Shown piece by piece: positions 1 to 64,000 of a DNA stretch of 64,000 nucleotides. The DNA comes from Pirellulales bacterium (GTDB lineage Bacteria > Planctomycetota > Planctomycetia > Pirellulales > JADZDJ01). Position 1 is the stretch's first letter, and each line of letters begins with the position of its first letter. The translations under genes and the position numbers were made by a program. Where the stretch lies: the NCBI GenBank assembly GCA_963738835.1, contig CAVTYH010000001.1:592071-656070 (forward strand). Direction: 5' to 3'. Below the pieces are notes generated by a model. The model was not told where the DNA came from. It ran no database searches and worked only from the letters and a program-made list of their open reading frames with translations.

Positions 1-1151
1 CCGCCCGCCGCGCCACCGACAACGGCAAATCATTTACCGCTGCCGAATTTTTCGCCGGCATCGGTCTGGTGCGATTGGCTTTGGAAAAACACAATTGGCA
101 AGTGATATTCGCCAACGATATCGATCCTGCGAAAGCAGAAATGTACCGTCATAATTGGCCCGACGATGACCATTTGGTCGTCGGCGACATCCATAAACTC
201 GAAGCCGAAGATATTCCGACTTGCGATTTATTCACCGCATCTTTCCCTTGCAACGATTTGTCGATTGCTGGCCGATGGGAAGGATTGAGCGGAAAAGAAT
301 CGTCCTCGTTTTGGGGATTCGTTCAAATTCTTCACGACATCGGCGAGCGCCGACCATCGCTTGTGCTGCTGGAAAATGTTGTCGGATTTTTAATGAGTCA
401 CGGCGGCAAAGACTTCGAGGAAGCGCTGTTGGCTCTAAACGATCTCGGCTACAACGTGGACGCATTCATTCTCAATGCCGTTCATTGGGTTCCGCAAAGC
501 AGAGCCAGGTTGTTCGTGGTGGCAACAATGGACGTTGGAAATGAACGTCACACGACAGCCGTAGAGAGCAGAGCACGGCCCGAATCATTGACCACGTTTA
601 TCAATCTTAACCAACATATCCGTTGGGATATTCGCAAACTTCCGCATCTGCCAAAGCCTACCAAACGATTGCGAGAAATTATCGACGATCTGCCGGCCAA
701 CGATCCGCATTGGTGGAATCAAAAACGCGCCGACTATTTCATGAGTCAATTCAGCAAAAAGCATGCGGCTCAGGCCGAACGGATGGTGAAACAACGAAAA
801 TACACGTATGCCACTGCATTCCGACGCGTGAGAAATGGCCGGAGCATGGCCGAACTTCGCACCGATGGAATTGCCGGCTGCCTGAGAACCCCACGTGGCG
901 GAAGTGGACGGCAAATTTTGTTGAAGGCAGGTCATGGAAAGTATCAAGTGCGGCTTTTGACGGCGAGAGAATGCGCACGGTTGCAGGGCGTTCCCGACTC
1001 GTACAAAATCGATGTGCCGCTGAATCAGGCTCTTTTTGGCTTCGGCGACGCAGTTTGTGTGCCCGCAGTAGGATGGATCGCGAGACATTATCTCAAAAGA
1101 ACAATTTCTTCACTCCAAACGTCCGATCCTGGCAATTTACTGAATTGCTAG
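1..1151 (+). CDS. DNA (cytosine-5)-methyltransferase, 5' end outside window
   Basis: ORF 69..1151 stays open in frame back to base 3 (..FTAAEFFAGIGLVRLA = motif I FxGxG), so the start lies upstream of the window. Motif IV SFPCNDLS, VI LLENVVGF, VIII QSRARLFVV, IX LTARECARLQGVPDSY, X GFGDAVCVP. Confidence 0.9.
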   Translation, partial: ARRATDNGKSFTAAEFFAGIGLVRLALEKHNWQVIFANDIDPAKAEMYRHNWPDDDHLVVGDIHKLEAEDIPTCDLFTASFPCNDLSIAGRWEGLSGKESSSFWGFVQILHDIGERRPSLVLLENVVGFLMSHGGKDFEEALLALNDLGYNVDAFILNAVHWVPQSRARLFVVATMDVGNERHTTAVESRARPESLTTFINLNQHIRWDIRKLPHLPKPTKRLREIIDDLPANDPHWWNQKRADYFMSQFSKKHAAQAERMVKQRKYTYATAFRRVRNGRSMAELRTDGIAGCLRTPRGGSGRQILLKAGHGKYQVRLLTARECARLQGVPDSYKIDVPLNQALFGFGDAVCVPAVGWIARHYLKRTISSLQTSDPGNLLNC

Positions 1152-1208
1152 AGATTCCACGGATTCTTCTTGGATTGGCCCGCTTACAGATACGAGCGGT
1201 ACCTAAAG

Positions 1209-1233
1209 TCCGTGGACTAATCGTCCGCACGGA
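1209..1233. promoter_or_regulatory. C-box-like dyad upstream of the HTH gene (candidate controller operator)
   Basis: TCCGTGGAC-TAATC-GTCCGCACGGA; core GGAC-N5-GTCC is a perfect palindrome. Lies 40-70 bp upstream of the XRE gene. Called on position and shape only. Confidence 0.25.
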
Positions 1234-1271
1234 TCAAAATCTAGCCAATGAAACGGCGGGAAGATGTAAAA

Positions 1272-1495
1272 GTGTTGTTTGGTAAGCGCAGTTCAGAGAA
1301 TTGCGCATTGACGCCGGTTTGTCACAAGAGCAGCTGGCAGACAAAGCGGAACTCGACCGCAGCTATGTCGGCAGCGTCGAACGTGGTGAACGCAATATAA
1401 GTCTCGAAAACATTTGCAAGCTTGCAACGGCGATTGGATGCCCGCCGCGCGCCTGTTGGACTTTCTTATCCAATGACTCCCCTACAGGCATTTAG
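1272..1495 (+). CDS. XRE-family HTH regulator, controller (C) protein-like; frame-shifted near N-terminus in this assembly
   Basis: HTH GLSQEQLADKAELDRSYVGSVERGERNISLENICKLATAIG. The expected N-terminus (GTG 1272, VLFGKR) is in a different frame from ..FRELRIDAGLSQ.., so one indel is implied. The ORF-track start 1301 is TTG. The 3' end overlaps the next ORF. Confidence 0.6.
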
Positions 1496-2042
1496 AAAAA
1501 AAGCTCTCCGGGGTCTGCCAGCACAAACTGGCGTCTACGCATTGTGTGACCTCGATCAAGTTCCAATCTATGTTGGGCAATCAACTGACGGAATTCGAGC
1601 AAGAGTTTTGCGACATTTAACAAGCGCTCGCAGCGATGTTATCGCAAATCGAATGGTGGATGTGTGGGAAGTCGCATTCGTTTGGTCGTGGCCTCTTAAA
1701 GACAATGCACAGATCAGCCAACTCGAACAATCGCTTTACCACAGACTAAGTCGCAAAAACCGTTTGATGAACGGTAGTGTTCCGCCGAAGATTTCGAAAC
1801 TCGGATTTTCTGAACCAGAATGCATAAAGGTCCAAGTGCTTCCCGATGAAGAAATAGCAAGTCGGATTCGGCCTGAACACCGTTTGCCACGTCAAATCGC
1901 GCAATTCAACCAGTTGATGGATTACATTCTCATCGTGAAAGATGCAGCTCACCTGCGCGAAGCACTTGAAGCGCACTTTGAACGTCTGACGAATTATTAT
2001 CGCGCCTTCACGGCGACTCAGTCTGATCCGGACGCAGACTGA
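1473..2042 (+). CDS. GIY-YIG family nuclease (candidate restriction endonuclease)
   Basis: ORF 1422..2042, likely ATG 1473 (MTPLQAF). Full GIY-YIG catalytic set: GVYALCD (GIY), IYVGQS (YIG), RARVLRH (Arg/His), LEQSLYHRL (Glu), NRLMNG (Asn). 190 aa, co-directional with and immediately after the MTase and HTH genes. Confidence 0.65.
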   Translation: MTPLQAFRKKALRGLPAQTGVYALCDLDQVPIYVGQSTDGIRARVLRHLTSARSDVIANRMVDVWEVAFVWSWPLKDNAQISQLEQSLYHRLSRKNRLMNGSVPPKISKLGFSEPECIKVQVLPDEEIASRIRPEHRLPRQIAQFNQLMDYILIVKDAAHLREALEAHFERLTNYYRAFTATQSDPDAD

Positions 2043-2356
2043 CGTAGCCAATTCGCAGGCGGAAATCGCTCCTCTGGCGTCAGATCCTTGTCTGGATCAT
2101 CATCTACCATCCATTGTTGCAACACTCGTCGTGTGTGTTCGTTATTGAAATGCCGCTGAACTGCATAATCCATGTAAGCTGTGATATGACAATCTGATTC
2201 TGGCGAGAATCCGCCGCTCCATGCGCGAAATCTTTTTTAGCGAGAACTTAGCTTTCTCGTTCATATTCTTCTCCCTTGGTATTAGGTGGTGTTTTCATCA
2301 AGTTTTCCTATTTATCAAATTCCATCTTTGCTCCCAAATTCGGTACACTGGATTGC

Positions 2357-2769
2357 ATGGCCGACACCTTCACTAAAGCCGAACGCTCTCGCATCATGGC
2401 GGCGGTGAAGTCAAAAATACTTCGCCAGAGTTGGTGGTGCGGCGGGTGGTGCATCGGTTGGGGTTTCGGTATCGGTTGCATGTGCGGCACGCTGCCGGGC
2501 TCGCCCGATTTGGTGTTTCCGCGGCAAGAAAATCATCAACATTCAGCGGCTGCTTCTGGCACATGCACGGCTGCGGGCGGTGTCGGATTCCGGCGGCCCG
2601 GCGTGGGTATTGGGCCGCCAAGCTTGCGCGGAATGCGGCCCGGGATAAGCGCAATCGACGGGCGCTGAAGCGGTCCGGCTGGAGTGTGTTGACGGTTTGG
2701 GAGTGCCAGACCAGTCGGGCAAAGATCGACAAGCTCAGTGCAAAAATCGCGGCATATTTAGCCGATTGA
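2357..2769 (+). CDS. vsr: very short patch repair endonuclease Vsr; at least 3 frame changes in this assembly
   Basis: Canonical Vsr blocks MADTFTKAERSRIMAAVKSK / NTSPELVVRRVVHRLGFRYRLH / LPGSPDLVFPR / GCFWHMHGCGRCRIPAARRGYWAAKLARNAARDKRNRRALKRSGWSVLTVWECQ alternate between the frames of ORFs 2276..2668 and 2431..2769. The first switch is at the A5 run 2413-2417 (A6 would restore SK-NTSPE). Confidence 0.8.
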
Positions 2770-2805
2770 GCAGGTCGGTGGTCGGTGAGCAGTCAACATG
2801 CTAAC

Positions 2806-2842
2806 TCTCTCACCCCGGCCTTCTTCCCGAGGAGAGGGGAGA
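2806..2842 (+). repeat. GC-rich imperfect hairpin repeat (copy 1)
   Basis: ctctcaccccggccttcttcccgaggagaggggaga. The arms tctc(a)cccc / ggggaga pair. Shares the pattern ctcaccc...tct(c/t)tcc(c)ga(a/g)gagaggg with copy 2. Confidence 0.6.
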
Positions 2843-3007
2843 TGCAAGGCGGCCGGCGAACCGCGACTGGCCTGTAATGGCCCTTGACATAGGGTACGCT
2901 AGTACACTACAATGCGGCGTGCGGCTCGCGCCTGCGCCGGATGCCTGGAGTCGAGGGCGTAGCGACGTGTTGCAGCAGTGAGTGATGGCCAGAGAAACGA
3001 GCGCCAC

Positions 3008-3059
3008 CTCACCCTACCCGCTTCGGCTTGCCCGGGACAGGCCTCTCTCCGAAGAGAGG
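3008..3059 (+). repeat. GC-rich hairpin repeat (copy 2)
   Basis: ctcaccctacccgcttcggcttgcccgggacaggcctctctccgaagagagg. Perfect 7-bp stem CCTCTCT / AGAGAGG (3042-3048 / 3053-3059) with a 4-nt loop. Confidence 0.6.
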
Positions 3060-3632
3060 GTCTTAGAATTAGTCCAGTTTTGTCAATGAGTGCGACAAAG
3101 TCGCAAGGTCGCATGGTGAATACGCTTATGTTCCATACAATCGAACGCATGACGTCGGTCAATGACAAAATTAAGAGAGTTTTGTCGTGCTCGACGAGAT
3201 CGCCGCTCGGGAAAACACGAGCGGTCGTGCAGCACTGGTGCGCAAAATGCGCGAATTTTGGCAGGAAAATGTGGGACCCCCGTGGGCACGACAAAATGTT
3301 TCCCCCGAAAATTCTCGATCCGATCATGTTTAGTCATCAAACCCGCGCCGACAAAATTGCGGAGCATGGCGGCATCTTTTCCGCTCCCGCACGGTCGCGA
3401 CTCGGGTTGATCAGTTCATTCGGTCGAACACTGGCCGGCGATTCGATTCTATCGAGTAAACAAATCTCCATGCCAGAGAACGGCAAAAACCATAGAGGCG
3501 TCGACAAAACCGAGTTTTGCGACTTTGACGACCATCGAAAATGGTTTGCTGGCGACCGCCGACAGGATTGCATGCCTTTTCGTGGCATAGATTAGCAATA
3601 GGTTCGACACTCATTCGTGAAAGGATCGACCT

Positions 3633-4235
3633 ATGAATGCCCGGGTTTGTTTCCGCGCAACCCTGACCGTTCTCGTTGCCACGACGGCCTGGGGTGCGCT
3701 TGCGGCGGACGATGGCCAAGTCGATTACTTCCCATTCAAGCAGGGTTCCAGGTGGCTCTATGACGCAAAAGTCAACGGTCGGGCAGTTTCCATGAAGATT
3801 CTGATCTCGAACATTCAATCGGGTCCAGAACGACAAGCCGCAGAGTTCGAAAGTGTGGTGAATGGCAAAGTGACAGCGACTGAATTCGTGGGCAAATCGA
3901 GCGAAGGTCCGTTCCGTCTGCGGATGAATGGAAACGACATTACACCACCTCTTCAGTTATTGCGCATCCCGGTGACGAAGGGCGATATTTGGAACACCGC
4001 AGCGAGAATCGCAGGCGAACCGATGAATGCCCATTCGTTCGTCGACGTGCAACAAGTCGTCGTACCCGCCGGAACCTTCGATGCAGTCGTTGTCACCACC
4101 GAAGCTACATCGCGCGAGGGAAAGATTGTCAACAAGCAGTGGTTTGCCCCCGGCATCGGTCCGGTCAAGCAGGAAGCGAAAATAATGGGAGTATCGATCA
4201 CCGCGGAATTGAAGCGGTACGATCCCGGCAGGTAG
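3633..4235 (+). CDS. secreted hypothetical protein
   Basis: 200-aa intact ORF with signal peptide MNARVCFRATLTVLVATTAWGALAADD. No recognisable domain. Confidence 0.6.
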   Translation: MNARVCFRATLTVLVATTAWGALAADDGQVDYFPFKQGSRWLYDAKVNGRAVSMKILISNIQSGPERQAAEFESVVNGKVTATEFVGKSSEGPFRLRMNGNDITPPLQLLRIPVTKGDIWNTAARIAGEPMNAHSFVDVQQVVVPAGTFDAVVVTTEATSREGKIVNKQWFAPGIGPVKQEAKIMGVSITAELKRYDPGR

Positions 4236-4443
4236 CAGACGGGTGGGCAATCCGCAGCACGAATACTTACCGCATAATCGTTATCTTGCCACACCGTTCA
4301 TGCAGGCGCAAGTGGCTCGCCGATGTAAAGCCGTAACGGCTACGGATGCCGGGCGGTTTAGAGGTGGTTGTGCTTTCGCGGCGAGAATGCCGACGGATCG
4401 CAAGCGTCTCGGTGCGGTGCTTTGACCCGCATATTCCGCGCGT

Positions 4444-6114
4444 ATGCAACGGAGTGTCCTCCCAGGCTTTTGGACCTCTTGCTACGAGTGCGCAGTGAGC
4501 CGTCAAATTCCTCCGTATCTGAAGTTGCGGGCCACGGAAACTGTCGACATGGTACGGCCCGATGTGGCCGACCTGTCGTGTCTCGGTGAGCTGTGCCAGG
4601 CGTTTGCCGAAGCCACCGGCTGGCCGCTGCGATACGTTCCGGAGCCCGAAGACGAATCTAGCGAAGACATCGATCTGTTGTGGTCCGCCCCGGTCAACCC
4701 GGGCGTTGGAGTTGCTCCCGGACATCTACGGATCGATTTATCGGGCTCTGCGACGGTGGAAGAGGGCAGTCGATCGGATTGGCATGCGACTGAGCGCATG
4801 GCCGGTGCGGTTGCCGAGCTGGTGAACGAGCTGGTTGCGGCCCGCCAGGCGCTGTGGCAACGTGAAGCGGAGTTGGCAGCCGGAGTTCCGGTGACGCCGC
4901 ACGCCAACGAAGAAGGGCATTTAGCGGCGCGCTTGGAAGCCACGTTGCAGGCTGGTGCGCAAGCCATCGAGTGCGATGCGGCCGCTTTGTATTTGCTCGA
5001 CGAAGCGACCAGCCAGCTGAAGCTGCGCGCCGCGTGGGGCTTGCCGCTCGATAAGTTCATGGAGTCGGCGCGGCCACTGGCCGAACAGTTGGCCGATTTG
5101 GAAGCACTGCTAGGTCATGCTATCGCACTGGAAAGCCGCGCCGACATGGTGGGCCGGTGGAAATCACCCGAACCGGCGGCGGCGGCGCTGTGCGTGCCGG
5201 TTTCTAGTCCGACGGTGCCACTCGGCACACTTTGGTTTTTCTGCCAGCGTGAACGACCGTTTACCGACGAGCAGACAAACATGGCCGAAGTGGTGGCGGG
5301 CAAAATTGCCTCCGACCTGGATCGCGCCGTGCTGATCGAACGGCAAACCTCCCAGAAAGACCTGCAAACGCAAATTTCATCCGCCCGCCGTGTTCAGGAG
5401 CATCAATTGCCCGTGACGCCGCCTCCCTTGGCCGGCTGGAACATTTCGGGCTGGGCCGAGCAAGCCGGCTCGCTGGGCGGAGCGTTTTACGATTGGCGGA
5501 TGGCCGACGAATCTTCTCTGCTGGTGATGCTTGGCGATGCTTGCGACGACGGCATTGATGCCGCCATTGCCTCATCGGCACTGCGGGCCTCTTTGCGGAT
5601 CGATGACGATGAAACTTTCGACATCGATCGGCTGGTGAGCCGCGCGAATCGCATCTTGTGGGAAAACTCGTCCGGCGCATGGTGGGCCGGACTGTGGCTG
5701 GGGCAAATTCAGCTTGACGATGGGCGATGCGATTTCTCGGCCTTTGGCCGACCCAGCGGATTGCTGCTGCGAGGCACATCGGCCCGACGCACAAAAGAGG
5801 GCGCAACCGGCTGGGCTTCCCTCATTCGGCCGACCGAACCTTTGGGGCTGGAGCCCGTCATTAAACCGGCGAAGAAAAAACTTATTCTCTCGCCGGGCGA
5901 ATCACTGGTCGTTTGCAATCGCGGCGTCATGGAAGCGTGCAACGACAAGGGACGGCCGATGGATGAAGCGATCATCGCTAGATCTTTGTTGAACAATTTG
6001 CACACGCCGCCCGAGCGGATGATTGAGATTGTACGCGACCTGCTTAAATCGCAGTCTGGCAGCGGCATACCACACGATCGCAGCATTCTGGTCGTCAAAC
6101 GGCTGCCTTCGTAG
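4444..6114 (+). CDS. GAF domain-containing PP2C/SpoIIE-family serine phosphatase
   Basis: GAF-like block AIECDAAALYLLDEATSQLKLRAAWGLP, then SpoIIE/PP2C block GGAFYDW..LLVMLGDACDDGIDAAIASSALRASLR..SILVVKR. Alternative start ATG 4549 (MVRPDVADL). Confidence 0.8.
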   Translation: MQRSVLPGFWTSCYECAVSRQIPPYLKLRATETVDMVRPDVADLSCLGELCQAFAEATGWPLRYVPEPEDESSEDIDLLWSAPVNPGVGVAPGHLRIDLSGSATVEEGSRSDWHATERMAGAVAELVNELVAARQALWQREAELAAGVPVTPHANEEGHLAARLEATLQAGAQAIECDAAALYLLDEATSQLKLRAAWGLPLDKFMESARPLAEQLADLEALLGHAIALESRADMVGRWKSPEPAAAALCVPVSSPTVPLGTLWFFCQRERPFTDEQTNMAEVVAGKIASDLDRAVLIERQTSQKDLQTQISSARRVQEHQLPVTPPPLAGWNISGWAEQAGSLGGAFYDWRMADESSLLVMLGDACDDGIDAAIASSALRASLRIDDDETFDIDRLVSRANRILWENSSGAWWAGLWLGQIQLDDGRCDFSAFGRPSGLLLRGTSARRTKEGATGWASLIRPTEPLGLEPVIKPAKKKLILSPGESLVVCNRGVMEACNDKGRPMDEAIIARSLLNNLHTPPERMIEIVRDLLKSQSGSGIPHDRSILVVKRLPS

Positions 6115-6194
6115 GTCGAGCTTCAGCCTGACCGCATTTCACAATTGGGTCGGCAGCTTCCGGTTCGTCTTACGGCCCGCAGACAACCGGCACC

Positions 6195-6222
6195 TTGACG
6201 CCGGTACCTCAGCGAATAGACT
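6195..6222 (+). promoter_or_regulatory. putative sigma70-type promoter of tRNA-Leu
   Basis: TTGACG (6195-6200) - 16 nt - TAGACT (6217-6222), about 20 nt upstream of the mature tRNA 5' end. Confidence 0.3.
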
Positions 6223-6242
6223 CCATTATTTGGTTGCTAAGC

Positions 6243-6326
6243 GCGGGAATGGCGGAATTGGCAGACGCGCCAGGTTGAGGGCCTGGTGGTAGCAATACCG
6301 TGCAGGTTCAAGTCCTGTTTCCCGCA
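6243..6326 (+). tRNA. tRNA-Leu, anticodon GAG
   Basis: Acceptor GCGGGAA / TTCCCGC plus discriminator A. Anticodon stem CCAGG/CCTGG with loop TTGAGGG (anticodon GAG). Long variable arm GGTAGCAATACC (class II). T arm GCAGG-TTCAAGT-CCTGT. No encoded CCA. Confidence 0.9.
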
Positions 6327-6337
6327 TTGAACATCGC

Positions 6338-7216
6338 ATGGATCTTATCTACCGCTACGACCCGTATCAGCCTGCCGAAGCCAAAGCGCCGGCCGACGCC
6401 GCGGCAGCGATGGAAGAGCTGCGGCGCGGCAACGATCGGTTTGTAGAAATTGTGAGGCGAATGCAAGCCCGCACGGCCGGGGCGGTATCGGGCGAACCAC
6501 TGGTGATTCCGGTGAACCCCATTTCCGTCGGATTGCCACTCGCGCCTGGCTTGGCTCCGGCGCAAGCGCCGTTCGCAGCGGTCGTGGGTTGCTCCGATGC
6601 CCGTGCGCCGGTCGAAGCAATTTTCGACTTGGCATTCAACAGCCTGTTTGTCGTCCGAGTTGCCGGCAATGTATTGGGCACTGAGTGCTTGGGAAGCGTC
6701 AATTATGCGGTGCGAAATTTTACAGGTTTGCGATTGATCGTAGCGCTGGGACATAGCGAGTGCGGAGCCATCACCGCCGCGGTTGATGCCTATTTGCAGC
6801 CCGGCGGTTACGTCGACATCGCTTTCACCTACGCACTTCGATCGTTGATCGACCGCATTCAATTTTCGGTGCGAGGCGCCGCGAGAGCATTGCACGAGGT
6901 TCATGGCGGGGCGGTGACGGCTCGTAAGGGATATCGCATCGCGTTGCGCGATCTGGCGGTCTACATTAACGCCGCCGCCACCGCTCATGATTTGAAACGC
7001 GAAATGCGAGCAGGTTCTGAATCGGAAATTGAAGTCGTGCTGGCGGTTTACGATTTGGGCACGGTTCGAGTAAAGGGTTGTCCCGCCGAATTACTGGGCG
7101 ATGCCAGCGGGTCGACGGAAATGTTCACGCCCGCGCCTTCAACCGGCGATGAGTTTGCAGCACTGACGCTGAAGTGGGCGAAATCGGCGGAAATTACGGC
7201 AGCCCTCGACCGGTGA
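6338..7216 (+). CDS. beta-class carbonic anhydrase-like protein
   Basis: Zinc-ligand contexts VVGCSDARAPVE (CxDxR) and VALGHSECGAITAAV (HxxC). Intact 292-aa ORF. Confidence 0.8.
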   Translation: MDLIYRYDPYQPAEAKAPADAAAAMEELRRGNDRFVEIVRRMQARTAGAVSGEPLVIPVNPISVGLPLAPGLAPAQAPFAAVVGCSDARAPVEAIFDLAFNSLFVVRVAGNVLGTECLGSVNYAVRNFTGLRLIVALGHSECGAITAAVDAYLQPGGYVDIAFTYALRSLIDRIQFSVRGAARALHEVHGGAVTARKGYRIALRDLAVYINAAATAHDLKREMRAGSESEIEVVLAVYDLGTVRVKGCPAELLGDASGSTEMFTPAPSTGDEFAALTLKWAKSAEITAALDR

Positions 7217-7264
7217 GCATCGCCTCTGCAATGTGGCACAGAAGGCGGACCAATTCAGGTGGTC

Positions 7265-9105
7265 TCAATCGAGCCCCAGCAGTAGACGCGAGGCCAGCAG
7301 CAGTCGTTCAGTCTCTGACAGTTGAGCCCACTCGTCGCGAACTTGTATCAGTTGATCGGGATCGGACGTGAGGATGTTGTCCACCCCGCGCTTGATCATC
7401 AAGTTCATCTGGCGGGGATCGTTCACTGTCCAAACATGAACTTCCAACCCACGCCGCTGGGCTTCGCGCAGCACGGAGTCGGTCAACCAGTCGGCTCGGA
7501 CGCTAAGCGCATCGAGGTCCAGGCGGCTGACATCTCCCAGAGCCTTGGCGATGATGAGCCCTGTTCGCACGCGCGGGTTATGTTGTTTGACCCGCTGGAG
7601 CGCGTCGTAATCGAACGACGTGACGATACAATCGGACTCAAAATTCTGCTCGCGGATTAGACGTGCCATGTCTTCAGCCAATTGCCCGTCCGGGCCATAA
7701 AGCTTGAGTTCGATGTTCAGCTTGATCCGGCCCCGGCTCAAATCAATGACCTGGGCAAGCGTGGGGACTCGCTCGCTGGCAAACGACGCGTCAAACCAAC
7801 TGCCGACATCGAGCTTTCGGACCTCATCGTAAGCCATTTCATCCAGTCTTTGCGGGACGCCGGCCACGCGTTTCAAATCGCTGTCGTGCAGCAGGACGAT
7901 CACACCATCTCGCGTTAACTGCACATCCACCTCGGCAAAATCAGCTCCACTTTCGATGGCCTTGCGAATGGCACTGAGCGTATTCTCCGGTGCGGCACGA
8001 GCATGGCCCCGGTGTGCGGTCACTTGCACAGACGGCTTGGTCGGCAGGTGCCGCGACAATTCTGCCCAGAGAACGAGTGGTGGCAGCAAAACGATCGGAA
8101 CGGCGAGATACACGAGACGCCGCGTCCACGGCGAGGTTGACTGTTCGGTTGGTAAGAACGCCGGCAATTCCTCGTTGCCTATGACGCCGAGCTGTTCGCT
8201 CCGGATGAGGTATATTCGACGCGTAATGAGAGCCTGCCCAACTGCTGTGATGAAGGACCAAGCTGCGATCAAACACCCCTGTACAACCAGCAGGAGAACG
8301 GTCAAAGCGACCGGGTGCTCTTTGAATTTTTCGAGAACCGTCGAGGAAAAAAACAGGAAACCAGCTTTTAGTGCCCCGCCGAGCAGCAGGGCGCCGAGAA
8401 GCCAGCCGATCAAGAAGAAGCACACGAGCCAACCCACTCCGCGCACTCGCTCGTGGCTAGCGCAGTGCGGTAAATGCCGATCCTTTTTCAAAGAGGGCAA
8501 TGGGCAAGGCAAAGGCCCATCGAACATAAAGCCATATGCCGGTGCTAAGGGCGGCTAGCAGGAGAACAAAACCTATGCCTGCCGCGAGCCAGAAGGCCGG
8601 CGGTCGATCTTTCAAATAGAAATAGATGTCGTGTTGCGACAGGATGACGCTGTATGCCAGAACCGCCAGCAGGACGAACGGAAGCAACGTCAAAGCCAAC
8701 AGCGCCACTTTGAGTGCGCCTAGTTGGGTGACTGCGCAACATCTTGAGGAAGATCGTGCGTGGCGTCTGCTTGATTGTTGGATGCTCGACAGAGTTTGTC
8801 AGAGCAACGATTACCATGATGCCGGCTTGCTCGATGAGCAGCAAAGCCGCCGCGACCGTGCTAAAGATCGCGGCATAGAGCAGGCCGAGTGGCGAGAGGA
8901 AAAACTCCAAGATATCGCCATTACTTATCGCGACGTGCCCTGCCCGAGACAGGATGGCCGATAGGACCACGGCAGCGGCTGGGACAAACAGCCAACCTTC
9001 AAGGAGTTTGAACAGGACCTCAAAGATCACGAGGGCCCTCCAATCACGACGAAAGTCGTGCCACACGGACTTGGCTAATGCAAAGACGGAGAGCGACTCG
9101 TTCAT
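7265..9105 (-). CDS. membrane-anchored glycerophosphodiester phosphodiesterase; 2 frame changes in this assembly
   Basis: C-terminal GDPD domain VTAHRGHARAAPENTLSAIRKAIESGADFAEVDVQLTRDGVIVLLHD. N-terminal multi-TM domain from MNESLSVFALAKSVWHDF (start 9105). Pieces lie in ORFs 8545..9294, 8457..8708 and 7265..8527. Confidence 0.8.
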
Positions 9106-9304
9106 GGCAGATCGTGCGCCTAGCAAATCGTTGATGGTCTCAAAGGAAGCGTGCTTGAGTAATCGGTTCGATAAAACGCATCGGCTCAATTCGTCAACTG
9201 ATACTCCACGCCCAGTAGGTTCTGAGGCACGCGAGATTTGTTGCGACCCGCTGTTCGCTCCTAGCCCAGGTGCTAGCCAATGCTTGTCACCCATTCTGCA
9301 TCAC

Positions 9305-10569
9305 TTACGCGGCAGGATCACTGTAAGTTTCCACGGGAACACCGTCGCTTACCAACGATTGACTGAACAAGAGGCCCGCGGTCAGTGCCATAGCGATCAA
9401 GAACATCTTGAATGCGAGGTCGACTCCGGCAGTCGTGTCTTGCGAAAGCAGGGATGACATACTTTGCACACCTACGGAGCCGGGAACCAGCAGCGCGATA
9501 CCGGGAATGACGACGAGTTCCGGGGTACCGTGCGGCAAATTTGGCGAATAGACTGCCTGCAACCCCTAACAAGAATGCGGCCAGAAATGGACCTGCCAAT
9601 CCGGCGATGAGTTCCGTTTCCCAACGTGTAACGTAAAAGGCCAGCAGCGAAGCCAGGAAGATTACCGGCAAATCTTGCAGCCTGGCACGGAAGCGGACCG
9701 TCGAACCGAGTGCGACGATCGTCAAAGCCAGAAAGATTTGCCACGTGCCAAAAGGTTGAGAGGGTGACGAGTGCGAAATTCGGGGCAGCAAGTCAGAGAT
9801 CGAAGTTCCCGCAATCGCTCCACAAGCTAATGCCGTGAAGGCAACGCCGACGCCCGCCAGCCTGGCAGCACCTGACTCCAGACGCCCATGCGATAACTCT
9901 GTCACTGAATCGAGCAAGCTGATTCCAGGCAGCAAAATGATGAGCCCAGCAGCCAAGGGAATCCATTCCACAAACGAGCCCAAGTAATGGCCGGCAATGC
10001 CAGTGATGAATGCCGCAGCCGTGGCAGCCAACAACTCAAATAACCGAGTCGTTACCCGCCAGCGCCGCAGGACTACGGCCAGGACGCCGGCTATCAGTCC
10101 AATGATGGTCGCCACGAAAACCTCGGGCATTCCGCCGCCAAAGAAGACGGCGAATGCCCCGCCACTGAGCACGTAAGCGGCGATCGTTGGCGAATTGCCC
10201 CAGCGGTCTGGAGCGCGCATGATATTGTCGATACGCTTCCGCGCTTTGGTCTGGAACAAGTCGGCCGTCGAGAACATCGTTCGTGGTGCGGGCCAACAGC
10301 ATCATCCGCTCTAAATGCACGCCGGCCGGCCGTTCGCTTACGACATAAGTCGCCACCGTGTCGCTGTCGAACAACGTTAGCAGCAGGCCCGTCGGCAGCG
10401 AAAGCACCTCACATCGCCAGCCGATGCGCTCGGCAACGGCAACCAGCTTCGCTTCGATAAAGTGCGAAGGAAAACCAACGTGGTGCAATGCCCTGGCCAA
10501 CGCGATGATTAAGTCGCGCTTGGCCGCGCTAGCCGGTTTGATGCCCGCGTTGTCTTCACTCATACGCAA
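9305..10569 (-). CDS. threonine/serine exporter (ThrE) family membrane protein; 2 frame changes in this assembly
   Basis: ALARALHHVGFPSHFIEAKL (ORF 10036..10569), SPTIAAYVLSGGAFAVFFGG..LLPGISLLDSVTEL (9318..10277), PELVVIPGIALLVPGSVG (9305..9562). Confidence 0.75.
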
Positions 10570-10789
10570 TAAAGCTTCGCCGCAGTTTGTATCGAAGCGC
10601 GATAGAGACCGACCGCCGTTGAGATCTGAGTTTTAGCGATCGAGGCCTGCCAGCGGCAATACCACGCAGACGCAACTGATGTCTCAAACAAATCAGAAAT
10701 TGTTGTCAAAAGTCGCGAATCGATCGGCAAGCTTGGCCAAGCCGAGTACTGCGAGGACCTCGACGGTCCGTCGGCGGAAGTTGGGTATC

Positions 10790-11538
10790 CTACTTTGACG
10801 CCGGGGCTTTAGATGCAGCGGCATTGTTCTCCGAAGCCGATGGCTGCTCGCCTGTTTTGGTGCCCGCCGGCTTCTCAGGAGGAAAAAGCGCCGCGGTTAA
10901 GGCCGGCATGAACTGACGCAAAAAAGGAACCGCGGCACTATCGTCAGGACGCCCGGAAGATTCAAGCGGCATTTCGGTAATGGCGTAAATTTTATAGAGT
11001 GCCGGGCGCCCGCGAGGAATTTCTGTACGGTAGGGGCTACCCATTTGCCATCTTCGCTGAAGCTCCAGAAGATCCGCAGGTTATGAGGTCCCTCAATTGA
11101 TGCATTCCCTTTTCGAAATCGATTGGTTGAAAAATCTGCAGAAGTACGGCCCGTATCGACAACGTATTTATCTTGCGATTCGGCTTCCTCGAAACCACTC
11201 AGCACGTAGCATTGATCGGGCGTATGCACGGTGATATCGCGCCCGCTGCCGCACACGATGAAAATCTCCACCGACTGCTCGGGCGCCAGCTTATTCCAAA
11301 AGTGGCGAGAGTAAACCGCATCGGAACCGGAGGCCATAATTTGGCGTTGATCGACGGGCGTTTCCTTACTTTCCCAATCGCCAAATGCTGTAGGGATATT
11401 CTTGATCCGTTCGGCGAATGCTTTTCGCTGCGCGGTGACTTCCGTTCCACCAAACCGCCGGGACCAAATGCCTTGCGGAATCGTGGCGATGGCAATCAGG
11501 GTCGCGGCGGCAATCGCAGGAAGTAGATAGCGTTGCAT
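10790..11538 (-). CDS. exosortase-associated EpsI family protein; 1 frame change in this assembly
   Basis: N-terminal TM LLPAIAAATLIAIATI, HTPDQCY (HxPxxC) motif, C-terminal ..RPALYKIYAI in ORF 10790..11044. Directly downstream of the Wzc-like and exosortase genes. Confidence 0.65.
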
Positions 11539-11608
11539 CTGTCAAACTCAAAAGGATTCGGATGAATTGAAACGTGAATCGTTGTTCGCGCTGTCGCCGC
11601 GCTCTCTG

Positions 11609-13854
11609 CTACGACGGTAGCGCAAACGCGGGGCGACGGCTCGTTTCGGTAATGCCGTTTACAACTGCCCCCAGCACGCGAATGCCGACCGATTCCAGTC
11701 GTTCACGCGCCTCATAAACCTTATGGAGCTGGCTCACATCGCGCCTAGCGCTCAGCACAGCGGCATCCATGCAGGCGCCCATCAGCAGCGTATCCGCGTA
11801 GTTCAGCACGGGCGCTGCGTCGACGATAATAAACTCGAACTGTTCGCGTGCCTTCTGGAAAACGTCGTGCAAATCACTCTTGGCGAGCGCCGCGATCGAT
11901 TGATAATCGCACTGTCCGGCGGCCACCAGCATTAAGCCATCGACTTGCGTGGGTTGAATGGCGGCCTCCAAATCGACTTCGCCACGCAAAATTTCGCACA
12001 AGCCAGGTTCCGGCGACGCGCCGAACATGGCATGAGCCGTGGGAGAGCGAAGATCACCGTCAACCAGAAGCGTGCGCGCGCCCGGAGCGAGCCAGGCTGG
12101 CCGCCAAATGTGAAGCCACTGTTGTTTTGCCTTCACGGTCGCCGGCGCTAGTGACCATAATGACATGCGGAGCATTCTCGCGAGATTGAGATTGCTGCAG
12201 CAAAATCGTGCGGATGCTGTCGACCGATTCAGCGAGGATGCCTTGCAGCGCCGACGAGCCGTTTACTCCTCTGGTGCGCGATAAGACATCCAAATTCGGA
12301 ACAACGCCCAGAACGCGTAAACCGGTATTCGTGCTAAGTTCTCCGGTGGTGCTGAGCCGGCGAGCTTGATATTCCATCGCAACCACCGCGCCAGAACCAA
12401 TCGCTAGGCCAGCAATGCCGGCGAAAATCGTAAGCACATAGCGAAATACCGGATTGGTGCCCTCCGGCTCGGTCGCCTTTTCGAGCATGGTAACGCGCGG
12501 GGGTTGACTCAAATCCAGCCCAATCTTATCCAACTGCTCTGAAATCTCGGCGCGATGTTTCTCGAGCCCGGTTATTTGAGATCCAAGGTCCTCGATGTCG
12601 ACGCTACTCTTGCCCACCTTGGTAACCTCCACATTCACGGCCTCCAGTTTTGCCTGTTGGTCGTCCAGCTCCTTGATCAGTCGCTCTCGCTTAACCTGCA
12701 GTTGTTCAAGAGTTCCTGATTCTTCGCCCCGCTCAGATCCATTTGATTTGATAAAGGCAATAATCTGCGGCAAAATAATTTCCCGACGCCTTTGAATTTG
12801 CTCTTCCACACCGGCGATCGAACTGTGGTAGCGAATAACTGCGGGATCGCGTTCCCTGAGCTTCGACACGGCTAATTGTGCCGATAGCAGTTGCTCGAAG
12901 TAGCTCTGCTGCTTCGTTAAATCGGCAATAGTATCGTCGCGCGAAACAATCGACTCAACGAGGTGTTGATCGACTTCAGTGCCATGTTCCTGGTCGTGAA
13001 CCCTGATCGCAATTGTTTGTTCAATTTTCATCAGCTCGCCGCGGGTTTCCTTCATGGCCTGGAGAAGGCCGTTGGATTGAGTTTGCAATTGCGCCAAATA
13101 AAATTTTACATCGTTTAAGTCCGAAGTTTTAATCTTGTCCTTGAGATTGGCCAACGCTTTACGCTTGTTGTACATTTCGGTGTCTTTATCTTGCCTTGAC
13201 TGTTGCAGGACTTCCTGTTGTTTCAACAGCCCAGCGTGTTCGGCGTCGACGACGTTTTCAATGTAGGCGTCTTGCACGGCATTGACGATTTTCACCAATT
13301 GCTTGGCGTCCTTGCCGCGCATTTTGATCAGTAACACTTCCGACTCCAGCGGCGAAACCACAATCAATTCGTCTTGCAAAAACTGGAGCGGCTCTCGTTC
13401 GGCGCAACATGGGCAAATCGGCAATTCCTTCCTTGCGATATGCTCCTTGCAGCACGGTAGGACTTTTGATTCTGGCCGCTTGAGTCTTACGGTATTGATC
13501 GTATTCTGCTGGGTTCCGAATTAATGTTCCCGGAGGATCGCCCACGCGTAACCAAGCCACGACCTCGTAGTTCTCCGGAGTAACAATCCAGACCAGTGCC
13601 GCCACCGGCACTCCCACCAGCAAGCCCGCAATCAAAGACAGCAGCCAGCGCCGACGAAACGCGTGCAATAGCTGCGAGAAACTCATTCCCGCAGGGGCCG
13701 CATCCACGTAGGGCATCGCACCCCCGGCTGCCACGTATGGGCTCAGGCCGTTCATTTCATACTCGCGAACCATCAAGCCGCCTCGGTTTGACCGAGGGTC
13801 GCCGTTCTCCGATTCGCTATGCAAGGGATCGATGGGTGTCGTGGATTGGGTCAC
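11609..13854 (-). CDS. polysaccharide chain-length determinant / tyrosine autokinase (Wzc/EpsG-like); 2 frame changes in this assembly
   Basis: Wzz-type N-terminus with TM (ORF 13258..13854). Long coiled coil and Walker A SAGDREGKTT (12060..13424). LLVDGDLRSP and Walker B FIIVDAAP (11609..12175). One break maps to the run ccc 12081-12083 (ARSG-ARTLLVDGD restored by removing one base). Confidence 0.85.
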
Positions 13855-13980
13855 AGGTAGGCCTCTTGAATTGGCGTTCTTTGGATGCGGTCAGAGCGTC
13901 TATACGGGCAAAAATCGGTAACTGAAATCGTTCTTAATCTCAGCGGCGAAATCATTTCCTGGTTTTCTTGCAATCAACAA

Positions 13981-14942
13981 CTATCGTGCGCGAGTCGAAG
14001 CGGGATGATGCGCCGCAGGCATCGAACCAAAACCGGTCGGTTGCGGAGACGCATTTTCTTCGTCGATAAAAACATGCGAGAGCACTTGCATTTCAACGTA
14101 CAAGAGCGCCAGGGCTAATGGCATCATGAACCAGCCCGCCAGATCGTGAAAAAAGTGCTGGGCGAGTTCCGATTCTTGACCGAGCTGTAAATACAAAATT
14201 GCGGTAATCACAATCCGCGTCATGTTGACAATCAAGGCAATTGGAATTGCCGTGAGAATGACAATGGCCTTTTCCCACCAAGAACTGTTGATGATCATGG
14301 TCATTGCCACGGCCATCGCCAGAAAAATTGTGGCCATGCGCAGCCCGCTGCACGCATCGGCGACGTTGAGTTGAATTCCATCCCCAATGTTGATGACATT
14401 GCCGTCGTTGTAGGCGTCAGGAACTCCCAGAGTCTGCAAAGTAAAAGTGCTGATCCGGGTAGCGACGCCTTGCAGCGGAACAAAAAGCGATCGCTCGACC
14501 GCGGTTGGCAGCGGAATCATGAAGATGAGAAACGCCAGCGGTGGCCCAGCCCAACGCAAGATCGACCATCCACCGGCCACCACAAATATGCCAACCAACA
14601 CTGGAATGATCGACAGCATGTCGAACGTGACGAATTGATAGTACGTCCCAAATAGCCGAAATGCCAAACCTGCGGCAATCATTCCCACACCCCACCAGCG
14701 CTCTGATGGCTCGACGTGTTGGAACGGCTCCGGCGCATGGCAATCAGCACCGCAGCAAACAGCGGAATCAAAAATCCATGCGAATACTGGGGGGTCATCC
14801 ACGACTGCACAAGCGAATTGATAGGACCGGCAATCGTGTTCCAATAGGCCGCCAAAAGCAGTGCGCTCAGCCCGCCAATGATGTACCAAGGGATGACTTG
14901 ATCAGGTTGTGTCGAAACGCGAGCGGCGTGGGTCTGTGCCAT
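13981..14942 (-). CDS. exosortase (EpsH/Xrt family); 1 frame change in this assembly
   Basis: N-terminal WMTPQYSHGFLIPL (ORF 14679..14981, ATG 14942). ORF 13981..14889 has NVADACSGLRM (catalytic Cys context), IVNMTRIV (Arg) and FFHDLAGW (His). Multi-TM throughout. Confidence 0.85.
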
Positions 14943-15242
14943 TTTATTGTGGTGCAATGAACTGCGGTGATGCTCGATCAATAGAAGTCGACTAACTACC
15001 CGCTGCCCGCGGGAAGAGTGATAGCGTGGCCAACGATTTGACCAGTAGAACGGCGGATGATTTGGTTGCCAGAAATGCCCCTGGGTCGCCCCCTGTATGG
15101 TTCACGATAAATGCCATGCACTCCGTTGTCAAACAGTTCTCGCGCCTGCTGGCGCGGGCCGAGCCAGCGATCAGATCAAAACCCGTCAATGCTGGTAATG
15201 CACGCGCTCATTTCAGCATTTACGTTAAGATTTCCACCGCAA

Positions 15243-15350
15243 GTTTGAGCGGTTTGCCATTGTGCTTAGTTTTGGACCGAAGTCTGTGGGAAAGTTTGCC
15301 GATTATTCAAAGGCTGCCGGTGGGCGCGAGTTTGCGGCGCGGAGGGTTTG
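15243..15350 (+). promoter_or_regulatory. cluster of co-oriented GTTTG motifs in the divergent exosortase/Wza intergenic region
   Basis: GTTTG at 15243, 15252, 15294, 15330 and 15346, plus GTTTTG at 15269. Extended form RGTTTGC three times. All on the same strand within 108 bp. Confidence 0.25.
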
Positions 15351-15456
15351 TAGGGAGTCGCTGCCAGGATTGAATCGCTACACAGCCCTCATCGCAATCA
15401 TCAGAACGTTCAACGAGTGAAATTGGATAGCTTGGGAAGACTGGAGATTAAACTGG

Positions 15457-16560
15457 TTGGCTTCGGCCCCTAGTATGGTTTGTTCCTCTCACCATCCGCT
15501 GCGAAGCTCTGTGCTGCTGCTAGCCAGCTGCACGCTGCTGGCCTGCGCGCCCGGCTGCCGCACTTGGTGGGGCTTGAATCCGGTACCGGCCCAGGCAGTG
15601 GGGCAGACGCCCTGCTATGTGCCCACCGAGCTCAATAAAGTCTCGCTCCCTCCGTATGTCATCGAGCCCCCCGATATTCTGCTGATCGATGCCCTGCGGG
15701 TGATTCCCAAGCAGCCGTTTCAGATTCAGCCCTTGGACGTGCTGCAGGTGGAAGTCGACGGCACCCGGCTGGATGAGCCGATCCGAGGACTGTATCTGGT
15801 GGAACCGGGGGGCATGCTGAATTTAGGTCCCGGCTATGGCAAAGTGAAAGTCGGCGGCTTGTCGCTGGAAGAGGCCCAAAACAAGTCACCGAACAGCTCA
15901 AGCGGACGCTGGTGAATCCGCAGGTCTCGCTCACCTTGAACGAGTCGGGGGGCCAGCAGCAGATTGCCGGCGAGCATTTGGTGGGTCCCGATGGCACGAT
16001 GAACCTGGGGACCTACGGCAGCGTGTACGTGGCGGGGCACACGATTCCGGAGGCCAAAGAGGCCATGGAAAAGCACTTGACCCAGTACCTGGAATCGCCG
16101 CTCGGTGTCGGTTGATATCTACGCCTACAACAGCAAAGTGTATTACGTCATTACCGAAGGGGCCGGCTTTGGCGACAACATCCAGCGGTTCCCGGTGACC
16201 GGCAACGAAACGGTGCTGGACGCCATCAGCCAGGTGCAGGGCTTCAGCCGCCTGTCGAGCAAGAACATTTGGATCGCCCGGCCTTCACCGGCCGGCTGCG
16301 ATCAGATTCTGCCGGTGCGCTGGAATGACATCGTCTCCGGCGGCGGCGTGGCGACGAACTATCAGGTGTTGCCCGGCGACCGGGTGTTCATCGAGCAAGA
16401 TCACCTGATCGCCATCGACAGCCTGGTCAAAAAGCTCCTCAGCCCCATCGAACGCATGTTCGGCACCACGCTGCTAGGACTCCAAACCATCCAAAACGCC
16501 CGCTCCTTGCCCGGCGCACTACGGGAACCTTTTAAGCTGAGCCAAAGAGGAACTGCATAA
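15457..16560 (+). CDS. polysaccharide export protein (Wza-like, Poly_export + SLBB); 2 frame changes in this assembly
   Basis: LPPYVIEPPDILLIDALRV..VKVGGLSLEEAQ (ORF 15457..15915), NPQVSLTL..HLVGPDGTMNLGTYGSVYVAGHTIPEAKEAM (15912..16115), VDIYAYNSKVYYVITEG..IQRFPVTGNETVLDAISQ..YQVLPGDRVFI (16105..16560). Lipoprotein-like N-terminus LLLASCTLLAC. Confidence 0.85.
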
Positions 16561-17495
16561 TGATCAAGAGACTTTCAATCCGCAGAGCGGTAATCATTGC
16601 CGTTTCAACTGCATTTTTCAGCACGGCAGAAATAGCGTCGGCGCAATTCGGAACCAATGCTCCTGTTTGCCCATTAGGCCGTTGTGTACCAGCGCGCGAC
16701 AGCTGGGGATTCTATCCAACCAAGTGGCGGCGTTGGCCAGTGCAGTCTATCCGGATATGTCGCAGCCGGTTGTACAGCCCGGCAGCAACCAGATTTTGCC
16801 CCCAGAGATTGAACTTCCAAATCCGAACAAAGAAGCAGAGATCCAAACTCCAAATCCAGGCGCGATTCGATGAAAACGCCGGGTGGAAGCGGCGCATCGA
16901 ATGAACGGCGCGTGGACTAGAAACCGAGCCAACGCCAGCGAAATCGCCTAATGACGGAACGCCAAATGATTTGTTGCCACTGCCAAAGAGCGCACCCGGA
17001 GCAATGCCGTCGCCGGATGAACCAAATTTTGGTCCGCCGAATTTCGGCGAGCCGCCCGCGCCTTCGGGGCACCCCAGTGGTTCATCCCGAGTGCTGCCGC
17101 GCCTATCGCCGCCCGAACCGGTCGCTGCCAGGAATCTCAGGGACTCGAAAAATCAGCACGTGTCGTGGAATGAAACCAAAGATTTGGTGGTGACAAAATC
17201 ATCAGCAACCCGATTCATTGGCGACAATTCGGGACAGGCAATCTCGCCAGAAGAAGAGCCAGATTTAATTGTTCCGTCGCTCTCATCGCGTCCATTGCGC
17301 ACTACGGGTGTCGAAGTGCATTTTGATCGCTCGCCGGGTAATCCGCTTCGGGACGATATAAACCCTGAAACGAAAACGCCGACCCCATTAATAGACAACG
17401 ATCCGCCTACGGTAAGTGCCGACCGGTCAAGTGGATCTTCGACCGTGGCGACTCCCGTCGGGGCCGTCCGCTCCAATCCGCTACGCCGCAATTAG
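16560..17495 (+). CDS. secreted Pro-rich hypothetical protein, fragmented; boundaries uncertain
   Basis: Signal peptide MIKRLSIRRAVIIAVSTAFFSTAEIASAQ, then Pro-rich low-complexity sequence ending ..SNPLRRN. Spread over ORFs 16560..16904, 16667..16873 and 16971..17495. Confidence 0.4.
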
Positions 17496-17807
17496 CCGCT
17501 ATCAAGAGAGTGGCGGGTTGTCTCCCGGCGTTTTCAACCTGAAAAATGCCATTGATGAAATCGGCGGAAATAGGATTTGCGTTAGATTTCGCCTCGGAGC
17601 ATCGAATGTCGATCCAGCTGGCTATTCGGTTTGGCTAACTACAGTCGGCTGAGTTTGGCGGCTGGCAGCCTTGCAGCCCATCCTGTTCGCCCATTCTTCT
17701 TTGGCCATGTAGCGGAGCGAACTCCGTTTGTAATGGTCCGAACCGCTTTGGCCCCTTGATTTTCTGCGCTGACAGCGTTCAGGCAGATAGCTCACGGGGG
17801 GCTTTCG

Positions 17808-17835
17808 TTGACAACCCTCGATAGTCAAGTACACT
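17808..17835 (+). promoter_or_regulatory. putative sigma70-type promoter ahead of the NusG-paralogue operon
   Basis: TTGACA (17808-17813) - 16 nt - TACACT (17830-17835). The same hexamers occur in the predicted promoter at 44570. Would give a leader of about 440 nt. Confidence 0.3.
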
Positions 17836-18281
17836 AAAAGTCCTAAGGGGCTACGTGGCAACGTCTTCATGAAGGAAGACGCGGCGAAATTGAAGGCAAG
17901 TTTCGCCAACCCGGCGCTGCGGTGGTCGGATTGATCCGGCTCCAAGGCAGAGGAGTCTGTCTCATCATTTTCCCAGTTTGTCTGTGGGACCAACGGTCGC
18001 TGCTTTGCGATCCGTTTTACCAACTTAGTCGCCGGTCCCCGGAGCATGGCATTCATGTGAATGATGAGGTTTTGGGATCGCCGCAGTGGCAGAAGCAGCA
18101 GGGCACGACTAACCATGCCGGCTGGTTTGGAGTTGTTTGAAATAGAAATGTAGGTCGTTCGAGCGAAGGAGGTTGGCACTCAGATTTACCGGCTGGTAAT
18201 TCGACAGTGTCACCCAAGAGGACGGAGTCCGCCTAAACAGTTTTGAGAACCCGTTACTGAAAGTAAGGGCGTCAACCCGCA

Positions 18282-18839
18282 ATGCCCATTCTTGTCCGCG
18301 AGCCCGACATCTTTCCCTCCGACCTATTTGATCGGCCGGCCATCGAGAATGGCGCGACTTGGTGGGTGCTGTACACCATGTCGCGGCGCGAAAAGCAGCT
18401 GATGCGATGCTTGCATACAGCGGAAATTTCGTTTTATGCGCCTCTTGTTCGGCAGCGAAAACGATCGCCAGCAGGTCGCCAATACGTAACATACGCGACG
18501 TTATTTCCCGGTTACGTTTTTCTCAAGGGAGATGATGACCAGCGTCGTGCTGCACTAACCACAAATTGCGTTTCTCGTTGCATCAGCGTGAGCGACCCAG
18601 CGCGGCTGACACACGATCTGCAACAAATACGCCGTTTGATTGAAGCGGAAGTTCCGCTAAGCACCGAGAAGCGACTGGAGCCAGGCGAGCGAGTTCGTGT
18701 CTCAAGCGGTCCGCTGATCGGTCTGGAAGGCACGGTGATCCGCCGCCATGGCGACCGTCGATTGCTCGTGGCGGTTCAGTTTTTACAGCAAGGTACTTCC
18801 GTTCAGCTCGACGATTTTGCTGTCGAGCGAATCGACTAA
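18282..18839 (+). CDS. NusG-family transcription antiterminator paralogue (RfaH/UpxY-like)
   Basis: NGN domain WWVLYTMSRREKQL..LFPGYVFLKGD. KOW motif GERVRVSSGPLIGLEGTVIR. First gene of the plus-strand glycan gene run. Confidence 0.8.
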   Translation: MPILVREPDIFPSDLFDRPAIENGATWWVLYTMSRREKQLMRCLHTAEISFYAPLVRQRKRSPAGRQYVTYATLFPGYVFLKGDDDQRRAALTTNCVSRCISVSDPARLTHDLQQIRRLIEAEVPLSTEKRLEPGERVRVSSGPLIGLEGTVIRRHGDRRLLVAVQFLQQGTSVQLDDFAVERID

Positions 18840-18900
18840 TCATCGCCCCAACGATTGACATCCAATACTTCATTTCATCCTGAACTAACCCAACGAGCAT

Positions 18901-20106
18901 TTGATGGCAACTGCGACCGACACCTCGAAAGTGCCCGCGGTTTTGGGCGGCAAGCCAGCGTTCGAAAAATTGCTGCCCATCGTCCGTCCTACATTGCCCA
19001 AACACGAAGAGTTGGCCAGCGAACTGGCCGAGATCATTGGGTCTGGCATGGTGACTCGGGGCCGGCAGCTGCAACTGTTTGAAGAAGCCGCGGCTGCTCA
19101 TTTGCGCGTGAAACACGCCGTGGCGGTTTCCAGCTGCACTAGTGGATTGATGCTCGTGTACCAGGGGCTTGGGCTGAAGGGCGAGATCGTCGCGCCGAGT
19201 TTTACATTTATGGCGACCGTCAGCGCCGCCGTTTGGGCGGGGCTGCGACCCGTGCTGGTGGATGTCGATCGAGGAACTCATAATATCGATCCCGCAGCGG
19301 TCGAACGTGCGATTACTCGGAACACAACCGGCATCGTAGCTGTCCATAATTTTGGCAATCCGGCTGACATCGCGGCGCTCGAGCAAATCGCGCAGAGCCA
19401 CGGATTGAAACTGGTCTTCGATGCCGCCCACGGTTTCGGCGCTCAATACCAGGGCGTGCCTGTCGGGCCGCAAGGCGATGCCCAGGTTTACAGTCTTAGC
19501 CCGACGAAATTGGTTGTCGCGGGCGAAGGGGGGATTGTTGCCACGAATTGTGATACTTTGGCCGAAAGAATTCGCCGTGGTCGTGAATACGGCATGGGCG
19601 CCGCCTACGACAGCCTCTTCGCCGGAATGAATGCCCGCATGAGCGAGTTTCACGCTTGTCTAGGTCGACACAGTCTGGCGATGCTGGAGCGAAACGCAAA
19701 TCGACGACAGGAAATCGTCGCATTGTTCCGCCGCGAACTCGGCCGCCTACCAGGCATTCATTTCCAGGAAGTGCTGCTTGGCAATCGGGCGTCGTACAAG
19801 GATTTTTCGATTACCATCGATGCACAAGCATTCGGCCTTTCCCGTGATGAGCTGGCCAAGGCCGTGGCCGCGGAAAACATCGATACGCGGAAATATTACG
19901 ATCCGCCGGTCCATCGACAGACGGCCTATCGTCAGTTTGCACCCGCCGAACAATCGTTAAGTGTTACCAATTGGCTGGCTTCTGCAAGTTTAAGTTTGCC
20001 ATTGTGGTCGCACATGACAGACGAAGTTGCGCTGCAAATCTGCCGAGCTTGCAAACGGATTTACGAGACTGCGGAAGACGTGCAAAGCAGATTAGCGGTG
20101 AACTAG
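18901..20106 (+). CDS. DegT/DnrJ/EryC1/StrS family sugar aminotransferase (PLP-dependent)
   Basis: Intact 401-aa ORF. Family-typical blocks AVSSCTSGL, FDAAHGFGA and PLP-lysine context VYSLSPTKLV. Confidence 0.9.
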   Translation: MMATATDTSKVPAVLGGKPAFEKLLPIVRPTLPKHEELASELAEIIGSGMVTRGRQLQLFEEAAAAHLRVKHAVAVSSCTSGLMLVYQGLGLKGEIVAPSFTFMATVSAAVWAGLRPVLVDVDRGTHNIDPAAVERAITRNTTGIVAVHNFGNPADIAALEQIAQSHGLKLVFDAAHGFGAQYQGVPVGPQGDAQVYSLSPTKLVVAGEGGIVATNCDTLAERIRRGREYGMGAAYDSLFAGMNARMSEFHACLGRHSLAMLERNANRRQEIVALFRRELGRLPGIHFQEVLLGNRASYKDFSITIDAQAFGLSRDELAKAVAAENIDTRKYYDPPVHRQTAYRQFAPAEQSLSVTNWLASASLSLPLWSHMTDEVALQICRACKRIYETAEDVQSRLAVN

Positions 20107-20222
20107 CAACCAGAGATTCAGCGAGCAACGGCAATATCCGGTTTTTCGCAGCACTCAGGCCGTGGTTGTGGCAAACACAGCACGACGGACGAAACGACAC
20201 CTCATGAGGAAGGCACGGCACC

Positions 20223-21765
20223 ATGTTTAGAGCTCAACCGAGAAGAGTTACGCCGGGAATGGCCCTGCGCATCTTTGCCGATGTGCTAATGGTGCAGTTT
20301 TCTTTGCTGGCCGCACTCTCGCTGATGCTCTTGTATCATTTGCTCGTGGGCTATTTGCCGGCGGCCAAGTCGTTATCGCAGCATTTTTGGTTCATGCTGG
20401 GGCAGTATGCTGACGCGGCCTGGTCGCTGACCATCATCTGCATCGCGGTCTTTTATCTAAGTGGCTTTTACACGTATGGGCGTTTTTATCAGGGTCGCTA
20501 TAAGGCGCTGATTATTATTCAAGCTGTCTGCCAAAGTTACTTATTTTTTGGATTCATCACTTATTTCTTGCAAGGAAAATTATCACTACCACGTTCGGCG
20601 CTGATTTTGTCGTGGGCATTAACTTTAGTGCTGCTGCGTGGGCTCCCGGTTGTGGTTGCACGTCTGGAAAAAAATCGCTGATCCGGAACGCGATCGCATT
20701 CTAGGCCAAAAACACAGCGCGGCTAAACATGTGCTGGTGATTGGCGGAGCCGGCTACATCGGTTCTGCGTTGCTGCCCAAACTGCTGAGCAGCGGATACC
20801 GCGTGCGGCTGCTCGACTTGCTGATGTTCGACACCGACCCGATCGATCAGATCCTTGGTCATCCGAATTTGGAAATCATGCAAGGCGATTTCCGGCATGT
20901 CGGCAAGATCGTCGAAGTGATGCAAGGGGTTGATGCCGTGGTGCATCTGGGGGCTATCGTCGGCGACCCAGCCTGCGAATTGGACAATGAGCTAACCACG
21001 GAAGTCAATCTATCCGCCACGCGAATGGTCGCCGAAGTGGCCAAGTTCTGCGGCGTCCAACGATTCATCTTCGCCAGCACATGCTCGGTTTACGGGGCCT
21101 GTGATGAATGCTCGACGAACGATCTTCCACGCGACCCGTCTCTCACTACGGCAACACGAAGTTGGCCGCCGAACGGGTGCTGTTGGGCATGGCCGATCAG
21201 CGCTTTGCACCGACCATTTTGCGATTTGCCACGATCTACGGCCTCTCGGGCCGCACGCGATTTGATCTGGTGGTCAACCTCCTAACGGCGAAAGCCAAGA
21301 TCGACGGCAAAATTACCGTCATGGGCGGCAATCAGTGGCGGCCATTTGTGCATGTTGACGATGCCGCCTTGGCGGTTGCAACCGCTCTAGGACGCGCCAC
21401 TGGAAATTGTCGGCAACGAGATTTTCAACGTCGGCTGTGACGCCCAAAACTACACGATCAAGCAGATGGGAGAGATTGTGCACGAGCATGTGCCCGGCGC
21501 AGAATTGCTCGTCGACGAGCACGATACCGATCGTCGGAACTATCGCGTCAGCTTCGCCAAAATCTGCAATCAATTGAACTTCCAGCCGCAGTGGACACTG
21601 GAGCAGGGCATCCAACAGGTGCTCGAAGCCATCGCCCGCGGCGATATTCTCGATTACCGAGACGCCAAATATAGCAACGTGAAATTCCTGAGCACGCAAG
21701 GCACCGAACAACTGAGCCGCAGCACGTGGGCGCATGAATTGCTGAAGGAAATCACGGCTAATTGA
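20223..21765 (+). CDS. SDR-family NAD-dependent sugar epimerase/dehydratase with N-terminal 4-TM domain; about 3 frame changes in this assembly
   Basis: TM region in ORF 20223..20681. Rossmann VLVIGGAGYIGSALL, STCSVYG and YGNTKLAAE (YxxxK) lie in ORFs 20638..21285, 21108..21440 and 21466..21765. Confidence 0.8.
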
Positions 21766-22505
21766 AGCATTTCTGGCGCAATGGCTGCAGAACTGGACCG
21801 CCTGATTCAACTTCATCTCTTAAACTGGACACAAGTGCTGTGCGCGTTCTTGTAGTGGCGCCCCATCCGGATGACGACGTGCTTGGTTGTGGCGGCGTCA
21901 TGGCTCGCCACGCAGACAAGGGAGACGATGTGCATGTGGTGGTAGTGACGCGAGGCATTCCGGAGCTGTTTTCGTCAGAGTTCGTAGAACAAGGGCGGAA
22001 CGAACTTCGCCAAGCACATCAATTGCTGGGAGTGGACGGCTTGCGATTTCTCGATTTCCCGGCGCCACGAATGGACACCGTGCCTCGGCATGAGATATCT
22101 GATGCCATCGGCCGTGTGCTGAAAGAGATTGAGCCACAAACCATGTACGTGCCGCACTTCGGCGACATGCACTTCGAGCATGGTTTAACCTATGAAAGCT
22201 GTCTTGTGGCGGCCCGGCCAATCAGAAATTGTTCAGTGCAGCGAATTCTGGCCTATGAAACGCTATCCGAGACTGAGTGGGGCCCGCCGATCGCTGGAGC
22301 CGCTTTCCAGCCGACTGTCTTCGTCGATATCGCGCCGTATTTGGAAAGAAAACTCGCCGCTATGGCAGGCTTCAAAAGCCAATTGCACGCTGAACCGCAT
22401 CCGCGATCCTTGGCGAATTTACGGGCCCTGGCCAAGCTTCGTGGCAGCGTAGCATCGTTGCAGGCAGCGGAAGCTTTTATGTTGGTTCGCGAAATCGTGG
22501 GTTAA
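21762..22505 (+). CDS. PIG-L/LmbE family deacetylase
   Basis: VLVVAPHPDDDVLGCGG motif. The true start is unclear: ATG 21781 (MAAELDRLIQLHLL) is in a neighbouring frame, suggesting an indel near 21820. Confidence 0.8.
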   Translation: MKHFWRNGCRTGPPDSTSSLKLDTSAVRVLVVAPHPDDDVLGCGGVMARHADKGDDVHVVVVTRGIPELFSSEFVEQGRNELRQAHQLLGVDGLRFLDFPAPRMDTVPRHEISDAIGRVLKEIEPQTMYVPHFGDMHFEHGLTYESCLVAARPIRNCSVQRILAYETLSETEWGPPIAGAAFQPTVFVDIAPYLERKLAAMAGFKSQLHAEPHPRSLANLRALAKLRGSVASLQAAEAFMLVREIVG

Positions 22506-22519
22506 AAACTCTGATAGCC

Positions 22520-22948
22520 GTGGATAACTTGCTTCATTCGCCATTTCGGCTGCATCACGTTGGATTTGTTGTTCCGACGCTTGCTACGGGACAGGCAATG
22601 CTCAAGATGTTGGGATTCGATGTCACCACTCCCAGCTATGCGGACCCGGTTCAAAAGGTGACCGTACAATTCATTTACCCGTCAAGCGATGTTGCTATTG
22701 AACTGATTGCACCGCTGGACGAAAAGTCGCCGGTCACTCGTTTTCTAGCCAAGCAAGGCGCCGGATTGCACCACTTGTGTTACGAAGTGCCAGATATTGA
22801 CGACGCCTGTAAATATCTCCGCGAGCTGGGCAGCATCATTTCCTGCGAGCCGGTTGGCGCGGTGGCTTTCAACGGGCGTCGCATCGCGTTTCATTATTGG
22901 CAGCGGCAAATTATCGAGTTGCTCGAGGCCGAGAAACCGCTCTTATGA
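22520..22948 (+). CDS. VOC (glyoxalase/methylmalonyl-CoA epimerase-like) family protein
   Basis: HHVGFVVPTL and GLHHLCYEVPDID metal-ligand contexts. GTG start. 142 aa. Confidence 0.7.
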   Translation: MDNLLHSPFRLHHVGFVVPTLATGQAMLKMLGFDVTTPSYADPVQKVTVQFIYPSSDVAIELIAPLDEKSPVTRFLAKQGAGLHHLCYEVPDIDDACKYLRELGSIISCEPVGAVAFNGRRIAFHYWQRQIIELLEAEKPLL

Positions 22949-24672
22949 AATCGCGCATAGTGCGAATCGCCGTTTTGGCGTCCTTTAATCTCGACCTGCT
23001 AAAAAGGTTGCTGGGCGAATCGTTATCGTGCGCCGGCATGAGTGCAGAGTTGTACTTCTCCGGATACGGCTTATGGGAGCAGGAGTGCGTGGACCCCAGA
23101 TCTGCGTTGCACGAATTTCAACCTAACGTGGCAATTCTGGTTGCCGACGCGGCCGATTTGCTTCCGCCGCTGCATCCAGGCGATATGTTGCCAGAGCGAG
23201 CCAAGAGCGCCAGAACTGGCTCGAACGGTTGGCAACGATTACTAACAGCGATCGATGGCATCCTCGAAGGCTCGCCGCAGACGACAGTTCTGGTTCACAA
23301 TTTAGTGCGCCCAAGAATCAACACACTGGGAACTCTGGAAGACAATTCCGGTTTTTCCGCAGGTGCCGCGGTCGCTTACATTAACGACCAACTTCGCTCG
23401 TTAGCAGAAAGCAACATCCAGGTTCGTGTGATCGACTATGCAGGCTTTGTGTCAGAACATGGGCATGCCGTGCTCTCCGACGACCGGATGTGGCATTTGG
23501 GTCGTATGCGACTGGGGCGTAAAGGGCTGGAACTTCTAGCGGCGCTGTATCCACGGTATGTTTCAGCGCTGTTGATTCCGCGTCGCAAGTGCCTGGTGCT
23601 CGATTTGGATAACACTCTTTGGGGCGGAGTGCTTGGCGAAGACGGCCCCGACGGAATCGCCATTGGGCAGGAAGGATTGGGGCTGGCATTTCGAGAATTT
23701 CAACTGGCGATTCTGGCGCTTGCACAGCGCGGCGTCGTACTGGCTATCGCGAGCAAGAACAATCCGGCCGACGTTTTTGAAGTTCTCGAGAATCATCCCG
23801 AAATGGTGCTTCGCCGGCGAGATTTTGCCTGTGCTGAAATTCATTGGAATCCGAAGTCAGAATCGTTGCCGCGCATTGCTGAGCAATTGAATGTTGGGCT
23901 CGACAGCTTCGTTTTTTGGGACGACGAACCACGTGAGCGCGAAATTATTCGCACCCAACATCCCCTGGTTTTCGTTCCTGAGGTGCCCGTCGATCCGTCG
24001 TCGTATGCTCAGATGCTGCTGAATCTGGAGTGTTTTGATGTGCTTAGCCTGACCGAAGAAGACCGTCGGCGCGGTGAAATGTATCGCCAAGATGTCAGCC
24101 GGCAACAATGGTTGACAAGTGCCGCGCCGTCGAACCTCGCGGAGTTTTATGAATCACTCAACATGTCTGTATCAATCGACCGGCCTGATGTCTACGGCGT
24201 GCAGCGACTCGCGCAATTGACGCAGCGCACCAGCCAATTTAATTTCACCACGCGTCGCTATACGGAAGCTGAAATTCAGGCGAAGTTGGATGATCCGTTG
24301 TGCGGTCTTTACGCCATCAGTCTGGCCGATCGTTTCGGAAAACTAGGCGTTGTCGGCGCGGCGATCGTCTATCGACAGCCGCAAACCTGGCAGCTTGACA
24401 CATTTTTGATGAGTTGCCGAGCGCTAGGCCGAGGCGTCGAAGAAGCGTTCATGGCAACGTTGGCGTCGGAAGCGGCCGATGCTGGAGCGGTTCTCTGCGG
24501 CCAATTTATCACAACGAAGAAAAACGTGCCCGCTCGGCAGTTTTTGGAGCGATTGAATATTCCACTTTATGAGTGCGGCGACTCGGTCTTCCATTTCGAA
24601 ATTGATCCGGCCAAAATCGTTTTTCCGTCTTGGATTGCCAGACTACCGGGAGTTCACTCCTATGAGTCGTGA
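22945..24672 (+). CDS. FkbH-like HAD-IIIC family protein
   Basis: HAD-IIIC core CLVLDLDNTLWGGVLGEDG..LAIASKNN..FVFWDDEPRERE. ATG 22945 overlaps the upstream stop (ATGA). Intact, about 575 aa. Confidence 0.85.
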   Translation: MKSRIVRIAVLASFNLDLLKRLLGESLSCAGMSAELYFSGYGLWEQECVDPRSALHEFQPNVAILVADAADLLPPLHPGDMLPERAKSARTGSNGWQRLLTAIDGILEGSPQTTVLVHNLVRPRINTLGTLEDNSGFSAGAAVAYINDQLRSLAESNIQVRVIDYAGFVSEHGHAVLSDDRMWHLGRMRLGRKGLELLAALYPRYVSALLIPRRKCLVLDLDNTLWGGVLGEDGPDGIAIGQEGLGLAFREFQLAILALAQRGVVLAIASKNNPADVFEVLENHPEMVLRRRDFACAEIHWNPKSESLPRIAEQLNVGLDSFVFWDDEPREREIIRTQHPLVFVPEVPVDPSSYAQMLLNLECFDVLSLTEEDRRRGEMYRQDVSRQQWLTSAAPSNLAEFYESLNMSVSIDRPDVYGVQRLAQLTQRTSQFNFTTRRYTEAEIQAKLDDPLCGLYAISLADRFGKLGVVGAAIVYRQPQTWQLDTFLMSCRALGRGVEEAFMATLASEAADAGAVLCGQFITTKKNVPARQFLERLNIPLYECGDSVFHFEIDPAKIVFPSWIARLPGVHSYES

Positions 24673-24898
24673 AATGTTGCGGAAACTCGTGGCCGAAACG
24701 CTGCAGTTGGCTCCCGATCAGGTTCCGCCAAACGCCAGCAGCGAAACATTGGAAGCTTGGGATTCACTGCGGCATCTGGATATTATTCTCGCGGTCGAGT
24801 CGGCCACTGGAATCAAATTCCCGACGGCCGAAATCGTGGAGCTTACATCGCTGCCGAAGCTCGAAGATGCACTTGCTCGACACGGTTGGAAGTCATGA
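24662..24898 (+). CDS. acyl carrier protein (ACP-1)
   Basis: 78 aa from ATG 24662. Phosphopantetheine-Ser context EAWDSLRHLDIILAVE. Overlaps the FkbH stop by 11 nt. Confidence 0.8.
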   Translation: MSREMLRKLVAETLQLAPDQVPPNASSETLEAWDSLRHLDIILAVESATGIKFPTAEIVELTSLPKLEDALARHGWKS

Positions 24899-25878
24899 GC
24901 CAAACGTGGGAATGCCGATCGTATCGGCCAGGAGACGAGAACGGCATCCGCGACTTGTACCGCGAGGTCTTCCATATCGACATGTCGCCTCAGCTGTGGC
25001 ACTGGATGTATCAATTATGCCCAGCCGGGCCCGCGGTTATTGTCGTTTTGGAATATCAAGGGCGGTTGGCCGGACATTATGCGGTACAACCGCGCGAATT
25101 CTGGATGGTTGGGCAGCGCTGCACTGCAGGCATTGCCGTTGGTACGATGTTGCTGCCAAGCATTCGCAGCGTAAGTGCCCTTAGCGATCTGGCGCAGCAG
25201 GCATATCTGTTGTGTCGGCAGCGAGGCTATGAATGGCTGTACGCATTTCCGAATGATCAGGCCCATCGGGTACGCTGCGCACTCTTGGGGTGGCGGCCAC
25301 TGCCGGAAATCGTCGAGTGGGACGGTCCCTTGCCACGGGTGAATTCGGCCGTGGCCGACAACGTGCGTACTTGGTCGCAAATGCCCGGTCATATTGATTT
25401 TGCACCGCTGTTTTCAGAACCGGCGCAGCGGGCGAATCCGGGCTCGGAATGGATTTATCCCGCGCGTTCCACCGACTGGATCCGATGGCGATATTTTGAG
25501 CGACCTGACAGCGAGTACATTTTGCACACGCTCGCCGAACAGCAGGGTGTGTTGGGGTATGCGGTTACCAAGCGATATACTCGAGACGGCGTGCGCTACG
25601 GTCACGTGCTGGATTGGCGCATGGCGGCAAATGCCAGCGATCGGACCGCGGACTTGTTGACCTCGGTATGGAGACAGTTACTCGATTGGAATGTCGAGAG
25701 GGTTTCTTGCTGGGCCCGGGGGCAAACCGAACTTGTAAAATGGTTAACGATGGCTGGTCTCTCGATGGCAGGCATTAAAACAAACTTTTGTTATTTCGAC
25801 TTGAACGATCGCCATGATGCGTTGCTGAACCAGGCCAGTGCGTGGCAGGTTGAGATGGCCGAGAGTGATCGATACTGA
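24895..25878 (+). CDS. putative acyltransferase (weak GNAT-like pattern)
   Basis: Intact 327-aa ORF. ATG 24895 overlaps the ACP-1 stop (ATGA). YQGRLAGHYAVQP..AGIAVGTMLLPSIR..GYEWLYAFPN is only loosely GNAT-like, so the function is called mainly from context. Confidence 0.5.
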   Translation: MSQTWECRSYRPGDENGIRDLYREVFHIDMSPQLWHWMYQLCPAGPAVIVVLEYQGRLAGHYAVQPREFWMVGQRCTAGIAVGTMLLPSIRSVSALSDLAQQAYLLCRQRGYEWLYAFPNDQAHRVRCALLGWRPLPEIVEWDGPLPRVNSAVADNVRTWSQMPGHIDFAPLFSEPAQRANPGSEWIYPARSTDWIRWRYFERPDSEYILHTLAEQQGVLGYAVTKRYTRDGVRYGHVLDWRMAANASDRTADLLTSVWRQLLDWNVERVSCWARGQTELVKWLTMAGLSMAGIKTNFCYFDLNDRHDALLNQASAWQVEMAESDRY

Positions 25879-25937
25879 AGAGACCCGAAGTCTGAAGTTC
25901 TTGCGGATGTCTGACAGCGTACATCGGAGTTAGTAGT

Positions 25938-26663
25938 ATGCGGGCGTTAAATTCGATTGGATTGGGACTCAAGCGAATAATCGATTTAGTCGCTGCGATC
26001 GTGCTGTTGGTCGTCTGTTCGCCTTTGTTTCTCGTCGTGGCGATTCTCATCAAACTCGATTCGTCCGGGCCGGTGTTTTTTCGCCAGGAGCGAATCGGGT
26101 ACCGCGGACGACTGTTTCGCATTTTTAAGTTTCGCACCATGACGGCCAACGCGGACCAAATCACCCGAGGCATGCCCGGCGATGCCGCCTGTCCGTTGAT
26201 TACTCGTGTAGGACAACACTTGCGGAACTATCGAATTGATGAATTGCCGCAACTAATCAATGTCGTATGGGGTGAAATGAGTCTTGTCGGCCCACGGCCC
26301 CTGGTGCCCGTCTACGCGAACGCTTGGACCGACGAGGAACGTAAGCGACTCAACATGCGGCCTGGGATGACCGGATGGCAACAAGTAAACGGCGCGGCAA
26401 CCCACGACTGGGCGCAGCGCGTCGCGCTCGATGTCTGGTATGTCGAGCATTGGACGTTGTGTTTAGACATTTTGATCGTGCTTCGCACTCCTTGGGTCGT
26501 TATCGCCGCACAGACGGTTTATGGCAGCGACGGAATCGATAGCAGCTCAATTCCTCCTCGCGCTGGCGGCGACAACTTCCAAGTCTTCGGATCCGTCGTC
26601 TGTTGGGCGACAACCTTGACCTCCGAGTCGCTGCCGAAGCAGCGAAGATCACCGGATTTCTGA
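25938..26663 (+). CDS. undecaprenyl-phosphate sugar-phosphate transferase (bacterial sugar transferase family, PglC/WbaP C-domain type)
   Basis: TM helix IDLVAAIVLLVVCSPLFLVVAILI, then SSGPVFFRQERIGYRGRLFRIFKFRTM and DELPQLINVVWGEMSLVGPRP. Confidence 0.9.
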   Translation: MRALNSIGLGLKRIIDLVAAIVLLVVCSPLFLVVAILIKLDSSGPVFFRQERIGYRGRLFRIFKFRTMTANADQITRGMPGDAACPLITRVGQHLRNYRIDELPQLINVVWGEMSLVGPRPLVPVYANAWTDEERKRLNMRPGMTGWQQVNGAATHDWAQRVALDVWYVEHWTLCLDILIVLRTPWVVIAAQTVYGSDGIDSSSIPPRAGGDNFQVFGSVVCWATTLTSESLPKQRRSPDF

Positions 26664-26667
26664 GCAA

Positions 26668-27318
26668 ATGAGATCAGGTCTGGAAGTAATCGTTATTGGC
26701 GCTGGCGGCCATGCCAAGGTCGTCATCAGCTCTTTGCGTGCCAGCGGATGGTCTGTTCGAGTCGTTTACGATGACGACCCCAAAAAATGGAATCACACGA
26801 TCCTGGATGTGCCGATATTGGGGCCTGTCGAAAAGCTTGGCGAACCTGATCGTTGCCCTGCCGTTATCGCCGTCGGGGATCCTCTGTTTCGCGAGGAGGT
26901 TGCAAGACAGTATGATCGGGACTGGGTCACCGTGATTCACCCTAGAGCCTATGTCGACGATACTGCAACCGTCGGGCCTGGAACAGTGGTTTTTGCGGGT
27001 GCCGTTATTCAGCCGGAAGTTTCCATTGGCACCCATGCAATTATCAATACGTCCGCAAGCGTGGATCACGATTGTATTCTCGACGATTATGTCCACATCG
27101 GGCCGGGAGCACATTTGGCGGCCAGTGTTCACGTTCAGCACGGAACATTTCTGGGAACCGGATCGTATGCAATTCCTGGCATTACAATCGGCAAATGTTC
27201 AACGATTGGGGCGGGGGCTACTGTGATTCGCGATATTCCCGACAATGTCACAGCTGTTGGATGTCCGGCACGTATTATTAAACGACACCAACCGTTTATT
27301 AAACGACACCAGCCGTAA
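26668..27318 (+). CDS. NeuD/PglD-family sugar N-acyltransferase (left-handed beta-helix)
   Basis: VIVIGAGGHAKVVISSL N-domain, then hexapeptide repeats (VGPGTVVFAGAVIQPEVSIGTHAIINTSASV..). The C-terminus carries the duplicated IKRHQP(F)IKRHQP. Confidence 0.85.
   Translation: MRSGLEVIVIGAGGHAKVVISSLRASGWSVRVVYDDDPKKWNHTILDVPILGPVEKLGEPDRCPAVIAVGDPLFREEVARQYDRDWVTVIHPRAYVDDTATVGPGTVVFAGAVIQPEVSIGTHAIINTSASVDHDCILDDYVHIGPGAHLAASVHVQHGTFLGTGSYAIPGITIGKCSTIGAGATVIRDIPDNVTAVGCPARIIKRHQPFIKRHQP
27277..27315 (+). repeat. 21-bp tandem duplication at the 3' end of the acyltransferase gene
   Basis: attaaacgacaccaaccgttt / attaaacgacaccagccg(taa): one mismatch. Encodes IKRHQPF-IKRHQP-stop. Confidence 0.9.
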
Positions 27319-27343
27319 AAGCGTATTTGTGAGGAATGGGGCA

Positions 27344-27601
27344 ATGAATCGAACGACAGAAGTTAGAGCCGCCGTAGAGGCTGAGGTCCAGCGCATCTTA
27401 GAGCACTCGGGCAGGCCTTTGCAGTCGCCCCAGGATGATGATGCACTGTTCCGAATGGGGCTAGATTCTTTGGACTTAGCGCAGCTCGTCGTGGCGTTGG
27501 AACAGCGGTTGGGCGTCGATCCGTTCCGCAAACAAGGCTCTCCAATTCGCACGTTCGGCGATTTGATAAATGCTTATCGCATCGAATTGGAAAAGAATTA
27601 G
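27344..27601 (+). CDS. acyl carrier protein (ACP-2)
   Basis: 85 aa from ATG 27344, preceded by gagga. Ser attachment context FRMGLDSLDLAQLVVALE. Confidence 0.8.
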   Translation: MNRTTEVRAAVEAEVQRILEHSGRPLQSPQDDDALFRMGLDSLDLAQLVVALEQRLGVDPFRKQGSPIRTFGDLINAYRIELEKN

Positions 27602-27650
27602 TAATTGGCTGTTGCACGCTTACTTAGCGGGCATTCACTGTATCGAAGTC

Positions 27651-28337
27651 ATGCACGATCTTATCATTGTTGGAGCCGGCGCTTTCGCTCGCGAAATCAG
27701 GCAACTGGTTCCGCAGAGCTTTCCGTATCGTTCGGTGAAGCTAAAAGGATTCCTATCAAGCAACCCGCGCGATCTTGAGAACTATGAAATATCAGAACCG
27801 ATTCTCGCGGATCCGGATATTTATGTTCCGCAAGAGAACGACCGTTTTTTGTTGGCGATTGGCGACATCGAGGCTCGGCAGCGCATCGCCGAGCGTCTTA
27901 AAGCACGTGGAGCTCGCTTTCTGAGCCTCATTCATCGGACAGCGTACATCGATAACCGAGCTGAAGTTGGCGAAGGCTGCATTATTTACCCCTTCGTCAC
28001 AATTATGAATGATGCGAAAGTATCCGACTTCGTCTCGATGAACATTTACTCTTCCGCCGGCCACGATGCCAGAATCGGGCGGTTCTGCAATTTGTCTCCT
28101 TACGCAACCATGAACGGATTTAGCGTACTTGAAGACGAAGTATTTTTAGGAACCCATGCCAGCGTATTGGCTTATCGACGTGTAGGACGTGGCTCCAAGG
28201 TCAGCGCAAACTCGGTGGTGACGCAGGATGTACGACCGCGCATCGTTAGTGTTTGGCGTTCCAGGCAGGCAGACAGCGTTGATTTCGACCTCATCTTAGC
28301 TTCTGAAGGCACGGCCTCTCCCGGTGAGCTTGGTTGA
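27651..28337 (+). CDS. hexapeptide-repeat (LbH) acyltransferase, NeuD-like N-domain; probable frame change near the C-terminus
   Basis: ATG 27651 MHDLIIVGAGAFAREI. Hexapeptide repeats VGEGCIIYPFVTI..IGRFCNLSPYATM. The expected C-terminal LVFGVPGRQ lies in another frame near 28245. Confidence 0.75.
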   Translation: MHDLIIVGAGAFAREIRQLVPQSFPYRSVKLKGFLSSNPRDLENYEISEPILADPDIYVPQENDRFLLAIGDIEARQRIAERLKARGARFLSLIHRTAYIDNRAEVGEGCIIYPFVTIMNDAKVSDFVSMNIYSSAGHDARIGRFCNLSPYATMNGFSVLEDEVFLGTHASVLAYRRVGRGSKVSANSVVTQDVRPRIVSVWRSRQADSVDFDLILASEGTASPGELG

Positions 28338-28607
28338 CGTTTGCCGATAACCAGCGAATAGATTTCACGACATCGACTGAGCGATGTGGTAAATAAGCAA
28401 CAGTGTGTTGGCAATCGCATCCGTTTTCATTGACACAGAACCGCGGTTAAGAATTGGGCGTTTGCCAGTTTGAAGATGATTTTTAAGATGAGCCACAATT
28501 GTCGGCACGGCGTTTGCCATTCAATTCGAGTTCTTTGTAGCTTCGCTTAAGAAATGATTGACGCAGTAGCATGTCGCAAGTCGGAGCCAACGACAGTAAG
28601 TGCATCC

Positions 28608-29913
28608 ATGCATCAAAAAACGGAGTTTGACCTGCAACAAATCAATGTCGCCAGTCATCCCCAGGGACCAACTGCTCTGGCACAAAAATCGCTGCTGCAC
28701 CATATTTCCTGGACTTTGATCGGGAATGTGATTTATGTTGCCTGCCAGGCTGGATGGTTGATTCTAATTTCAAAGTTGAGTAACGAGGGATCACGGGGGC
28801 GATTTGTTTTAGCGTTGTCAATTACCACTCCCGTGATCTTTTTTTCCGCCGTGGCGATGCGGCAGATGCTGGCGACCGATGTCAAACACGAATATCCTTT
28901 CTCGGTATACCTGCGCATCCGCTTGTTGACCACCGTCTTGGCGATTGTCGTGATCGGCGGAATCGCCGCTGTACAATGGAGCGACCATCGCGCCGCCGCA
29001 GTCGTGTTGCTGTTAGTGGGAACAGCTAAGGCGTTTGAGTCGATCAGCGACATCATTTTTGGGCGGATGCAGCAATTCGAACGACTTGATCGCGTGGCAC
29101 TCTCGATGATGATCAAAGGCCTGATTTCACTAATCATGCTGGCGATCGGACTTGCCGTCACGCATGATGCTGTCGGAGCTGCTGCCGGAATTGCCATTAG
29201 CTTCTTGATAACGCTGCTATTGATTGATATCCCCAGCGCACGGTTGGTGACGAAACACGCAGCACTGTCAGAATCGCACGCGCACTCTGCTCGGAATGGG
29301 GGGCCTTGGTTCTTCAGCGGTTCTTCCGGTTTGCAGCTTGTTCGTGGCGCTGCACCCTTGGCCTTTGCCAGCGGATTGGTCGTATTGAATCCAAACATTC
29401 TGATTTATTTCATCCGCTGGAGTTCGGGAGAGCGCACCGAAGAACTGGTCGGAGTCTATGGATCGCTAAGCTATTTGGCACAAATTGGCACGATTGTGGT
29501 CGCCGGCGCTGGGCATGGCCGCCGTAACACGGCTCGCGTCCTATTTTGCGGATGGAAAGATTCGAGAGTATTACCGCGTGCTCTGGCGGCTCGTGGGTTT
29601 GTGTTTTGCGCTGGGGGTGCTGGGTGCAATCGTCACGTTACTGGCCGGAAAAGAAGTACTCGCGATTCTGTTTCGCAAAGGCGATGCGGCTTACGCCGGC
29701 GTACTGGCATGGGTCATGGTCGCAGCGGCAATTTCCTACATTGCAAGCATCCTTGGACTCGCCGTCACTGCCACACGCACTTTTCATCGGTTCACCGTGC
29801 CGTACCTGATAGTAACGATCGTAGCAATAATCGCCTCCGCACTGCTGATTCCTCGGTTCGGATTGACAGGCCCGCCTGGCAAGTTGCGCGTTTCAATCTT
29901 GCGGCCTGTATGA
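28608..29913 (+). CDS. Wzx-type oligosaccharide flippase (MOP superfamily); at least 1 frame change in this assembly
   Basis: Multi-TM. The N-terminal two thirds lie in the frame of ORF 28554..30674 up to about 29500. The C-terminal third is in ORF 29485..29913 (..LGMAAVTRLASYFADGK..). Confidence 0.7.
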
Positions 29914-30674
29914 CGGCTGATATTTATTCTTCTTGGCCTTCATTTCAGAAGCATTCATGGCACAACACCGCGATCAATTGGTCGATAATTACGCCGACCA
30001 CTTTGCGAATTAATCGCACGCTTGACGCTCGCTCGATGAAGCCGCCAAGGATTTCCGGATCACGAGCACACTTTTGGTTCTGTGCTGCGTCGTTCCGACC
30101 CGGTGCGCGAATTCTTGATCTCGGATGCGGCGTGGGTTTTCTGCTGAACTGGTTGGCCCGACGGCCTGGGATTGTGGCAGTTGGCGTGGATGCCTCGGCA
30201 TCGCAACTGGAAATTGCCCGCGCCAATTTGCCAAATGTGGAATTTAGTGGCGAGGACTGGAATACCTGCGGTCAAATCCCGAATCGTTCGACGGGATTTT
30301 TTGCCGACGTGTTGGAGCACATTCCTGGTACCGATCTGTGCATCGAATGGGTCCAAACCGCCCGCGCCGCACTGCGACCAGGTGGATTCTTTGTCTGTCG
30401 CCGACCCAACGGTGCAAACCTAACCGCCTCTTATTCGAGATATATCGATTTGACCCATGAGCGAATTTTTACCGAAGTGTCGATCCTGCAATTACTCGAA
30501 GCGGGAGGGCTGAGTGGCGGTCGCGTATTGCCGATTCGGGCCGGAAGTCTTGGAGGCCGCACTCGAATTGCGGTCGAAGCCGGCTTGCATCGGATGATAT
30601 ATCGGCTTTGCGGACAAGGGCAGGTACATCACTTTACGTACAATGTGTTCGCCGTTGGTTACCGTAGTGACTGA
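29910..30674 (+). CDS. class I SAM-dependent methyltransferase
   Basis: RPGARILDLGCGVGFLLNWL (motif I), FFADVLEHIP, RPGGFFV. ATG 29910 overlaps the flippase stop. The first ~60 codons look frame-disturbed (MAQHRDQLVDNYADHFAN in another frame). Confidence 0.75.
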   Translation: MTADIYSSWPSFQKHSWHNTAINWSIITPTTLRINRTLDARSMKPPRISGSRAHFWFCAASFRPGARILDLGCGVGFLLNWLARRPGIVAVGVDASASQLEIARANLPNVEFSGEDWNTCGQIPNRSTGFFADVLEHIPGTDLCIEWVQTARAALRPGGFFVCRRPNGANLTASYSRYIDLTHERIFTEVSILQLLEAGGLSGGRVLPIRAGSLGGRTRIAVEAGLHRMIYRLCGQGQVHHFTYNVFAVGYRSD

Positions 30675-30706
30675 AGATGTAATTCGAGATAAAAGCATCA
30701 GAAGTT

Positions 30707-31939
30707 ATGGCCGTCACGCTGCCCCGTTGTTCGTATCACTTCGATCGTCTGCCGACTGATCAACACACACGTATGGAACTGCAAGCGAATTTGGCTACTT
30801 CGGTCAAGCCTATCCGCGTTTTGCACGTCCTTGGAAGACTCGATCACGGTGGGGTCGAAGTCTGGCTAATGAACGTTTTGCGGCATATCAACCGCAGCGA
30901 GTTTTGTTTTGATTTTGCCTACACTCGCGCAAACCAGGGGTGTTTGACGCCGAAGTGCCAATTGGCAGCTAATATTTTTCCGCTGGATCCTCCACGCCGA
31001 AGGCCGTTGACATATGGTAGCCGGCTTGCTCGGCTGCTCACAACCAACGGTCCGTACGATGTTGTCCATAGTCATGTCCATTTTTCCAGTGGCTTTGTGC
31101 TTCGTGAGGCGGCTCGACTCGCGATTCCGAATCGAATTGCTCATTCGCATAACGATACTCGATCGCTCGATCAACAATCGGGCTGGCTGCGGCGGTTGTA
31201 TCGGCGAACAACCAGCGGCTGGATCCATCGCTATGCAACGACGGGACTTGCTTGTTCCAGCTGGGCGGCAGCGGCTCTGTTCGGCGAAAATTGGAAAGCA
31301 GACGACCGTTGGAAAATTCTGCGCTATGGGGTCGATTTCTCGAAGTTTTCGCAGTCACGCCACCGGGAACTGTTCTTGCAGGAACTGGGCATTCCAGCAA
31401 ACCGTAAAATTATTGGGCAAATCGGCCGTCTTGCCGAACAGAAGAATCACCGGTTTTCAGTGCAAGTGTTGCGAGAATTGGTAGCAAAGGGAGCGGACGT
31501 GCATTTGCTCATCGTCGGCGGCGGAGAATTAGAGCACCTGATTCGCATGCAGATTCAAGAAGCTGGGCTCAGTGAGCGAGCCACTATGGTCGGCGACCAG
31601 CAAGACGTGGCCTCTTATTTGTCGGTCATGGATTTAATGATTTTTCCGTCTGTGCACGAAGGGCTGGGCATTGTGATGCTGGAAGCGCAAGCAGCGGGCG
31701 TGCCGGTGGTTGCCTCAGACCACGTTCCTGGGGACGGCATTGTTTTACCCGATTTGGTCGAACAGCTGTCTCTGCAGGCAGGGATGGCAGCGTGGGCTGA
31801 CGCAATTCAAGACAAAATGAACGCACCGACAAAAGACCCTGCCAAAACGGTCGCGCTGATGTCGCAAAGCGACTTTGCGATCTCCAGTTCGGTGGAACAG
31901 TTATGCAGGGTATATCGCGGCGACTACAATAAGAACTAG
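30707..31939 (+). CDS. GT4-family glycosyltransferase
   Basis: IRVLHVLGRLDHGGVE N-domain. C-domain FPSVHEGLGIVMLEAQAAGVPVVASD (EX7E). Intact. Confidence 0.85.
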   Translation: MAVTLPRCSYHFDRLPTDQHTRMELQANLATSVKPIRVLHVLGRLDHGGVEVWLMNVLRHINRSEFCFDFAYTRANQGCLTPKCQLAANIFPLDPPRRRPLTYGSRLARLLTTNGPYDVVHSHVHFSSGFVLREAARLAIPNRIAHSHNDTRSLDQQSGWLRRLYRRTTSGWIHRYATTGLACSSWAAAALFGENWKADDRWKILRYGVDFSKFSQSRHRELFLQELGIPANRKIIGQIGRLAEQKNHRFSVQVLRELVAKGADVHLLIVGGGELEHLIRMQIQEAGLSERATMVGDQQDVASYLSVMDLMIFPSVHEGLGIVMLEAQAAGVPVVASDHVPGDGIVLPDLVEQLSLQAGMAAWADAIQDKMNAPTKDPAKTVALMSQSDFAISSSVEQLCRVYRGDYNKN

Positions 31940-32009
31940 GCGATCCGGCCAAAGGCCGTGGTCAGGCGTGTCCCAAATTTATCGAATTCTTCAAGCCAGC
32001 AGAATTGAG

Positions 32010-33626
32010 ATGGCAAGTATTACCTCAACACCGACGTTTCTGCCCCCACTTGTCAACGACCCCGCCAGCATGCAATTGAAGGCCGATGCGCGGCCAATTG
32101 CCAGGGCAACAAGATTTGATGCACTCACGACGATTCTGGCCTGGGCAATTTGCTCGGTCGCTGTCATTTGGGCTTTGTGTGAATCAACAGCTTGCTCGCA
32201 TTGGTTCATCATCCCGGTGTTTTTCAGTGGTGTAATTATCACCCTGGATATGGTTGATTGGTTTCGAGGGCGATTCAATGTGTTTGATCCTGTAGGCCTG
32301 CTCGGAGTATTCGGTTTTCACTTCTTTTTCATGGCTCCCCTATTGCACGTCGTGTGGGACTGGTGGATGACAGACCGCACAATTCGGATTGCCGATTTGC
32401 GCCCTGGCTGGGATGGATGGCAATTCTAAATCTAATTGGACTTCTAATTTATCGGTACACGCGCGATCGATTCGCCGGCAACCGAGCGGCAAAGCCGCGC
32501 CGAACATGGCTACTCAACGAGTCGCTGTTTTGGCCGGTCTTAATTATCATGCTCGTGGTTTCAGCAGTCCTGCAAGCTTATCTTTATATCAGTTGGGGCG
32601 GTATCTTGGGTTATATTCAGGGCGTCGAGACTCAGCTTGCGGCGCACGGGCTCAAAAGGGCGCCGTCTATGCGGTTTCGGAAAGCTTCCCGCTGCTGTTG
32701 ATGATTGGCTACTGCGTGCTGGCCCGTCGAAACCGCTTTTTGGCATCCTGGGGAATGTTGGCCGCGATGATGTTTACGTACTTGGTGCTGACCATGCTGT
32801 TCGGCGGTCTTCGCGGGGCCCGATCGAACACCGTTTGGGCGATCTTCTGGGCAGTTGGAATGATTCATTTTTTCGTGCGGCCGGTTCCGAAGAAAATCAT
32901 CTTCGCGGGCGCCGTCTTTTTGTTTGGCTTCATGTACGTGTACGGTTTCTTTAAATCGGGGGGATTGAAAGCAATCACCGCGCTGGAAAGCGGACAGGCC
33001 GATATTGAATATCTCGACACAAAACGCAACGCACGACCGCCGTGGTACTTTTAGGCGACTTTGCCCGAACCGAAACGCAAGCTTTCATGCTACGGCAGCT
33101 CAACAATAAGGAGTTCGAGTATGATTTGGCGCTGGGCCGAACATACGTCGCAACGATATGCCGCATCATCCCCAGTTGGATCTGGCCAAATCGTCCCTTG
33201 CTGAAAGACCTTGAAGGAACAGAAGTTCAATACGGAAAGGGCACTTACGATCCGGTGAATCGAAGGTCGTCTCTCGTGTACGGAGCGTCGGGCGAAGCGA
33301 TGATGAATTTTGGCCCCGTCGCCGTGCCGATTGTGTTTGCAATCTGGACGCTGGTAGTTGCACGAGTTCGAAAATGGATCCTGAGCTGGAATTCTACAGA
33401 CGTTCGGGTGCTATTGGCGCCTTGGCTAATCATCATAAGCTTCGTCATGTTTATTGGCGACTCCGACAACGTCTTCTATTCCTTCTTTAAGTACGGAACA
33501 GTGCCGGTATTAGTCCTTTGGTTGTGCTCGCGCCATGTGCCGAACGTATCAAGATCAATCTCAGGCATTTACTCTCGTTCAGCGTTAGGTTCGGCACATC
33601 AGCTTCCAACAAGGGCGATGCGCTGA
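32010..33626 (+). CDS. Wzy-like oligosaccharide repeat-unit polymerase (multi-TM); about 3 frame changes in this assembly
   Basis: Ten or more hydrophobic segments and no soluble domain. Pieces lie in ORFs 31875..32429, 32354..32701, 32389..33054 and 33042..33626. Function inferred from topology and position. Confidence 0.55.
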
Positions 33627-33857
33627 TTGTCGACGTTGGCGGCGGCATTATTGTTGATGCAGATGCTCGATTACAACGCTAAGAGCAACGATCGAGTTGA
33701 CAGTAGATGAATTGTCTTCAATGTGCAATGTATGAAGGGACGGTCTGCAAAGCAGCTGAATTGGCGGCGCCGAACTGAATCGACCGCTGCCTCCCGCACC
33801 GCTGGGTAGCTGCATGCTGCCCATCGTCGAAAGTTATCTGGCAAAGATAAGTTCAGG

Positions 33858-34343
33858 ATGCGCGTCCTCGACATCGGTTGTGGGTCTTGGTTGCGCATCA
33901 AGCGGCATTGTGACTCGGTCTGCGCGACTGATGAAGGAATCGATGTCTTGGAGTCGTACTTTGGCCTTCCTACCGTGGCCACGCGCCTGGAGAATTTGGC
34001 TGACCTTTCATTTCCGGATAACACGTTCGAAGTAATCATCTCGAACCAGGCCATGGTACATTGGGGAGAATTCGGTTGCAGCATCCGTTGGGGTTTGTAT
34101 CAATGTTTTCGGGTGTGCAAAATCGGCGGTCAGTTGTGCCTGAACGTTCCGATTTACTTTCACGGCACCAGCGATTTCATGCTTGGTCGATTGAATCGCA
34201 TTCTTCACGAATGCTGGCACTTTACGGACGACCTGCGATTCGAAAGATGGGGTCAGCCATCTGGCGAAATCCCGCCTGTTTATCCTTTCCCAGGCTATTG
34301 GCGGCATGCAAAAGCCCAGCATACATTCTCGACATCCAAATGA
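33858..34343 (+). CDS. class I SAM-dependent methyltransferase (short N-terminus)
   Basis: MRVLDIGCGS (motif I) at the very N-terminus, then FPDNTFEVIISNQAMVHW, CKIGGQLCLNVP. The N-terminus may be truncated or shifted. Confidence 0.7.
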   Translation: MRVLDIGCGSWLRIKRHCDSVCATDEGIDVLESYFGLPTVATRLENLADLSFPDNTFEVIISNQAMVHWGEFGCSIRWGLYQCFRVCKIGGQLCLNVPIYFHGTSDFMLGRLNRILHECWHFTDDLRFERWGQPSGEIPPVYPFPGYWRHAKAQHTFSTSK

Positions 34344-34572
34344 CCAAGACACGGTCCACTGCTCCTGAAAAAAGACCTCGATTTCACCCAACTGGCCGAT
34401 GGGCACAGATCATGCATTACCCGATCTCATTCAATATCTACCGGGTTTTGAAAAAGCTGCACCTATTCGGCGCGGCGTAAGAGCGGTTAATCAACCGCCA
34501 TCACTCGCTCCTCATCGTGACGTTCGACCGGTTCATTCTGCAATACACTTTAGAACGAATCTAACATCTTAT

Positions 34573-35736
34573 ATGAATGTACTAATCTGTTCCGAAGCTC
34601 ATTTCGTTCAGGTAGGTGAGCACGTGTACTGTCCGCAGTCGCCGCCGGACTATTTTCAGCGCTACCGTGAGGGATGGGAGGAAGTGATCATCTTAGGGCG
34701 TTTGGCATTTCGCTCCGAACCGCCGAGGGGCGTGCCGTTGCTAAACCTGCAAGGGATTCGCATCGTCGGGCTACCCGACTATCTCGGCCCGCTTCAATAC
34801 GCGATTCACAGCCGGCGCATCCGCGGCATTGCACGCAAACTGATACCCAAGGTCGATAGCATCGTCTTTCGTGGCGGGCATCAAATCAGCGCGGTGGTTT
34901 ATTCGCTAATTCGTCGAACTGGCCGCCCGTACGGAATCGAAGTCGTCGGAGATCCCTACGATGCTCTTGCCTGGAGCCAGCACTTTGCCGTTTCGATCTT
35001 TTTTTCGTTGGCGTTTCGCTGAAATCCTCAAACGACTCTGCCACAACGCATACGCTTCCTCCTACGTAACGGCCGAAGCACTACAGCGGTGCTATCCACC
35101 GGCGCCGGGAAAATTCGCAACGCACTTTTCGGATGTGGTTACCAAGCCTGTAGCAAACTCCCGCCAACAGTTTCCCGCGTGCGGTCCGTACCGTCTCATT
35201 TCGGTCGGCACAATGGCAACGATGAATAAGGCCTACGATGTCCTTCTGCAAGCGGCTCGCCAAGTCGTCAATGCGGGATTGGATTTGCGGCTGGTAATCA
35301 TCGGTGATGGCCAGCATTTGCCGAAAATGAAACAGCTTGCCAAGGACCTAGACATCGCAGATCGTGTGACATTTCGAGGACTCGTCTCATTTGGTGATGC
35401 GATCAATGCGGAGTTAGATCGGGCACATTTGCTGGTGATGCCGTCGCGGCAGGAGGGCTTGCCGCGAGCCATGGCGAAGCAATGGCACGCGGTCTGCCCT
35501 GCATCGGTAGCACCGTCGGTGGCATTCCAGAGCTGCTGGCTCCGGCAGAACTTGTTCCACCCAACGATGTTCAAGCGCTCGTCGCAAAATTGCAGGAGAT
35601 ACTGCCCGACCCTTCGCGGATGCTCACACTTTCGAAACGCAATTTGGAAGTCGCCGCCAATTATACGGAGAGCGTTTTGCGTGATCGCCGCGTTGAGTTT
35701 ATCGCCAGCTGCGTGTCGGAACCGAAGCCTGGCTAA
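34573..35736 (+). CDS. GT4-family glycosyltransferase; 2 frame changes in this assembly
   Basis: MNVLICSEAHF.. (ORF 34399..35022), LRLVIIGDGQ..LLVMPSRQEGLPRAM (34961..35830), ARGLPCIGSTVGGIPELL (35482..35736). Confidence 0.8.
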
Positions 35737-35931
35737 TGCGACGCCGCGCACCGGTGAATCGTCGAAGCTTGAGCAATGTCGCGCTACATCACGATTGATA
35801 AATCAATCCAGTGGCCAAGTTCAAAAATGACCGCTGCGAATTATTATATGCTCCGAACGTCATTTTACTCAGGTTAGCGTTGGCCGTAGGCACTTCAATC
35901 ACTACTTAATGACCTTCGCAGTTGCTCAACG

Positions 35932-36740
35932 ATGAATCGCAAAATCGACCGCCCGATTTCCCTTTGGTGCAAATTTGCGGCGGCCATGACCCGTCTGCCC
36001 GAAATTGGTAGTTGTTCTAGAGCATTCAAGAATTGGGCCGCGATGACGCGCATTTATGCAGGTGGGGCGATGCCCGAAGATTTCGTGGCCCACGGTCTGC
36101 GCTGGATTTACGTTGCCATTGCATGATCCCACGGATGTCGTGACGGCCTGGGTCGTGTTGTGCCGGCGAATATTACTTACCGGAGAACAGCTATACGGTC
36201 CTGGACTTGGGAGCGAACATCGGTGCGTTTTCGATTTTCGCGACGTGCTGTCGAAATGCGCGGCAGGTCTATGCATTGGAACTGGTCACCAGCACGTTTG
36301 ATACTTTGCAGGACAACTTGCGTGCCAATGGGCTGGCAAACGTTTCAGCCCTTCGCAAAGGCATTGGTCGGGAATCTGGCAAGCGGACAATTTATCTGGG
36401 GGTCACTTCCCAGCATGCATCGATCATCTATCGCGGAATGCCAAGGTACGAATCGGGGCTGACCGAGGAAGTCGAAATTGTCACGCTGGAGGACCTGTTT
36501 GACGAACTCAAGATCGACAAAGTTGATATGGCGAAAATGGATTGTGAGGGTGGCGAAGTTGAAGCGATTCTTGCCGCCAGCGATGAATGTCTGCGGCGTA
36601 TCAAACATATTTCGTTGGAATACCATTTTCAAAATAACATCTCGAACGAAACCGAGTTCTTCGGACGTCTGGCCCTAGCGGGTTTCAAGTGTACCAAGAA
36701 GAGTCGGGTCGGACGGCTCGCGCAGTTCGTGCGAACGTAA
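35932..36740 (+). CDS. FkbM-family methyltransferase; about 2 frame changes in this assembly
   Basis: LGANIGAFSIFA..VYALE and VDMAKMDCEGGEVEAIL..ISLEYHF in ORF 36207..36740. N-terminal pieces lie in ORFs 35932..36126 and 36056..36301. Confidence 0.75.
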
Positions 36741-36805
36741 AAGCAATGGCCTAGCCGCTGGCGAATTCCCCACTTCGACCAGCGATCCCCCAGGATAAGA
36801 ACGAA

Positions 36806-37972
36806 GTGCCGCGGCTGCTTTATATCACGACCGATGCCATTGCGCTGCGGGTTCTCTTGGAAGGTCAGCTCGCACATTTTCGCGACGTGGGCTACGAAGT
36901 AATTGCTGTGGCCGCTCCTGGCGCAGACCTCGATTTCGTCGCCCAGCGCGATCGGATTCAGGTCGTTGGTCTGCCAATGAATCGCGAAATTCGTCCCCTG
37001 AGCGACGTTGTGTCGCTGTGGCGCATGTGGCGTCTCATCCGTCGACTGCGGCCCGATATCGTCTGCACCGCCACTTCCAAAGCCAGCCTGCTGGGATTGA
37101 TCGCAGCCTGGTTCGCCCGCGTGCCGGTGCGAGTTTATCGGCTCTGGGGATTGCGATTGGAAACGGCCCACGGCGTGAAACGCCGAATTCTGGCAATGGC
37201 CGAAAAGATTTGCGTTGCGTGTTCGCACCGGGTGCTGTCCATAAGTGACAGTCTGCGGACCGCATTCATTGCGGGTGGATTTGTTCGGCCAGAAAAAATA
37301 TTCGTCGTGGCCAAAGGTTCGAATAATGGCATCAAAACCGATTGGTTCCTGCAAACCGCAGAAGTCCAGGTGGCCGCGAAGATCTTACGCAAGCAGTGGG
37401 GGGTGCCGGATGATGCTCCCGTCATCGGCTTCGTGGGCCGCTTCGTTCGCGACAAAGGAATTGTGGAGCTGGTCGATGCTTTTGACAAAGTGTTGGTTAC
37501 CCGCCCCGATGCCTGGCTGATGCTCGTGGGCGATTACGAAACCGGCGATCCTGTGCCCGACCAATACGTCCGCCGCATCGCCGACATCCGCATTATTCGA
37601 CCGGGTTTTGTACAGCTCCCTCAACTCGGGCCTTATTATGGTGCGATGACGGTTTTTGCTTTCCCCACACATCGGGAGGGTTTTGGCAACGTCGCCGTTG
37701 AAGCAGGCGCTGCGGGATTGCCAGTTGTGACATTTCAGGCCACCGGCGCGATCGATGCCGTTCTCGACGGGGTGACGGGTACGGTTGTCCCGCTGGGCGA
37801 TTCCGATGCTCTTACCGCGGCAATTTTGCGGTATTTCAACGACAATCAGCTGCGTCTGAAACATGGCCAGGCCGGCCATCAACGGGCCTTGACCGACTTC
37901 CGCCCAGAACCCATTTGGCAGGCGATGGACGCCCATTTTCGCGAATTGCTGGCCGAGCGGGCGAAGCGGTAG
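36806..37972 (+). CDS. GT4-family glycosyltransferase
   Basis: Intact 388-aa ORF (GTG start). FPTHREGFGNVAVEAGAAGLPVVTF (EX7E). Confidence 0.85.
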   Translation: MPRLLYITTDAIALRVLLEGQLAHFRDVGYEVIAVAAPGADLDFVAQRDRIQVVGLPMNREIRPLSDVVSLWRMWRLIRRLRPDIVCTATSKASLLGLIAAWFARVPVRVYRLWGLRLETAHGVKRRILAMAEKICVACSHRVLSISDSLRTAFIAGGFVRPEKIFVVAKGSNNGIKTDWFLQTAEVQVAAKILRKQWGVPDDAPVIGFVGRFVRDKGIVELVDAFDKVLVTRPDAWLMLVGDYETGDPVPDQYVRRIADIRIIRPGFVQLPQLGPYYGAMTVFAFPTHREGFGNVAVEAGAAGLPVVTFQATGAIDAVLDGVTGTVVPLGDSDALTAAILRYFNDNQLRLKHGQAGHQRALTDFRPEPIWQAMDAHFRELLAERAKR

Positions 37973-38128
37973 GAGGCATATCAATCCATTGCCGGCCCTA
38001 TAACCGCTGACTAAGATGAATTTTAGGGCCAAGGCACGCACCAGGCAGCATTTGCGGAACCTCTTCTTGCCATTCAGGCTTTGTGCCGGCGTTCAGGGAA
38101 CGAAACCGGCTTAACGCGGCACAGCCCC

Positions 38129-39471
38129 ATGAAACACTTCAAAACCGCCCGCTTTTTCTGTCAGGCGACAATCGCCCTGGCCGTCTGCATCTTTGCGGCC
38201 GAGTGCAGGCGGCACTGCAAGTGGCGGGCTACACGGCAGCCACGGCGGGCCAGTACGATCGTTTTTTGAACGATCCTTCGTTCATCGGCAATCCCGCAAA
38301 CTGGCCGGCTGGCGATCCAACAGGCAACAATCCGTACCCTTGGTCTGGCGTGGGTCGCGGCGTCGATGGCCGCTGGGGCACCATGATTTCGCCCAGTTAC
38401 TTTCTCAGCGCCAGTCACTTCGCGCCCAGCGGCACGCTGCGGTTCTACTACACCAACGACCCCAACGGCGGTTTTGAAGACCACACCATTGTTTCCTCGG
38501 TCGTCCGCATCGGCGGCAGCGACGTTTGGCTTGGCCAGCTCGATGCGCCCGTCTCCAGCAGCGTCGCCATCTATCCGATTTTGTCCCTCTCGAACAACAA
38601 TAAATACGGCGGTTTAGGCATCGCCACTTTTGGACTCTCCGACACCAACAACGGCGTGGAAGGCACCGCCACCACCGTTCGGCTGGGGACCAACAACATC
38701 GATGTCACCAGTCCCTTTGGCAACGGGCATGTTGTACAACAGCAGACCATCGCGCCTAGTACCGGACTCGTTTACGCCTACGATTACAATCCAACCATCC
38801 CCAATCCCAACAATTCGTCGCAAAACATTTCGCAACCGAACGAATCGTTCCTCAATCCGGGCGATTCCGGCGGGCCTAGCTTTTTTCTGTATGCCGGGGC
38901 TTCGCCGGCGCTGGTGGGCATCCATTGGTTTGCGTCGGACGGAAACCCCAGTTTTTCCGGCGACACCTTCGTGCCCGGTTACATCAGCGCCATTCAGGCC
39001 GCAATGACTGGCGAGACACTCTCGACCGTTTCCCCGATCCTGGGCGATTTCAACTTGAACGGAGCCGTGACCCAAGATGACCTTACGGCAATGCTGGGGG
39101 CACTTACCGATATCTCGTCTTACCAAACGCTGCACGGTCTCTCGAACGGCTACTTGAAAGACATTGGCGACTTCAACCACGATAATGTTGTGAATAACGC
39201 CGACGTGCAGGGTTTGCTCGATTTACTAGCCGCCAACGGCGCCGGCAGCGGGCTCTCGCTGGTGCCGGAACCGGCCTCGGTCGTGCTGCTGGCGATCGGC
39301 GGGCTGGCTGTTTTGTGGGCAGCTCGGCGAAAGTCTCGACTTTCTACGCCAATTTGGCACAATACGGTTAGCAATCTTTTCTGTTGCCGGGGCGATTTCT
39401 CCTTCTCGGAAGGGAACAGTTATGAAGAAGCACTGCGGCTCAACGCGCCAGAGTCACCATTCAATGCGTGA
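38129..39471 (+). CDS. PEP-CTERM-anchored trypsin-like (S1) serine protease with dockerin-type repeats; 1 frame change, real stop uncertain
   Basis: Signal peptide MKHFKTARFFCQATIALAVCIFAA lies in the frame of ORF 38081..38269; the rest is in ORF 38083..39471. Triad contexts: LSASHF (His), DVWLGQLD (Asp), NPGDSGGPSF (Ser). Repeats GDFNLNGAVTQDDL and GDFNHDNVVNNADV. Sorting signal VPEPASVVLLAIGGLAVLWAARRK. The ORF continues ~45 codons past the signal and overlaps the next gene. Confidence 0.8.
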
Positions 39472-40549
39472 CGCCCAACGCCTACCGCTAGCCGGCTTCA
39501 CGCTGGTGGAACTGCTCGTCGTGATCGCCATCATCGGCATGCTGATGGCGCTGCTCTTGCCGGCGGTCAACAGCGCTCGCGAACAAGGCCGCCGCGCCGT
39601 CTGCCTCAACAACATGAAGCAACTTTCAACAGCGCCTCGCAGTTATGAATCGACAAAGAAAGAATTGCCGGGTTATGCGAACTTTGGAGTAAACGCGCGT
39701 GTCCTTACATGGCCGATGATGTTGTTCCCGTACATCGAGCGAACCGATGTCTGGCAAGTTTGGAGCGATGCCACGACAACCAACCCGAAATTAATGACAT
39801 CAACACCATACATGGAACTGATGGTCTGCCCCAGCAATCCGCCGGTCGATCAGAACTCGCCGTGGTTGGCATATGTGGCGAATTGCGGAAAACAAGATTT
39901 AGTAACGCCTACAACTGTGCCCCCAGCAACCACACCGCCGATCTCTGCGACAGACGTCCAAAAGGCGGAACGGACAGCGAACGGAGTGTTCTTCAACCGC
40001 TTTACTCCCATCGGCGTTAGCAACAAAAATCGTTTTCAGCGATTAGTGATGTCACTCGATCACATTTCCGATGGCTCTAGCAACACTCTGATGCTCTCCG
40101 AAAATGCTCAGGCATTTAAGTATACAAACAATAATAATCTCAGTGCCTCGGCACCGGACGTAATATCAAGCTCACAACCGGCCCAGTATGAACCGAGTGA
40201 TGTTCGCCAGGTGGAACTGTATACCGGCTTCGTTTGGGCGCCTCTTACCACGAACCCCAGCTCCGCGCCGCGAATAAACGCCAACAAAAATGGCGACTAC
40301 CTTGGTCCACCGGCCTTAAAGGTTACTCAAGGGACCTATTTGCCTTCGGGCAATGATACAAGTTGGGTGTACGCCCGGCCCTCAAGTTTTCATCCTGGCG
40401 GAGTGAATGTGGCCATGTGCGGCGGAGAGTTATTCTTTTTGCGTGACGATATCGACTACAAGGTTTACCAGCAGTTGATGACTTCCGACGGTCGGCACTC
40501 GGACATGCCCGACACGACCTACATCCTCAACGATCAAGACTACAAATAG
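39422..40549 (+). CDS. DUF1559 / H-X9-DG-type protein with prepilin-like N-terminal methylation motif
   Basis: [47 protein letters not shown]-terminal SFHPGGVNVAMCGGE. Alternative start ATG 39464. Confidence 0.85.
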   Translation: MKKHCGSTRQSHHSMRDAQRLPLAGFTLVELLVVIAIIGMLMALLLPAVNSAREQGRRAVCLNNMKQLSTAPRSYESTKKELPGYANFGVNARVLTWPMMLFPYIERTDVWQVWSDATTTNPKLMTSTPYMELMVCPSNPPVDQNSPWLAYVANCGKQDLVTPTTVPPATTPPISATDVQKAERTANGVFFNRFTPIGVSNKNRFQRLVMSLDHISDGSSNTLMLSENAQAFKYTNNNNLSASAPDVISSSQPAQYEPSDVRQVELYTGFVWAPLTTNPSSAPRINANKNGDYLGPPALKVTQGTYLPSGNDTSWVYARPSSFHPGGVNVAMCGGELFFLRDDIDYKVYQQLMTSDGRHSDMPDTTYILNDQDYK

Positions 40550-40594
40550 CGAATGACGAAATTCGAGGTCCAACGAAATCCGAATCGTCCCTTG

Positions 40595-41053
40595 TCATTT
40601 CTTCCCCAGCTTTCGCTGCTCGGCAAAAAACTGCGTCAGCAGCCGGCCGCATTCGTCCCCCAAGACGCCGCTGACAATTTGGCACTGGTGGTTCAATCGC
40701 CGGTCGGTTAGCAGTTGATACAGTGTGTGGACCGCGCCCGCCTTGGGATCGGTCGCGCCGTACACCACCAGCGGAATTCGGGCCTGCACAATCGCCCCGG
40801 CGCACATTGGGCAGGGCTCCAGCGTCACGTACAGCGTGCAGCCTTCCAGTCGCCAACTGCCCAGGGCTTCGGCGGCTTGCGTGATGGCGATCATTTCGGC
40901 ATGGGCCGTCGGATCGTGCAATTGCTCCCGCTGATTGTGCGCCGCCGCAATCACGCGCTGGCCATGCACAATTACTGCTCCCACCGGCACTTCATTTTCC
41001 GCCAAGGCCGCTTCCGCCTCCGCCAACGCCATTCGCAGGAAGAATTCGTGCAT
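40595..41053 (-). CDS. tadA: tRNA-specific adenosine deaminase
   Basis: [10 protein letters not shown] (HAE) and [11 protein letters not shown] (PCxxC) deaminase zinc motifs. 152 aa, intact. Confidence 0.9.
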
Positions 41054-41267
41054 ACAACATTTCCGGAAACGTCAACGCACGAAATCGCACAGGACCGCGG
41101 GTGCCGGACGGAAATGTGCGCGGAATTCAACGTTCGATGCTACGATTCAATACGTTCCATAAAGTCCATCTGACCAACTTACTGATCATCGTATCGCACG
41201 GCCATTGGCAGTCCAAATCGGTCTCGATTAGAGTAGTGAAATCTCCTTACCAGGCAAAGACTCCCGC

Positions 41268-42275
41268 ATGCCCAAACGCTATCTGGTCACCGGCGCCGCC
41301 GGGTTCATTGGCTCAAAAGTAAGCCAGCTGCTGCTGGATGCCGGTCATCGCGTCGTGGGCATCGACAACCTGAATGCCGCCTACGACCCGCGGCTCAAAG
41401 AGTGGCGGCTAAAGCAGCTCACCGTGTCTCCGCAGTTCCATTTTCAGCGTGCCGACTTGACCGATTTGCCCGCGCTTGAAGAGGTCTTCGGCGACTCGAC
41501 GAATACCGGCAACCCCAGCGAACCGCCGTTTGTCGCGGTGCTCAATTTGGTGCCCTGCGCAGGGGTGCAGCCCTCGGTGCTCGATCCGGGGGTTTATCTC
41601 CGCGCGAATGCAGAGGGAACGCTAAATCTTCTGGAACTTTGTCGACGCAGCGGCGTCGGCAAATTTGTGCTAGCTTCTACCTCCAGCCTGTATGGCGCCC
41701 ACAACCAGGTTCCCTTTTCGGAAGATGCCGATACGAGCCGGCCGCTGTCGCCGTATGCGGCCTCTAAAAAGGCGGCCGAAGCGCTGGCGTTCACTTACCA
41801 TCATTTGCACCAAATCGACGTCAGCATCGTCCGCTACTTCACCGTTTATGGGCCGGCCGGTCGGCCCGATATGAGCGTGTTTCGCTTCATCCGTCGCATT
41901 GCCGAAGGCGAGCCCATCACCGTCTTCAGCGACGGCACGCAGCAGCGAGATTTCACCTATGTCGACGATATCGCCCGCGGCACGATCGCAGCCATCCAAC
42001 CCTTTGGCTACGAAATCATCAACCTCGGCGGAGATCGATTGACGACGCTAAACGATCTGATCTCACAGATCGCTCGGCTGGTGGGCCGCGAACCCGTCAT
42101 TCGCCACCGGCCGGTTCATCCGGCCGATGTGCCCGCCACCTGGGCCAACGTGGAAAAAGCCAAGCGGCTCTTGGGCTGGACGCCGCAAATCTCGCTGGAA
42201 GAAGGCCTGCGCCGCACGGTCGAATGGTACCAAGAACACCGCGACCTGGCGATGAAACTGGACCTGGGCGAGTGA
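41268..42275 (+). CDS. NAD-dependent nucleotide-sugar epimerase, UDP-glucuronate 4-epimerase-like
   Basis: VTGAAGFIGSKV, YAASKKAAE (YxxxK), RYFTVYGPAGRPDMSVFRFI. Intact. Confidence 0.8.
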   Translation: MPKRYLVTGAAGFIGSKVSQLLLDAGHRVVGIDNLNAAYDPRLKEWRLKQLTVSPQFHFQRADLTDLPALEEVFGDSTNTGNPSEPPFVAVLNLVPCAGVQPSVLDPGVYLRANAEGTLNLLELCRRSGVGKFVLASTSSLYGAHNQVPFSEDADTSRPLSPYAASKKAAEALAFTYHHLHQIDVSIVRYFTVYGPAGRPDMSVFRFIRRIAEGEPITVFSDGTQQRDFTYVDDIARGTIAAIQPFGYEIINLGGDRLTTLNDLISQIARLVGREPVIRHRPVHPADVPATWANVEKAKRLLGWTPQISLEEGLRRTVEWYQEHRDLAMKLDLGE

Positions 42276-42324
42276 GAATTCTCCGAAGTGAATTCTACAG
42301 ATTCTCCCAGGTGAATGAATCCGT

Positions 42325-44204
42325 TCACCGACCTGAAGAGCCATTCTCGATCGTCAGCGGCGCCCAGGGGCTGGTGACGTGCTTGCTGACTTCGTTAATA
42401 TCCTTGCTCCCCCAGCCGATGGCTTGAATGGTCACCGGGCCTTCGCCCAGCAGTTTGGAATCGACGCTCGCTTCGCCGCTCTCGCCGGCAAACTTCGCTA
42501 CCAGTTGTCGGTTGCGATAAAACGCTACGCCGATGGCGCCGGGTGCGCTGGCCGTGAGTTTGATCGGCTCGCCGGCGGGCACCACGTGTTTGGGGGTCAC
42601 TTCGAATTGAATCGTCTTACCGAAATTATTGAATTGCACCGGTAAGATTTCACGCCCTTGCGATTCAATGGCGCTGTTCTCGATGCCCACCACGCGCAGT
42701 TCATGGGCCCCGTCGCAGTAGGCCGCGGTGTCCAAATCGAGCGTGTCTCCCTGAGAACAAGCGGCCGCGCGCTTGCCATCGACAAACAGCTCGAACCGGT
42801 CGGCCGTCCCCCCGTGCGGCAGCGTTGCCGAGGGTCGCAGCGAAATCTTGCCCTTCAGCACGTCGCCGGCTTTCGCGCCGTCCACCTTCACGTCCGGAAT
42901 GTTGGCCCACGGCCGGCACAGCGGATCGCCGACCACAATCAATTGATACGGCGCATACACCGCCTGGTAAAACGCCTCGGCCAGCGTACAACCGCGGGCA
43001 TAATGCACTTGAATCATGGCGTGCGGGAATTTGTTTTGAATGGAAAATGGCTCGATCACCGTGCCCGATGTGCCCGCCGCGCCGTTGCGCAAGAAGACCG
43101 AAAGGGGCGTCTGACTGGCGGTCGGATCGAAAATGCCGCCGTAGCTGGTCAAGTTTTCGCAAATGGCGCCGGGCCGAATGGTGCTGCCCGATTTCTCCCA
43201 ATTAAAGTCGGCCACGCCGCACAAGAGGCCCTGCACATCGGGACGTTTCACGGGAATATCGCCCGGCATAATCGTCGCCTTCACGCCCAGCTTTTTGAGC
43301 TGCTCGACGGCCATCGGAAATCCCGGCCGCCGCGTCCAGGAGCGCACCGCGGTCGCATCACTGCCGCTGTCCATGAAGTAAATCGTGCCCTGGGGCAGCG
43401 TGCCATCAGCCGGCGCGCTGCGCTTGAGGTAGCCCACAATCTCGGCCACCGAGTTGCCGCGTCCAAACGTGACCCCCAGCGTGGTCGAGAGCATGTAGCG
43501 CACGCCCCCCGATTCAATCACTTCGCTTTTCGGTCCCCAGCCGTACCAACTGCGAAAGCCGTGCGAGCCAATCGACGACGGGTTATCGACCGCGGTCGTG
43601 CGCTTGAACCCATCTTTGATTTGCACGTCGTTGGGAATAATTCCTTCCAGGGCTCCCGACTGGCCGACATCCATCTCGCGCACTGCGCCGTCCAAATTTT
43701 CCCGCAGCCGCATGTAACGGTTCGAGGTTCGCCCCGCGTACGTCGTCGCATCTCTGTTCAGCACCGGATTGAACAGATAAGTGAGGCCCGTCAGCGACGC
43801 CTCGGGATTGGTGAAAATCTGATCATTCGCCCGGTTCGGTGGCACATCGGCCGAGAAATTTATGGCCCAGGGAAAGCCGGAAGAATACACGATGTAATCG
43901 ATCTGTTGCGCCAGCCCTGCGCTTCCAACTCGTGCAAAATGGGTATCAGAATTTTATCGCGAAACGTGTTGATGTCGGTCCGCGCCTCGCTGCCGCGCCA
44001 ATCCAGGTACATCACGTTGGTGGGGGGCAGGCCGCGAATTTGCTGAAAGTAATTCGCCACGGTCTGCGAGGCGGCGCTGGCCGGATTCACCACCAGGAAC
44101 ACATTTTCCGGACCGCCGCCGGCATGGGCCGGGCGAATGCCGAGAACGACCCAACAGAGAACAATCGTGGCCGCGATTCGGCCGGGAAGAAAGTGTTTAT
44201 GCAT
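42325..44204 (-). CDS. large secreted hypothetical protein; 1 frame change in this assembly
   Basis: Signal peptide plus ENVFLVVNPASAASQTVANYFQQIRGLPPTNVMYLDW (ORF 43860..44204), then the 521-aa ORF 42325..43890. No catalytic motif recognised. Confidence 0.6.
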
Positions 44205-44569
44205 GAACGGATATAAAGTGTGAAGGGTCGATCAATAAAGGCGCGCTACCATTTCTCATTCCTAGCCGCAACCGTCAGGCTGGGCCGCGACCGTCAGCGA
44301 GCGGTGTTCCGCCCGTTTTAATCTGCAATTCAACGGGCGACTGCCCGCATCTACCAGTTTGCAATTCTACCCGCCACGCACTGCGCTTGTTTGCCATTTC
44401 GCGGCGGTCGAGCTTCCGCCGTGTGGCCGGGGTCGAGGCTGCCGAGCCCCCGGGGGTTTTGCGTACAGCTGGGGGCTCCCTTCGGTCGACCCCAGCCACC
44501 CAACGCCCGACCGGTCAGCTTCCCGTTTGCCGGCCTCTGGACGCTACCACCCCCTCTGTCGGAAACTAT

Positions 44570-44598
44570 TTGACAGATGCCTAACGTAACTATACACT
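44570..44598 (+). promoter_or_regulatory. putative sigma70-type promoter of the DUF1559 gene
   Basis: TTGACA (44570-44575) - 17 nt - TACACT (44593-44598), about 140 nt upstream of ATG 44738. Confidence 0.35.
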
Positions 44599-44737
44599 GC
44601 AACTTGCGCGTAGGGCGCGAGCGTCACGGGGCAGACGCGGTTGGGGGGGGAGTTTTGCTTTTGGGAACGGTTACATCCCGCTCGGGATGATCGTGGTTGT
44701 CTCATTTTTTTCATTCTGTTCTTGCAGGAGGTGGAGT

Positions 44738-46014
44738 ATGTCTAGTTCTGGTGTGCACAAGCGAAAAAGCGCGGCTTTTACGCTTGTCGAATTGTTGGTG
44801 GTCATCGCCATCATCGGCGTGTTGATCGCCCTGCTGCTGCCGGCCGTGCAGGCGGCTCGTGAAGCAGCCAACCGCAACTCGTGTCAAAACAACATGAAGC
44901 AAATCGGCCTGGCGCTGTTGAACTTCGAAGACAAGCGCCACTGCTTGCCGCCGATCACCACCACCGGGCAGGGTGCCGACGTTACTGGCGACTCGCCGGG
45001 CAGCACCGCAGGTGGAAACGCCACCCAGGGCCCCGGTACCGTCAACAGCGCTCAGGCGGGTTATGGCTGGATGGTGCAAATTCTGCCCGACATCGAAGAA
45101 TCGACGCTGTATCAATCGATCGTCACCAATTCGGCGAAGTTCACGATTCCGGCCTTTGATGTGAAGGTGGTGGCCTCGGGCATTGGCTCCACCACCCCCG
45201 CGCCGAATAACCCCCATGCCGCGACCGTCACCATCAGTGGCTTTGTGTGCCCCAGCTTTGCGGGGGACAAAACCATCGGCATCGATCCGGCAGCTACGGC
45301 TTTGGGTGTTCCCGCCACGTATAGCACGGGCGCTTTCGCCGCTCCCAGTCCGCCGCCAGGCATCACCAACTACATGGCGATTGCCGGCACGCACTTCTTT
45401 GCCCAGGCCACGCCGACGGCAACCCAGCCGGCGACCAATAAGATGACCGACCCCACCACGAACAATGGTGGCATGCAGTACAAAGGCGCCGCGTTCGATA
45501 ACGGACGTAAATTGGCGGCTCTGACCGATGGTACCTCGAAGGTGCCTTTGGTGGCGGAAAGCAAAGAGCGTGTGCAGGGCACTTGGTACGACGGCACCAC
45601 CAGTTGGGTTGTGGGCGTCGCCATGTGCAAGATAACGGCTCGGCCGTTAGTCCGCCGGCCCAAGTGACCTCGACGGCGAATCAGTTCACCGTGGGGGGTA
45701 TTCCCCTGCCGGCCGGTCGCTTGTACATCGGCACCAACGCCACTTCGACCGGTGGCGCGGGCCACGCTTTGAACTCAGGGCCCAGCACGGCGAACCCGAA
45801 TTCCCGCTATTTGCTGGCGTCGCAGATCACTAACCCCTTGATGACACCGCAAGTGTCACGGGCCTGGGGTCCCAGTAGCGATCACTCCGGCGGCATCGTG
45901 AACCACTTGTTTGGCGACGGCCACGTGGACGGTATTCCCGATGGCATCGAGCCGAACTTGTACCTGTGGATCGTCAGCCGTGCCGGCGGCGAAGCCACAG
46001 GCGGCACGAACTAA
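44738..46014 (+). CDS. DUF1559 / H-X9-DG-type protein with prepilin-like N-terminus; 1 frame change in this assembly
   Basis: aggaggtggagt precedes ATG 44738. [50 protein letters not shown]-terminal [17 protein letters not shown] in ORF 45583..46014. Confidence 0.85.
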
Positions 46015-46036
46015 CCTGAGCAACAGTTCTTGATAG

Positions 46037-46075
46037 CCCGGCGAGACGCACCAGCGTCTCGCCGGGCTTTTTTTG
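46037..46075 (+). terminator. rho-independent terminator
   Basis: Perfect 13-bp stem cccggcgagacgc / gcgtctcgccggg with loop acca, followed by cttttttt. Lies 23 nt after the stop at 46014. Confidence 0.8.
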
Positions 46076-46121
46076 TTGACGGCGCTGAGACCAAGGCCCG
46101 AATTCGTGAGAATCGCCTGCT

Positions 46122-46351
46122 GATCTTTCCAGTGGTGGCTCACCAGTGCTGGCTCAAAAAGTGGGACGGGTGGCCCGGACAAGTGTCCGCTCCGGCGGAG
46201 CCGCAAGAGGCTCTTGGTCAGGATTTGGAGCCCTCAGATAGGTAACGATCTGTGAACGCTTCTTGTCGCGAGCCGCGACCCCGAGACGCCTGCGGCTTGA
46301 TCGGGGCCACCCAGCCCCGACGATCTTTCCCGCCGTGGCTCAAAAAGTGGG
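46122..46351 (+). repeat. pair of ~30-44 bp direct repeats bracketing ~155 bp
   Basis: gatctttcc-agtg-gtggctca[ccagtgctggctca]aaaagtggg (46122-46165) versus gatctttcc-cgcc-gtggctcaaaaagtggg (46322-46351). Confidence 0.7.
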
Positions 46352-46352
46352 C

Positions 46353-46381
46353 TTGTATTTTATACATTGGTTCACTATAAT
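46353..46381 (+). promoter_or_regulatory. putative sigma70-type promoter upstream of fcl
   Basis: TTGTAT (46353-46358) - 17 nt - TATAAT (46376-46381) in a locally AT-rich patch, ~390 nt upstream of ATG 46770. Confidence 0.3.
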
Positions 46382-46397
46382 AAACGCTGGAACTTAA

Positions 46398-47731
<1,334 letters not shown>

Positions 47732-47738
47732 TACATGA

Positions 47739-47840
47739 CCCGACCGTATTCGGTCGGGAAGCAAAGGGCTTGAATTGTGTAAATGACAGAAGTTGCGAGC
47801 CAATTGAATATAAATCCACTTCCGACCGAATACGGTCGGG
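47739..47840. repeat. ~100-bp element with 22-bp terminal inverted repeats, each arm itself a hairpin
   Basis: Left arm cccgaccgtattcggtcgggaag (47739-47761). Right arm cttccgaccgaatacggtcggg (47819-47840), the reverse complement of the left with a 1-nt indel. Each arm is CCGACCG-N4-CGGTCGG. The arms flank an AT-rich 57-bp core. Sits between the fcl stop (47731) and the gmd start (47855). Confidence 0.8.
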
Positions 47841-47854
47841 CTAGGTGAGGCCCC

Positions 47855-48874
47855 ATGCCCCGTCGCGCATTCATCACCGGCATTACCGGCCAAGACGGCT
47901 CTTATCTGGCGGAGTTTCTGCTGGAAAAGGGCTACGAAGTGCACGGGCTGGTGCGCCGCGCCAGTTCGTTCAACACGGGCCGCATTGATCATTTGTATCA
48001 AGATCCGCACGAAGCCAGTCCCCGGTTGCGGCTGCATTTTGGCGACTTGACCGATAGCGGCAGTATCGCGAATTTGATTCTCGACCTTGAGCCCGATGAG
48101 GTTTACAACCTGGGCGCGCAAAGCCACGTGCGGGTTTCTTTCGATCAGCCACTGTACACCGCCGACGTGGTGGCCACCGGCACGCTGCGGGTGTTGGAAG
48201 CGGTGCGGCAGTTAGCACGACGGAAAGACGTGCGGTTCTATCAGGCGGCCTCCAGCGAAATGTACGGCCAGGTGGCGGAAACGCCGCAACGGGAAACGAC
48301 GCCGCTTAGGCCGCGCAGCCCGTATGCCTGCGCCAAGGTGTTCGGTTTCCATCAGACGGTGAACTATCGGGAGGCCTACGGCCTGCACGCCAGCAACGGC
48401 ATTTTGTTCAATCATGAATCGCCGCGGCGGGGCGAAACGTTTGTGACCCGCAAAATTACCCGGGCCGCCGGGCGAATTCGCGAAGGCCTGCAACAGAAAA
48501 TCTATCTGGGCAATATCGAAGCCCGGCGCGATTGGGGTTTTGCCCGCGATTTTGTCGAGGCCATGTGGCTGATGTTGCAGCAACCGCAGGGGGACGATTA
48601 CGTGGTGGCCACCGGCGCAGCGCACTCTGTGCGCGAATTTCTGGCGCTGGCCTTTAAGGAGCTGGGACTCGATTGGCAGCGGCACTATGCCGTGGACGAG
48701 CGGTATTTTCGGCCCTGCGAAGTCGATTTGCTGCTGGGCGAAGCCTCGAAAGCGAGTGAAAAACTCGGTTGGCGACCGCGAACTACGTTCCCGGAACTGG
48801 TGCGGATGATGGCGCAGCACGACTGGCAATTGGCCAGGCAAGAAAGAATGTTGGCATCCCGGCAGGCAGCATGA
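47855..48874 (+). CDS. gmd: GDP-mannose 4,6-dehydratase
   Basis: [58 protein letters not shown]. Intact 339 aa. Confidence 0.95.
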
Positions 48875-48906
48875 GACTGCGCGTCATGGATGATCGACGC
48901 AGCAAG

Positions 48907-49882
48907 TCAGTAGTTGGGCGTCGGAGCGCGGTAGGCGGCCAAATCGATCGAGCGGAACCACGCGATCGTTTTCTGCAAGCCGTCGCGAAGTTTGATGGTC
49001 GGTTCCCAGTTCAAGTTTTTACGCGCCAGGGTGATATCGGGGCGGCGCTTCGCCGGATCATCAGGCAGCGGTGGTTTGTAAGCCAGCTTCGATTTGGAGC
49101 CGGTCAGTTCGATCACCAATTTGGCCAGTTCCAGAATGGTGAACTCGCCGGGATTGCCCAGATTGATTGGTCCGATGCAATCGTCGGGAGCGTTCATCAG
49201 TCGCACCAATCCTTCGATGAGGTCGTCGCGGTAGCAAAACGAGCGCGTCTGGCTGCCATCGCCGTAAATGCTGATGTCTTCTCCGCGGAGCGCCTCGCGA
49301 ATGAAGTTCGACACCACGCGGCCATCGAACGGGTGCATCCGCGGCCCATAGGTGTTGAAGATGCGGGCGATGCGTATGTTCACACGGTTCATGCGGTGGT
49401 AATCCATGAACAGCGTCTCGGCGGCCCGTTTGCCTTCGTCGTAGCAGGCGCGGGGCCCCAGGGTGTTGACGGCGCCGCGGTAGGTTTCGGGCTGCGGATG
49501 AACTTCCGGATCGCCATACACCTCGCTGGTGGAGGCTTGCAAGATTTTCGCCCGGCAGCGTTTGGCCATGCCCAGCAGATTGATACGCGCCGATGACGGA
49601 AGTTTTGATGGTCTTGATGGGATTGTACTGGTAGTGTCCGGGCGCGGCGGGGCAGGCGAGGTTGTAGATTTCGTCGACCTCGAGCCAGAGCGGATGAATG
49701 ACGTCGTGCCGCAAGAGCTCGAAATTCGGCCGGCCCAGCAAATGCGAGACATTGGTTTTCTGGCTGGTAAAGAAGTTGTCGACGCAGACCACATCGTGCC
49801 CCTCTTCGACGAGCCGTTCGCACAAATGCGAGCCCAAAAAGCCGGCGCCGCCGGTCACCAAAATGCGTTTATGTCCAGCCAC
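48907..49882 (-). CDS. uxs: UDP-glucuronate decarboxylase (UDP-xylose synthase); 1 frame change in this assembly
   Basis: [35 protein letters not shown] (ORF 49061..49882), then [28 protein letters not shown] (ORF 48907..49794). Confidence 0.9.
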
Positions 49883-50692
49883 GTGCGAGTGATCTCCAGA
49901 GTCAGATGGGAAAACCGGTCACATTCGAGGGGGCAGTGCTATTCAGTCAGCCCAACCTATCATACTTCGCCAGCGGCGATAGCATCGAGAGGGGTCGTGG
50001 CGGAAAACCTTGCCATATCGGCACACGTCGTCTCGATTTTCAGTTTTTTGGGAAACATTTTCGCGGTCGCGGCGAATTTTGTTGACAAGGTGTGCCGAAA
50101 TTCGATACAGGTAAATCGTTCGCTCACGATCGGCACACCATTCTTTTCCAGCCCGGCCGATCGGTGCATTTCGCTGCGAGGTTTCGATCATGGTTTACTC
50201 GTCTTTCGCGCTGTATTTGTTGTCTGGCCCCACGTCGGTTGCCGAAGGGGCGGTTACCGTGCTGGGCACGGTGCTGTTGGCTGCTTATTTGTGCGGGCTG
50301 TGGCTTGTGCCGCGGACGGCCGCAAGCATGATTCGGCGGTCGCCGCTGGGACAATAACCACTGATGGCAAATTGCCCAATGGGCCAGCTCGACGGGTTTG
50401 CAGCCGGCATGTAGCCCGGCGCAACAAAGTACACGTCCCAAGCATCCGGGCGAACGCTTCGCCCGATTTAATCGCCGCGCGAAACCACGACGGTGGTGCT
50501 GTTCGCCGGGGCGGTATCTATGGCGGCACTCGACAAAAACGCGCGTCAAGCCGATCTGCGAATTCCGCGGCAGCACTGCGAATTCTTCAATTTCTAATTG
50601 CCGGTGGCACCGGCCCGGCACTCTACTTCAGAACGCGGGTGTATCATTCCTGCGAACAATTTCAAACGCCACATCTCTTTTCGCAATAATTC

Positions 50693-51679
50693 ATGAACAC
50701 CGACTTTTCGGCAATGATGGACGAGCCCGTATGGAAGCACATGGGCTACGACCTCGTGCAAATCAAGCAAAACGCTACGGTGGGCCAAGCGCTGGAAAGC
50801 ATTCGCGAAAATCCAGCGATTGGCCGAATCATCTATTTTTATGTGGTTGACGACGACGGAAGATTAGTTGGGGTTGTGCCCACCCGGCGTCTGCTTTTGA
50901 ACGCCTTGGAGACTCCTGTCGATCAAATCATGGTGCGGGAAGTCATCACGGTTCCGGAAGCGGCGACCGTGCTCGAGGCTTGCGAATTATTCGCGATGCA
51001 CCGCTTGCTGGCATTTCCGGTGGTCGACCACAAGCGGCGCATTGTCGGCATCGTGGACGTAGAGCTGTACACGAAACAGCGCGGCGAGCTGGAAGCGGCC
51101 GAACGCAATGAGGAGCTGTTTCAGCTCATCGGCGTGCATCTGGCAGAAGCGCAGCAGTCCAACCCGGTCACCGCCTTCCGCAGCCGCTTTCCTTGGCTGC
51201 TGTGCAACATCGCCGGTGGCATTGCGGCTGCGTTTCTGTCGGGTTTATTCAAAGACGAATTACAGCGAGTTGTGGCCTTAGCGATGTTCGTGCCCGTGGT
51301 GCTGGCGTTAGCCGAGAGCGTCAGCATTCAATCGGTGAGCTTGACGCTGCAGATTCTGCACGGACAAAGGCCCACGATTGCAGCGCTGATAGCGAAGCTC
51401 CGCCGGGAGTTTTTCACCGGCATCCTGCTGGGCGTTGCCAGCGCCCTGTTGGTGGCCGTCGTGGCGCTGGTGTGGCTGGGCAACGCGAGAGTTGCGATTT
51501 GCCTGCTCGTCGGAATTAGCACCGGCGTAACGGTAGCGGCACTCATTGGTGTAGCGATGCCCAATTTGCTGCGCATTCTGCGGCGAGATCCGCAAGTGGC
51601 GGCGGGCCCCGTGGCCTTGGCCTCGGCCGACATGCTCACGCTATTGGTTTACTTCATGCTGGCTCGTTGGATTGCATAG
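50693..51679 (+). CDS. mgtE: MgtE-family magnesium transporter (CBS pair + MgtE TM domain)
   Basis: CBS-type VVDDDGRLVGVVPTRRLL and FPVVDHKRRIVGIVD. TM domain RFPWLLCNIAGGIAAAFLSGLF..FVPVVLALAESVSIQS. Confidence 0.85.
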   Translation: MNTDFSAMMDEPVWKHMGYDLVQIKQNATVGQALESIRENPAIGRIIYFYVVDDDGRLVGVVPTRRLLLNALETPVDQIMVREVITVPEAATVLEACELFAMHRLLAFPVVDHKRRIVGIVDVELYTKQRGELEAAERNEELFQLIGVHLAEAQQSNPVTAFRSRFPWLLCNIAGGIAAAFLSGLFKDELQRVVALAMFVPVVLALAESVSIQSVSLTLQILHGQRPTIAALIAKLRREFFTGILLGVASALLVAVVALVWLGNARVAICLLVGISTGVTVAALIGVAMPNLLRILRRDPQVAAGPVALASADMLTLLVYFMLARWIA

Positions 51680-51715
51680 TTTCGACGGCTTCAATAAAGG
51701 TTGAATGAATCATGC

Positions 51716-51765
51716 TTGACGCACGCCTCAACAAACGTTACAACAACGTACGTCAAATCGACGTA
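51716..51765 (+). promoter_or_regulatory. putative promoter plus inverted-repeat operator upstream of the BlaI-family gene
   Basis: TTGACG (51716-51721) - 17 nt - TACAAC (51739-51744), followed by the perfect dyad TACGTC-N5-GACGTA (51749-51765), 25 nt before ATG 51790. Confidence 0.3.
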
Positions 51766-51789
51766 TATTACCTCCAAAGGGCCAGAATA

Positions 51790-52182
51790 ATGTCGAAACA
51801 TCTCCACGGATTGGGAAGTTTGCAGACCGAGGTGATGGAAATCATCTGGCGACAAGAAGAAGCGACGGTCGCACAAATGGTCGAGGCGATCGGCAAAAAA
51901 CGGCCGGTCACCTACACCACCGTTCTGTCGGCGGTGCAAAAGCTCCACCGAAAAGGCTGGCTAAAATTTCGCTCCGCCGGCCGAGCTTATATCTATTCTG
52001 CTACGCGAAATCGAGAAGAAGTCGGCGGTCGCACGCTACGCGACCTGCTGCGGACGGCATTCGGAGGCAACCCGAAGTTATTGCTGGCGAGTTTGCTGGA
52101 AGACACTCGCTTGTCGGACCAAGATTTGACCGAGCTGCGGAAACTTATCGATCAACGTCGAAAGGGGGTTCGTCATGAATAG
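51790..52182 (+). CDS. BlaI/MecI/CopY-family transcriptional repressor
   Basis: Winged-helix LQTEVMEIIWRQEEATVAQMVEAIGKKRPVTYTTVLSAVQKLHRKGWL..YIYSA. The stop overlaps the BlaR1 start. Confidence 0.85.
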   Translation: MSKHLHGLGSLQTEVMEIIWRQEEATVAQMVEAIGKKRPVTYTTVLSAVQKLHRKGWLKFRSAGRAYIYSATRNREEVGGRTLRDLLRTAFGGNPKLLLASLLEDTRLSDQDLTELRKLIDQRRKGVRHE

Positions 52183-54523
52183 TGTCCTGTCGTGGTTGCC
52201 AGCAGATAGTTGGCAGCGGCTATTGGTGGATGCTTTGTGGCAAAGCACGGTGATTGGCGCCATCGGTTGGCTGGTCGCTTGTTTTTTAGTTCGGCAAGTG
52301 GCGGCCAAGTCTTGGGTGTTGCTGCTGACGGTTACCAGTTGCTTGCTTGCGCCGCTGGCCAGTGTTGCCGCAAGACAAGGCGGAATCGCGCTATTCGACG
52401 GTGCCACGCAAGAAGTCGCCGCCACGGCATCGTCGACGAGCCCGGCGCCTAGCACGCTTTCTGACTCTGATCTTGACAAGATTGACGGGCCACAATTCAT
52501 TAGCGTCGTCAACGGGGCCGAAAGTGTCGCGCCGGAAGTACACCCGTCGCCAAATCCGGCGGAGGTTCCGCCGGCTTTCTCTGCAGTCGGGCAAAAAATC
52601 GAGGCGTCGAAGCCGAACACGGACTGGCCGTTGCTCAAACTTTATTTCTTCGACTGGATTGGGCTCGCATGGCTGGCGGCCTCCGGTCTTCTGGTTGTGC
52701 GCTTGGCCGTTGGTTGCGCGGGGGCGCTGCGGCTCATCCGACAAGCTCAACCATGCAACGACGATACACTGCTGCGAGCGGTTGAGGCGGCGCGAGAGCG
52801 ACTAACACTAAAAACTCGGCCGATGCTGCTGGTCAGCTCTCATATTTCCACGCCAATGGTGTTGGCAATTGGCCGTCCGCGACTGTTGATTCCGGAAATC
52901 GACAGAACCGTGGATTGGACACCCGCTTTCACCCACGAACTTGCGCATGTGGCCCGAGGAGACGGCTGGTCCCGCTTGTGGGTCGAGTTCGTTGCGATCG
53001 CCCTGCCACTTTCGCCGCTGGTATGGCTTTTGCGCCGATCGTTCCGCATTGCTTGCGAAGAAGCGTGCGACGATTGGGTCATTGCGACCGGCACCGAGCC
53101 AAGCGAGTACGTGAGCGCACTAGCAAGTTGGATCAATCGGCCGCGCCGAGTCGTTCCTCTGCCGGCAATCGGCATGTCGACAACGAAATCGCGATTGCTA
53201 CGGCTGTTGTCTTTGCGCGAAAGGCCGGTCGTGAAAAACAGCCGCTTCAAACGCATCGCTTGCGCCACGGTGGCTTTGGTTTTGATCGCGGGATTAGCTG
53301 TCGCACAAACGAAATCTTCCCGGCCGGAATATACCGTACCTCCGACCAAATCCATTCAACAAAGGATCGAAGATAAGCCTCCCGCCGACCCGCCTGAAGA
53401 GGTTGGCCAGAATGCAATCGCCAACGATCCACTGCTGCCGCTTTATGGAAAGCGTATGGCGGAATACGAGGAATTGCTTACGATTGAAAAGGCAAAGCTG
53501 GCCGATCTGAAAGCCGGCAAGCCCAATTCTGACGGGTCAACCGAAGAATGGCTACGCAATGAAATACAACGATATGAAGAGGCCATCAAGTCGTACAAGG
53601 AGCGCATCGAAAAGCGCAAAGCAGAACTCAGATCACGCACCAATGAGGAAGTCAAAGAGAAGCAAGCGACCAAGAGTCCGTTGCCTCCCTACGATATCGA
53701 ACCGCCCGACGTCATCACGATCGACGCGATTAGCCTAGTCCCGAAAAAACCGTTTCGATTGGCACCGGCCGACAAAGTGAAGCTCGCCGTGGAAGGCACG
53801 CGCCTCGATGCCCCGATTTCCGGTACGTTCCAGGTTGACAGCACGGGCGAGATCGTGCTTGGACCCAGCTACGGCTCTGTCAAAATCGCGGGTCTCACGC
53901 GTGTTGAAGCTCAGGAGGCGGTGACCGAGCAACTCAAAGAGACGCTCGTCAATCCGCAGGTGGCGCTGATCATCGACGAGGCACGATTGACCAGCGGCAT
54001 CACCGGTCAGCATCTGGTAGGGCCGGATGGAATGGTGAACCTTGGGATCTACGGCAGCGCTTATGTCGCGGGCTGCACCATACCGGAGGCATGCCGCGCT
54101 ATCGAAAAACAACTTGCTGGCGCATTTCGCGAGCCTAAAGTTTCCGTCGACATCTATGCCTATAACAGCAAGGTCTATTACGTCATCAGCACTGGCGAGC
54201 GTGGCGATAATATCCAGCGCTTTCCGATCACCGGCCATGAAACGATTCTGGACGCGATCGCGCAAGTTAAGGGGGCGGGCGATTTGGCTAGCAAAAACAT
54301 TTGGATCGCTCGTCCGAAGCCTATCGGCGAAGACCAAAACCTGCGGTTCCAGTGGGATCAAATCTCCGCCGGCGACGACTCAACCAATTACCAGGTGCTG
54401 CCCGGCGATCGAATTTTTATCGCGGAGAAAGACAAAACCGAAAGGCCGGAGCCGCGGCCGAAAGGCTGCGCAGCTCAATTCGAACTCGACGGACAAAAAT
54501 CCGATGAATCGCGAAGCCCCTGA
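52175..54523 (+). CDS. BlaR1-type M56 peptidase signal transducer fused to a coiled coil and a Wza-like polysaccharide-export (Poly_export/SLBB) domain
   Basis: Intact 782-aa ORF. N-terminal TM helices and zinc motif FTHELAHVARGD (HExxH). Coiled coil ~53400-53650. C-terminal LPPYDIEPPDVITIDA..VSVDIYAYNSKVYYVIS..IQRFPITGHETILDAIAQ..YQVLPGDRIFI is paralogous to the gene at 15457..16560. Confidence 0.85.
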   Translation: MNSVLSWLPADSWQRLLVDALWQSTVIGAIGWLVACFLVRQVAAKSWVLLLTVTSCLLAPLASVAARQGGIALFDGATQEVAATASSTSPAPSTLSDSDLDKIDGPQFISVVNGAESVAPEVHPSPNPAEVPPAFSAVGQKIEASKPNTDWPLLKLYFFDWIGLAWLAASGLLVVRLAVGCAGALRLIRQAQPCNDDTLLRAVEAARERLTLKTRPMLLVSSHISTPMVLAIGRPRLLIPEIDRTVDWTPAFTHELAHVARGDGWSRLWVEFVAIALPLSPLVWLLRRSFRIACEEACDDWVIATGTEPSEYVSALASWINRPRRVVPLPAIGMSTTKSRLLRLLSLRERPVVKNSRFKRIACATVALVLIAGLAVAQTKSSRPEYTVPPTKSIQQRIEDKPPADPPEEVGQNAIANDPLLPLYGKRMAEYEELLTIEKAKLADLKAGKPNSDGSTEEWLRNEIQRYEEAIKSYKERIEKRKAELRSRTNEEVKEKQATKSPLPPYDIEPPDVITIDAISLVPKKPFRLAPADKVKLAVEGTRLDAPISGTFQVDSTGEIVLGPSYGSVKIAGLTRVEAQEAVTEQLKETLVNPQVALIIDEARLTSGITGQHLVGPDGMVNLGIYGSAYVAGCTIPEACRAIEKQLAGAFREPKVSVDIYAYNSKVYYVISTGERGDNIQRFPITGHETILDAIAQVKGAGDLASKNIWIARPKPIGEDQNLRFQWDQISAGDDSTNYQVLPGDRIFIAEKDKTERPEPRPKGCAAQFELDGQKSDESRSP

Positions 54524-54602
54524 ACCGGCATTGTCAGGCGAGAAACGGATCGATGATCGGATAAAAACACCGCCGACGTTGGCCGAGCCGTATTGATGGC
54601 TT

Positions 54603-54621
54603 TCCGACCGAGACGGTCGGA
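54603..54621. terminator. hairpin between convergent BlaR1-like and ftsH genes (possible bidirectional terminator; same family as the 47739/47819 hairpins)
   Basis: TCCGACCG-AGA-CGGTCGGA, a perfect 8-bp stem. TTT precedes it on the plus strand. No strong U-tract for either direction. Confidence 0.35.
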
Positions 54622-54643
54622 CTATGTGCCGACCACTTACCAC

Positions 54644-54664
54644 TCACTACTCACTACTCACTAC
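54644..54664. repeat. heptamer tandem repeat (tcactac x3, plus a partial copy)
   Basis: tcactac at 54644, 54651 and 54658, then tcacaa. Lies immediately 3' of the reconstructed ftsH stop on the minus strand. Confidence 0.9.
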
Positions 54665-56706
54665 TCACAATGAGCCTTCCGCGGTTTCGCGGGGAATGGG
54701 TGCTTCCACAGCTGGTGGGCCGTGGCGTTTGCGTTCGGCGTCGGTGCCGGGGACGATCAGGGGGGCGGTCGAGGTTTCCTCGATGATCTCTTTCAGCTCT
54801 TCCGAGTCGATCACCTCCCTCTCGATCAGCCGCTTGGTCAAAGCTTCCAGGCGCAGTTTTGCGGGCTTCCAGAATCTGCCGCACCTTCTCCATCGATTCG
54901 TCGATGATGCGCTTCACTTCTTCATCGATTTCGCGGGCCGTCTGCTCGCTATGAACGCGGGGGCTTGTGATTTCGCCGTTGGCGGCCAGAAACGGCGAGC
55001 GGTTGCTTTCGCGATAGTTCACCCGGCCCAGGTGGCTCATGCCGTAGTCCATGACCATGGTCGGGCGATGTCGCTGGCGCGTTCCAGGTCGTTTTGGGCA
55101 CCAGTCGAAATGTCGTTGTAAATCATTTCTTCGGTGATGGTGCCCGCCAGCAGCACTTGGATGCGGCTTTCCAGTTCGCTTTGCGTCATTAGGTAGCGGT
55201 CGTCTTCGGGCCGCTGCATGGTATAGCCCAAGGCTGCCAGACCGCGGGGGATGATCGAGACTTTGTGCACTGGATCGGTATTCGGCAGGCTGTACGCAAC
55301 CAGTGCATGGCCTGCTTCGTGATAGGCGACGCGCTGTTTTTCGTCGACGTGAATCACCCGCTTGCGTTTTTCCAGGCCGGCGGTCACGCGTTCGACGCCT
55401 TCGTTAAATTCCTTCATGCCGACGGCGGTTTTGCTGTTTCGCGCGGCCAGCAAAGCGGCCTCGTTGACCAGGTTCGCCAAATCGGCGCCGACGAAACCGG
55501 AGGTAATGCTGGCGATTTCTTTGAGATTCACCGTGCTATCGAGCTTCACGTTTTGTACATGCACTTTCAGAATTTCCTCGCGTCCGCGCACGTCGGGCCG
55601 ATCGACCAGCACATGACGATCGAAACGGCCCGGCCGCAGCAATGCTGGATCAAGCGTTTCCGGCCGGTTGCTGGCGGCCAGCACAATAACACCGCTGTTG
55701 GTGTCGAAGCCATCCATTTCCACCAGCAGGGCGTTGAGCGTTTGTTCGCGTTCATCGTGTCCGCCCACAACGCTGCTGCCGCGGGTTTTGCCCAGGGCAT
55801 CGAGTTCGTCGATGAAGATGATGCACGGGGCTTTATTTTCTGCCTGCTGGAACATGTCTCGCACGCGGGCCGCACCGACACCGACGAACATTTCGACAAA
55901 GTCGGAGCCCGAAAGGCTGAAGAACGGCACGCCCGCCTCGCCGGCGATGGCTTTGGCCAGCAGCGTTTTGCCGGTTCCCGGCGGACCGACTAGCAGCACG
56001 CCTTTGGGAATGCGCCCGCCGAGGACCTGATAGCGTTCCGGGCTGCGAAGGAATTCGACCACTTCGCGCAGCTCATCGACTGCTTCGTCGATGCCGGCTA
56101 CGTCTTCAAACGTGATGCCGATATCTTCTTGGGCGTACATTTTGCCGCGGCTGCGACCAAACGCCATTGGGCTGCCGGCACCGCCCAATCGGCGGAGCAT
56201 AAAAAAGAACACCACGATAAACAGTCCGGTCAGCACCAGCATCGGCATGTAAGCCCTCAAAGAGCTGGGACCGGACTCGTAATCGAACTTGACGCCATTT
56301 TCTAGCAACAACTTGCGTAAATCGCCGGACGTGTCGTCGCTGCCGCCTCGATTCGCGTGAAAGTTTACAACTTCCGACTTTGAATCGGCGGTTGTACGGG
56401 TCACTTTGCCGGTGATGTCATAGGTGCCAAGCTCGATATCGGTCGGATTTTTGTAAGTGACTTGCAGCTTATGGCCCTCAGGACCCTCTTCCGTGGTGAT
56501 GCCCGGCCTTTCGATTGAATCAGGTTTACGAAATCGCTGGCCTTTAGCGGATAGGCAGTGTCCTGATGCAGCCAACCGACGACCAGCAGAACCGTGATGC
56601 CGACCGCCAACAGATACCAGATCGAGTTATTGGCGATCGGCGTGTTTTTGCGTTCCGGGGTCGGCTTCGTGTTCTGCGGTTTTTTCTCTGGCGTGTTGCT
56701 ATCCAT
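54665..56706 (-). CDS. ftsH: ATP-dependent zinc metalloprotease FtsH; at least 3 frame changes in this assembly
   Basis: N-terminal TM (ORF 56401..56706). Walker [14 protein letters not shown], Walker [23 protein letters not shown] (ORF 55037..56575). MVMDYGMS.. (ORF 54654..55058). The true C-terminus [28 protein letters not shown]-stop is in a third frame ending at 54665. Confidence 0.9.
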
Positions 56707-56908
56707 ACGCGATCGACCTGGCGAATTGAATGGTGGAAAGGGTCTTTAGTTCATCGTATGTCGCTCATGCGGCTCGTACAACCGTTCGATCGGCGGCGGC
56801 ATAGTTGCGAACGGCAAACTAGGCAAAATCGGCACGATTGCCGTTCGGGTTGTGGGGTAATCGGTGCGGCTTTAGAATCGCCGATGGAGTGAGCCTCGCT
56901 GATAACTC

Positions 56909-56965
56909 TACGCAATCCGCAAGCCCAGGGGTTGCGGGTACCGTCGCCCCGATGGTCCCTGGGCT
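56909..56965 (-). repeat. dispersed palindromic element, copy B (inverted relative to copy A)
   Basis: The reverse complement reads agcccagggaccatcggggcgacggtacccgcaacccctgggcttgcggattgcgta. Arms GCCCAGGG / CCCTGGGC. Ends 15 nt before the dxr ATG. Confidence 0.7.
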
Positions 56966-56979
56966 TGAATGTGCTGTCC

Positions 56980-58143
56980 ATGTCTCTAACCGCCAAAAAC
57001 ATTGCCGTCCTGGGATCGACCGGCTCGATTGGTGTAAGCACGTTGGAAGTGGTGGCAGCGAGCGAGAGAAGATTGAAACCGATGGCGCTGGCGGCTCGTA
57101 ACAGCACGCAGATTTTATTGGAACAAGCTCGACAGTTTCGGCCACGTTGGATCGTGGTGACCAATGCTGAAGCGGCGGCCAGTCAGGATTGGAGCGATTT
57201 GCCGCGCGAAACGGAATTGCTAATCGGACCGGAATCGCTCGCAAAAATCGCAGCAGTGCCGGAAATCGATTGCGTCGTGGCCGCTATCGTCGGCGCCGCT
57301 GGACTCGAAAGCACCTGGGCCGCGTTGGAAGCCGGGAAAGAGGTCGCTTTGGCTAACAAAGAGACGTTGGTCATGGCCGGCCCACTGGTCATGCGATTGG
57401 CGGACCAGACCGGGGCCAAGATTTTGCCCATCGACAGCGAACATAGTGCAGTGTTCCAGTGCTTGCAGTCCGGCCGGCGGGAGGAACTTAAGCGGATTGT
57501 GCTGACCGCTAGCGGCGGGCCATTTCGCAATCACACCGTAGAACAATTGGCCCGTGTGAAGGTGGAAGAGGCCTTGGAGCATCCCACCTGGGACATGGGT
57601 CCCAAAATCACGATCGATTCCGCCACGATGATGAACAAAGCCCTGGAAATTGTCGAAGCCCGGTGGCTGTTCGATTTGGTGCCGGAGCAAATCGACGTGG
57701 TGATTCATCCGCAATCGATTGTGCATTCAATGGTCGAATTCATCGATGGCTCGACGATTGCACAGCTCAGCTCGCCCGACATGCGGTTGCCGATTCAGTA
57801 TGCTTTGTATTATCCGGAGCGACGGCCAGGCATTTCGCAGAAAATGGATTTCACGAAGTCGCAGCGACTCGATTTCGAACCGGCCGATCCGGTAAGGTTT
57901 CCCGCCTTGCAACTGGGCCAACAAGCGGCCCATAGCGGCGGCACCACCGGGGCCGTGCTGAATGCGGCCAACGAAGAGGCCGTCCGCAGTTTTTTGGGCG
58001 GCGAGCTAGATTTTGTCGAAATCGTGCCGGTTTGCCGAAGTATTGTTGAACATCACACGTTTGAGGCTCAGCCCACGCTTGCGCGGCTTTTGGAAGTCGA
58101 TCGTTGGGCGCGTCAGGAGGTCACACGTTGGGTATGCACTTGA
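56980..58143 (+). CDS. dxr: 1-deoxy-D-xylulose 5-phosphate reductoisomerase
   Basis: ATG 56980 [65 protein letters not shown]. Intact. Confidence 0.95.
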
Positions 58144-60343
58144 TTGCAGCACTGTCGTGGTTTTTGGAGCCCGCTCATTGGCTCGTTGTTTTGCAGGTGG
58201 CTGCAGGACTCGGTTTCGTGATTTTCGTGCATGAGCTGGGGCATTTCCTCGTTGCCAAAGCTTGCGGCGTAAAGTGCGAGAAGTTTTACCTCGGCTTCGA
58301 TATCTACGGTTTGAAAATCGCCAAGTTTCAGTGTGGCGAAACCGAATACGGCATCGGCATTTTGCCACTGGGCGGTTATGTGAAGATGCTTGGGCAAGAC
58401 GACAACCCAGCCCGCATGGCGGAAGAAACCCGCGCGCGAAGTTGCAATCGGCGGGCACCACCTACTCTGCTGCCACAGGTGCCAACTTTGAAACCGCCGA
58501 GCACGCCCCGCCCCTCACTCACGGCGACCTGCCGCCGGAACCAGTTTCTGATCTGCATGTCCCGTACGATCCTCGCAGTTACATGGCCCAAAGTGTACCC
58601 AAACGGATGGCCATCATTTCCGCTGGTGTCATTATGAATGTCATTTTCGCGTTCATTATGGCCTCGGTGGCGTATTGCATCGGCGTTAAAGAAACACCGT
58701 GCATTGTGCGGGCCGTCGTGCCTGGCGGAGCAGCGTGGCAGGCGGGACTACAATCGGGGGATGTTGTGAAACGGATTGGCAAAATCAAAAACCCACGCTT
58801 CAAAGATTTGCAAACCGGCGTGACGCTTGGCGACTTGGAACATGGCGTGGAATTCGAAATCTATCGCCCCATCACTGAAAAAATGTTCACTGTCGTGTTG
58901 CACCCCGATAAAAGTCTGGGCGTGCCAATGATCGGTGTCGTCGGTCCTTGGAAACCAGAGTTGATTGATGAAAAAGACATCAAACCAACGCTGAAGTTCT
59001 CGCCAGCATGGCAGGCAGAACCGAATTTTGAACCCGGCGACCGATTTGTGCAAATCAATGAAATGCCAATCAAAGATCAAGTCGATGTGCAACGTGCCTT
59101 GGTTCGCCACGTGGACGACAAGATTGCAGTTTCCGTCCAGCGAGCAACCAAAGATAAAGACGCGAGCAAGCCGCCAACCGAAGAGCCGCCAGTAGATAAG
59201 GAACTTGCCGGAAAACCAGTGGAGATTTCAGTTGAGCCAACTTCGATGCGTGATTTTGGGCTCGTGATGGACATGGATCCGATCTCCGCAGTGCAGCCCG
59301 ATTCTCCAGCGAAAGCAGCCGGATTAGAAGCTGGCGACAAGATCATCTCGATCGACGGACAGCCCGTGGGTAATCCAATCACACTGCCCGACCGGATGCG
59401 CCGCGCAGGGCTGGAAGGAAAGACGCTCAATCTCGAGATCGAGCGGAAGTCGGAGTCGAAGCCTTTAACATTGCAAATTACTCCACGCGTGCCGGAATCT
59501 GCGGACGAATTGCTTCCGACCAACCCGCTGTCGGCCCCTGCGCTGGGAATCGCCTACAAAGTTTGGACAAAAGTTGCAGCGGTAACTGCCAACACTCCGG
59601 CCGCTGATGCCAAATTGCACCCGGGTGATGAAATCATTTCAGCAAAATACCTTGCACCGCCGAAAAAAGACGGCGCTGCGAAAGAGGATGCAAATCCGAC
59701 GGAATCCTCTGAACTTACGAAAGTCGATTTCGATGGCAAAGATCCCGCCTGGCCGTATTTCGTTTGGGAAGTGCTGACGTTTGCCGATCCTGAAGCCCGC
59801 TGGGAGTTGGAAGTGCGCAACGGCAATGAGACTCGCAAGATTGAGTTGCAGACGGTGGAATTAAAGGACGATGCTGGTCGGGTGCTGCATACCCCTGCAC
59901 GAGGCTTCCTGTTTCAGCCACTATTTACGGTGCATGTTGCCGATTCATTTGCCTCGGCCGTACGGCTTGGTGGACGGGAAACGCTCGACAATTTACTGCT
60001 TGTCTATCGCTTTCTGCAAAAAATCGGCCAGAAACAGATTTCAGTAAAGCTGCTCGGCGGACCGGTGGAAATATTTCGACAGGCAGGCCGGTCGGCGCAG
60101 CAAGGCTGGTCCGACTTTCTGTTGTTCCTCACGATGCTTAGCGCCAATCTGGCCGTCATTAATTTTCTCCCGATCCCCGTGCTCGACGGCGGGCACATGG
60201 TATTTTTGGCCTACGAGCTGATTCGCGGCAAACCGGCCAGCGAACGGGTCATGGTGGCGTTCACTTATGCGGGGATGATTTTTATTCTGTCGCTGATGTT
60301 GTTTGTGTTGGCCCTAGATACGGGGCTGATTTCTCGTCGCTAG
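58134..60343 (+). CDS. rseP: RIP metalloprotease RseP (M50 site-2 protease with PDZ domains); 1 frame change in this assembly
   Basis: [15 protein letters not shown] (HExxH) in ORF 58104..58637. PDZ regions and [15 protein letters not shown] in ORF 58262..60343. The break lies in the cgcgcgcg run near 58431-58438. Confidence 0.9.
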
Positions 60344-60422
60344 ATCAAGCTGGGACTGTCGTCACACGGTTGCCAATGCATCGATATCGCCGAAGCTCAC
60401 TTCCTACGATTCAAGATCTGTA

Positions 60423-60689
60423 ATGATGCCAGCGCCGAAAGCCATGTCCAAAAAGACGGATCAAAAGAAACGCAAACCGATTCGCATCCCGGCTGATTTC
60501 CGCCAGGCCCTTGGCAGAAGCAAAAAGGCGGCCGAGACCTTCCACGGTTTCAGCCCCAGCCACAAGCGGGAATGCATCAGGTGGATCATCGAAGCGAAGC
60601 GGCCTGAAACCAGACAAAAACGCATTCATTCCGCTATCCAGTGGCTGGCCGAAGGGAAATCGCAGAACTGGCGGGATGAACGAAAGTAA
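60423..60689 (+). CDS. YdeI/OmpD-associated family protein
   Basis: FHGFSPSHKRECIRWIIEAKRPETRQKRIHSAIQWLAEGK matches the family's C-terminal AKxxETRxxR pattern. 88 aa. Confidence 0.6.
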   Translation: MMPAPKAMSKKTDQKKRKPIRIPADFRQALGRSKKAAETFHGFSPSHKRECIRWIIEAKRPETRQKRIHSAIQWLAEGKSQNWRDERK

Positions 60690-60806
60690 TCTGCCTTCCA
60701 AGCGATCTTGATTTGAGTTCCATCGGCGGGGTAGATTGCGGCACCCTCGCCCGGCCATGCACGGGTGTGGAATTCGAATTACGGCTGCGTTGGAAAGGAT
60801 GCCACC

Positions 60807-61871
60807 ATGCCTATTCGCCTGGCGGATTTGGCCCATATTGTCGACGGGCACGTGCTGGGCGACGGCACGCGCCTGATCGCGGGGGCCAATGCCCTGAATG
60901 CCGCCGGGCCAGACGACATTACGCTGGTCGATTCTGCCGATAAGGTGCATCGTTTGGCACGCAGCCAAGCCGGCGCAGTTGTGGTGCCGCGAAGTTTAGG
61001 ACCGCTCGATCGTCCGGTCATTCAAGTCGGCGACGTGCATGCGGCCTTTTCAGACATCGTTTGCTATTTTCGGCCGCCGCGAGAAAAACCGCGGGCTGGC
61101 GTTCATCCGATGGCGATGGTTGCCTGGACGGCCAAAATTGCCCGTGGGGCGACCATTCATCCCGGTGCCACAATTGGCGACGACGCGGAAATTGGCCCTG
61201 GCACCGTAATTCATAATGGGGTTCACGTGATGGCCGGGTGCCGGATTGCCGATCACGTGACCATTTTCCCCGGCGCGGTGCTTTACGAAAACACGCGTGT
61301 TGGCTCGCGCTGCATCATTCATGCTGGCGTTGTGCTAGGCGCTCACGGTTTCGGCTACAAGTTCCTCGATGGCAAACATGTGCTGTCGTCGCAGTTAGGC
61401 TATGTGGAATTATGTGCCGACGTGGAAGTCGGCGCCGGCAGCACGATCGATCGCGGCACTTACGGCGCGACGCTGATTGGCGAGGGCACGAAAATCGATA
61501 ACCTCGTGATGATTGCCCACAACTGCCGCATCGGTAGACACAATTTGATTTGTTCTCAAGTCGGCGTGGCGGGTAGCACCTCGACCGGCGATTATGTGGT
61601 AATGGCTGGCCAGGTCGGCGTGCGCGATCATGTTCACATTGGTACGAAAGCCGTGCTTGGCGCAAAAGCAGGTGTCTCTAGCGATGTGCGCGAAGGCGTT
61701 CACATGCTGGGTACTCCGGCGGTACCGGAGCGCGAACAAAAGCTGCTCTTCGCTTTGACTTCAAAGCTACCGGAGATGCGCAAGCAACTGAAGGAACTAC
61801 AGCGGCAAATCGATGAACTGACTCATAGCCCGATCGAAGCTCGCGACAACACCCGAAATGAAGCCGCCTGA
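60807..61871 (+). CDS. lpxD: UDP-3-O-acylglucosamine N-acyltransferase
   Basis: ATG 60807 MPIRLADLAHIVDG. Long hexapeptide-repeat beta-helix, HNCRIGRHNLICSQVGVAGST. C-terminal helix. Confidence 0.9.
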   Translation: MPIRLADLAHIVDGHVLGDGTRLIAGANALNAAGPDDITLVDSADKVHRLARSQAGAVVVPRSLGPLDRPVIQVGDVHAAFSDIVCYFRPPREKPRAGVHPMAMVAWTAKIARGATIHPGATIGDDAEIGPGTVIHNGVHVMAGCRIADHVTIFPGAVLYENTRVGSRCIIHAGVVLGAHGFGYKFLDGKHVLSSQLGYVELCADVEVGAGSTIDRGTYGATLIGEGTKIDNLVMIAHNCRIGRHNLICSQVGVAGSTSTGDYVVMAGQVGVRDHVHIGTKAVLGAKAGVSSDVREGVHMLGTPAVPEREQKLLFALTSKLPEMRKQLKELQRQIDELTHSPIEARDNTRNEAA

Positions 61872-62781
61872 GGAAACAGTTCGATCGACCTTTGTTGCTT
61901 CATCAGCCCGTGTCGGCATCGTTGCAGGCTGGGGACGGTTTCCGATTGTCGTGGCCGAATCGCTCAAACGGCAGGGGTTTCAGACGTATTGTGTGGCGTT
62001 AAAAGATCACGCCGATCCGGCGCTGGAGCGAATTTGCGATGATGTGCAGTGGACCGGTCTTGCGAAACTTGGCCACGCCATTCGTTATCTGCGTCACAGC
62101 GGAGTGCGCGATGCAACATTGGCCGGTAAGGTCTTCAAAGTGCGGTTGTTTCAGCGCGGGGCATGGATCAAACATCTGCCCGACTGGACGTGTATCCGCA
62201 CGTTCTGGCACCATTTTGTCACGACGAAAAAGGATCGCAAAGACGATACATTACTATTGGCGATCGTAAACGCCTTTGCAGAAGCTGGAATTGCGCTTCT
62301 TCCCGCGACCGATTATGTTCCGGAGCTGCTCGTGAAATTCGGACAACTCACACGGCTAGGTCCCACAAGGGCACAGCAAAGGGACATTGAGTTTGGCTGG
62401 CACCTGGCAAAAGAAATGGGCCGCCTCGACATTGGCCAAAGCGTGGTCGTGAAGGATCGCGCGTGTTTAGCCGTCGAAGCAATCGAAGGCACCGACGAGT
62501 GCATTCGCCGGGCGGGGCAGCTGTCACCGGCGGGCGGATTTACCGTGGTGAAGGTCGCCAAGCCGCAGCAAGACATGCGTTTCGATGTACCCACCATCGG
62601 TGTCCGAACGCTGGAAACGATGTCAGCCGCCGGCGCGAAGATGCTAGTGGTTGAAGCCGGCAAGACGATTCTCGTCGACGAACCGCAATTTCTTGAATTC
62701 GCCGATTGGCACAAGTTGATTGTCGTCTCCCTCGACAGCGCGGCATCGTCTGAACGCCTCTTGCGTGATGATGCTGCTTAG
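61858..62781 (+). CDS. lpxI: UDP-2,3-diacylglucosamine pyrophosphatase LpxI (DUF1009)
   Basis: RVGIVAGWGRFPIVVAESLKRQG, GQSVVVKDRACLAVEAIEGTDECIRRAG, VVKVAKPQQDMRFDVPTIG. Overlaps the lpxD stop. Confidence 0.85.
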   Translation: MKPPEETVRSTFVASSARVGIVAGWGRFPIVVAESLKRQGFQTYCVALKDHADPALERICDDVQWTGLAKLGHAIRYLRHSGVRDATLAGKVFKVRLFQRGAWIKHLPDWTCIRTFWHHFVTTKKDRKDDTLLLAIVNAFAEAGIALLPATDYVPELLVKFGQLTRLGPTRAQQRDIEFGWHLAKEMGRLDIGQSVVVKDRACLAVEAIEGTDECIRRAGQLSPAGGFTVVKVAKPQQDMRFDVPTIGVRTLETMSAAGAKMLVVEAGKTILVDEPQFLEFADWHKLIVVSLDSAASSERLLRDDAA

Positions 62782-62858
62782 GATGAGAATACGCAATGCG
62801 TAGGTCGGGCTTAGCCTGCCTCGATAGGTGCTCGCCCCGTTGTTATTCGGAGGCACTA

Positions 62859-63356
62859 ATGCGATCTGTTAGTAAAATCGAATTGTGTTTTTGCGCAATC
62901 TTAGTTTTCTCAGTCGTCGGTTGCAGCGGAAGAACGAAGCCGGCCGCGGCACCAGCCGCTCACCACCATGTTCACGGTCCACATGACGGCGAATTGATTG
63001 AACTGGGGAATGAAGAGTATCACGCTGAGCTGTTTAACGACGACGAGCATGGCGTGGTCACCATCTACATCCTCGATAAAGAGGGCAAGCAACCGGTGCC
63101 CATTACCGAGGAAGCGATCACCATAAACATGAAGTCGGGAGCCGGTGTCGCAGAGTTTCGATTGCCTTCCAAACCGCAGGAAAGCGACTCGCCAGGGAAG
63201 TCGTCCAGGTTTGAATCGGACCAAAAAGATTTGAGGTTGGCCTTGGATAACCCAGAGGCCGTCCGGGAGTTACACGTGAAGATCGACGGCAAGACGTATG
63301 CGGAAAAGTTTCCCTATTATGAACCGGAGCAGCACCATCACGACGCAAATCATTAA
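62859..63356 (+). CDS. His-rich lipoprotein, hypothetical
   Basis: ATG 62859 MRSVSKIELCFCAILVFSVVGCSG (lipobox VVGC). AAHHHVHGPHDGE near the mature N-terminus and EQHHHDANH at the C-terminus. Confidence 0.6.
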   Translation: MRSVSKIELCFCAILVFSVVGCSGRTKPAAAPAAHHHVHGPHDGELIELGNEEYHAELFNDDEHGVVTIYILDKEGKQPVPITEEAITINMKSGAGVAEFRLPSKPQESDSPGKSSRFESDQKDLRLALDNPEAVRELHVKIDGKTYAEKFPYYEPEQHHHDANH

Positions 63357-63512
63357 AGGACAGTGATTTGCGTCACGAATATCGGCTCGGCAAGCCGCCA
63401 ATTATCGTGCGCCAGGAAAAACCGCAACTTTTACCCTCATTGTTAGCGGTTCATTGGTGGGGCGGGGCAGAGAAAAACGTTTGAAAATATTTCTGCTGGG
63501 TCGAAAAAGTCG

Positions 63513-63540
63513 TTGCAATTGGCTCAGTCGCTTTTATAAT
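63513..63540 (+). promoter_or_regulatory. putative sigma70-type promoter upstream of the sigma-54 activator gene
   Basis: TTGCAA (63513-63518) - 16 nt - TATAAT (63535-63540). Confidence 0.3.
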
Positions 63541-63723
63541 CGGGGGTGATCTTGAGGTCGAAGGAGCGGGAGTAAGTAGGCACAACTCTTTTCCACCTCG
63601 TGAACCCAAATTCACCGTGAAGTGCTAATGAGATGATTTCGAGCAAGAGTGTTTAGGCACACTTGCGGTACTTTGGTCGACGACGTGCAACAAGGGCAGG
63701 CGACGACCACCAAGTCACACACC

Positions 63724-64000
63724 ATGACGATCACCACGAACAAATGTGCGGCCCCCTCGGCAGTCCTTTCGGACATGCCCAGTGACGAAGCTTTGGATTG
63801 GGTGGTCGGAACGAATCCTGTCGTGCGTCGCATCGCTCATCACGCCCAGCGGGCTGCCGAAGTGCAATGCCCGGTTCTCATTTGTGGCGAGACAGGGACC
63901 GGTAAGGAGCTTTTAGCGCGTCGTCTGCACTTGACGGGTCCCCGCGTAAGCAGCCGTTTGTTCCGGTGAATTGTGCCGCGCTGACGGCCACGCTGGCAGA
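63724..64000 (+). CDS. sigma-54-dependent transcriptional activator (AAA+), 3' end outside window; 1 frame change
   Basis: CPVLICGETGTGKELLARRLH (Walker A) in ORF 63649..63969. The expected continuation QPFVPVNCAALTATLA is in the next frame from about 63950. Confidence 0.75.

Follow-up and report, generated by a model that had tools for sequence, protein, structure and literature searches.

A translationally coupled VOC-FkbH-ACP-GNAT cassette predicted to place a glycerate-derived acyl group on a priming amino sugar

N-glyceroyl and di-O-methylglyceroyl groups decorate surface sugars of Tannerella forsythia, Campylobacter jejuni, Vibrio vulnificus and Neisseria, and in 2017 the genetic basis of N-glyceroyl substitution was still described as 'a major challenge' (PMC5378307). 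The one gene so far assigned to a route of this type encodes the ATP-grasp function of Neisseria, where the enzyme behind N-glyceramido bacillosamine-type priming sugars unites phosphoglycosyl transferase and ATP-grasp domains in one fusion (PMC11130364). The dimethylglyceric-acid pseudaminic acids of C. jejuni strain 11168 are missing from two other strains: 12664, whose fkbH-domain gene cj1302 is a pseudogene, and 12661, in which cj1301 (annotated 'epimerase') is absent. This correlation spans three strains that differ in other genes too (PMC7099621). Pairs of an FkbH protein and a dedicated acyl carrier protein (ACP) are otherwise known from methoxymalonyl-ACP and tetronate pathways, as exemplified by Mad7/Mad8 and Mad14/Mad12 (PMC7489565).

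Here we describe a gene cassette, located in a 64,000-nucleotide stretch of a Pirellulales genome (hereafter, the window), which in our judgment probably serves to put a glycerate-derived C3 acyl group on the priming amino sugar of an exosortase-associated polysaccharide. A first-pass annotation of this DNA had proposed that three coupled genes, encoding an FkbH protein, an ACP and an acyltransferase, acylate an exopolysaccharide sugar from glyceryl-ACP; that interpretation is partly supported by the present analysis.

A coupled four-gene chain in a glycan locus

The cassette and its neighbors in the plus-strand glycan operon, of which the NusG/UpxY/RfaH-like gene is the first, are as follows.

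18282..18839, plus strand: NusG/UpxY/RfaH-like antiterminator (PF02357, 41.2 bits; UpxY model 75.3, below its cut-off)
18901..20106, plus strand: DegT/PglE-type sugar aminotransferase (PF01041, 337.6 bits)
20223..21765, plus strand: membrane-anchored PglF-like 4,6-dehydratase (SDR; Pfam Epimerase/Polysacc_synt_2 on a fragment)
21762..22505, plus strand: PIG-L/LmbE-family de-N-acetylase (PF02585, 89.9 vs 28.2)
22520..22948, plus strand: predicted VOC-fold metalloenzyme (Glyoxalase_4; PF13669 match, ATGA overlap with FkbH)
22945..24672, plus strand: FkbH-like protein, 575 aa (TIGR01686, TIGR01681, PDB 3slr, motifs)
24662..24898, plus strand: ACP-1, 78 aa (PF00550, Ser35 in WDSL)
24895..25878, plus strand: predicted tandem-GNAT acyltransferase, 327 aa (PF13527, AlphaFold2 model, Foldseek)
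25938..26663, plus strand: small PglC-type polyprenyl-phosphate phosphoglycosyl transferase (PF02397, 215.1 bits)
26668..27318, plus strand: PglD/NeuD-type LbH sugar N-acetyltransferase (TIGR03570, 215.9 vs 160.8)
27344..27601, plus strand: ACP-2, a second small ACP-like protein (LDSLD motif, weak ACP matches)
27570..28337, plus strand: second PglD-like LbH acyltransferase (TIGR03570, 145.4, below 160.8; PglD_N + Hexapep)

Reading of the sequence and translations confirmed that the FkbH, ACP-1 and GNAT ORFs are free of internal stops and chained by overlaps, as first annotated. ACP-1 opens with the ATG at 24662, so that its first 11 nt are also the last of FkbH, whose stop codon occupies 24670-24672; GGGAG stands 9 nt upstream of this ATG, while ACP-1 and the GNAT gene (start at 24895) are joined by an ATGA overlap. 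An alternative ACP-1 start, ATG 24674, is found 1 nt past the FkbH stop; with either start, 24662 or 24674, ACP-1 is tightly coupled to FkbH. Homologue alignments back the starts of the other two genes, M1 of FkbH being nearly invariant and the consensus of the acyltransferase family opening at the same Met as the GNAT. The ATGA overlap that had been noted at 22945 is present as well, but its partner had been omitted from the trio: it is formed by the TGA (22946-22948) of the VOC ORF (22520-22948) and the FkbH ATG at 22945. With FkbH thus joined to the VOC gene rather than to another of the trio, coupling extends over four genes, VOC-FkbH-ACP-tandem GNAT, and not three. The same 4-nt VOC/FkbH overlap occurs in four homologous loci (L001, L004, L040 and L041), and the 4-nt ACP/GNAT overlap in these and in L002. 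Thus, the overlaps are no chance feature of the window.

Placement of the trio within a glycan locus was also borne out, in that FkbH-ACP-GNAT was found in 11/11 distinct loci from at least four phyla, the sampled ones being Planctomycetota, Cyanobacteria (Scytonema NIES-4073), Chloroflexota and Myxococcota. ACP-1 stands between FkbH and the GNAT in all 11, a phosphoglycosyl transferase (Bac_transf) adjoins the cassette in 10/10 informative loci and the VOC gene is present in nine of these 10; DegT and PIG-L genes accompany it in 8/11 and 6/11 loci, respectively.

The pathways in which FkbH enzymes have been characterized are all polyketide, tetronate or hybrid ones (PMC7489565) and the acceptor of the GNAT is itself only predicted, so that one might view the cassette as the source of a glycerate-derived small metabolite or lipid (an N-acyl amino acid, say, or a building block of the tetronate or methoxymalonate type) residing in glycan loci by chance. 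We regard this as very improbable given the constancy of the phosphoglycosyl transferase across four phyla and the outcome of searches for the partners of such pathways. Profile searches of the ORFs between 16.1 and 38.0 kb, and of the related loci fetched, returned no 3-hydroxyacyl-CoA or acyl-CoA dehydrogenase domain, and the FkbK/FkbI and FkbG O-methyltransferase set was not found beside FkbH and ACP. Neither a FabH-like condensing enzyme nor a polyketide synthase (PKS) of the kind that marks tetronate operons is present at the locus, in agreement with the earlier statement that there is no PKS and no adjacent dehydrogenase gene. None of the fetched loci contains a KS, FabH, AT, FkbK/FkbI or NRPS gene; the genome's own ketosynthases are stand-alone, the nearest lying about 490 kb away, and there is no modular PKS near the locus.

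Loading of ACP-1 and the VOC-fold partner

Annotation of the first protein of the trio as a true FkbH-domain protein is upheld by scores well above the curated cut-offs of TIGR01686 (299.8 vs 146.65 bits) and TIGR01681 (64.4 vs 35.75). The only FkbH of the genome, it comprises an FkbH_N/SGNH-like domain, a HAD-IIIC phosphatase domain and a C-terminal transferase domain bearing a cysteine, and is matched over residues 8-372 by PDB 3slr (BF1531). Alignment with 28 homologues (37-66% identity) revealed that HAD motifs I-IV (D220-L-D222-N-T224, S270, K304 and D326-D327) and S490-C491-R492 in the C-terminal transferase domain are invariant. The protein is predicted from these features to be a glyceryl-S-ACP synthase using 1,3-bisphosphoglycerate. 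In OzmB, the conserved cysteine of the C-terminal domain is reportedly the acyl-enzyme site, as Dorrestein et al. are said to have described in 2006, and we take C491 to be the putative equivalent here. The second protein was rightly called an ACP: ACP-1 exceeds the PF00550 cut-off (25.1 vs 20.8 bits), displays its phosphopantetheine site, the serine of a DSL motif, at Ser35 in W33-D34-S35-L36 and is a dedicated carrier protein. ACP-2, which bears no BLAST similarity to ACP-1, was found elsewhere in locus L005 only and is lineage-specific; together with the two LbH acyltransferases of the window, it could also take part.

By homology to characterized FkbH enzymes, and with the motifs checked as above, the cassette FkbH would take up 1,3-bisphosphoglycerate, from which its HAD domain (D220/D222) would strip the 3-phosphate; Cys491 would carry the glyceryl group until its transfer to the phosphopantetheine arm at Ser35 of ACP-1. 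That glyceryl-ACP is itself the donor, as initially proposed, is not secure, for the coupled VOC protein may alter the acyl unit. This protein scores 76.9 bits against PF13669 (cut-off 27) in a profile search but falls short of the methylmalonyl-CoA epimerase equivalog TIGR03081 (67.8 vs 114.95 bits), and its sequence places it in the VOC/Glyoxalase_4 superfamily and no more narrowly. Among PDB entries it matches glyoxalase I (3hdp/2qh0, 63 bits) and methylmalonyl-CoA epimerase (1jc4/6qh4, 41 bits). At the canonical metal-ligand positions, E61, H84/H85 and E133/E136 are invariant in seven cassette homologues, and an N-terminal HH is found in every full-length one. Speculatively, the VOC protein is a candidate modifier of a 2-hydroxyacyl thioester on the ACP, such as a C2 epimerase, which in the simplest case would convert D-glyceryl to L-glyceryl. 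The cassette of locus L002 is devoid of a VOC gene, which is therefore dispensable in at least one lineage.

The position of the VOC gene, coupled to FkbH and kept in nearly all informative loci, also bears on a variant of the route in which the transferred group is not glyceroyl. Here, the VOC protein would turn glyceryl-S-ACP, via an enediolate, into another C3 unit, for instance pyruvoyl by beta-elimination of the 3-OH, and the sugar would end up with an N-pyruvoyl group, a lactoyl-type group or a methylated derivative. Resemblance to glyoxalase I as near as that to the epimerase, conserved metal-ligand positions and the recurrence of methyltransferases beside the cassette would all suit such chemistry. 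Glyceryl-ACP is known to be converted to lactyl-ACP by the FkbH-DH-KR loading modules of the bryostatin and FR901464 systems; the cassette, however, has no reductase or dehydratase of the lactyl-ACP-making type, and that of L002 works without VOC. With N-glyceroyl and di-O-methylglyceroyl as the documented natural substituents (PMC5378307), we consider a different C3 unit unlikely.

The tandem GNAT and its predicted acceptor

The third protein had been assigned to acyl transfer, and the profile and structure-prediction checks that were run confirmed an acyl-transfer fold. PF13527 matches its N-terminal half only (30.4 bits vs 25), and an AlphaFold2 model (pLDDT 91.9, pTM 0.90) retrieved with Foldseek Eis2 (6rfx, E 2.9e-14), as well as N-myristoyltransferase-type NMT (1nmt) and the tandem GNATs 2wpw and 7q3a, all four at a TM of about 0.6, probability 1.00 and 9-15% identity; Eis and N-myristoyltransferase are the folds closest to it. 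On the strength of this model the protein is a tandem GNAT with the Acetyltransf_9/Eis-like architecture, and we predict it to be an acyl-ACP:amino-sugar N-acyltransferase. Its structural relatives use acyl-CoA, not acyl-ACP. At the pyrophosphate-binding motif of acyl-CoA users, Q/R-x-x-G-x-G/A, the protein has the degenerate sequence R91-S-V-S-A-L, with the Arg conserved and the glycines replaced, which speaks neither for nor against an ACP donor. FkbH-linked GNATs form one clade (support 100/99), and more remote relatives sit beside PIG-L genes in amino-sugar operons in 11/29 other planctomycete loci.

These remote pairings, which involve neither FkbH nor ACP, and the acyl-CoA dependence of all its close structural matches would also fit an ordinary acetyl-CoA/acyl-CoA N-acyltransferase that re-acylates the PIG-L product, leaving glyceryl-ACP to another enzyme such as an LbH acyltransferase. 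The LbH class includes the acyl-ACP users LpxA and LpxD, and the window offers, besides ACP-2, a pair of PglD-like LbH genes. Nevertheless, LbH genes were not found near the cassette in 6/11 loci (including L006, L007, L042 and L004), whereas the GNAT follows the ACP in every locus, mostly with a 4-nt overlap, and the FkbH-linked GNATs make up a separate, well-supported clade as expected for a change of donor. Such a division of labor thus seems quite unlikely.

The amine to be acylated had been attributed to the DegT aminotransferase and the SDR enzyme, which remains one option. In this assembly the PglF-like SDR gene is broken by three frame changes; tblastn with the intact 513-aa orthologue of L001 placed residues 1-140 and, further on, 298-389 in one frame, with 136-512 in another. 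The PIG-L protein, which probably begins about 20-27 codons further downstream than its ORF, matches TT1542, diacetylchitobiose deacetylase and BshB in the PDB, scores far below the equivalog cut-offs of both BshB and MshB, and is a candidate enzyme for unmasking the acceptor amine. As PIG-L is the older and a frequent partner of the GNAT family, replacement of N-acetyl by N-glyceroyl is an equally likely option. Routes in which a sugar is de-N-acetylated and then re-acylated are exemplified by NodB/NodA with NodF-ACP (Nod factors), LpxC/LpxD (lipid A) and teicoplanin Orf2*/Orf11*, two of which rely on an acyl-ACP donor. In L004, both PIG-L and DegT genes are missing within 9 kb, and O-acylation or a distant source of the amine may therefore apply there.

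As to the target, the first-pass annotation named an exopolysaccharide; the constant neighbor of the cassette, a priming phosphoglycosyl transferase, points instead to the sugar that opens the repeat unit, not to the finished polymer. In the window this transferase is a 241-aa protein with a single Bac_transf domain, of which TIGR03025 matches the C-terminal catalytic part only; no ATP-grasp domain is encoded at the locus or fused to the transferase.

Considering fold, synteny and coupling, we thus favor, with reasonable but far from full confidence, N-transfer of a glycerate-derived acyl group, possibly epimerized by the VOC protein, from ACP to the priming amino sugar. In this reading, the GNAT would draw on acyl-ACP-1 and acylate a free amine on a sugar of the 2,4-diamino-2,4,6-trideoxyhexose type, linked to UDP or undecaprenyl-PP, this amine being, with about equal likelihood, that at C4 from PglF/DegT or that at C2 freed by PIG-L (the N-acetyl to N-glyceroyl swap). 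The first residue on the lipid carrier would then be this decorated sugar, put there by the PglC-type transferase. Several methyltransferases are encoded in this and related loci, and the glyceroyl group may thus be O-methylated.

If true, the cassette would supply genes for N-glyceroyl sugars: a polyketide-type loader would be reused for glycan tailoring, a glycolytic intermediate would feed straight into surface-sugar decoration, and annotators would gain a sequence marker with which to predict non-acetyl N-acyl sugars. Association of FkbH-ACP-GNAT with a priming transferase offers a concrete hypothesis for N-glyceroyl genetics. More tentatively, and with slightly less than even confidence, we propose that the genes so far missing for N-glyceroyl-type decorations are those of the cassette, that it harbors the first ACP-fed Eis/NMT-like GNAT, that the VOC protein sets the configuration or identity of a C3 hydroxy acid drawn from glycolysis, and that the unit moves between phyla with its priming phosphoglycosyl transferase.

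Comparison with known systems

The cassette shares with FkbH/OzmB/Tmn16-type synthases the FkbH domain, HAD-IIIC motifs, conserved Cys and a stand-alone ACP alongside, and the predicted conversion of 1,3-bisphosphoglycerate to glyceryl-S-ACP. Unlike methoxymalonyl and tetronate systems, it lacks FkbK/FkbI, FkbG, a FabH-like tetronate synthase and PKS; the consumer here is a tandem GNAT in a glycan locus, with a VOC gene coupled upstream.

Similarly, C. jejuni NCTC 11168 has uncharacterized FkbH-domain and 'epimerase' genes together in a glycan locus, and its cj1301/cj1302 region presumably also encodes ACPs, a methyltransferase, an N-acetyltransferase and FabH2. The C. jejuni acceptor, unlike that predicted for the cassette, is a nonulosonic acid on flagellin, and the authors of the strain comparison drew no link between genes and glycan; the strain data fit the reading of a glycerate-derived acyl sugar.

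The predicted scheme follows the logic of the Nod, Lpx and teicoplanin routes, in which a deacetylase frees a GlcNAc-type amine and a dedicated N-acyltransferase adds a new acyl group, but those routes use CE4 or LpxC deacetylases and NodA or LbH acyltransferases, and transfer fatty acyls rather than a C3 hydroxy acid. With Eis/NMT-type tandem GNATs (6rfx, 1nmt, 2wpw and 7q3a, all of them N-acylating) the cassette protein has in common two GNAT folds in a chain of about 330 aa and a conserved catalytic half that is N-terminal; in contrast to its predicted activity, these enzymes are acyl-CoA-dependent, with aminoglycosides or peptides as substrates.

Finally, as in the Neisseria PglB2 system for glyceramido-acetamido-trideoxyhexose (GATDH), dehydratase and aminotransferase genes are present, a bacillosamine-type priming sugar with N-glyceroyl in place of N-acetyl is predicted for the cassette, and there is a physical link between acylating function and phosphoglycosyl transferase. 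PglB2 achieves this with a fused ATP-grasp domain, whereas the acyl group is here predicted to come from an FkbH-loaded ACP via the GNAT.

A translationally coupled four-gene unit

The FkbH (22945-24672), acyl carrier protein (ACP-1; 24662-24898) and third (24895-25878) open reading frames are arranged as the first-pass annotation described, with an 11-nt overlap between FkbH and ACP-1 (24662-24672) and an ATGA overlap between ACP-1 and the third gene at 24895. The ATGA at 22945 is likewise present, but the partner of FkbH there is the preceding ORF (22520-22948), which had been omitted, and the coupled unit consists of four genes, not three. Start codons were consistent with homologue alignments; an alternative start for ACP-1 lies at 24674, one base past the FkbH stop. 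The unit belongs to the operon listed below, immediately upstream of which are found an exosortase gene (TIGR02602, above cut-off) and export genes.

Genes of the operon in order
1, plus strand: NusG/UpxY-like factor
2, plus strand: DegT aminotransferase
3, 20223-21765, plus strand: PglF-like dehydratase, membrane-anchored
4, plus strand: PIG-L de-N-acetylase
5, 22520-25878, plus strand: VOC, FkbH, ACP-1, GNAT
6, plus strand: PglC-type phosphoglycosyl transferase, 241 residues
7, plus strand: PglD/NeuD-type acetyltransferase, ACP-2 (27344-27601), second left-handed beta-helix (LbH) acyltransferase
8, plus strand: flippase-methyltransferase fusion (28554-30674), then GT4 glycosyltransferases and more methyltransferases

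Compared to the intact 513-residue orthologue of L001, another cassette locus, the PglF-like gene (20223-21765) changes frame at three points, around 20635, 21112 and 21390; an A7 run lies near the first of them, whereas L001 and L005 each have the orthologue in a single frame. These changes denote either a pseudogene or, more likely, long-read assembly error, since other genes are split too, both in the source genome and in L004 and L005, which are related metagenome-assembled genomes. Ketosynthase and PIG-L genes located elsewhere in the source genome are likewise found as two adjacent fragments (C5:468488-469223, C2:904228-904997, C1:906569-906921), suggesting frequent assembly indel errors.

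Downstream, the 706-residue ORF at 28554-30674 is a fusion in which a Wzx-type flippase is followed by a class I methyltransferase domain (approximately residues 505-655); its N-terminal region matches Polysacc_synt of L001, where the two are separate genes. ACP-2, which sits between the two PglD-like LbH acyltransferases, shares no sequence relationship with ACP-1. Its conservation is limited to L005, a close relative, and no enzyme stood out as likely to load it.

Properties of the cassette proteins

FkbH, single-copy in the genome, scored 299.8 bits with TIGR01686 (cut-off 146.65) and 64.4 with the HAD-IIIC model, and its residues 8-372 match BF1531 of Bacteroides fragilis (3slr), an uncharacterised protein of solved structure. 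Among 28 homologues of 37-66% identity, its HAD motifs (D220-x-D222-N-T224, S270, K304 and D326-D327) do not vary, nor does S490-C491-R492 in the C-terminal part. ACP-1 passes PF00550 and carries the DSL serine. The ORF at 22520-22948 encodes a VOC-fold protein (Glyoxalase_4, 76.9 bits), of which the best NCBIfam match, below cut-off, is methylmalonyl-CoA epimerase and the best PDB matches are clostridial glyoxalase I and methylmalonyl-CoA epimerases. Across seven cassette homologues, its canonical ligand positions E61, H84/H85 and E133/E136 are invariant, and an N-terminal HH is found in every full-length one.

The third protein, previously proposed to be an acyltransferase, was identified by profile and structure prediction as a tandem GNAT. 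It passes only PF13527 (GNAT), with a match confined to its N-terminal half, and yielded no NCBIfam match and no PDB match by sequence search. An AlphaFold2 model built with a 32-sequence alignment (pLDDT 91.9, pTM 0.90) was placed by Foldseek among the amine-N-acylating tandem GNATs Eis2, N-myristoyltransferases, 2wpw and 7q3a, at a TM-score of about 0.6 and 9-15% identity. The C-terminus (25863-25878; M321-x-D323-S324-D325-x-Y) is conserved in the family up to the last residue and recalls N-myristoyltransferase, whose C-terminal carboxylate takes part in catalysis.

An exhaustive HMMER search with the GNAT returned 2704 representatives at E ≤ 1e-3, a number that fell to 27 at E ≤ 1e-30. Remote relatives, sharing about 25% identity, occur, often multicopy, in 96 of 401 Planctomycetota genomes; they form a large family of tandem GNATs of about 330 residues. 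A single genome may hold as many as five of them, and the genes often lie side by side in pairs. None of 29 remote-relative loci had FkbH or ACP within 1.5 kb, a PIG-L gene adjoined the GNAT in 11 of them (L043, for example, reads GNAT-PIG-L-LbH-x-SDR-DegT), and in a maximum-likelihood tree 29 FkbH-linked GNATs formed one clade (100/99) separate from the remote relatives. Thus, the pairing of a deacetylase with a tandem GNAT in amino-sugar operons is a wider habit, and one GNAT clade gained FkbH, ACP and usually VOC. A 662-residue fusion protein (P0186), examined for a clue to the acceptor, has an N-terminal part without recognisable domain.

Conservation and putative chemistry of the cassette

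Eleven distinct loci with a GNAT relative were compared: the window, L001, L002, L004-L008 and L040-L042, from Pirellulales, Scytonema sp. NIES-4073, one Chloroflexia genome, one Kofleriaceae genome and unassigned metagenomes. A search of genome contigs found only 4 loci because it relied on one peptide pattern; the true distribution is wider.

Conservation of cassette genes and their neighbours
FkbH-ACP-GNAT, same order: 11/11 loci
VOC upstream: 9/10 informative loci (missing from L002)
Bac_transf phosphoglycosyl transferase, directly adjacent: 10/10 informative loci
PIG-L: 6/11 loci
DegT: 8/11 loci
PglD-like LbH gene: 5/11 loci

A compact form on the Chloroflexia contig (L007) reads FkbH-ACP-GNAT-phosphoglycosyl transferase-PIG-L-DegT-PglF and is devoid of an LbH acetyltransferase. 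The cassette is often flanked by O-methyltransferases. At L041 (10906-11853) and L008 (8959-9795), both of which lack PIG-L, the cassette has as neighbours a deacetylase-like DUF2334 gene and O-methyltransferases of the Methyltransf_24/TylF type, possibly providing an alternative deacetylase and glyceroyl O-methylation.

In agreement with the earlier remark that no PKS accompanies the trio, KS, FabH, FkbK/FkbI and NRPS genes are absent from all 11 loci; the ketosynthases of the genome are all stand-alone, the nearest about 490 kb away, and a PKS or tetronate role was rejected. So was a mycothiol- or bacillithiol-like thiol pathway, which would also combine PIG-L with a tandem GNAT: PIG-L scores well short of the BshB/MshB cut-offs, a cysteine ligase is missing, and the genes sit in a locus for a lipid-linked glycan.

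The sequences establish the family of each protein, the catalytic motifs, the coupling of the genes and their synteny. By homology to characterised relatives, FkbH would convert 1,3-bisphosphoglycerate to glyceryl-S-ACP (PMC7489565). Judging from its fold, position and clade, the GNAT would then transfer the acyl group from ACP-1 to yield an N-acylated amino sugar, and the constant neighbour points to the priming sugar used by the PglC-type transferase as the probable target, the acceptor being either a DegT-made C4 amine or a C2 amine unmasked by PIG-L. O-acylation may occur instead and is retained as a candidate because L004 has neither PIG-L nor DegT nearby. The VOC protein might, speculatively, act as C2 epimerase of a 2-hydroxyacyl thioester. 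The first-pass proposal of glyceryl-ACP as donor for glyceroylation of an exopolysaccharide sugar is thus supported in part: the acceptor is uncertain, the acyl group is possibly modified, and the unit includes a fourth gene.

Relation to known N-glyceroyl glycans

Pseudaminic acids with an N-glyceroyl group are found in T. forsythia, V. vulnificus and C. jejuni, in the last as the 2,3-di-O-methyl form, and the genetic basis of the substitution was in 2017 still "a major challenge" (PMC5378307). The cassette turns this acknowledged gap into a direct experiment. Sacher et al. (2020) reported that in C. jejuni 12664 cj1302, a gene with an fkbH domain, is a pseudogene, that cj1301, which is annotated as an epimerase, is absent from 12661, and that both strains are missing the dimethylglyceric-acid glycans of strain 11168; the authors did not link these observations (PMC7099621). 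This three-strain pattern provides a weak, independent experimental hint for the pairing of FkbH with an epimerase. Full-text searches found no paper characterising FkbH/ACP-dependent glycan acylation. FkbH/ACP loading, GNAT N-acylation and N-glyceroyl priming sugars are known components, of which the combination is a variant. The arrangement with a priming transferase is that of PglD/PglC in Campylobacter and of the fused PglB/PglB2 in Neisseria. Neisseria GATDH, an N-glyceramido bacillosamine-type sugar, is made by PglB2, a phosphoglycosyl transferase-ATP-grasp fusion (PMC11130364); the predicted type of product is alike, whereas the chemistry is not.

Follow-up and report, generated by a model that had tools for sequence, protein, structure and literature searches.

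The 64-kb stretch of DNA analysed here, referred to below as the window, contains what is, on balance, probably a signalling module of two genes that regulates itself, of the BlaI/BlaR1 (M56) type, from a Pirellulales-type planctomycete, with a periplasmic sensor derived from an OPX (Wza-like) polysaccharide exporter. The domain architecture of the sensor protein, its catalytic motifs and predicted topology, its pairing with a repressor gene, the operator and the conservation of the fusion were established by computation.

A repressor gene overlaps an intact fusion gene

The upstream gene of the pair, blaI (51790..52182, + strand, ATG start at 51790), encodes a 130-residue winged-helix repressor of the BlaI/MecI family. 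The protein matches the Pfam family Penicillinase_R (PF03965) with an E-value of 1.5e-28 and a score of 99.9 bits, for a cut-off of 22.6. It falls below every NCBIfam equivalog cut-off, those of CopY, BlaI and MecI included; the score against TIGR02698 (CopY) is 63.9 bits, for a cut-off of 121.95. A CopY-type copper repressor was ruled out because the protein contains no cysteines and so lacks the C-terminal Cys-rich metal hook.

The downstream gene (52175..54523, + strand) is an intact ORF of 782 residues in which an M56 domain, a helical stalk and a Poly_export/SLBB module follow one another. In the window, the stop end of blaI overlaps its start by 8 nt. Orthologues of blaI, 50–75% identical, are found upstream of the fusion gene at other loci, and blaI lies directly upstream of the fusion in all 11 loci with upstream sequence (the window, L001–L005, L043 and L086–L089), the overlap being usually 4–8 nt. 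The two genes are probably translationally coupled, as in BlaR1/BlaI and MecR1/MecI. The initial annotation of the window had described a BlaI gene paired with a BlaR1-type M56 protease, the latter encoded by an intact 782-residue ORF whose start overlaps the end of the repressor gene. The coordinates above agree with the description of the ORF, and the pair itself is borne out by Pfam, the structure model, the topology and the conservation of both the pairing and the operator.

The membrane and protease domain

Residues 1–380 of the fusion protein (52175..53314, + strand) form a BlaR1-like membrane and M56 gluzincin domain, as judged by Pfam, hydropathy and charge bias, AlphaFold2 (AF2) and Foldseek. 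Peptidase_M56 is matched at residues 160–324 with an E-value of 1.1e-23 and 84.3 bits, for a cut-off of 31. In the AF2 model of the fusion protein, which has a mean pLDDT of 81.8, the M56 half matches the cryo-EM structures of Staphylococcus aureus BlaR1 8exq, 8exp and 8exr (TMt 0.61 for 8exr_A). A phmmer comparison of the N-terminal 400 residues with PDB sequences gave no match, and the kinship of this half with BlaR1 is visible by Pfam profile and fold only; the NCBIfam model blaR1_generic scores 38.6 bits, for a cut-off of 400, and covers residues 178–326 only.

Helices are predicted at residues 13–37, 42–68 and 152–190, followed by a re-entrant catalytic region and a last transmembrane helix at 357–378. 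The loop spanning residues 67–155 is disordered and acidic, and is predicted to be periplasmic. At the level of prediction, the protein has four transmembrane helices and a re-entrant catalytic helix, with the active site on the cytoplasmic side of the membrane and the C-terminal domain on the other; hydropathy and the positive-inside (K/R) bias place residues 379–782 in the periplasm.

The zinc site, H254-E-L-A-H258, D263 and E295-x-x-x-D299 (52934..53071, + strand), was delineated by conservation in 22 fusions, among which H254, E255, H258, D263 and D299 show no variation and E295 is kept in at least 90%. Residues 252–263 read FTHELAHVARGD, and the second motif reads E295EACD299. The spacing of 41 residues from His to Glu is that of H201 and E242 in S. 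aureus BlaR1 (PMC9834060). The last transmembrane helix (53243..53308, + strand) resembles an internal signal peptide, ending in a conserved AxA|Q motif, A375-V-A377|Q378, at the position equivalent to the SpsB cleavage site of BlaR1. Each of A375, A377 and Q378 is kept in at least 90% of the 22 fusions, and LA-x-AQ occurs in 28 of the 30 closest fusions among the matches listed, as well as in close M56 relatives with other sensor domains.

The stalk and the OPX-derived module

The protease domain is followed by a helical stalk or coiled coil at residues 404–498 (53384..53668, + strand), in which AF2 predicts helices at 408–416, 420–446 and 457–498 with pLDDT values of about 90–98. Pfam recognises no credible family in residues 380–505, returning a sub-threshold coiled-coil-type match only. 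Linker length in relatives varies between 27 and more than 800 residues, and in many family members the distance from membrane to module is only about 30–45 residues. The stalk is absent in many relatives and thus cannot be essential to the mechanism.

Residues 503–754 (53681..54436, + strand) constitute an OPX-derived module, predicted to be periplasmic, in which the PES occurs twice and is followed by an SLBB β-grasp; the assignment draws on Pfam, NCBIfam, phmmer and Foldseek. Pfam matches Poly_export (PF02563) at residues 525–600 and in a second stretch (E-value 6.7e-20; 71.5 bits for a cut-off of 28) and gives no SLBB match on the fusion protein. In phmmer, residues 607–754 align with Wza 93–233 (D1–D2) and with WzaB 49–183, and in Foldseek the C-terminal half matches the OPX/Wza structures 9n9a, 7xff and 2j58. 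Free-standing OPX proteins conserve 116 alignment columns, of which the fused module retains 72 and has lost 22, the latter including a Cys that is nearly invariant in the free-standing proteins.

The fused module is internal, following the M56 domain and a transmembrane helix, and has neither a signal peptide nor a lipobox. It also lacks the 35-residue C-terminal helix of the free-standing exporters, the place of which is taken by an unrelated tail (residues 755–782). This tail (54437..54523, + strand, stop codon included) is rich in Pro, Glu and Lys and disordered, with pLDDT below 50 over residues 755–781. The fused module has lost its outer-membrane-targeting elements.

Much of the initial annotation of this protein stands. 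The BlaR1/MecR1 architecture that it saw at the N-terminus, with transmembrane helices and an M56 zinc site, is recovered by Pfam, motifs, AF2 and Foldseek. Its coiled coil of about 90 residues ahead of the export module corresponds to the long AF2 helices at 408–498, which a β-rich module at 513–751 follows. The claim that an OPX-derived module replaces the sensor accords with the lack of a PF00905 match and the OPX fold of the C-terminus, and hydropathy and charge bias predict a periplasmic location for the Wza-like part. The module had been called complete, but as an exporter it is not, since the lipoprotein signal and the conserved C-terminal helix of the free-standing paralogues are both missing.

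Relationship to the free-standing exporter

The window also contains a free-standing OPX lipoprotein gene in an exosortase/EPS locus (15457..16560, + strand), located by tblastn and recognisable by its lipobox and conserved C-terminal tail. The gene is frame-broken twice, by −1 near 15880 and by +1 near 16101. The fused module and the window OPX protein are 49–61% identical per segment (tblastn, summed E-value 1e-42), and the repaired OPX protein is 59.6% identical to the fused module over 258–260 residues; the run VSVDIYAYNSKVYYVI is common to both. The paralogy reported in the initial annotation, put there at half to two-thirds identity with one identical run, is confirmed by these values. 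So is its view that the module did not arise by duplication in the assembly: at DNA level the copies are only about 68% identical and their longest common word is 14 nt.

Identity between the fused module and free-standing OPX proteins of Pirellulales is 47–60%. A neighbour-joining tree places the fused module among other fused modules, P0005 being nearest, and the window OPX protein among orthologous free-standing OPX proteins. We conclude from this grouping that the fused module was not copied recently from the OPX gene nearby. The free-standing paralogues carry a lipobox, ...GC|RTWWGL, and in the orthologue P0118 the 35-residue C-terminal helix occupies residues 310–344; the best Foldseek matches of its AF2 model are to full-length Wza. 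The gene pair lies 36 kb from the OPX gene and about 3 kb beyond the last sugar gene of the window, the sugar-nucleotide genes reaching about 48.9 kb. The EPS locus has a NusG-like regulator of its own at 18282..18839.

Promoter and candidate operator

A generic promoter/terminator scan called no σ70 consensus promoter upstream of blaI and returned no other useful signal. A −35-like TTGAC (51716..51720, + strand) is invariant in an alignment of nine orthologous promoters. Between it and the start codon lies a candidate BlaI operator of two dyads (51734..51765, + strand), conserved in position upstream of blaI. The perfect dyad TACGTC-N5-GACGTA occupies 51749..51765 and is abutted by a weaker one, AACGTT-N5-AACGTA, at 51734..51750. 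The palindromic candidate operator overlaps blaI's own promoter, and its binding by BlaI is predicted from the sequence.

In the corresponding position ahead of blaI, the dyad recurs, exactly or with one mismatch, in L001, L003, L004, L005 and L086–L089; the promoter and operator footprint is kept in nine loci, and related dyads are present in L002 and L043. No second copy with up to two mismatches was found in the 64-kb window, EPS locus included, and there was no exact copy in the 80 loci of the genome collection, which together span about 1.17 Mb and for the most part surround free-standing OPX genes. By estimate, the 14 specified bases of the operator would be matched thousands of times by chance in 596 Gb of genome sequence. 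Given that no copies outside the operon were found in the sequences searched, the output of the system may be autoregulation only, or may lie elsewhere in the genome.

Occurrence of the fusion and its genomic setting

The M56-Poly_export fusion occurs in about 100 proteins, nearly all of them with HExxH, each encoded by one ORF with the same domain order and drawn from JGI, ENA, NCBI and Logan assemblies. The named sources are Pirellulales and Aeoliella. The scan of the genome collection returned mostly free-standing OPX genes and added only the fusions of L039 and L043, so the taxon names in that collection (Pirellulales, Planctomycetaceae, Thermoguttaceae and others) describe mostly the free-standing OPX family and are no census of fusions. 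The closest M56 relatives carry modules such as CarboxypepD_reg, LRR and TPR. The fusions P0003, P0004 and P0008 still end in ...NF or ...TF, as free-standing OPX proteins do; the window fusion protein is without the NF motif.

In none of ten homologous loci (L001–L005, L043 and L086–L089, L043 having been covered for blaI pairing and operator only) does the pair sit inside an EPS, OPX or exosortase locus. A survey had been proposed to see whether the fusion recurs and whether it tracks EPS/exosortase loci; it recurs, but the tracking is not seen in these loci. In six loci, the window included, the pair occupies a housekeeping position between MgtE and the genes for FtsH, Dxr, RseP, LpxD and LpxI, and in the window the FtsH gene begins only about 130 nt after the fusion stop codon. 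In L001, L086 and L087 a single epimerase gene is found 1–6 kb upstream of MgtE, and sulfatase-family genes are found near L002 and L003. The split genes P0045 and P0180 of L004 were considered as a natural two-gene version and rejected; on that contig blaI too is frameshifted and the RseP gene is in fragments, and the split is therefore taken as an indel artefact.

Discussion

In the mechanism that we somewhat favour, the BlaI-like repressor would bind TACGTC-N5-GACGTA in the stretch from the −35 element to the blaI start codon, shutting off the blaI-M56 operon together with any distal genes that carry the site. The M56 protein would reside in the inner membrane with a BlaR1-like topology, its zinc site facing the cytoplasm and its helical stalk and PES-PES-SLBB module exposed in the periplasm after the last transmembrane helix. 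SLBB and PES are the polymer-facing parts of OPX proteins (PMC9603273), and from such knowledge of the family we infer that the module binds glycan. Its ligand would most likely be a periplasmic glycan and less likely an exporter protein partner such as a co-polymerase. Occupancy would shift the position or conformation of the module, and may also alter the exposure of AxA|Q to signal peptidase, as in S. aureus BlaR1; the activated protease would then cleave BlaI and derepress the targets. We infer the ligand class, the signal transmission, the cleavage of BlaI and any regulon beyond the operon; these parts of the scheme should be read accordingly as proposals.

The initial annotation had gone further, coupling the module to EPS export or docking it on the export apparatus. 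That proposal finds no support: the pair is never inside an EPS, OPX or exosortase locus in the ten homologous loci and holds a housekeeping position in six loci with the window, no second operator was found in the sequences searched, the outer-membrane-targeting elements are lost, and many family members have short linkers. We regard this model as distinctly unlikely; in it the module would monitor the cell's own EPS export from the exosortase/EPS locus (about 10–49 kb), through binding of nascent polymer or docking on the export machinery, with BlaI cleavage feeding back on the EPS genes. The paralogy of the fused module with that locus's OPX protein, the sugar-nucleotide genes ending about 3 kb from the pair, the lone epimerase genes in L001, L086 and L087, and the terminal motifs of P0003, P0004 and P0008, which recall the porin-binding Phe-Phe tail of WzaB, would all fit. 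They are set against synteny with housekeeping envelope genes rather than EPS genes, the failure to find operator copies in the window EPS locus or, as exact copies, in the 80 genome-collection loci, and a tree that gives an old, separate fused clade instead of a local duplication; moreover, the window protein has no lipobox, tail helix or terminal NF motif, and the EPS locus has its own NusG-like regulator. By our reading of the alignments, even free-standing Pirellulales OPX proteins do not conserve the partner-binding motifs of WzaB, which are its Arg106-Arg107 loop and C-terminal Phe-Phe, and these motifs are unusable as a test.

Unlikely, although less so, is that what the module detects in the periplasm is polysaccharide that has been imported or comes from the environment, such as the glycans of algae or plants on which planctomycetes feed, and that the pair controls utilisation genes and not EPS genes. 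The architecture and predicted periplasmic location serve this reading as well as they serve the mechanism above, there is no linkage to EPS loci, and the CarboxypepD_reg, LRR and TPR modules of the relatives (carbohydrate- or surface-binding) suggest a combinatorial set of sensors. Polysaccharide uptake into the planctomycetal periplasm is known, and counts in its favour. However, linkage to sulfatase or glycoside-hydrolase clusters goes no further than the sulfatase-family genes near L002 and L003, and such genes are expected to be common in planctomycete genomes of this kind. It is very unlikely that the module is constitutively released at A377|Q378 as a soluble periplasmic OPX-like protein, the last transmembrane helix acting as an internal signal peptide and the M56 part alone being left to signal or be turned over. 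The M56 domain is indeed followed by signal-peptide-like n-, h- and c-regions and the conserved AxA|Q, and shedding of the BlaR1 sensor by the signal peptidase SpsB at the equivalent site is documented, but as a route of turnover and not of signalling (PMC9834060). The motif is found also in relatives with unrelated sensor domains, which makes it a trait of the M56 chassis and not of the OPX cargo, and strict pairing with BlaI points to a role in regulation. Finally, the fusion might be an artefact, either an indel joining two genes in an error-prone assembly or a decaying gene. As the initial annotation correctly observed, the ORF is intact amid frame-broken neighbours, and the breaks in the clearly functional OPX gene (15457..16560) and FtsH gene (54654..56575), together with the two ORFs of the long-read contig L004, lend this idea its appeal. 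It is refuted by the roughly 100 independent one-ORF proteins of the same domain order; the catalytic and fold residues are invariant, and with about 130 nt between the stop codon and the FtsH gene nothing is missing downstream.

As transmembrane sensors of a one-component-like kind, BlaR-like M56 proteases make up a very large family, and the signal is known for hardly any of them (PMC13492132). The M56-Poly_export subfamily is unusual in that the ancestry of its sensor is recognisable as the polymer-facing part of a polysaccharide exporter. This ancestry permits a concrete, testable guess at the ligand class, and the conserved operator is a direct handle on the regulon. If the glycan guess is true, the system would show a diderm bacterium monitoring periplasmic polysaccharide, and the known signalling domains would gain a receptor of exporter origin; if it is wrong, the fusion is still a clean, well-delimited case of domain shuffling on a planctomycete M56 chassis. 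A more ambitious version, which we consider distinctly unlikely, is a checkpoint sensor of periplasmic polysaccharide traffic, in which the module would bind nascent or accumulating polymer, or the free co-polymerase or porin face that a true OPX protein normally occupies, and so control how far AxA|Q is exposed to signal peptidase, the activation of the M56 protease and hence BlaI cleavage. It would then be the first case in which a domain of an exporter has been taken over as a receptor for signalling, and would provide direct feedback from polysaccharide export to transcription, envelope glycan status being passed on to BlaI cleavage.

Comparison with known systems

The window pair resembles BlaR1/BlaI and MecR1/MecI of S. 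aureus and Bacillus licheniformis in having the repressor gene upstream of an M56 gluzincin gene and a TAC...GTA-type palindromic operator over the promoter. The fusion protein has the H-E-x-x-H...E-x-x-x-D spacing of BlaR1/MecR1 and shares their predicted topology of four transmembrane helices, a re-entrant helix and an extracytoplasmic C-terminal domain; like BlaR1, it has a signal-peptidase-type site after the last transmembrane helix. In contrast to BlaR1/MecR1, it has no penicillin-binding (transpeptidase-fold) sensor, carrying PES-PES-SLBB on a helical stalk instead; no β-lactamase or PBP2a gene is linked to the pair, which belongs to a diderm planctomycete. The counterpart of the EL1 loop of BlaR1 is 89 residues long and disordered, and a conserved equivalent of BlaR1 Tyr261 was not found in the fusions. 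At the position of the S. aureus BlaI cleavage site, N101/F102, a by-eye alignment places S-L in the window BlaI. This difference and that at Tyr261 count against the mechanism favoured above.

With OPX (Wza-like) exporters, the fused module has in common the Poly_export (PES) and SLBB β-grasp domains, but it lacks the outer-membrane-spanning helix of Class 1, the GfcC domain of Class 2 and the porin-docking tail of Class 3. It is tethered to the inner membrane by the M56 protease, and in the window and the ten homologous loci the fusion genes lie outside polysaccharide assembly loci (co-polymerase, flippase, glycosyltransferases). Ring formation by WzaB depends on lipidation (PMC12819527), whereas the fused module cannot be lipidated.

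Further parallels are CenIR of Clostridioides difficile, PvmSR of Pseudomonas aeruginosa, mycobacterial BlaIR and the PetR/PetP-type system of Synechocystis, which, like the window pair, combine M56 and BlaI-like proteins with no β-lactam-binding domain; their sensors, in contrast, are short, unstructured or of other folds. Such atypical BlaIR-family systems, described as widespread, regulate things other than β-lactam resistance (PMC13492132; bioRxiv 10.64898/2026.08.03.742534; bioRxiv 10.1101/2020.07.31.226407). A 2026 survey counts 254 M56 architectures, only about 6% of them with a β-lactam-binding domain, and finds that about 96% of M56 genes adjoin a BlaI gene; Poly_export is absent from the nine common M56 architectures that it lists (PMC13492132). 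The searchable literature contains no mention of the M56-Poly_export combination. Within that literature, the initial annotation was right that no characterised example exists, but the survey figures make the wiring less exceptional than it had supposed. We judge the fusion to be a further variant within an already known class of non-β-lactam BlaR-like sensors.

Domain organisation and topology of the fusion protein

The M56–OPX fusion gene (52175..54523, + strand) is an unbroken reading frame of 782 aa, as the initial annotation held, and its start overlaps by 8 nt the end of a BlaI-family gene (51790..52182, + strand) which, read from the ATG at 51790, encodes a 130-aa Penicillinase_R protein (E = 1.5e-28). 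Pfam places Peptidase_M56 (PF05569) at residues 160–324 of the fusion (E = 1.1e-23) and Poly_export (PF02563) at residues 525–600 and in a second stretch (E = 6.7e-20). Residues 610–754 give sub-threshold NCBIfam matches to PEP-CTERM-system, EpsY and Wza-type exporters, and the BlaR1 NCBIfam match is also far below threshold (38.6 bits; cut-off, 400).

An AlphaFold2 model built from an alignment of 83 sequences has a mean pLDDT of 81.8, with every folded part at high confidence. Comparison with the PDB using Foldseek matched the N-terminal part to the cryo-EM structures of Staphylococcus aureus BlaR1, 8exq, 8exp and 8exr (E = 2e-6 to 3e-4; TMt = 0.61 for 8exr_A), and the C-terminal part to the OPX proteins WzaB (9n9a, E = 2.7e-8) and 7xff/7xfd, as well as to Escherichia coli Wza 2j58 and 9r60. 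The gluzincin signature is complete (H254ExxH258, D263 and E295xxxD299); its residues are invariant or nearly so across 22 fusions, and the motif spacing is the same as that of H201...E242 in S. aureus BlaR1 (PMC9834060).

Hydropathy and charge bias indicate TM helices at residues ~20–39, 46–66 and 158–182, the third being followed by a hydrophobic catalytic region at residues 268–287, and they put a final TM helix at residues 361–378. The loop spanning residues 67–155 is acidic, and those at 185–225 and 290–358 are rich in Lys and Arg. The predicted layout agrees with the published plan of BlaR1, in which four TM helices and a re-entrant helix leave the active site cytoplasmic and the C-terminal domain extracellular (PMC9834060). 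On these grounds, residues 379–782 are predicted to be periplasmic, the location supposed for the OPX-like part in the initial annotation. They comprise, in order, a disordered linker, helices at 408–498, the module at 503–754 and a disordered tail. The module is made up of two PES (Poly_export) units and one SLBB beta-grasp, residues 607–754 aligning in sequence with residues 93–233 of Wza (D1–D2) and 49–183 of WzaB.

The last TM helix (residues 357–378; 53243..53308, + strand) resembles a signal peptide, with an n-region RFKR, an h-region IACATVALVLIAGL and a c-region A375-V-A377/Q378. The last of these looks like a conserved AxA/Q signal-peptidase-I site: Ala375, Ala377 and Gln378 are each at least 90% conserved, and 28 of the 30 closest fusions listed have LA-x-AQ after this helix, as do close M56 relatives with other sensor domains. 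The signal peptidase SpsB cuts S. aureus BlaR1 at the equivalent position, releasing the sensor, and ligand binding has been proposed to shield this site (PMC9834060). By analogy, an equivalent turnover or shedding step probably operates in the fusion protein.

Distribution and modularity of the family

Searched by word index, a set of 5.8 billion proteins yielded ~31 cluster representatives carrying both PF05569 and PF02563, at 35–50% identity over the full length. A further 68 fusions were among the best 150 matches when 1.84 billion representatives were searched exhaustively with phmmer. To the question of how widespread such fusions are, raised by the initial annotation, the answer is that both modules occur together in at least ~100 proteins, and that the HExxH motif is kept in nearly all of these. 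Named sources are Pirellulales and Aeoliella, the protein P0035 being encoded on an Aeoliella sp. contig, and two more fusions come from GTDB MAGs that bear the labels Pirellulales and Planctomycetaceae.

The closest M56 domains that lack an OPX module bear CarboxypepD_reg, LRR, WD40, TPR or TonB_C domains, so that the M56 part behaves as a chassis for sensor-domain shuffling. Across the family, anything from about 27 to over 800 residues separates the module from the last TM helix, which indicates that the coiled coil belongs to this branch rather than to all fusions. Some family members are much larger, with additional parts: SecDF_P1_head lies between the M56 and OPX modules in the protein P0243, which like P0002 has four Poly_export stretches; P0300 and P0005 contain DUF11/CLIPPER-like repeats; and P0011 and P0017 have in common a C-terminal extension of ~150 residues.

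Relationship to free-standing OPX exporters

The initial annotation regarded the module as a paralogue of the window's free-standing OPX lipoprotein gene (15457..16560, + strand). The paralogy is borne out by tblastn (49–61% identity per segment, summed E of 1e-42), by 59.6% identity over ~258–260 aa between the module and the frame-repaired OPX sequence, and by the run VSVDIYAYNSKVYYVI common to the two. The DNA is diverged, as had been stated, being ~68% identical with a longest common word of 14 nt. The exporter gene itself is broken twice in the assembly, by compensating shifts of −1 near 15880 and +1 near 16101. The essential FtsH gene beside the fusion (54654..56575, minus strand) is also split, near 55040–55058, and these breaks taken together make assembly indels more likely than decay. 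Similar splits in the related long-read contig L004, where blaI, the fusion gene and RseP are all affected, likewise point to assembly indel errors rather than pseudogenes.

Taken by itself, the module best matches free-standing OPX proteins of Pirellulales, which are ~350 aa long, at 50–60% identity. These carry a lipoprotein signal, ...GC/RTWWGL, and a conserved tail of ~50 residues after the SLBB, DHxIAxDS...ERxFGTTLLGxQTxQ...NF. In the AlphaFold2 model of the orthologue P0118, whose best structural matches are full-length Wza, the tail is a helix of 35 residues. Pfam shows only Poly_export in the free-standing proteins; they consist of two Poly_export units, one SLBB and a conserved C-terminal helix of 35 residues, often ending ...NF, a fold resembling full-length Class-1 Wza.

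In contrast, the fusions have neither lipobox nor C-terminal helix; their tails are of low complexity, and a terminal ...NF or ...TF is kept in P0003, P0004 and P0008 only. Of 116 columns conserved at 90% or more in a free-standing set that is biased towards similarity, consisting as it does of the 120 best matches, the fusions retain 72 and lose 22, among them one nearly invariant Cys. In a midpoint-rooted neighbour-joining (distance) tree, the fused modules fall into groups with long branches, separate from a short-branched free-standing clade, the window's OPX grouping with its orthologues and its fusion with P0005. By this placement, the fusion is an old one and did not arise by recent copying of the OPX gene nearby. 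As for assembly, WzaB is monomeric unless lipidated (PMC12819527), so that a Wza-like octameric ring would be unlikely for a module tethered to an M56 domain, which is itself probably dimeric.

Promoter and candidate operator

A BlaI gene lies immediately 5′ of the fusion in all 11 loci with upstream sequence (the window, L001–L005, L043 and L086–L089). Across nine aligned blaI promoters, a TTGAC element is invariant and, ~30–35 nt past it, the window has a perfect dyad, TACGTC-N5-GACGTA (51749..51765), abutted by a second, weaker dyad 15 bp upstream. The whole footprint spans 51716..51765 (+ strand) in the window and is conserved 5′ of blaI at positions 9516–9547 in L001, 5795–5826 in L004, 9490–9521 in L005, 9558–9589 in L086, 9556–9587 in L087, 9575–9591 in L088 and 9574–9590 in L089; the distant loci L002 and L043 have other TAC...GTA-type palindromes in the same spot. 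The arrangement is that expected of an autoregulated operon of the BlaI/MecI type, and we regard the dyads as a candidate operator.

No second copy with two or fewer mismatches is present within the window, where ~1 would be expected by chance, and no exact copy occurs in 80 genome-collection loci (~1.17 Mb, most of them flanking free-standing OPX genes). Copies with one mismatch lie 5′ of the blaI genes of two related M56 systems, at 9581 in L058 and at 4133 in L061, in which the tblastn match to the query spans the M56 part only; three further such copies are found in L038, L045 and L056.

Genomic context

The pair begins ~3 kb past the end of a large exosortase/PEP-CTERM polysaccharide region (10897..49000); the initial annotation proposed that BlaI cleavage could be coupled to EPS export. 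On the minus strand, the region includes an EpsI-like DUF3485 gene (10897..11538) and an exosortase (13981..14889). It also includes the OPX gene, a NusG paralogue (18282..18839), which may act as an antiterminator specific to the locus, genes for DegT, aminotransferase, epimerase, PIG-L, Bac_transf, PglD-like acetyltransferase and GT4 proteins, and a PEP-CTERM protein (38083..39471); its sugar-nucleotide genes end with a GDP-mannose dehydratase (47855..48874). None of its scanned ORFs was recognised as a co-polymerase, and 16560..18180 holds only short ORFs without assignment. Elsewhere in the window, an ORF with a GIY-YIG nuclease domain (1422..2042) comes after a gene for a C-5 cytosine DNA methylase (69..1151), and the two may make up a pair of the restriction-modification or Vsr-like kind.

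None of the ten homologous loci is an EPS locus, L043 having been inspected for its blaI gene and operator only. Six loci (the window, L001, L004, L005, L086 and L087) preserve at least part of the order MgtE/CBS, blaI, M56–OPX, FtsH (minus strand), Dxr, RseP, LpxD and LpxI, which in the window spans 50693..62781, with Dxr and RseP assigned there by Pfam and LpxD and LpxI by ORF position only. In several lineages the neighbours of the pair are housekeeping genes of envelope biogenesis; L088 and L089 have a second position in common, and L002 and L003 differ again. Since no homologous locus is an EPS locus and no further exact operator copy was found in the window or the 80 genome-collection loci, the proximity in the window looks incidental. 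That the pair directly controls the EPS locus beside it is unsupported, as is the EPS-feedback interpretation; distal targets elsewhere in the genome are possible.

Comparison with known M56 systems

The best-supported reading of the pair is an autoregulated anti-repressor module of the BlaI/BlaR1 type. Its input domain, predicted to lie in the periplasm, derives from that part of an OPX exporter which faces the polymer, has been stripped of its outer-membrane elements and most likely binds a periplasmic glycan; signal transmission and cleavage of BlaI would follow by analogy with the family.

A 2026 survey of ~15,000 M56 proteins described 254 architectures, with a beta-lactam-binding domain in only ~6% of the proteins and ~96% adjoining a BlaI gene; its nine common architectures do not include Poly_export (PMC13492132). 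A survey of OPX proteins leaves such fusions unmentioned (PMC9603273), and our literature search found no paper linking M56 with Poly_export, in keeping with the earlier statement that no characterised example is known. CenIR and PvmSR are characterised atypical M56 systems; the CenIR paper cites a mycobacterial BlaIR system, and our literature search also returned a protease-based copper switch of Synechocystis. We conclude that the M56–OPX architecture is real, conserved and undescribed, and that it is a variant within the known, highly modular M56 family.
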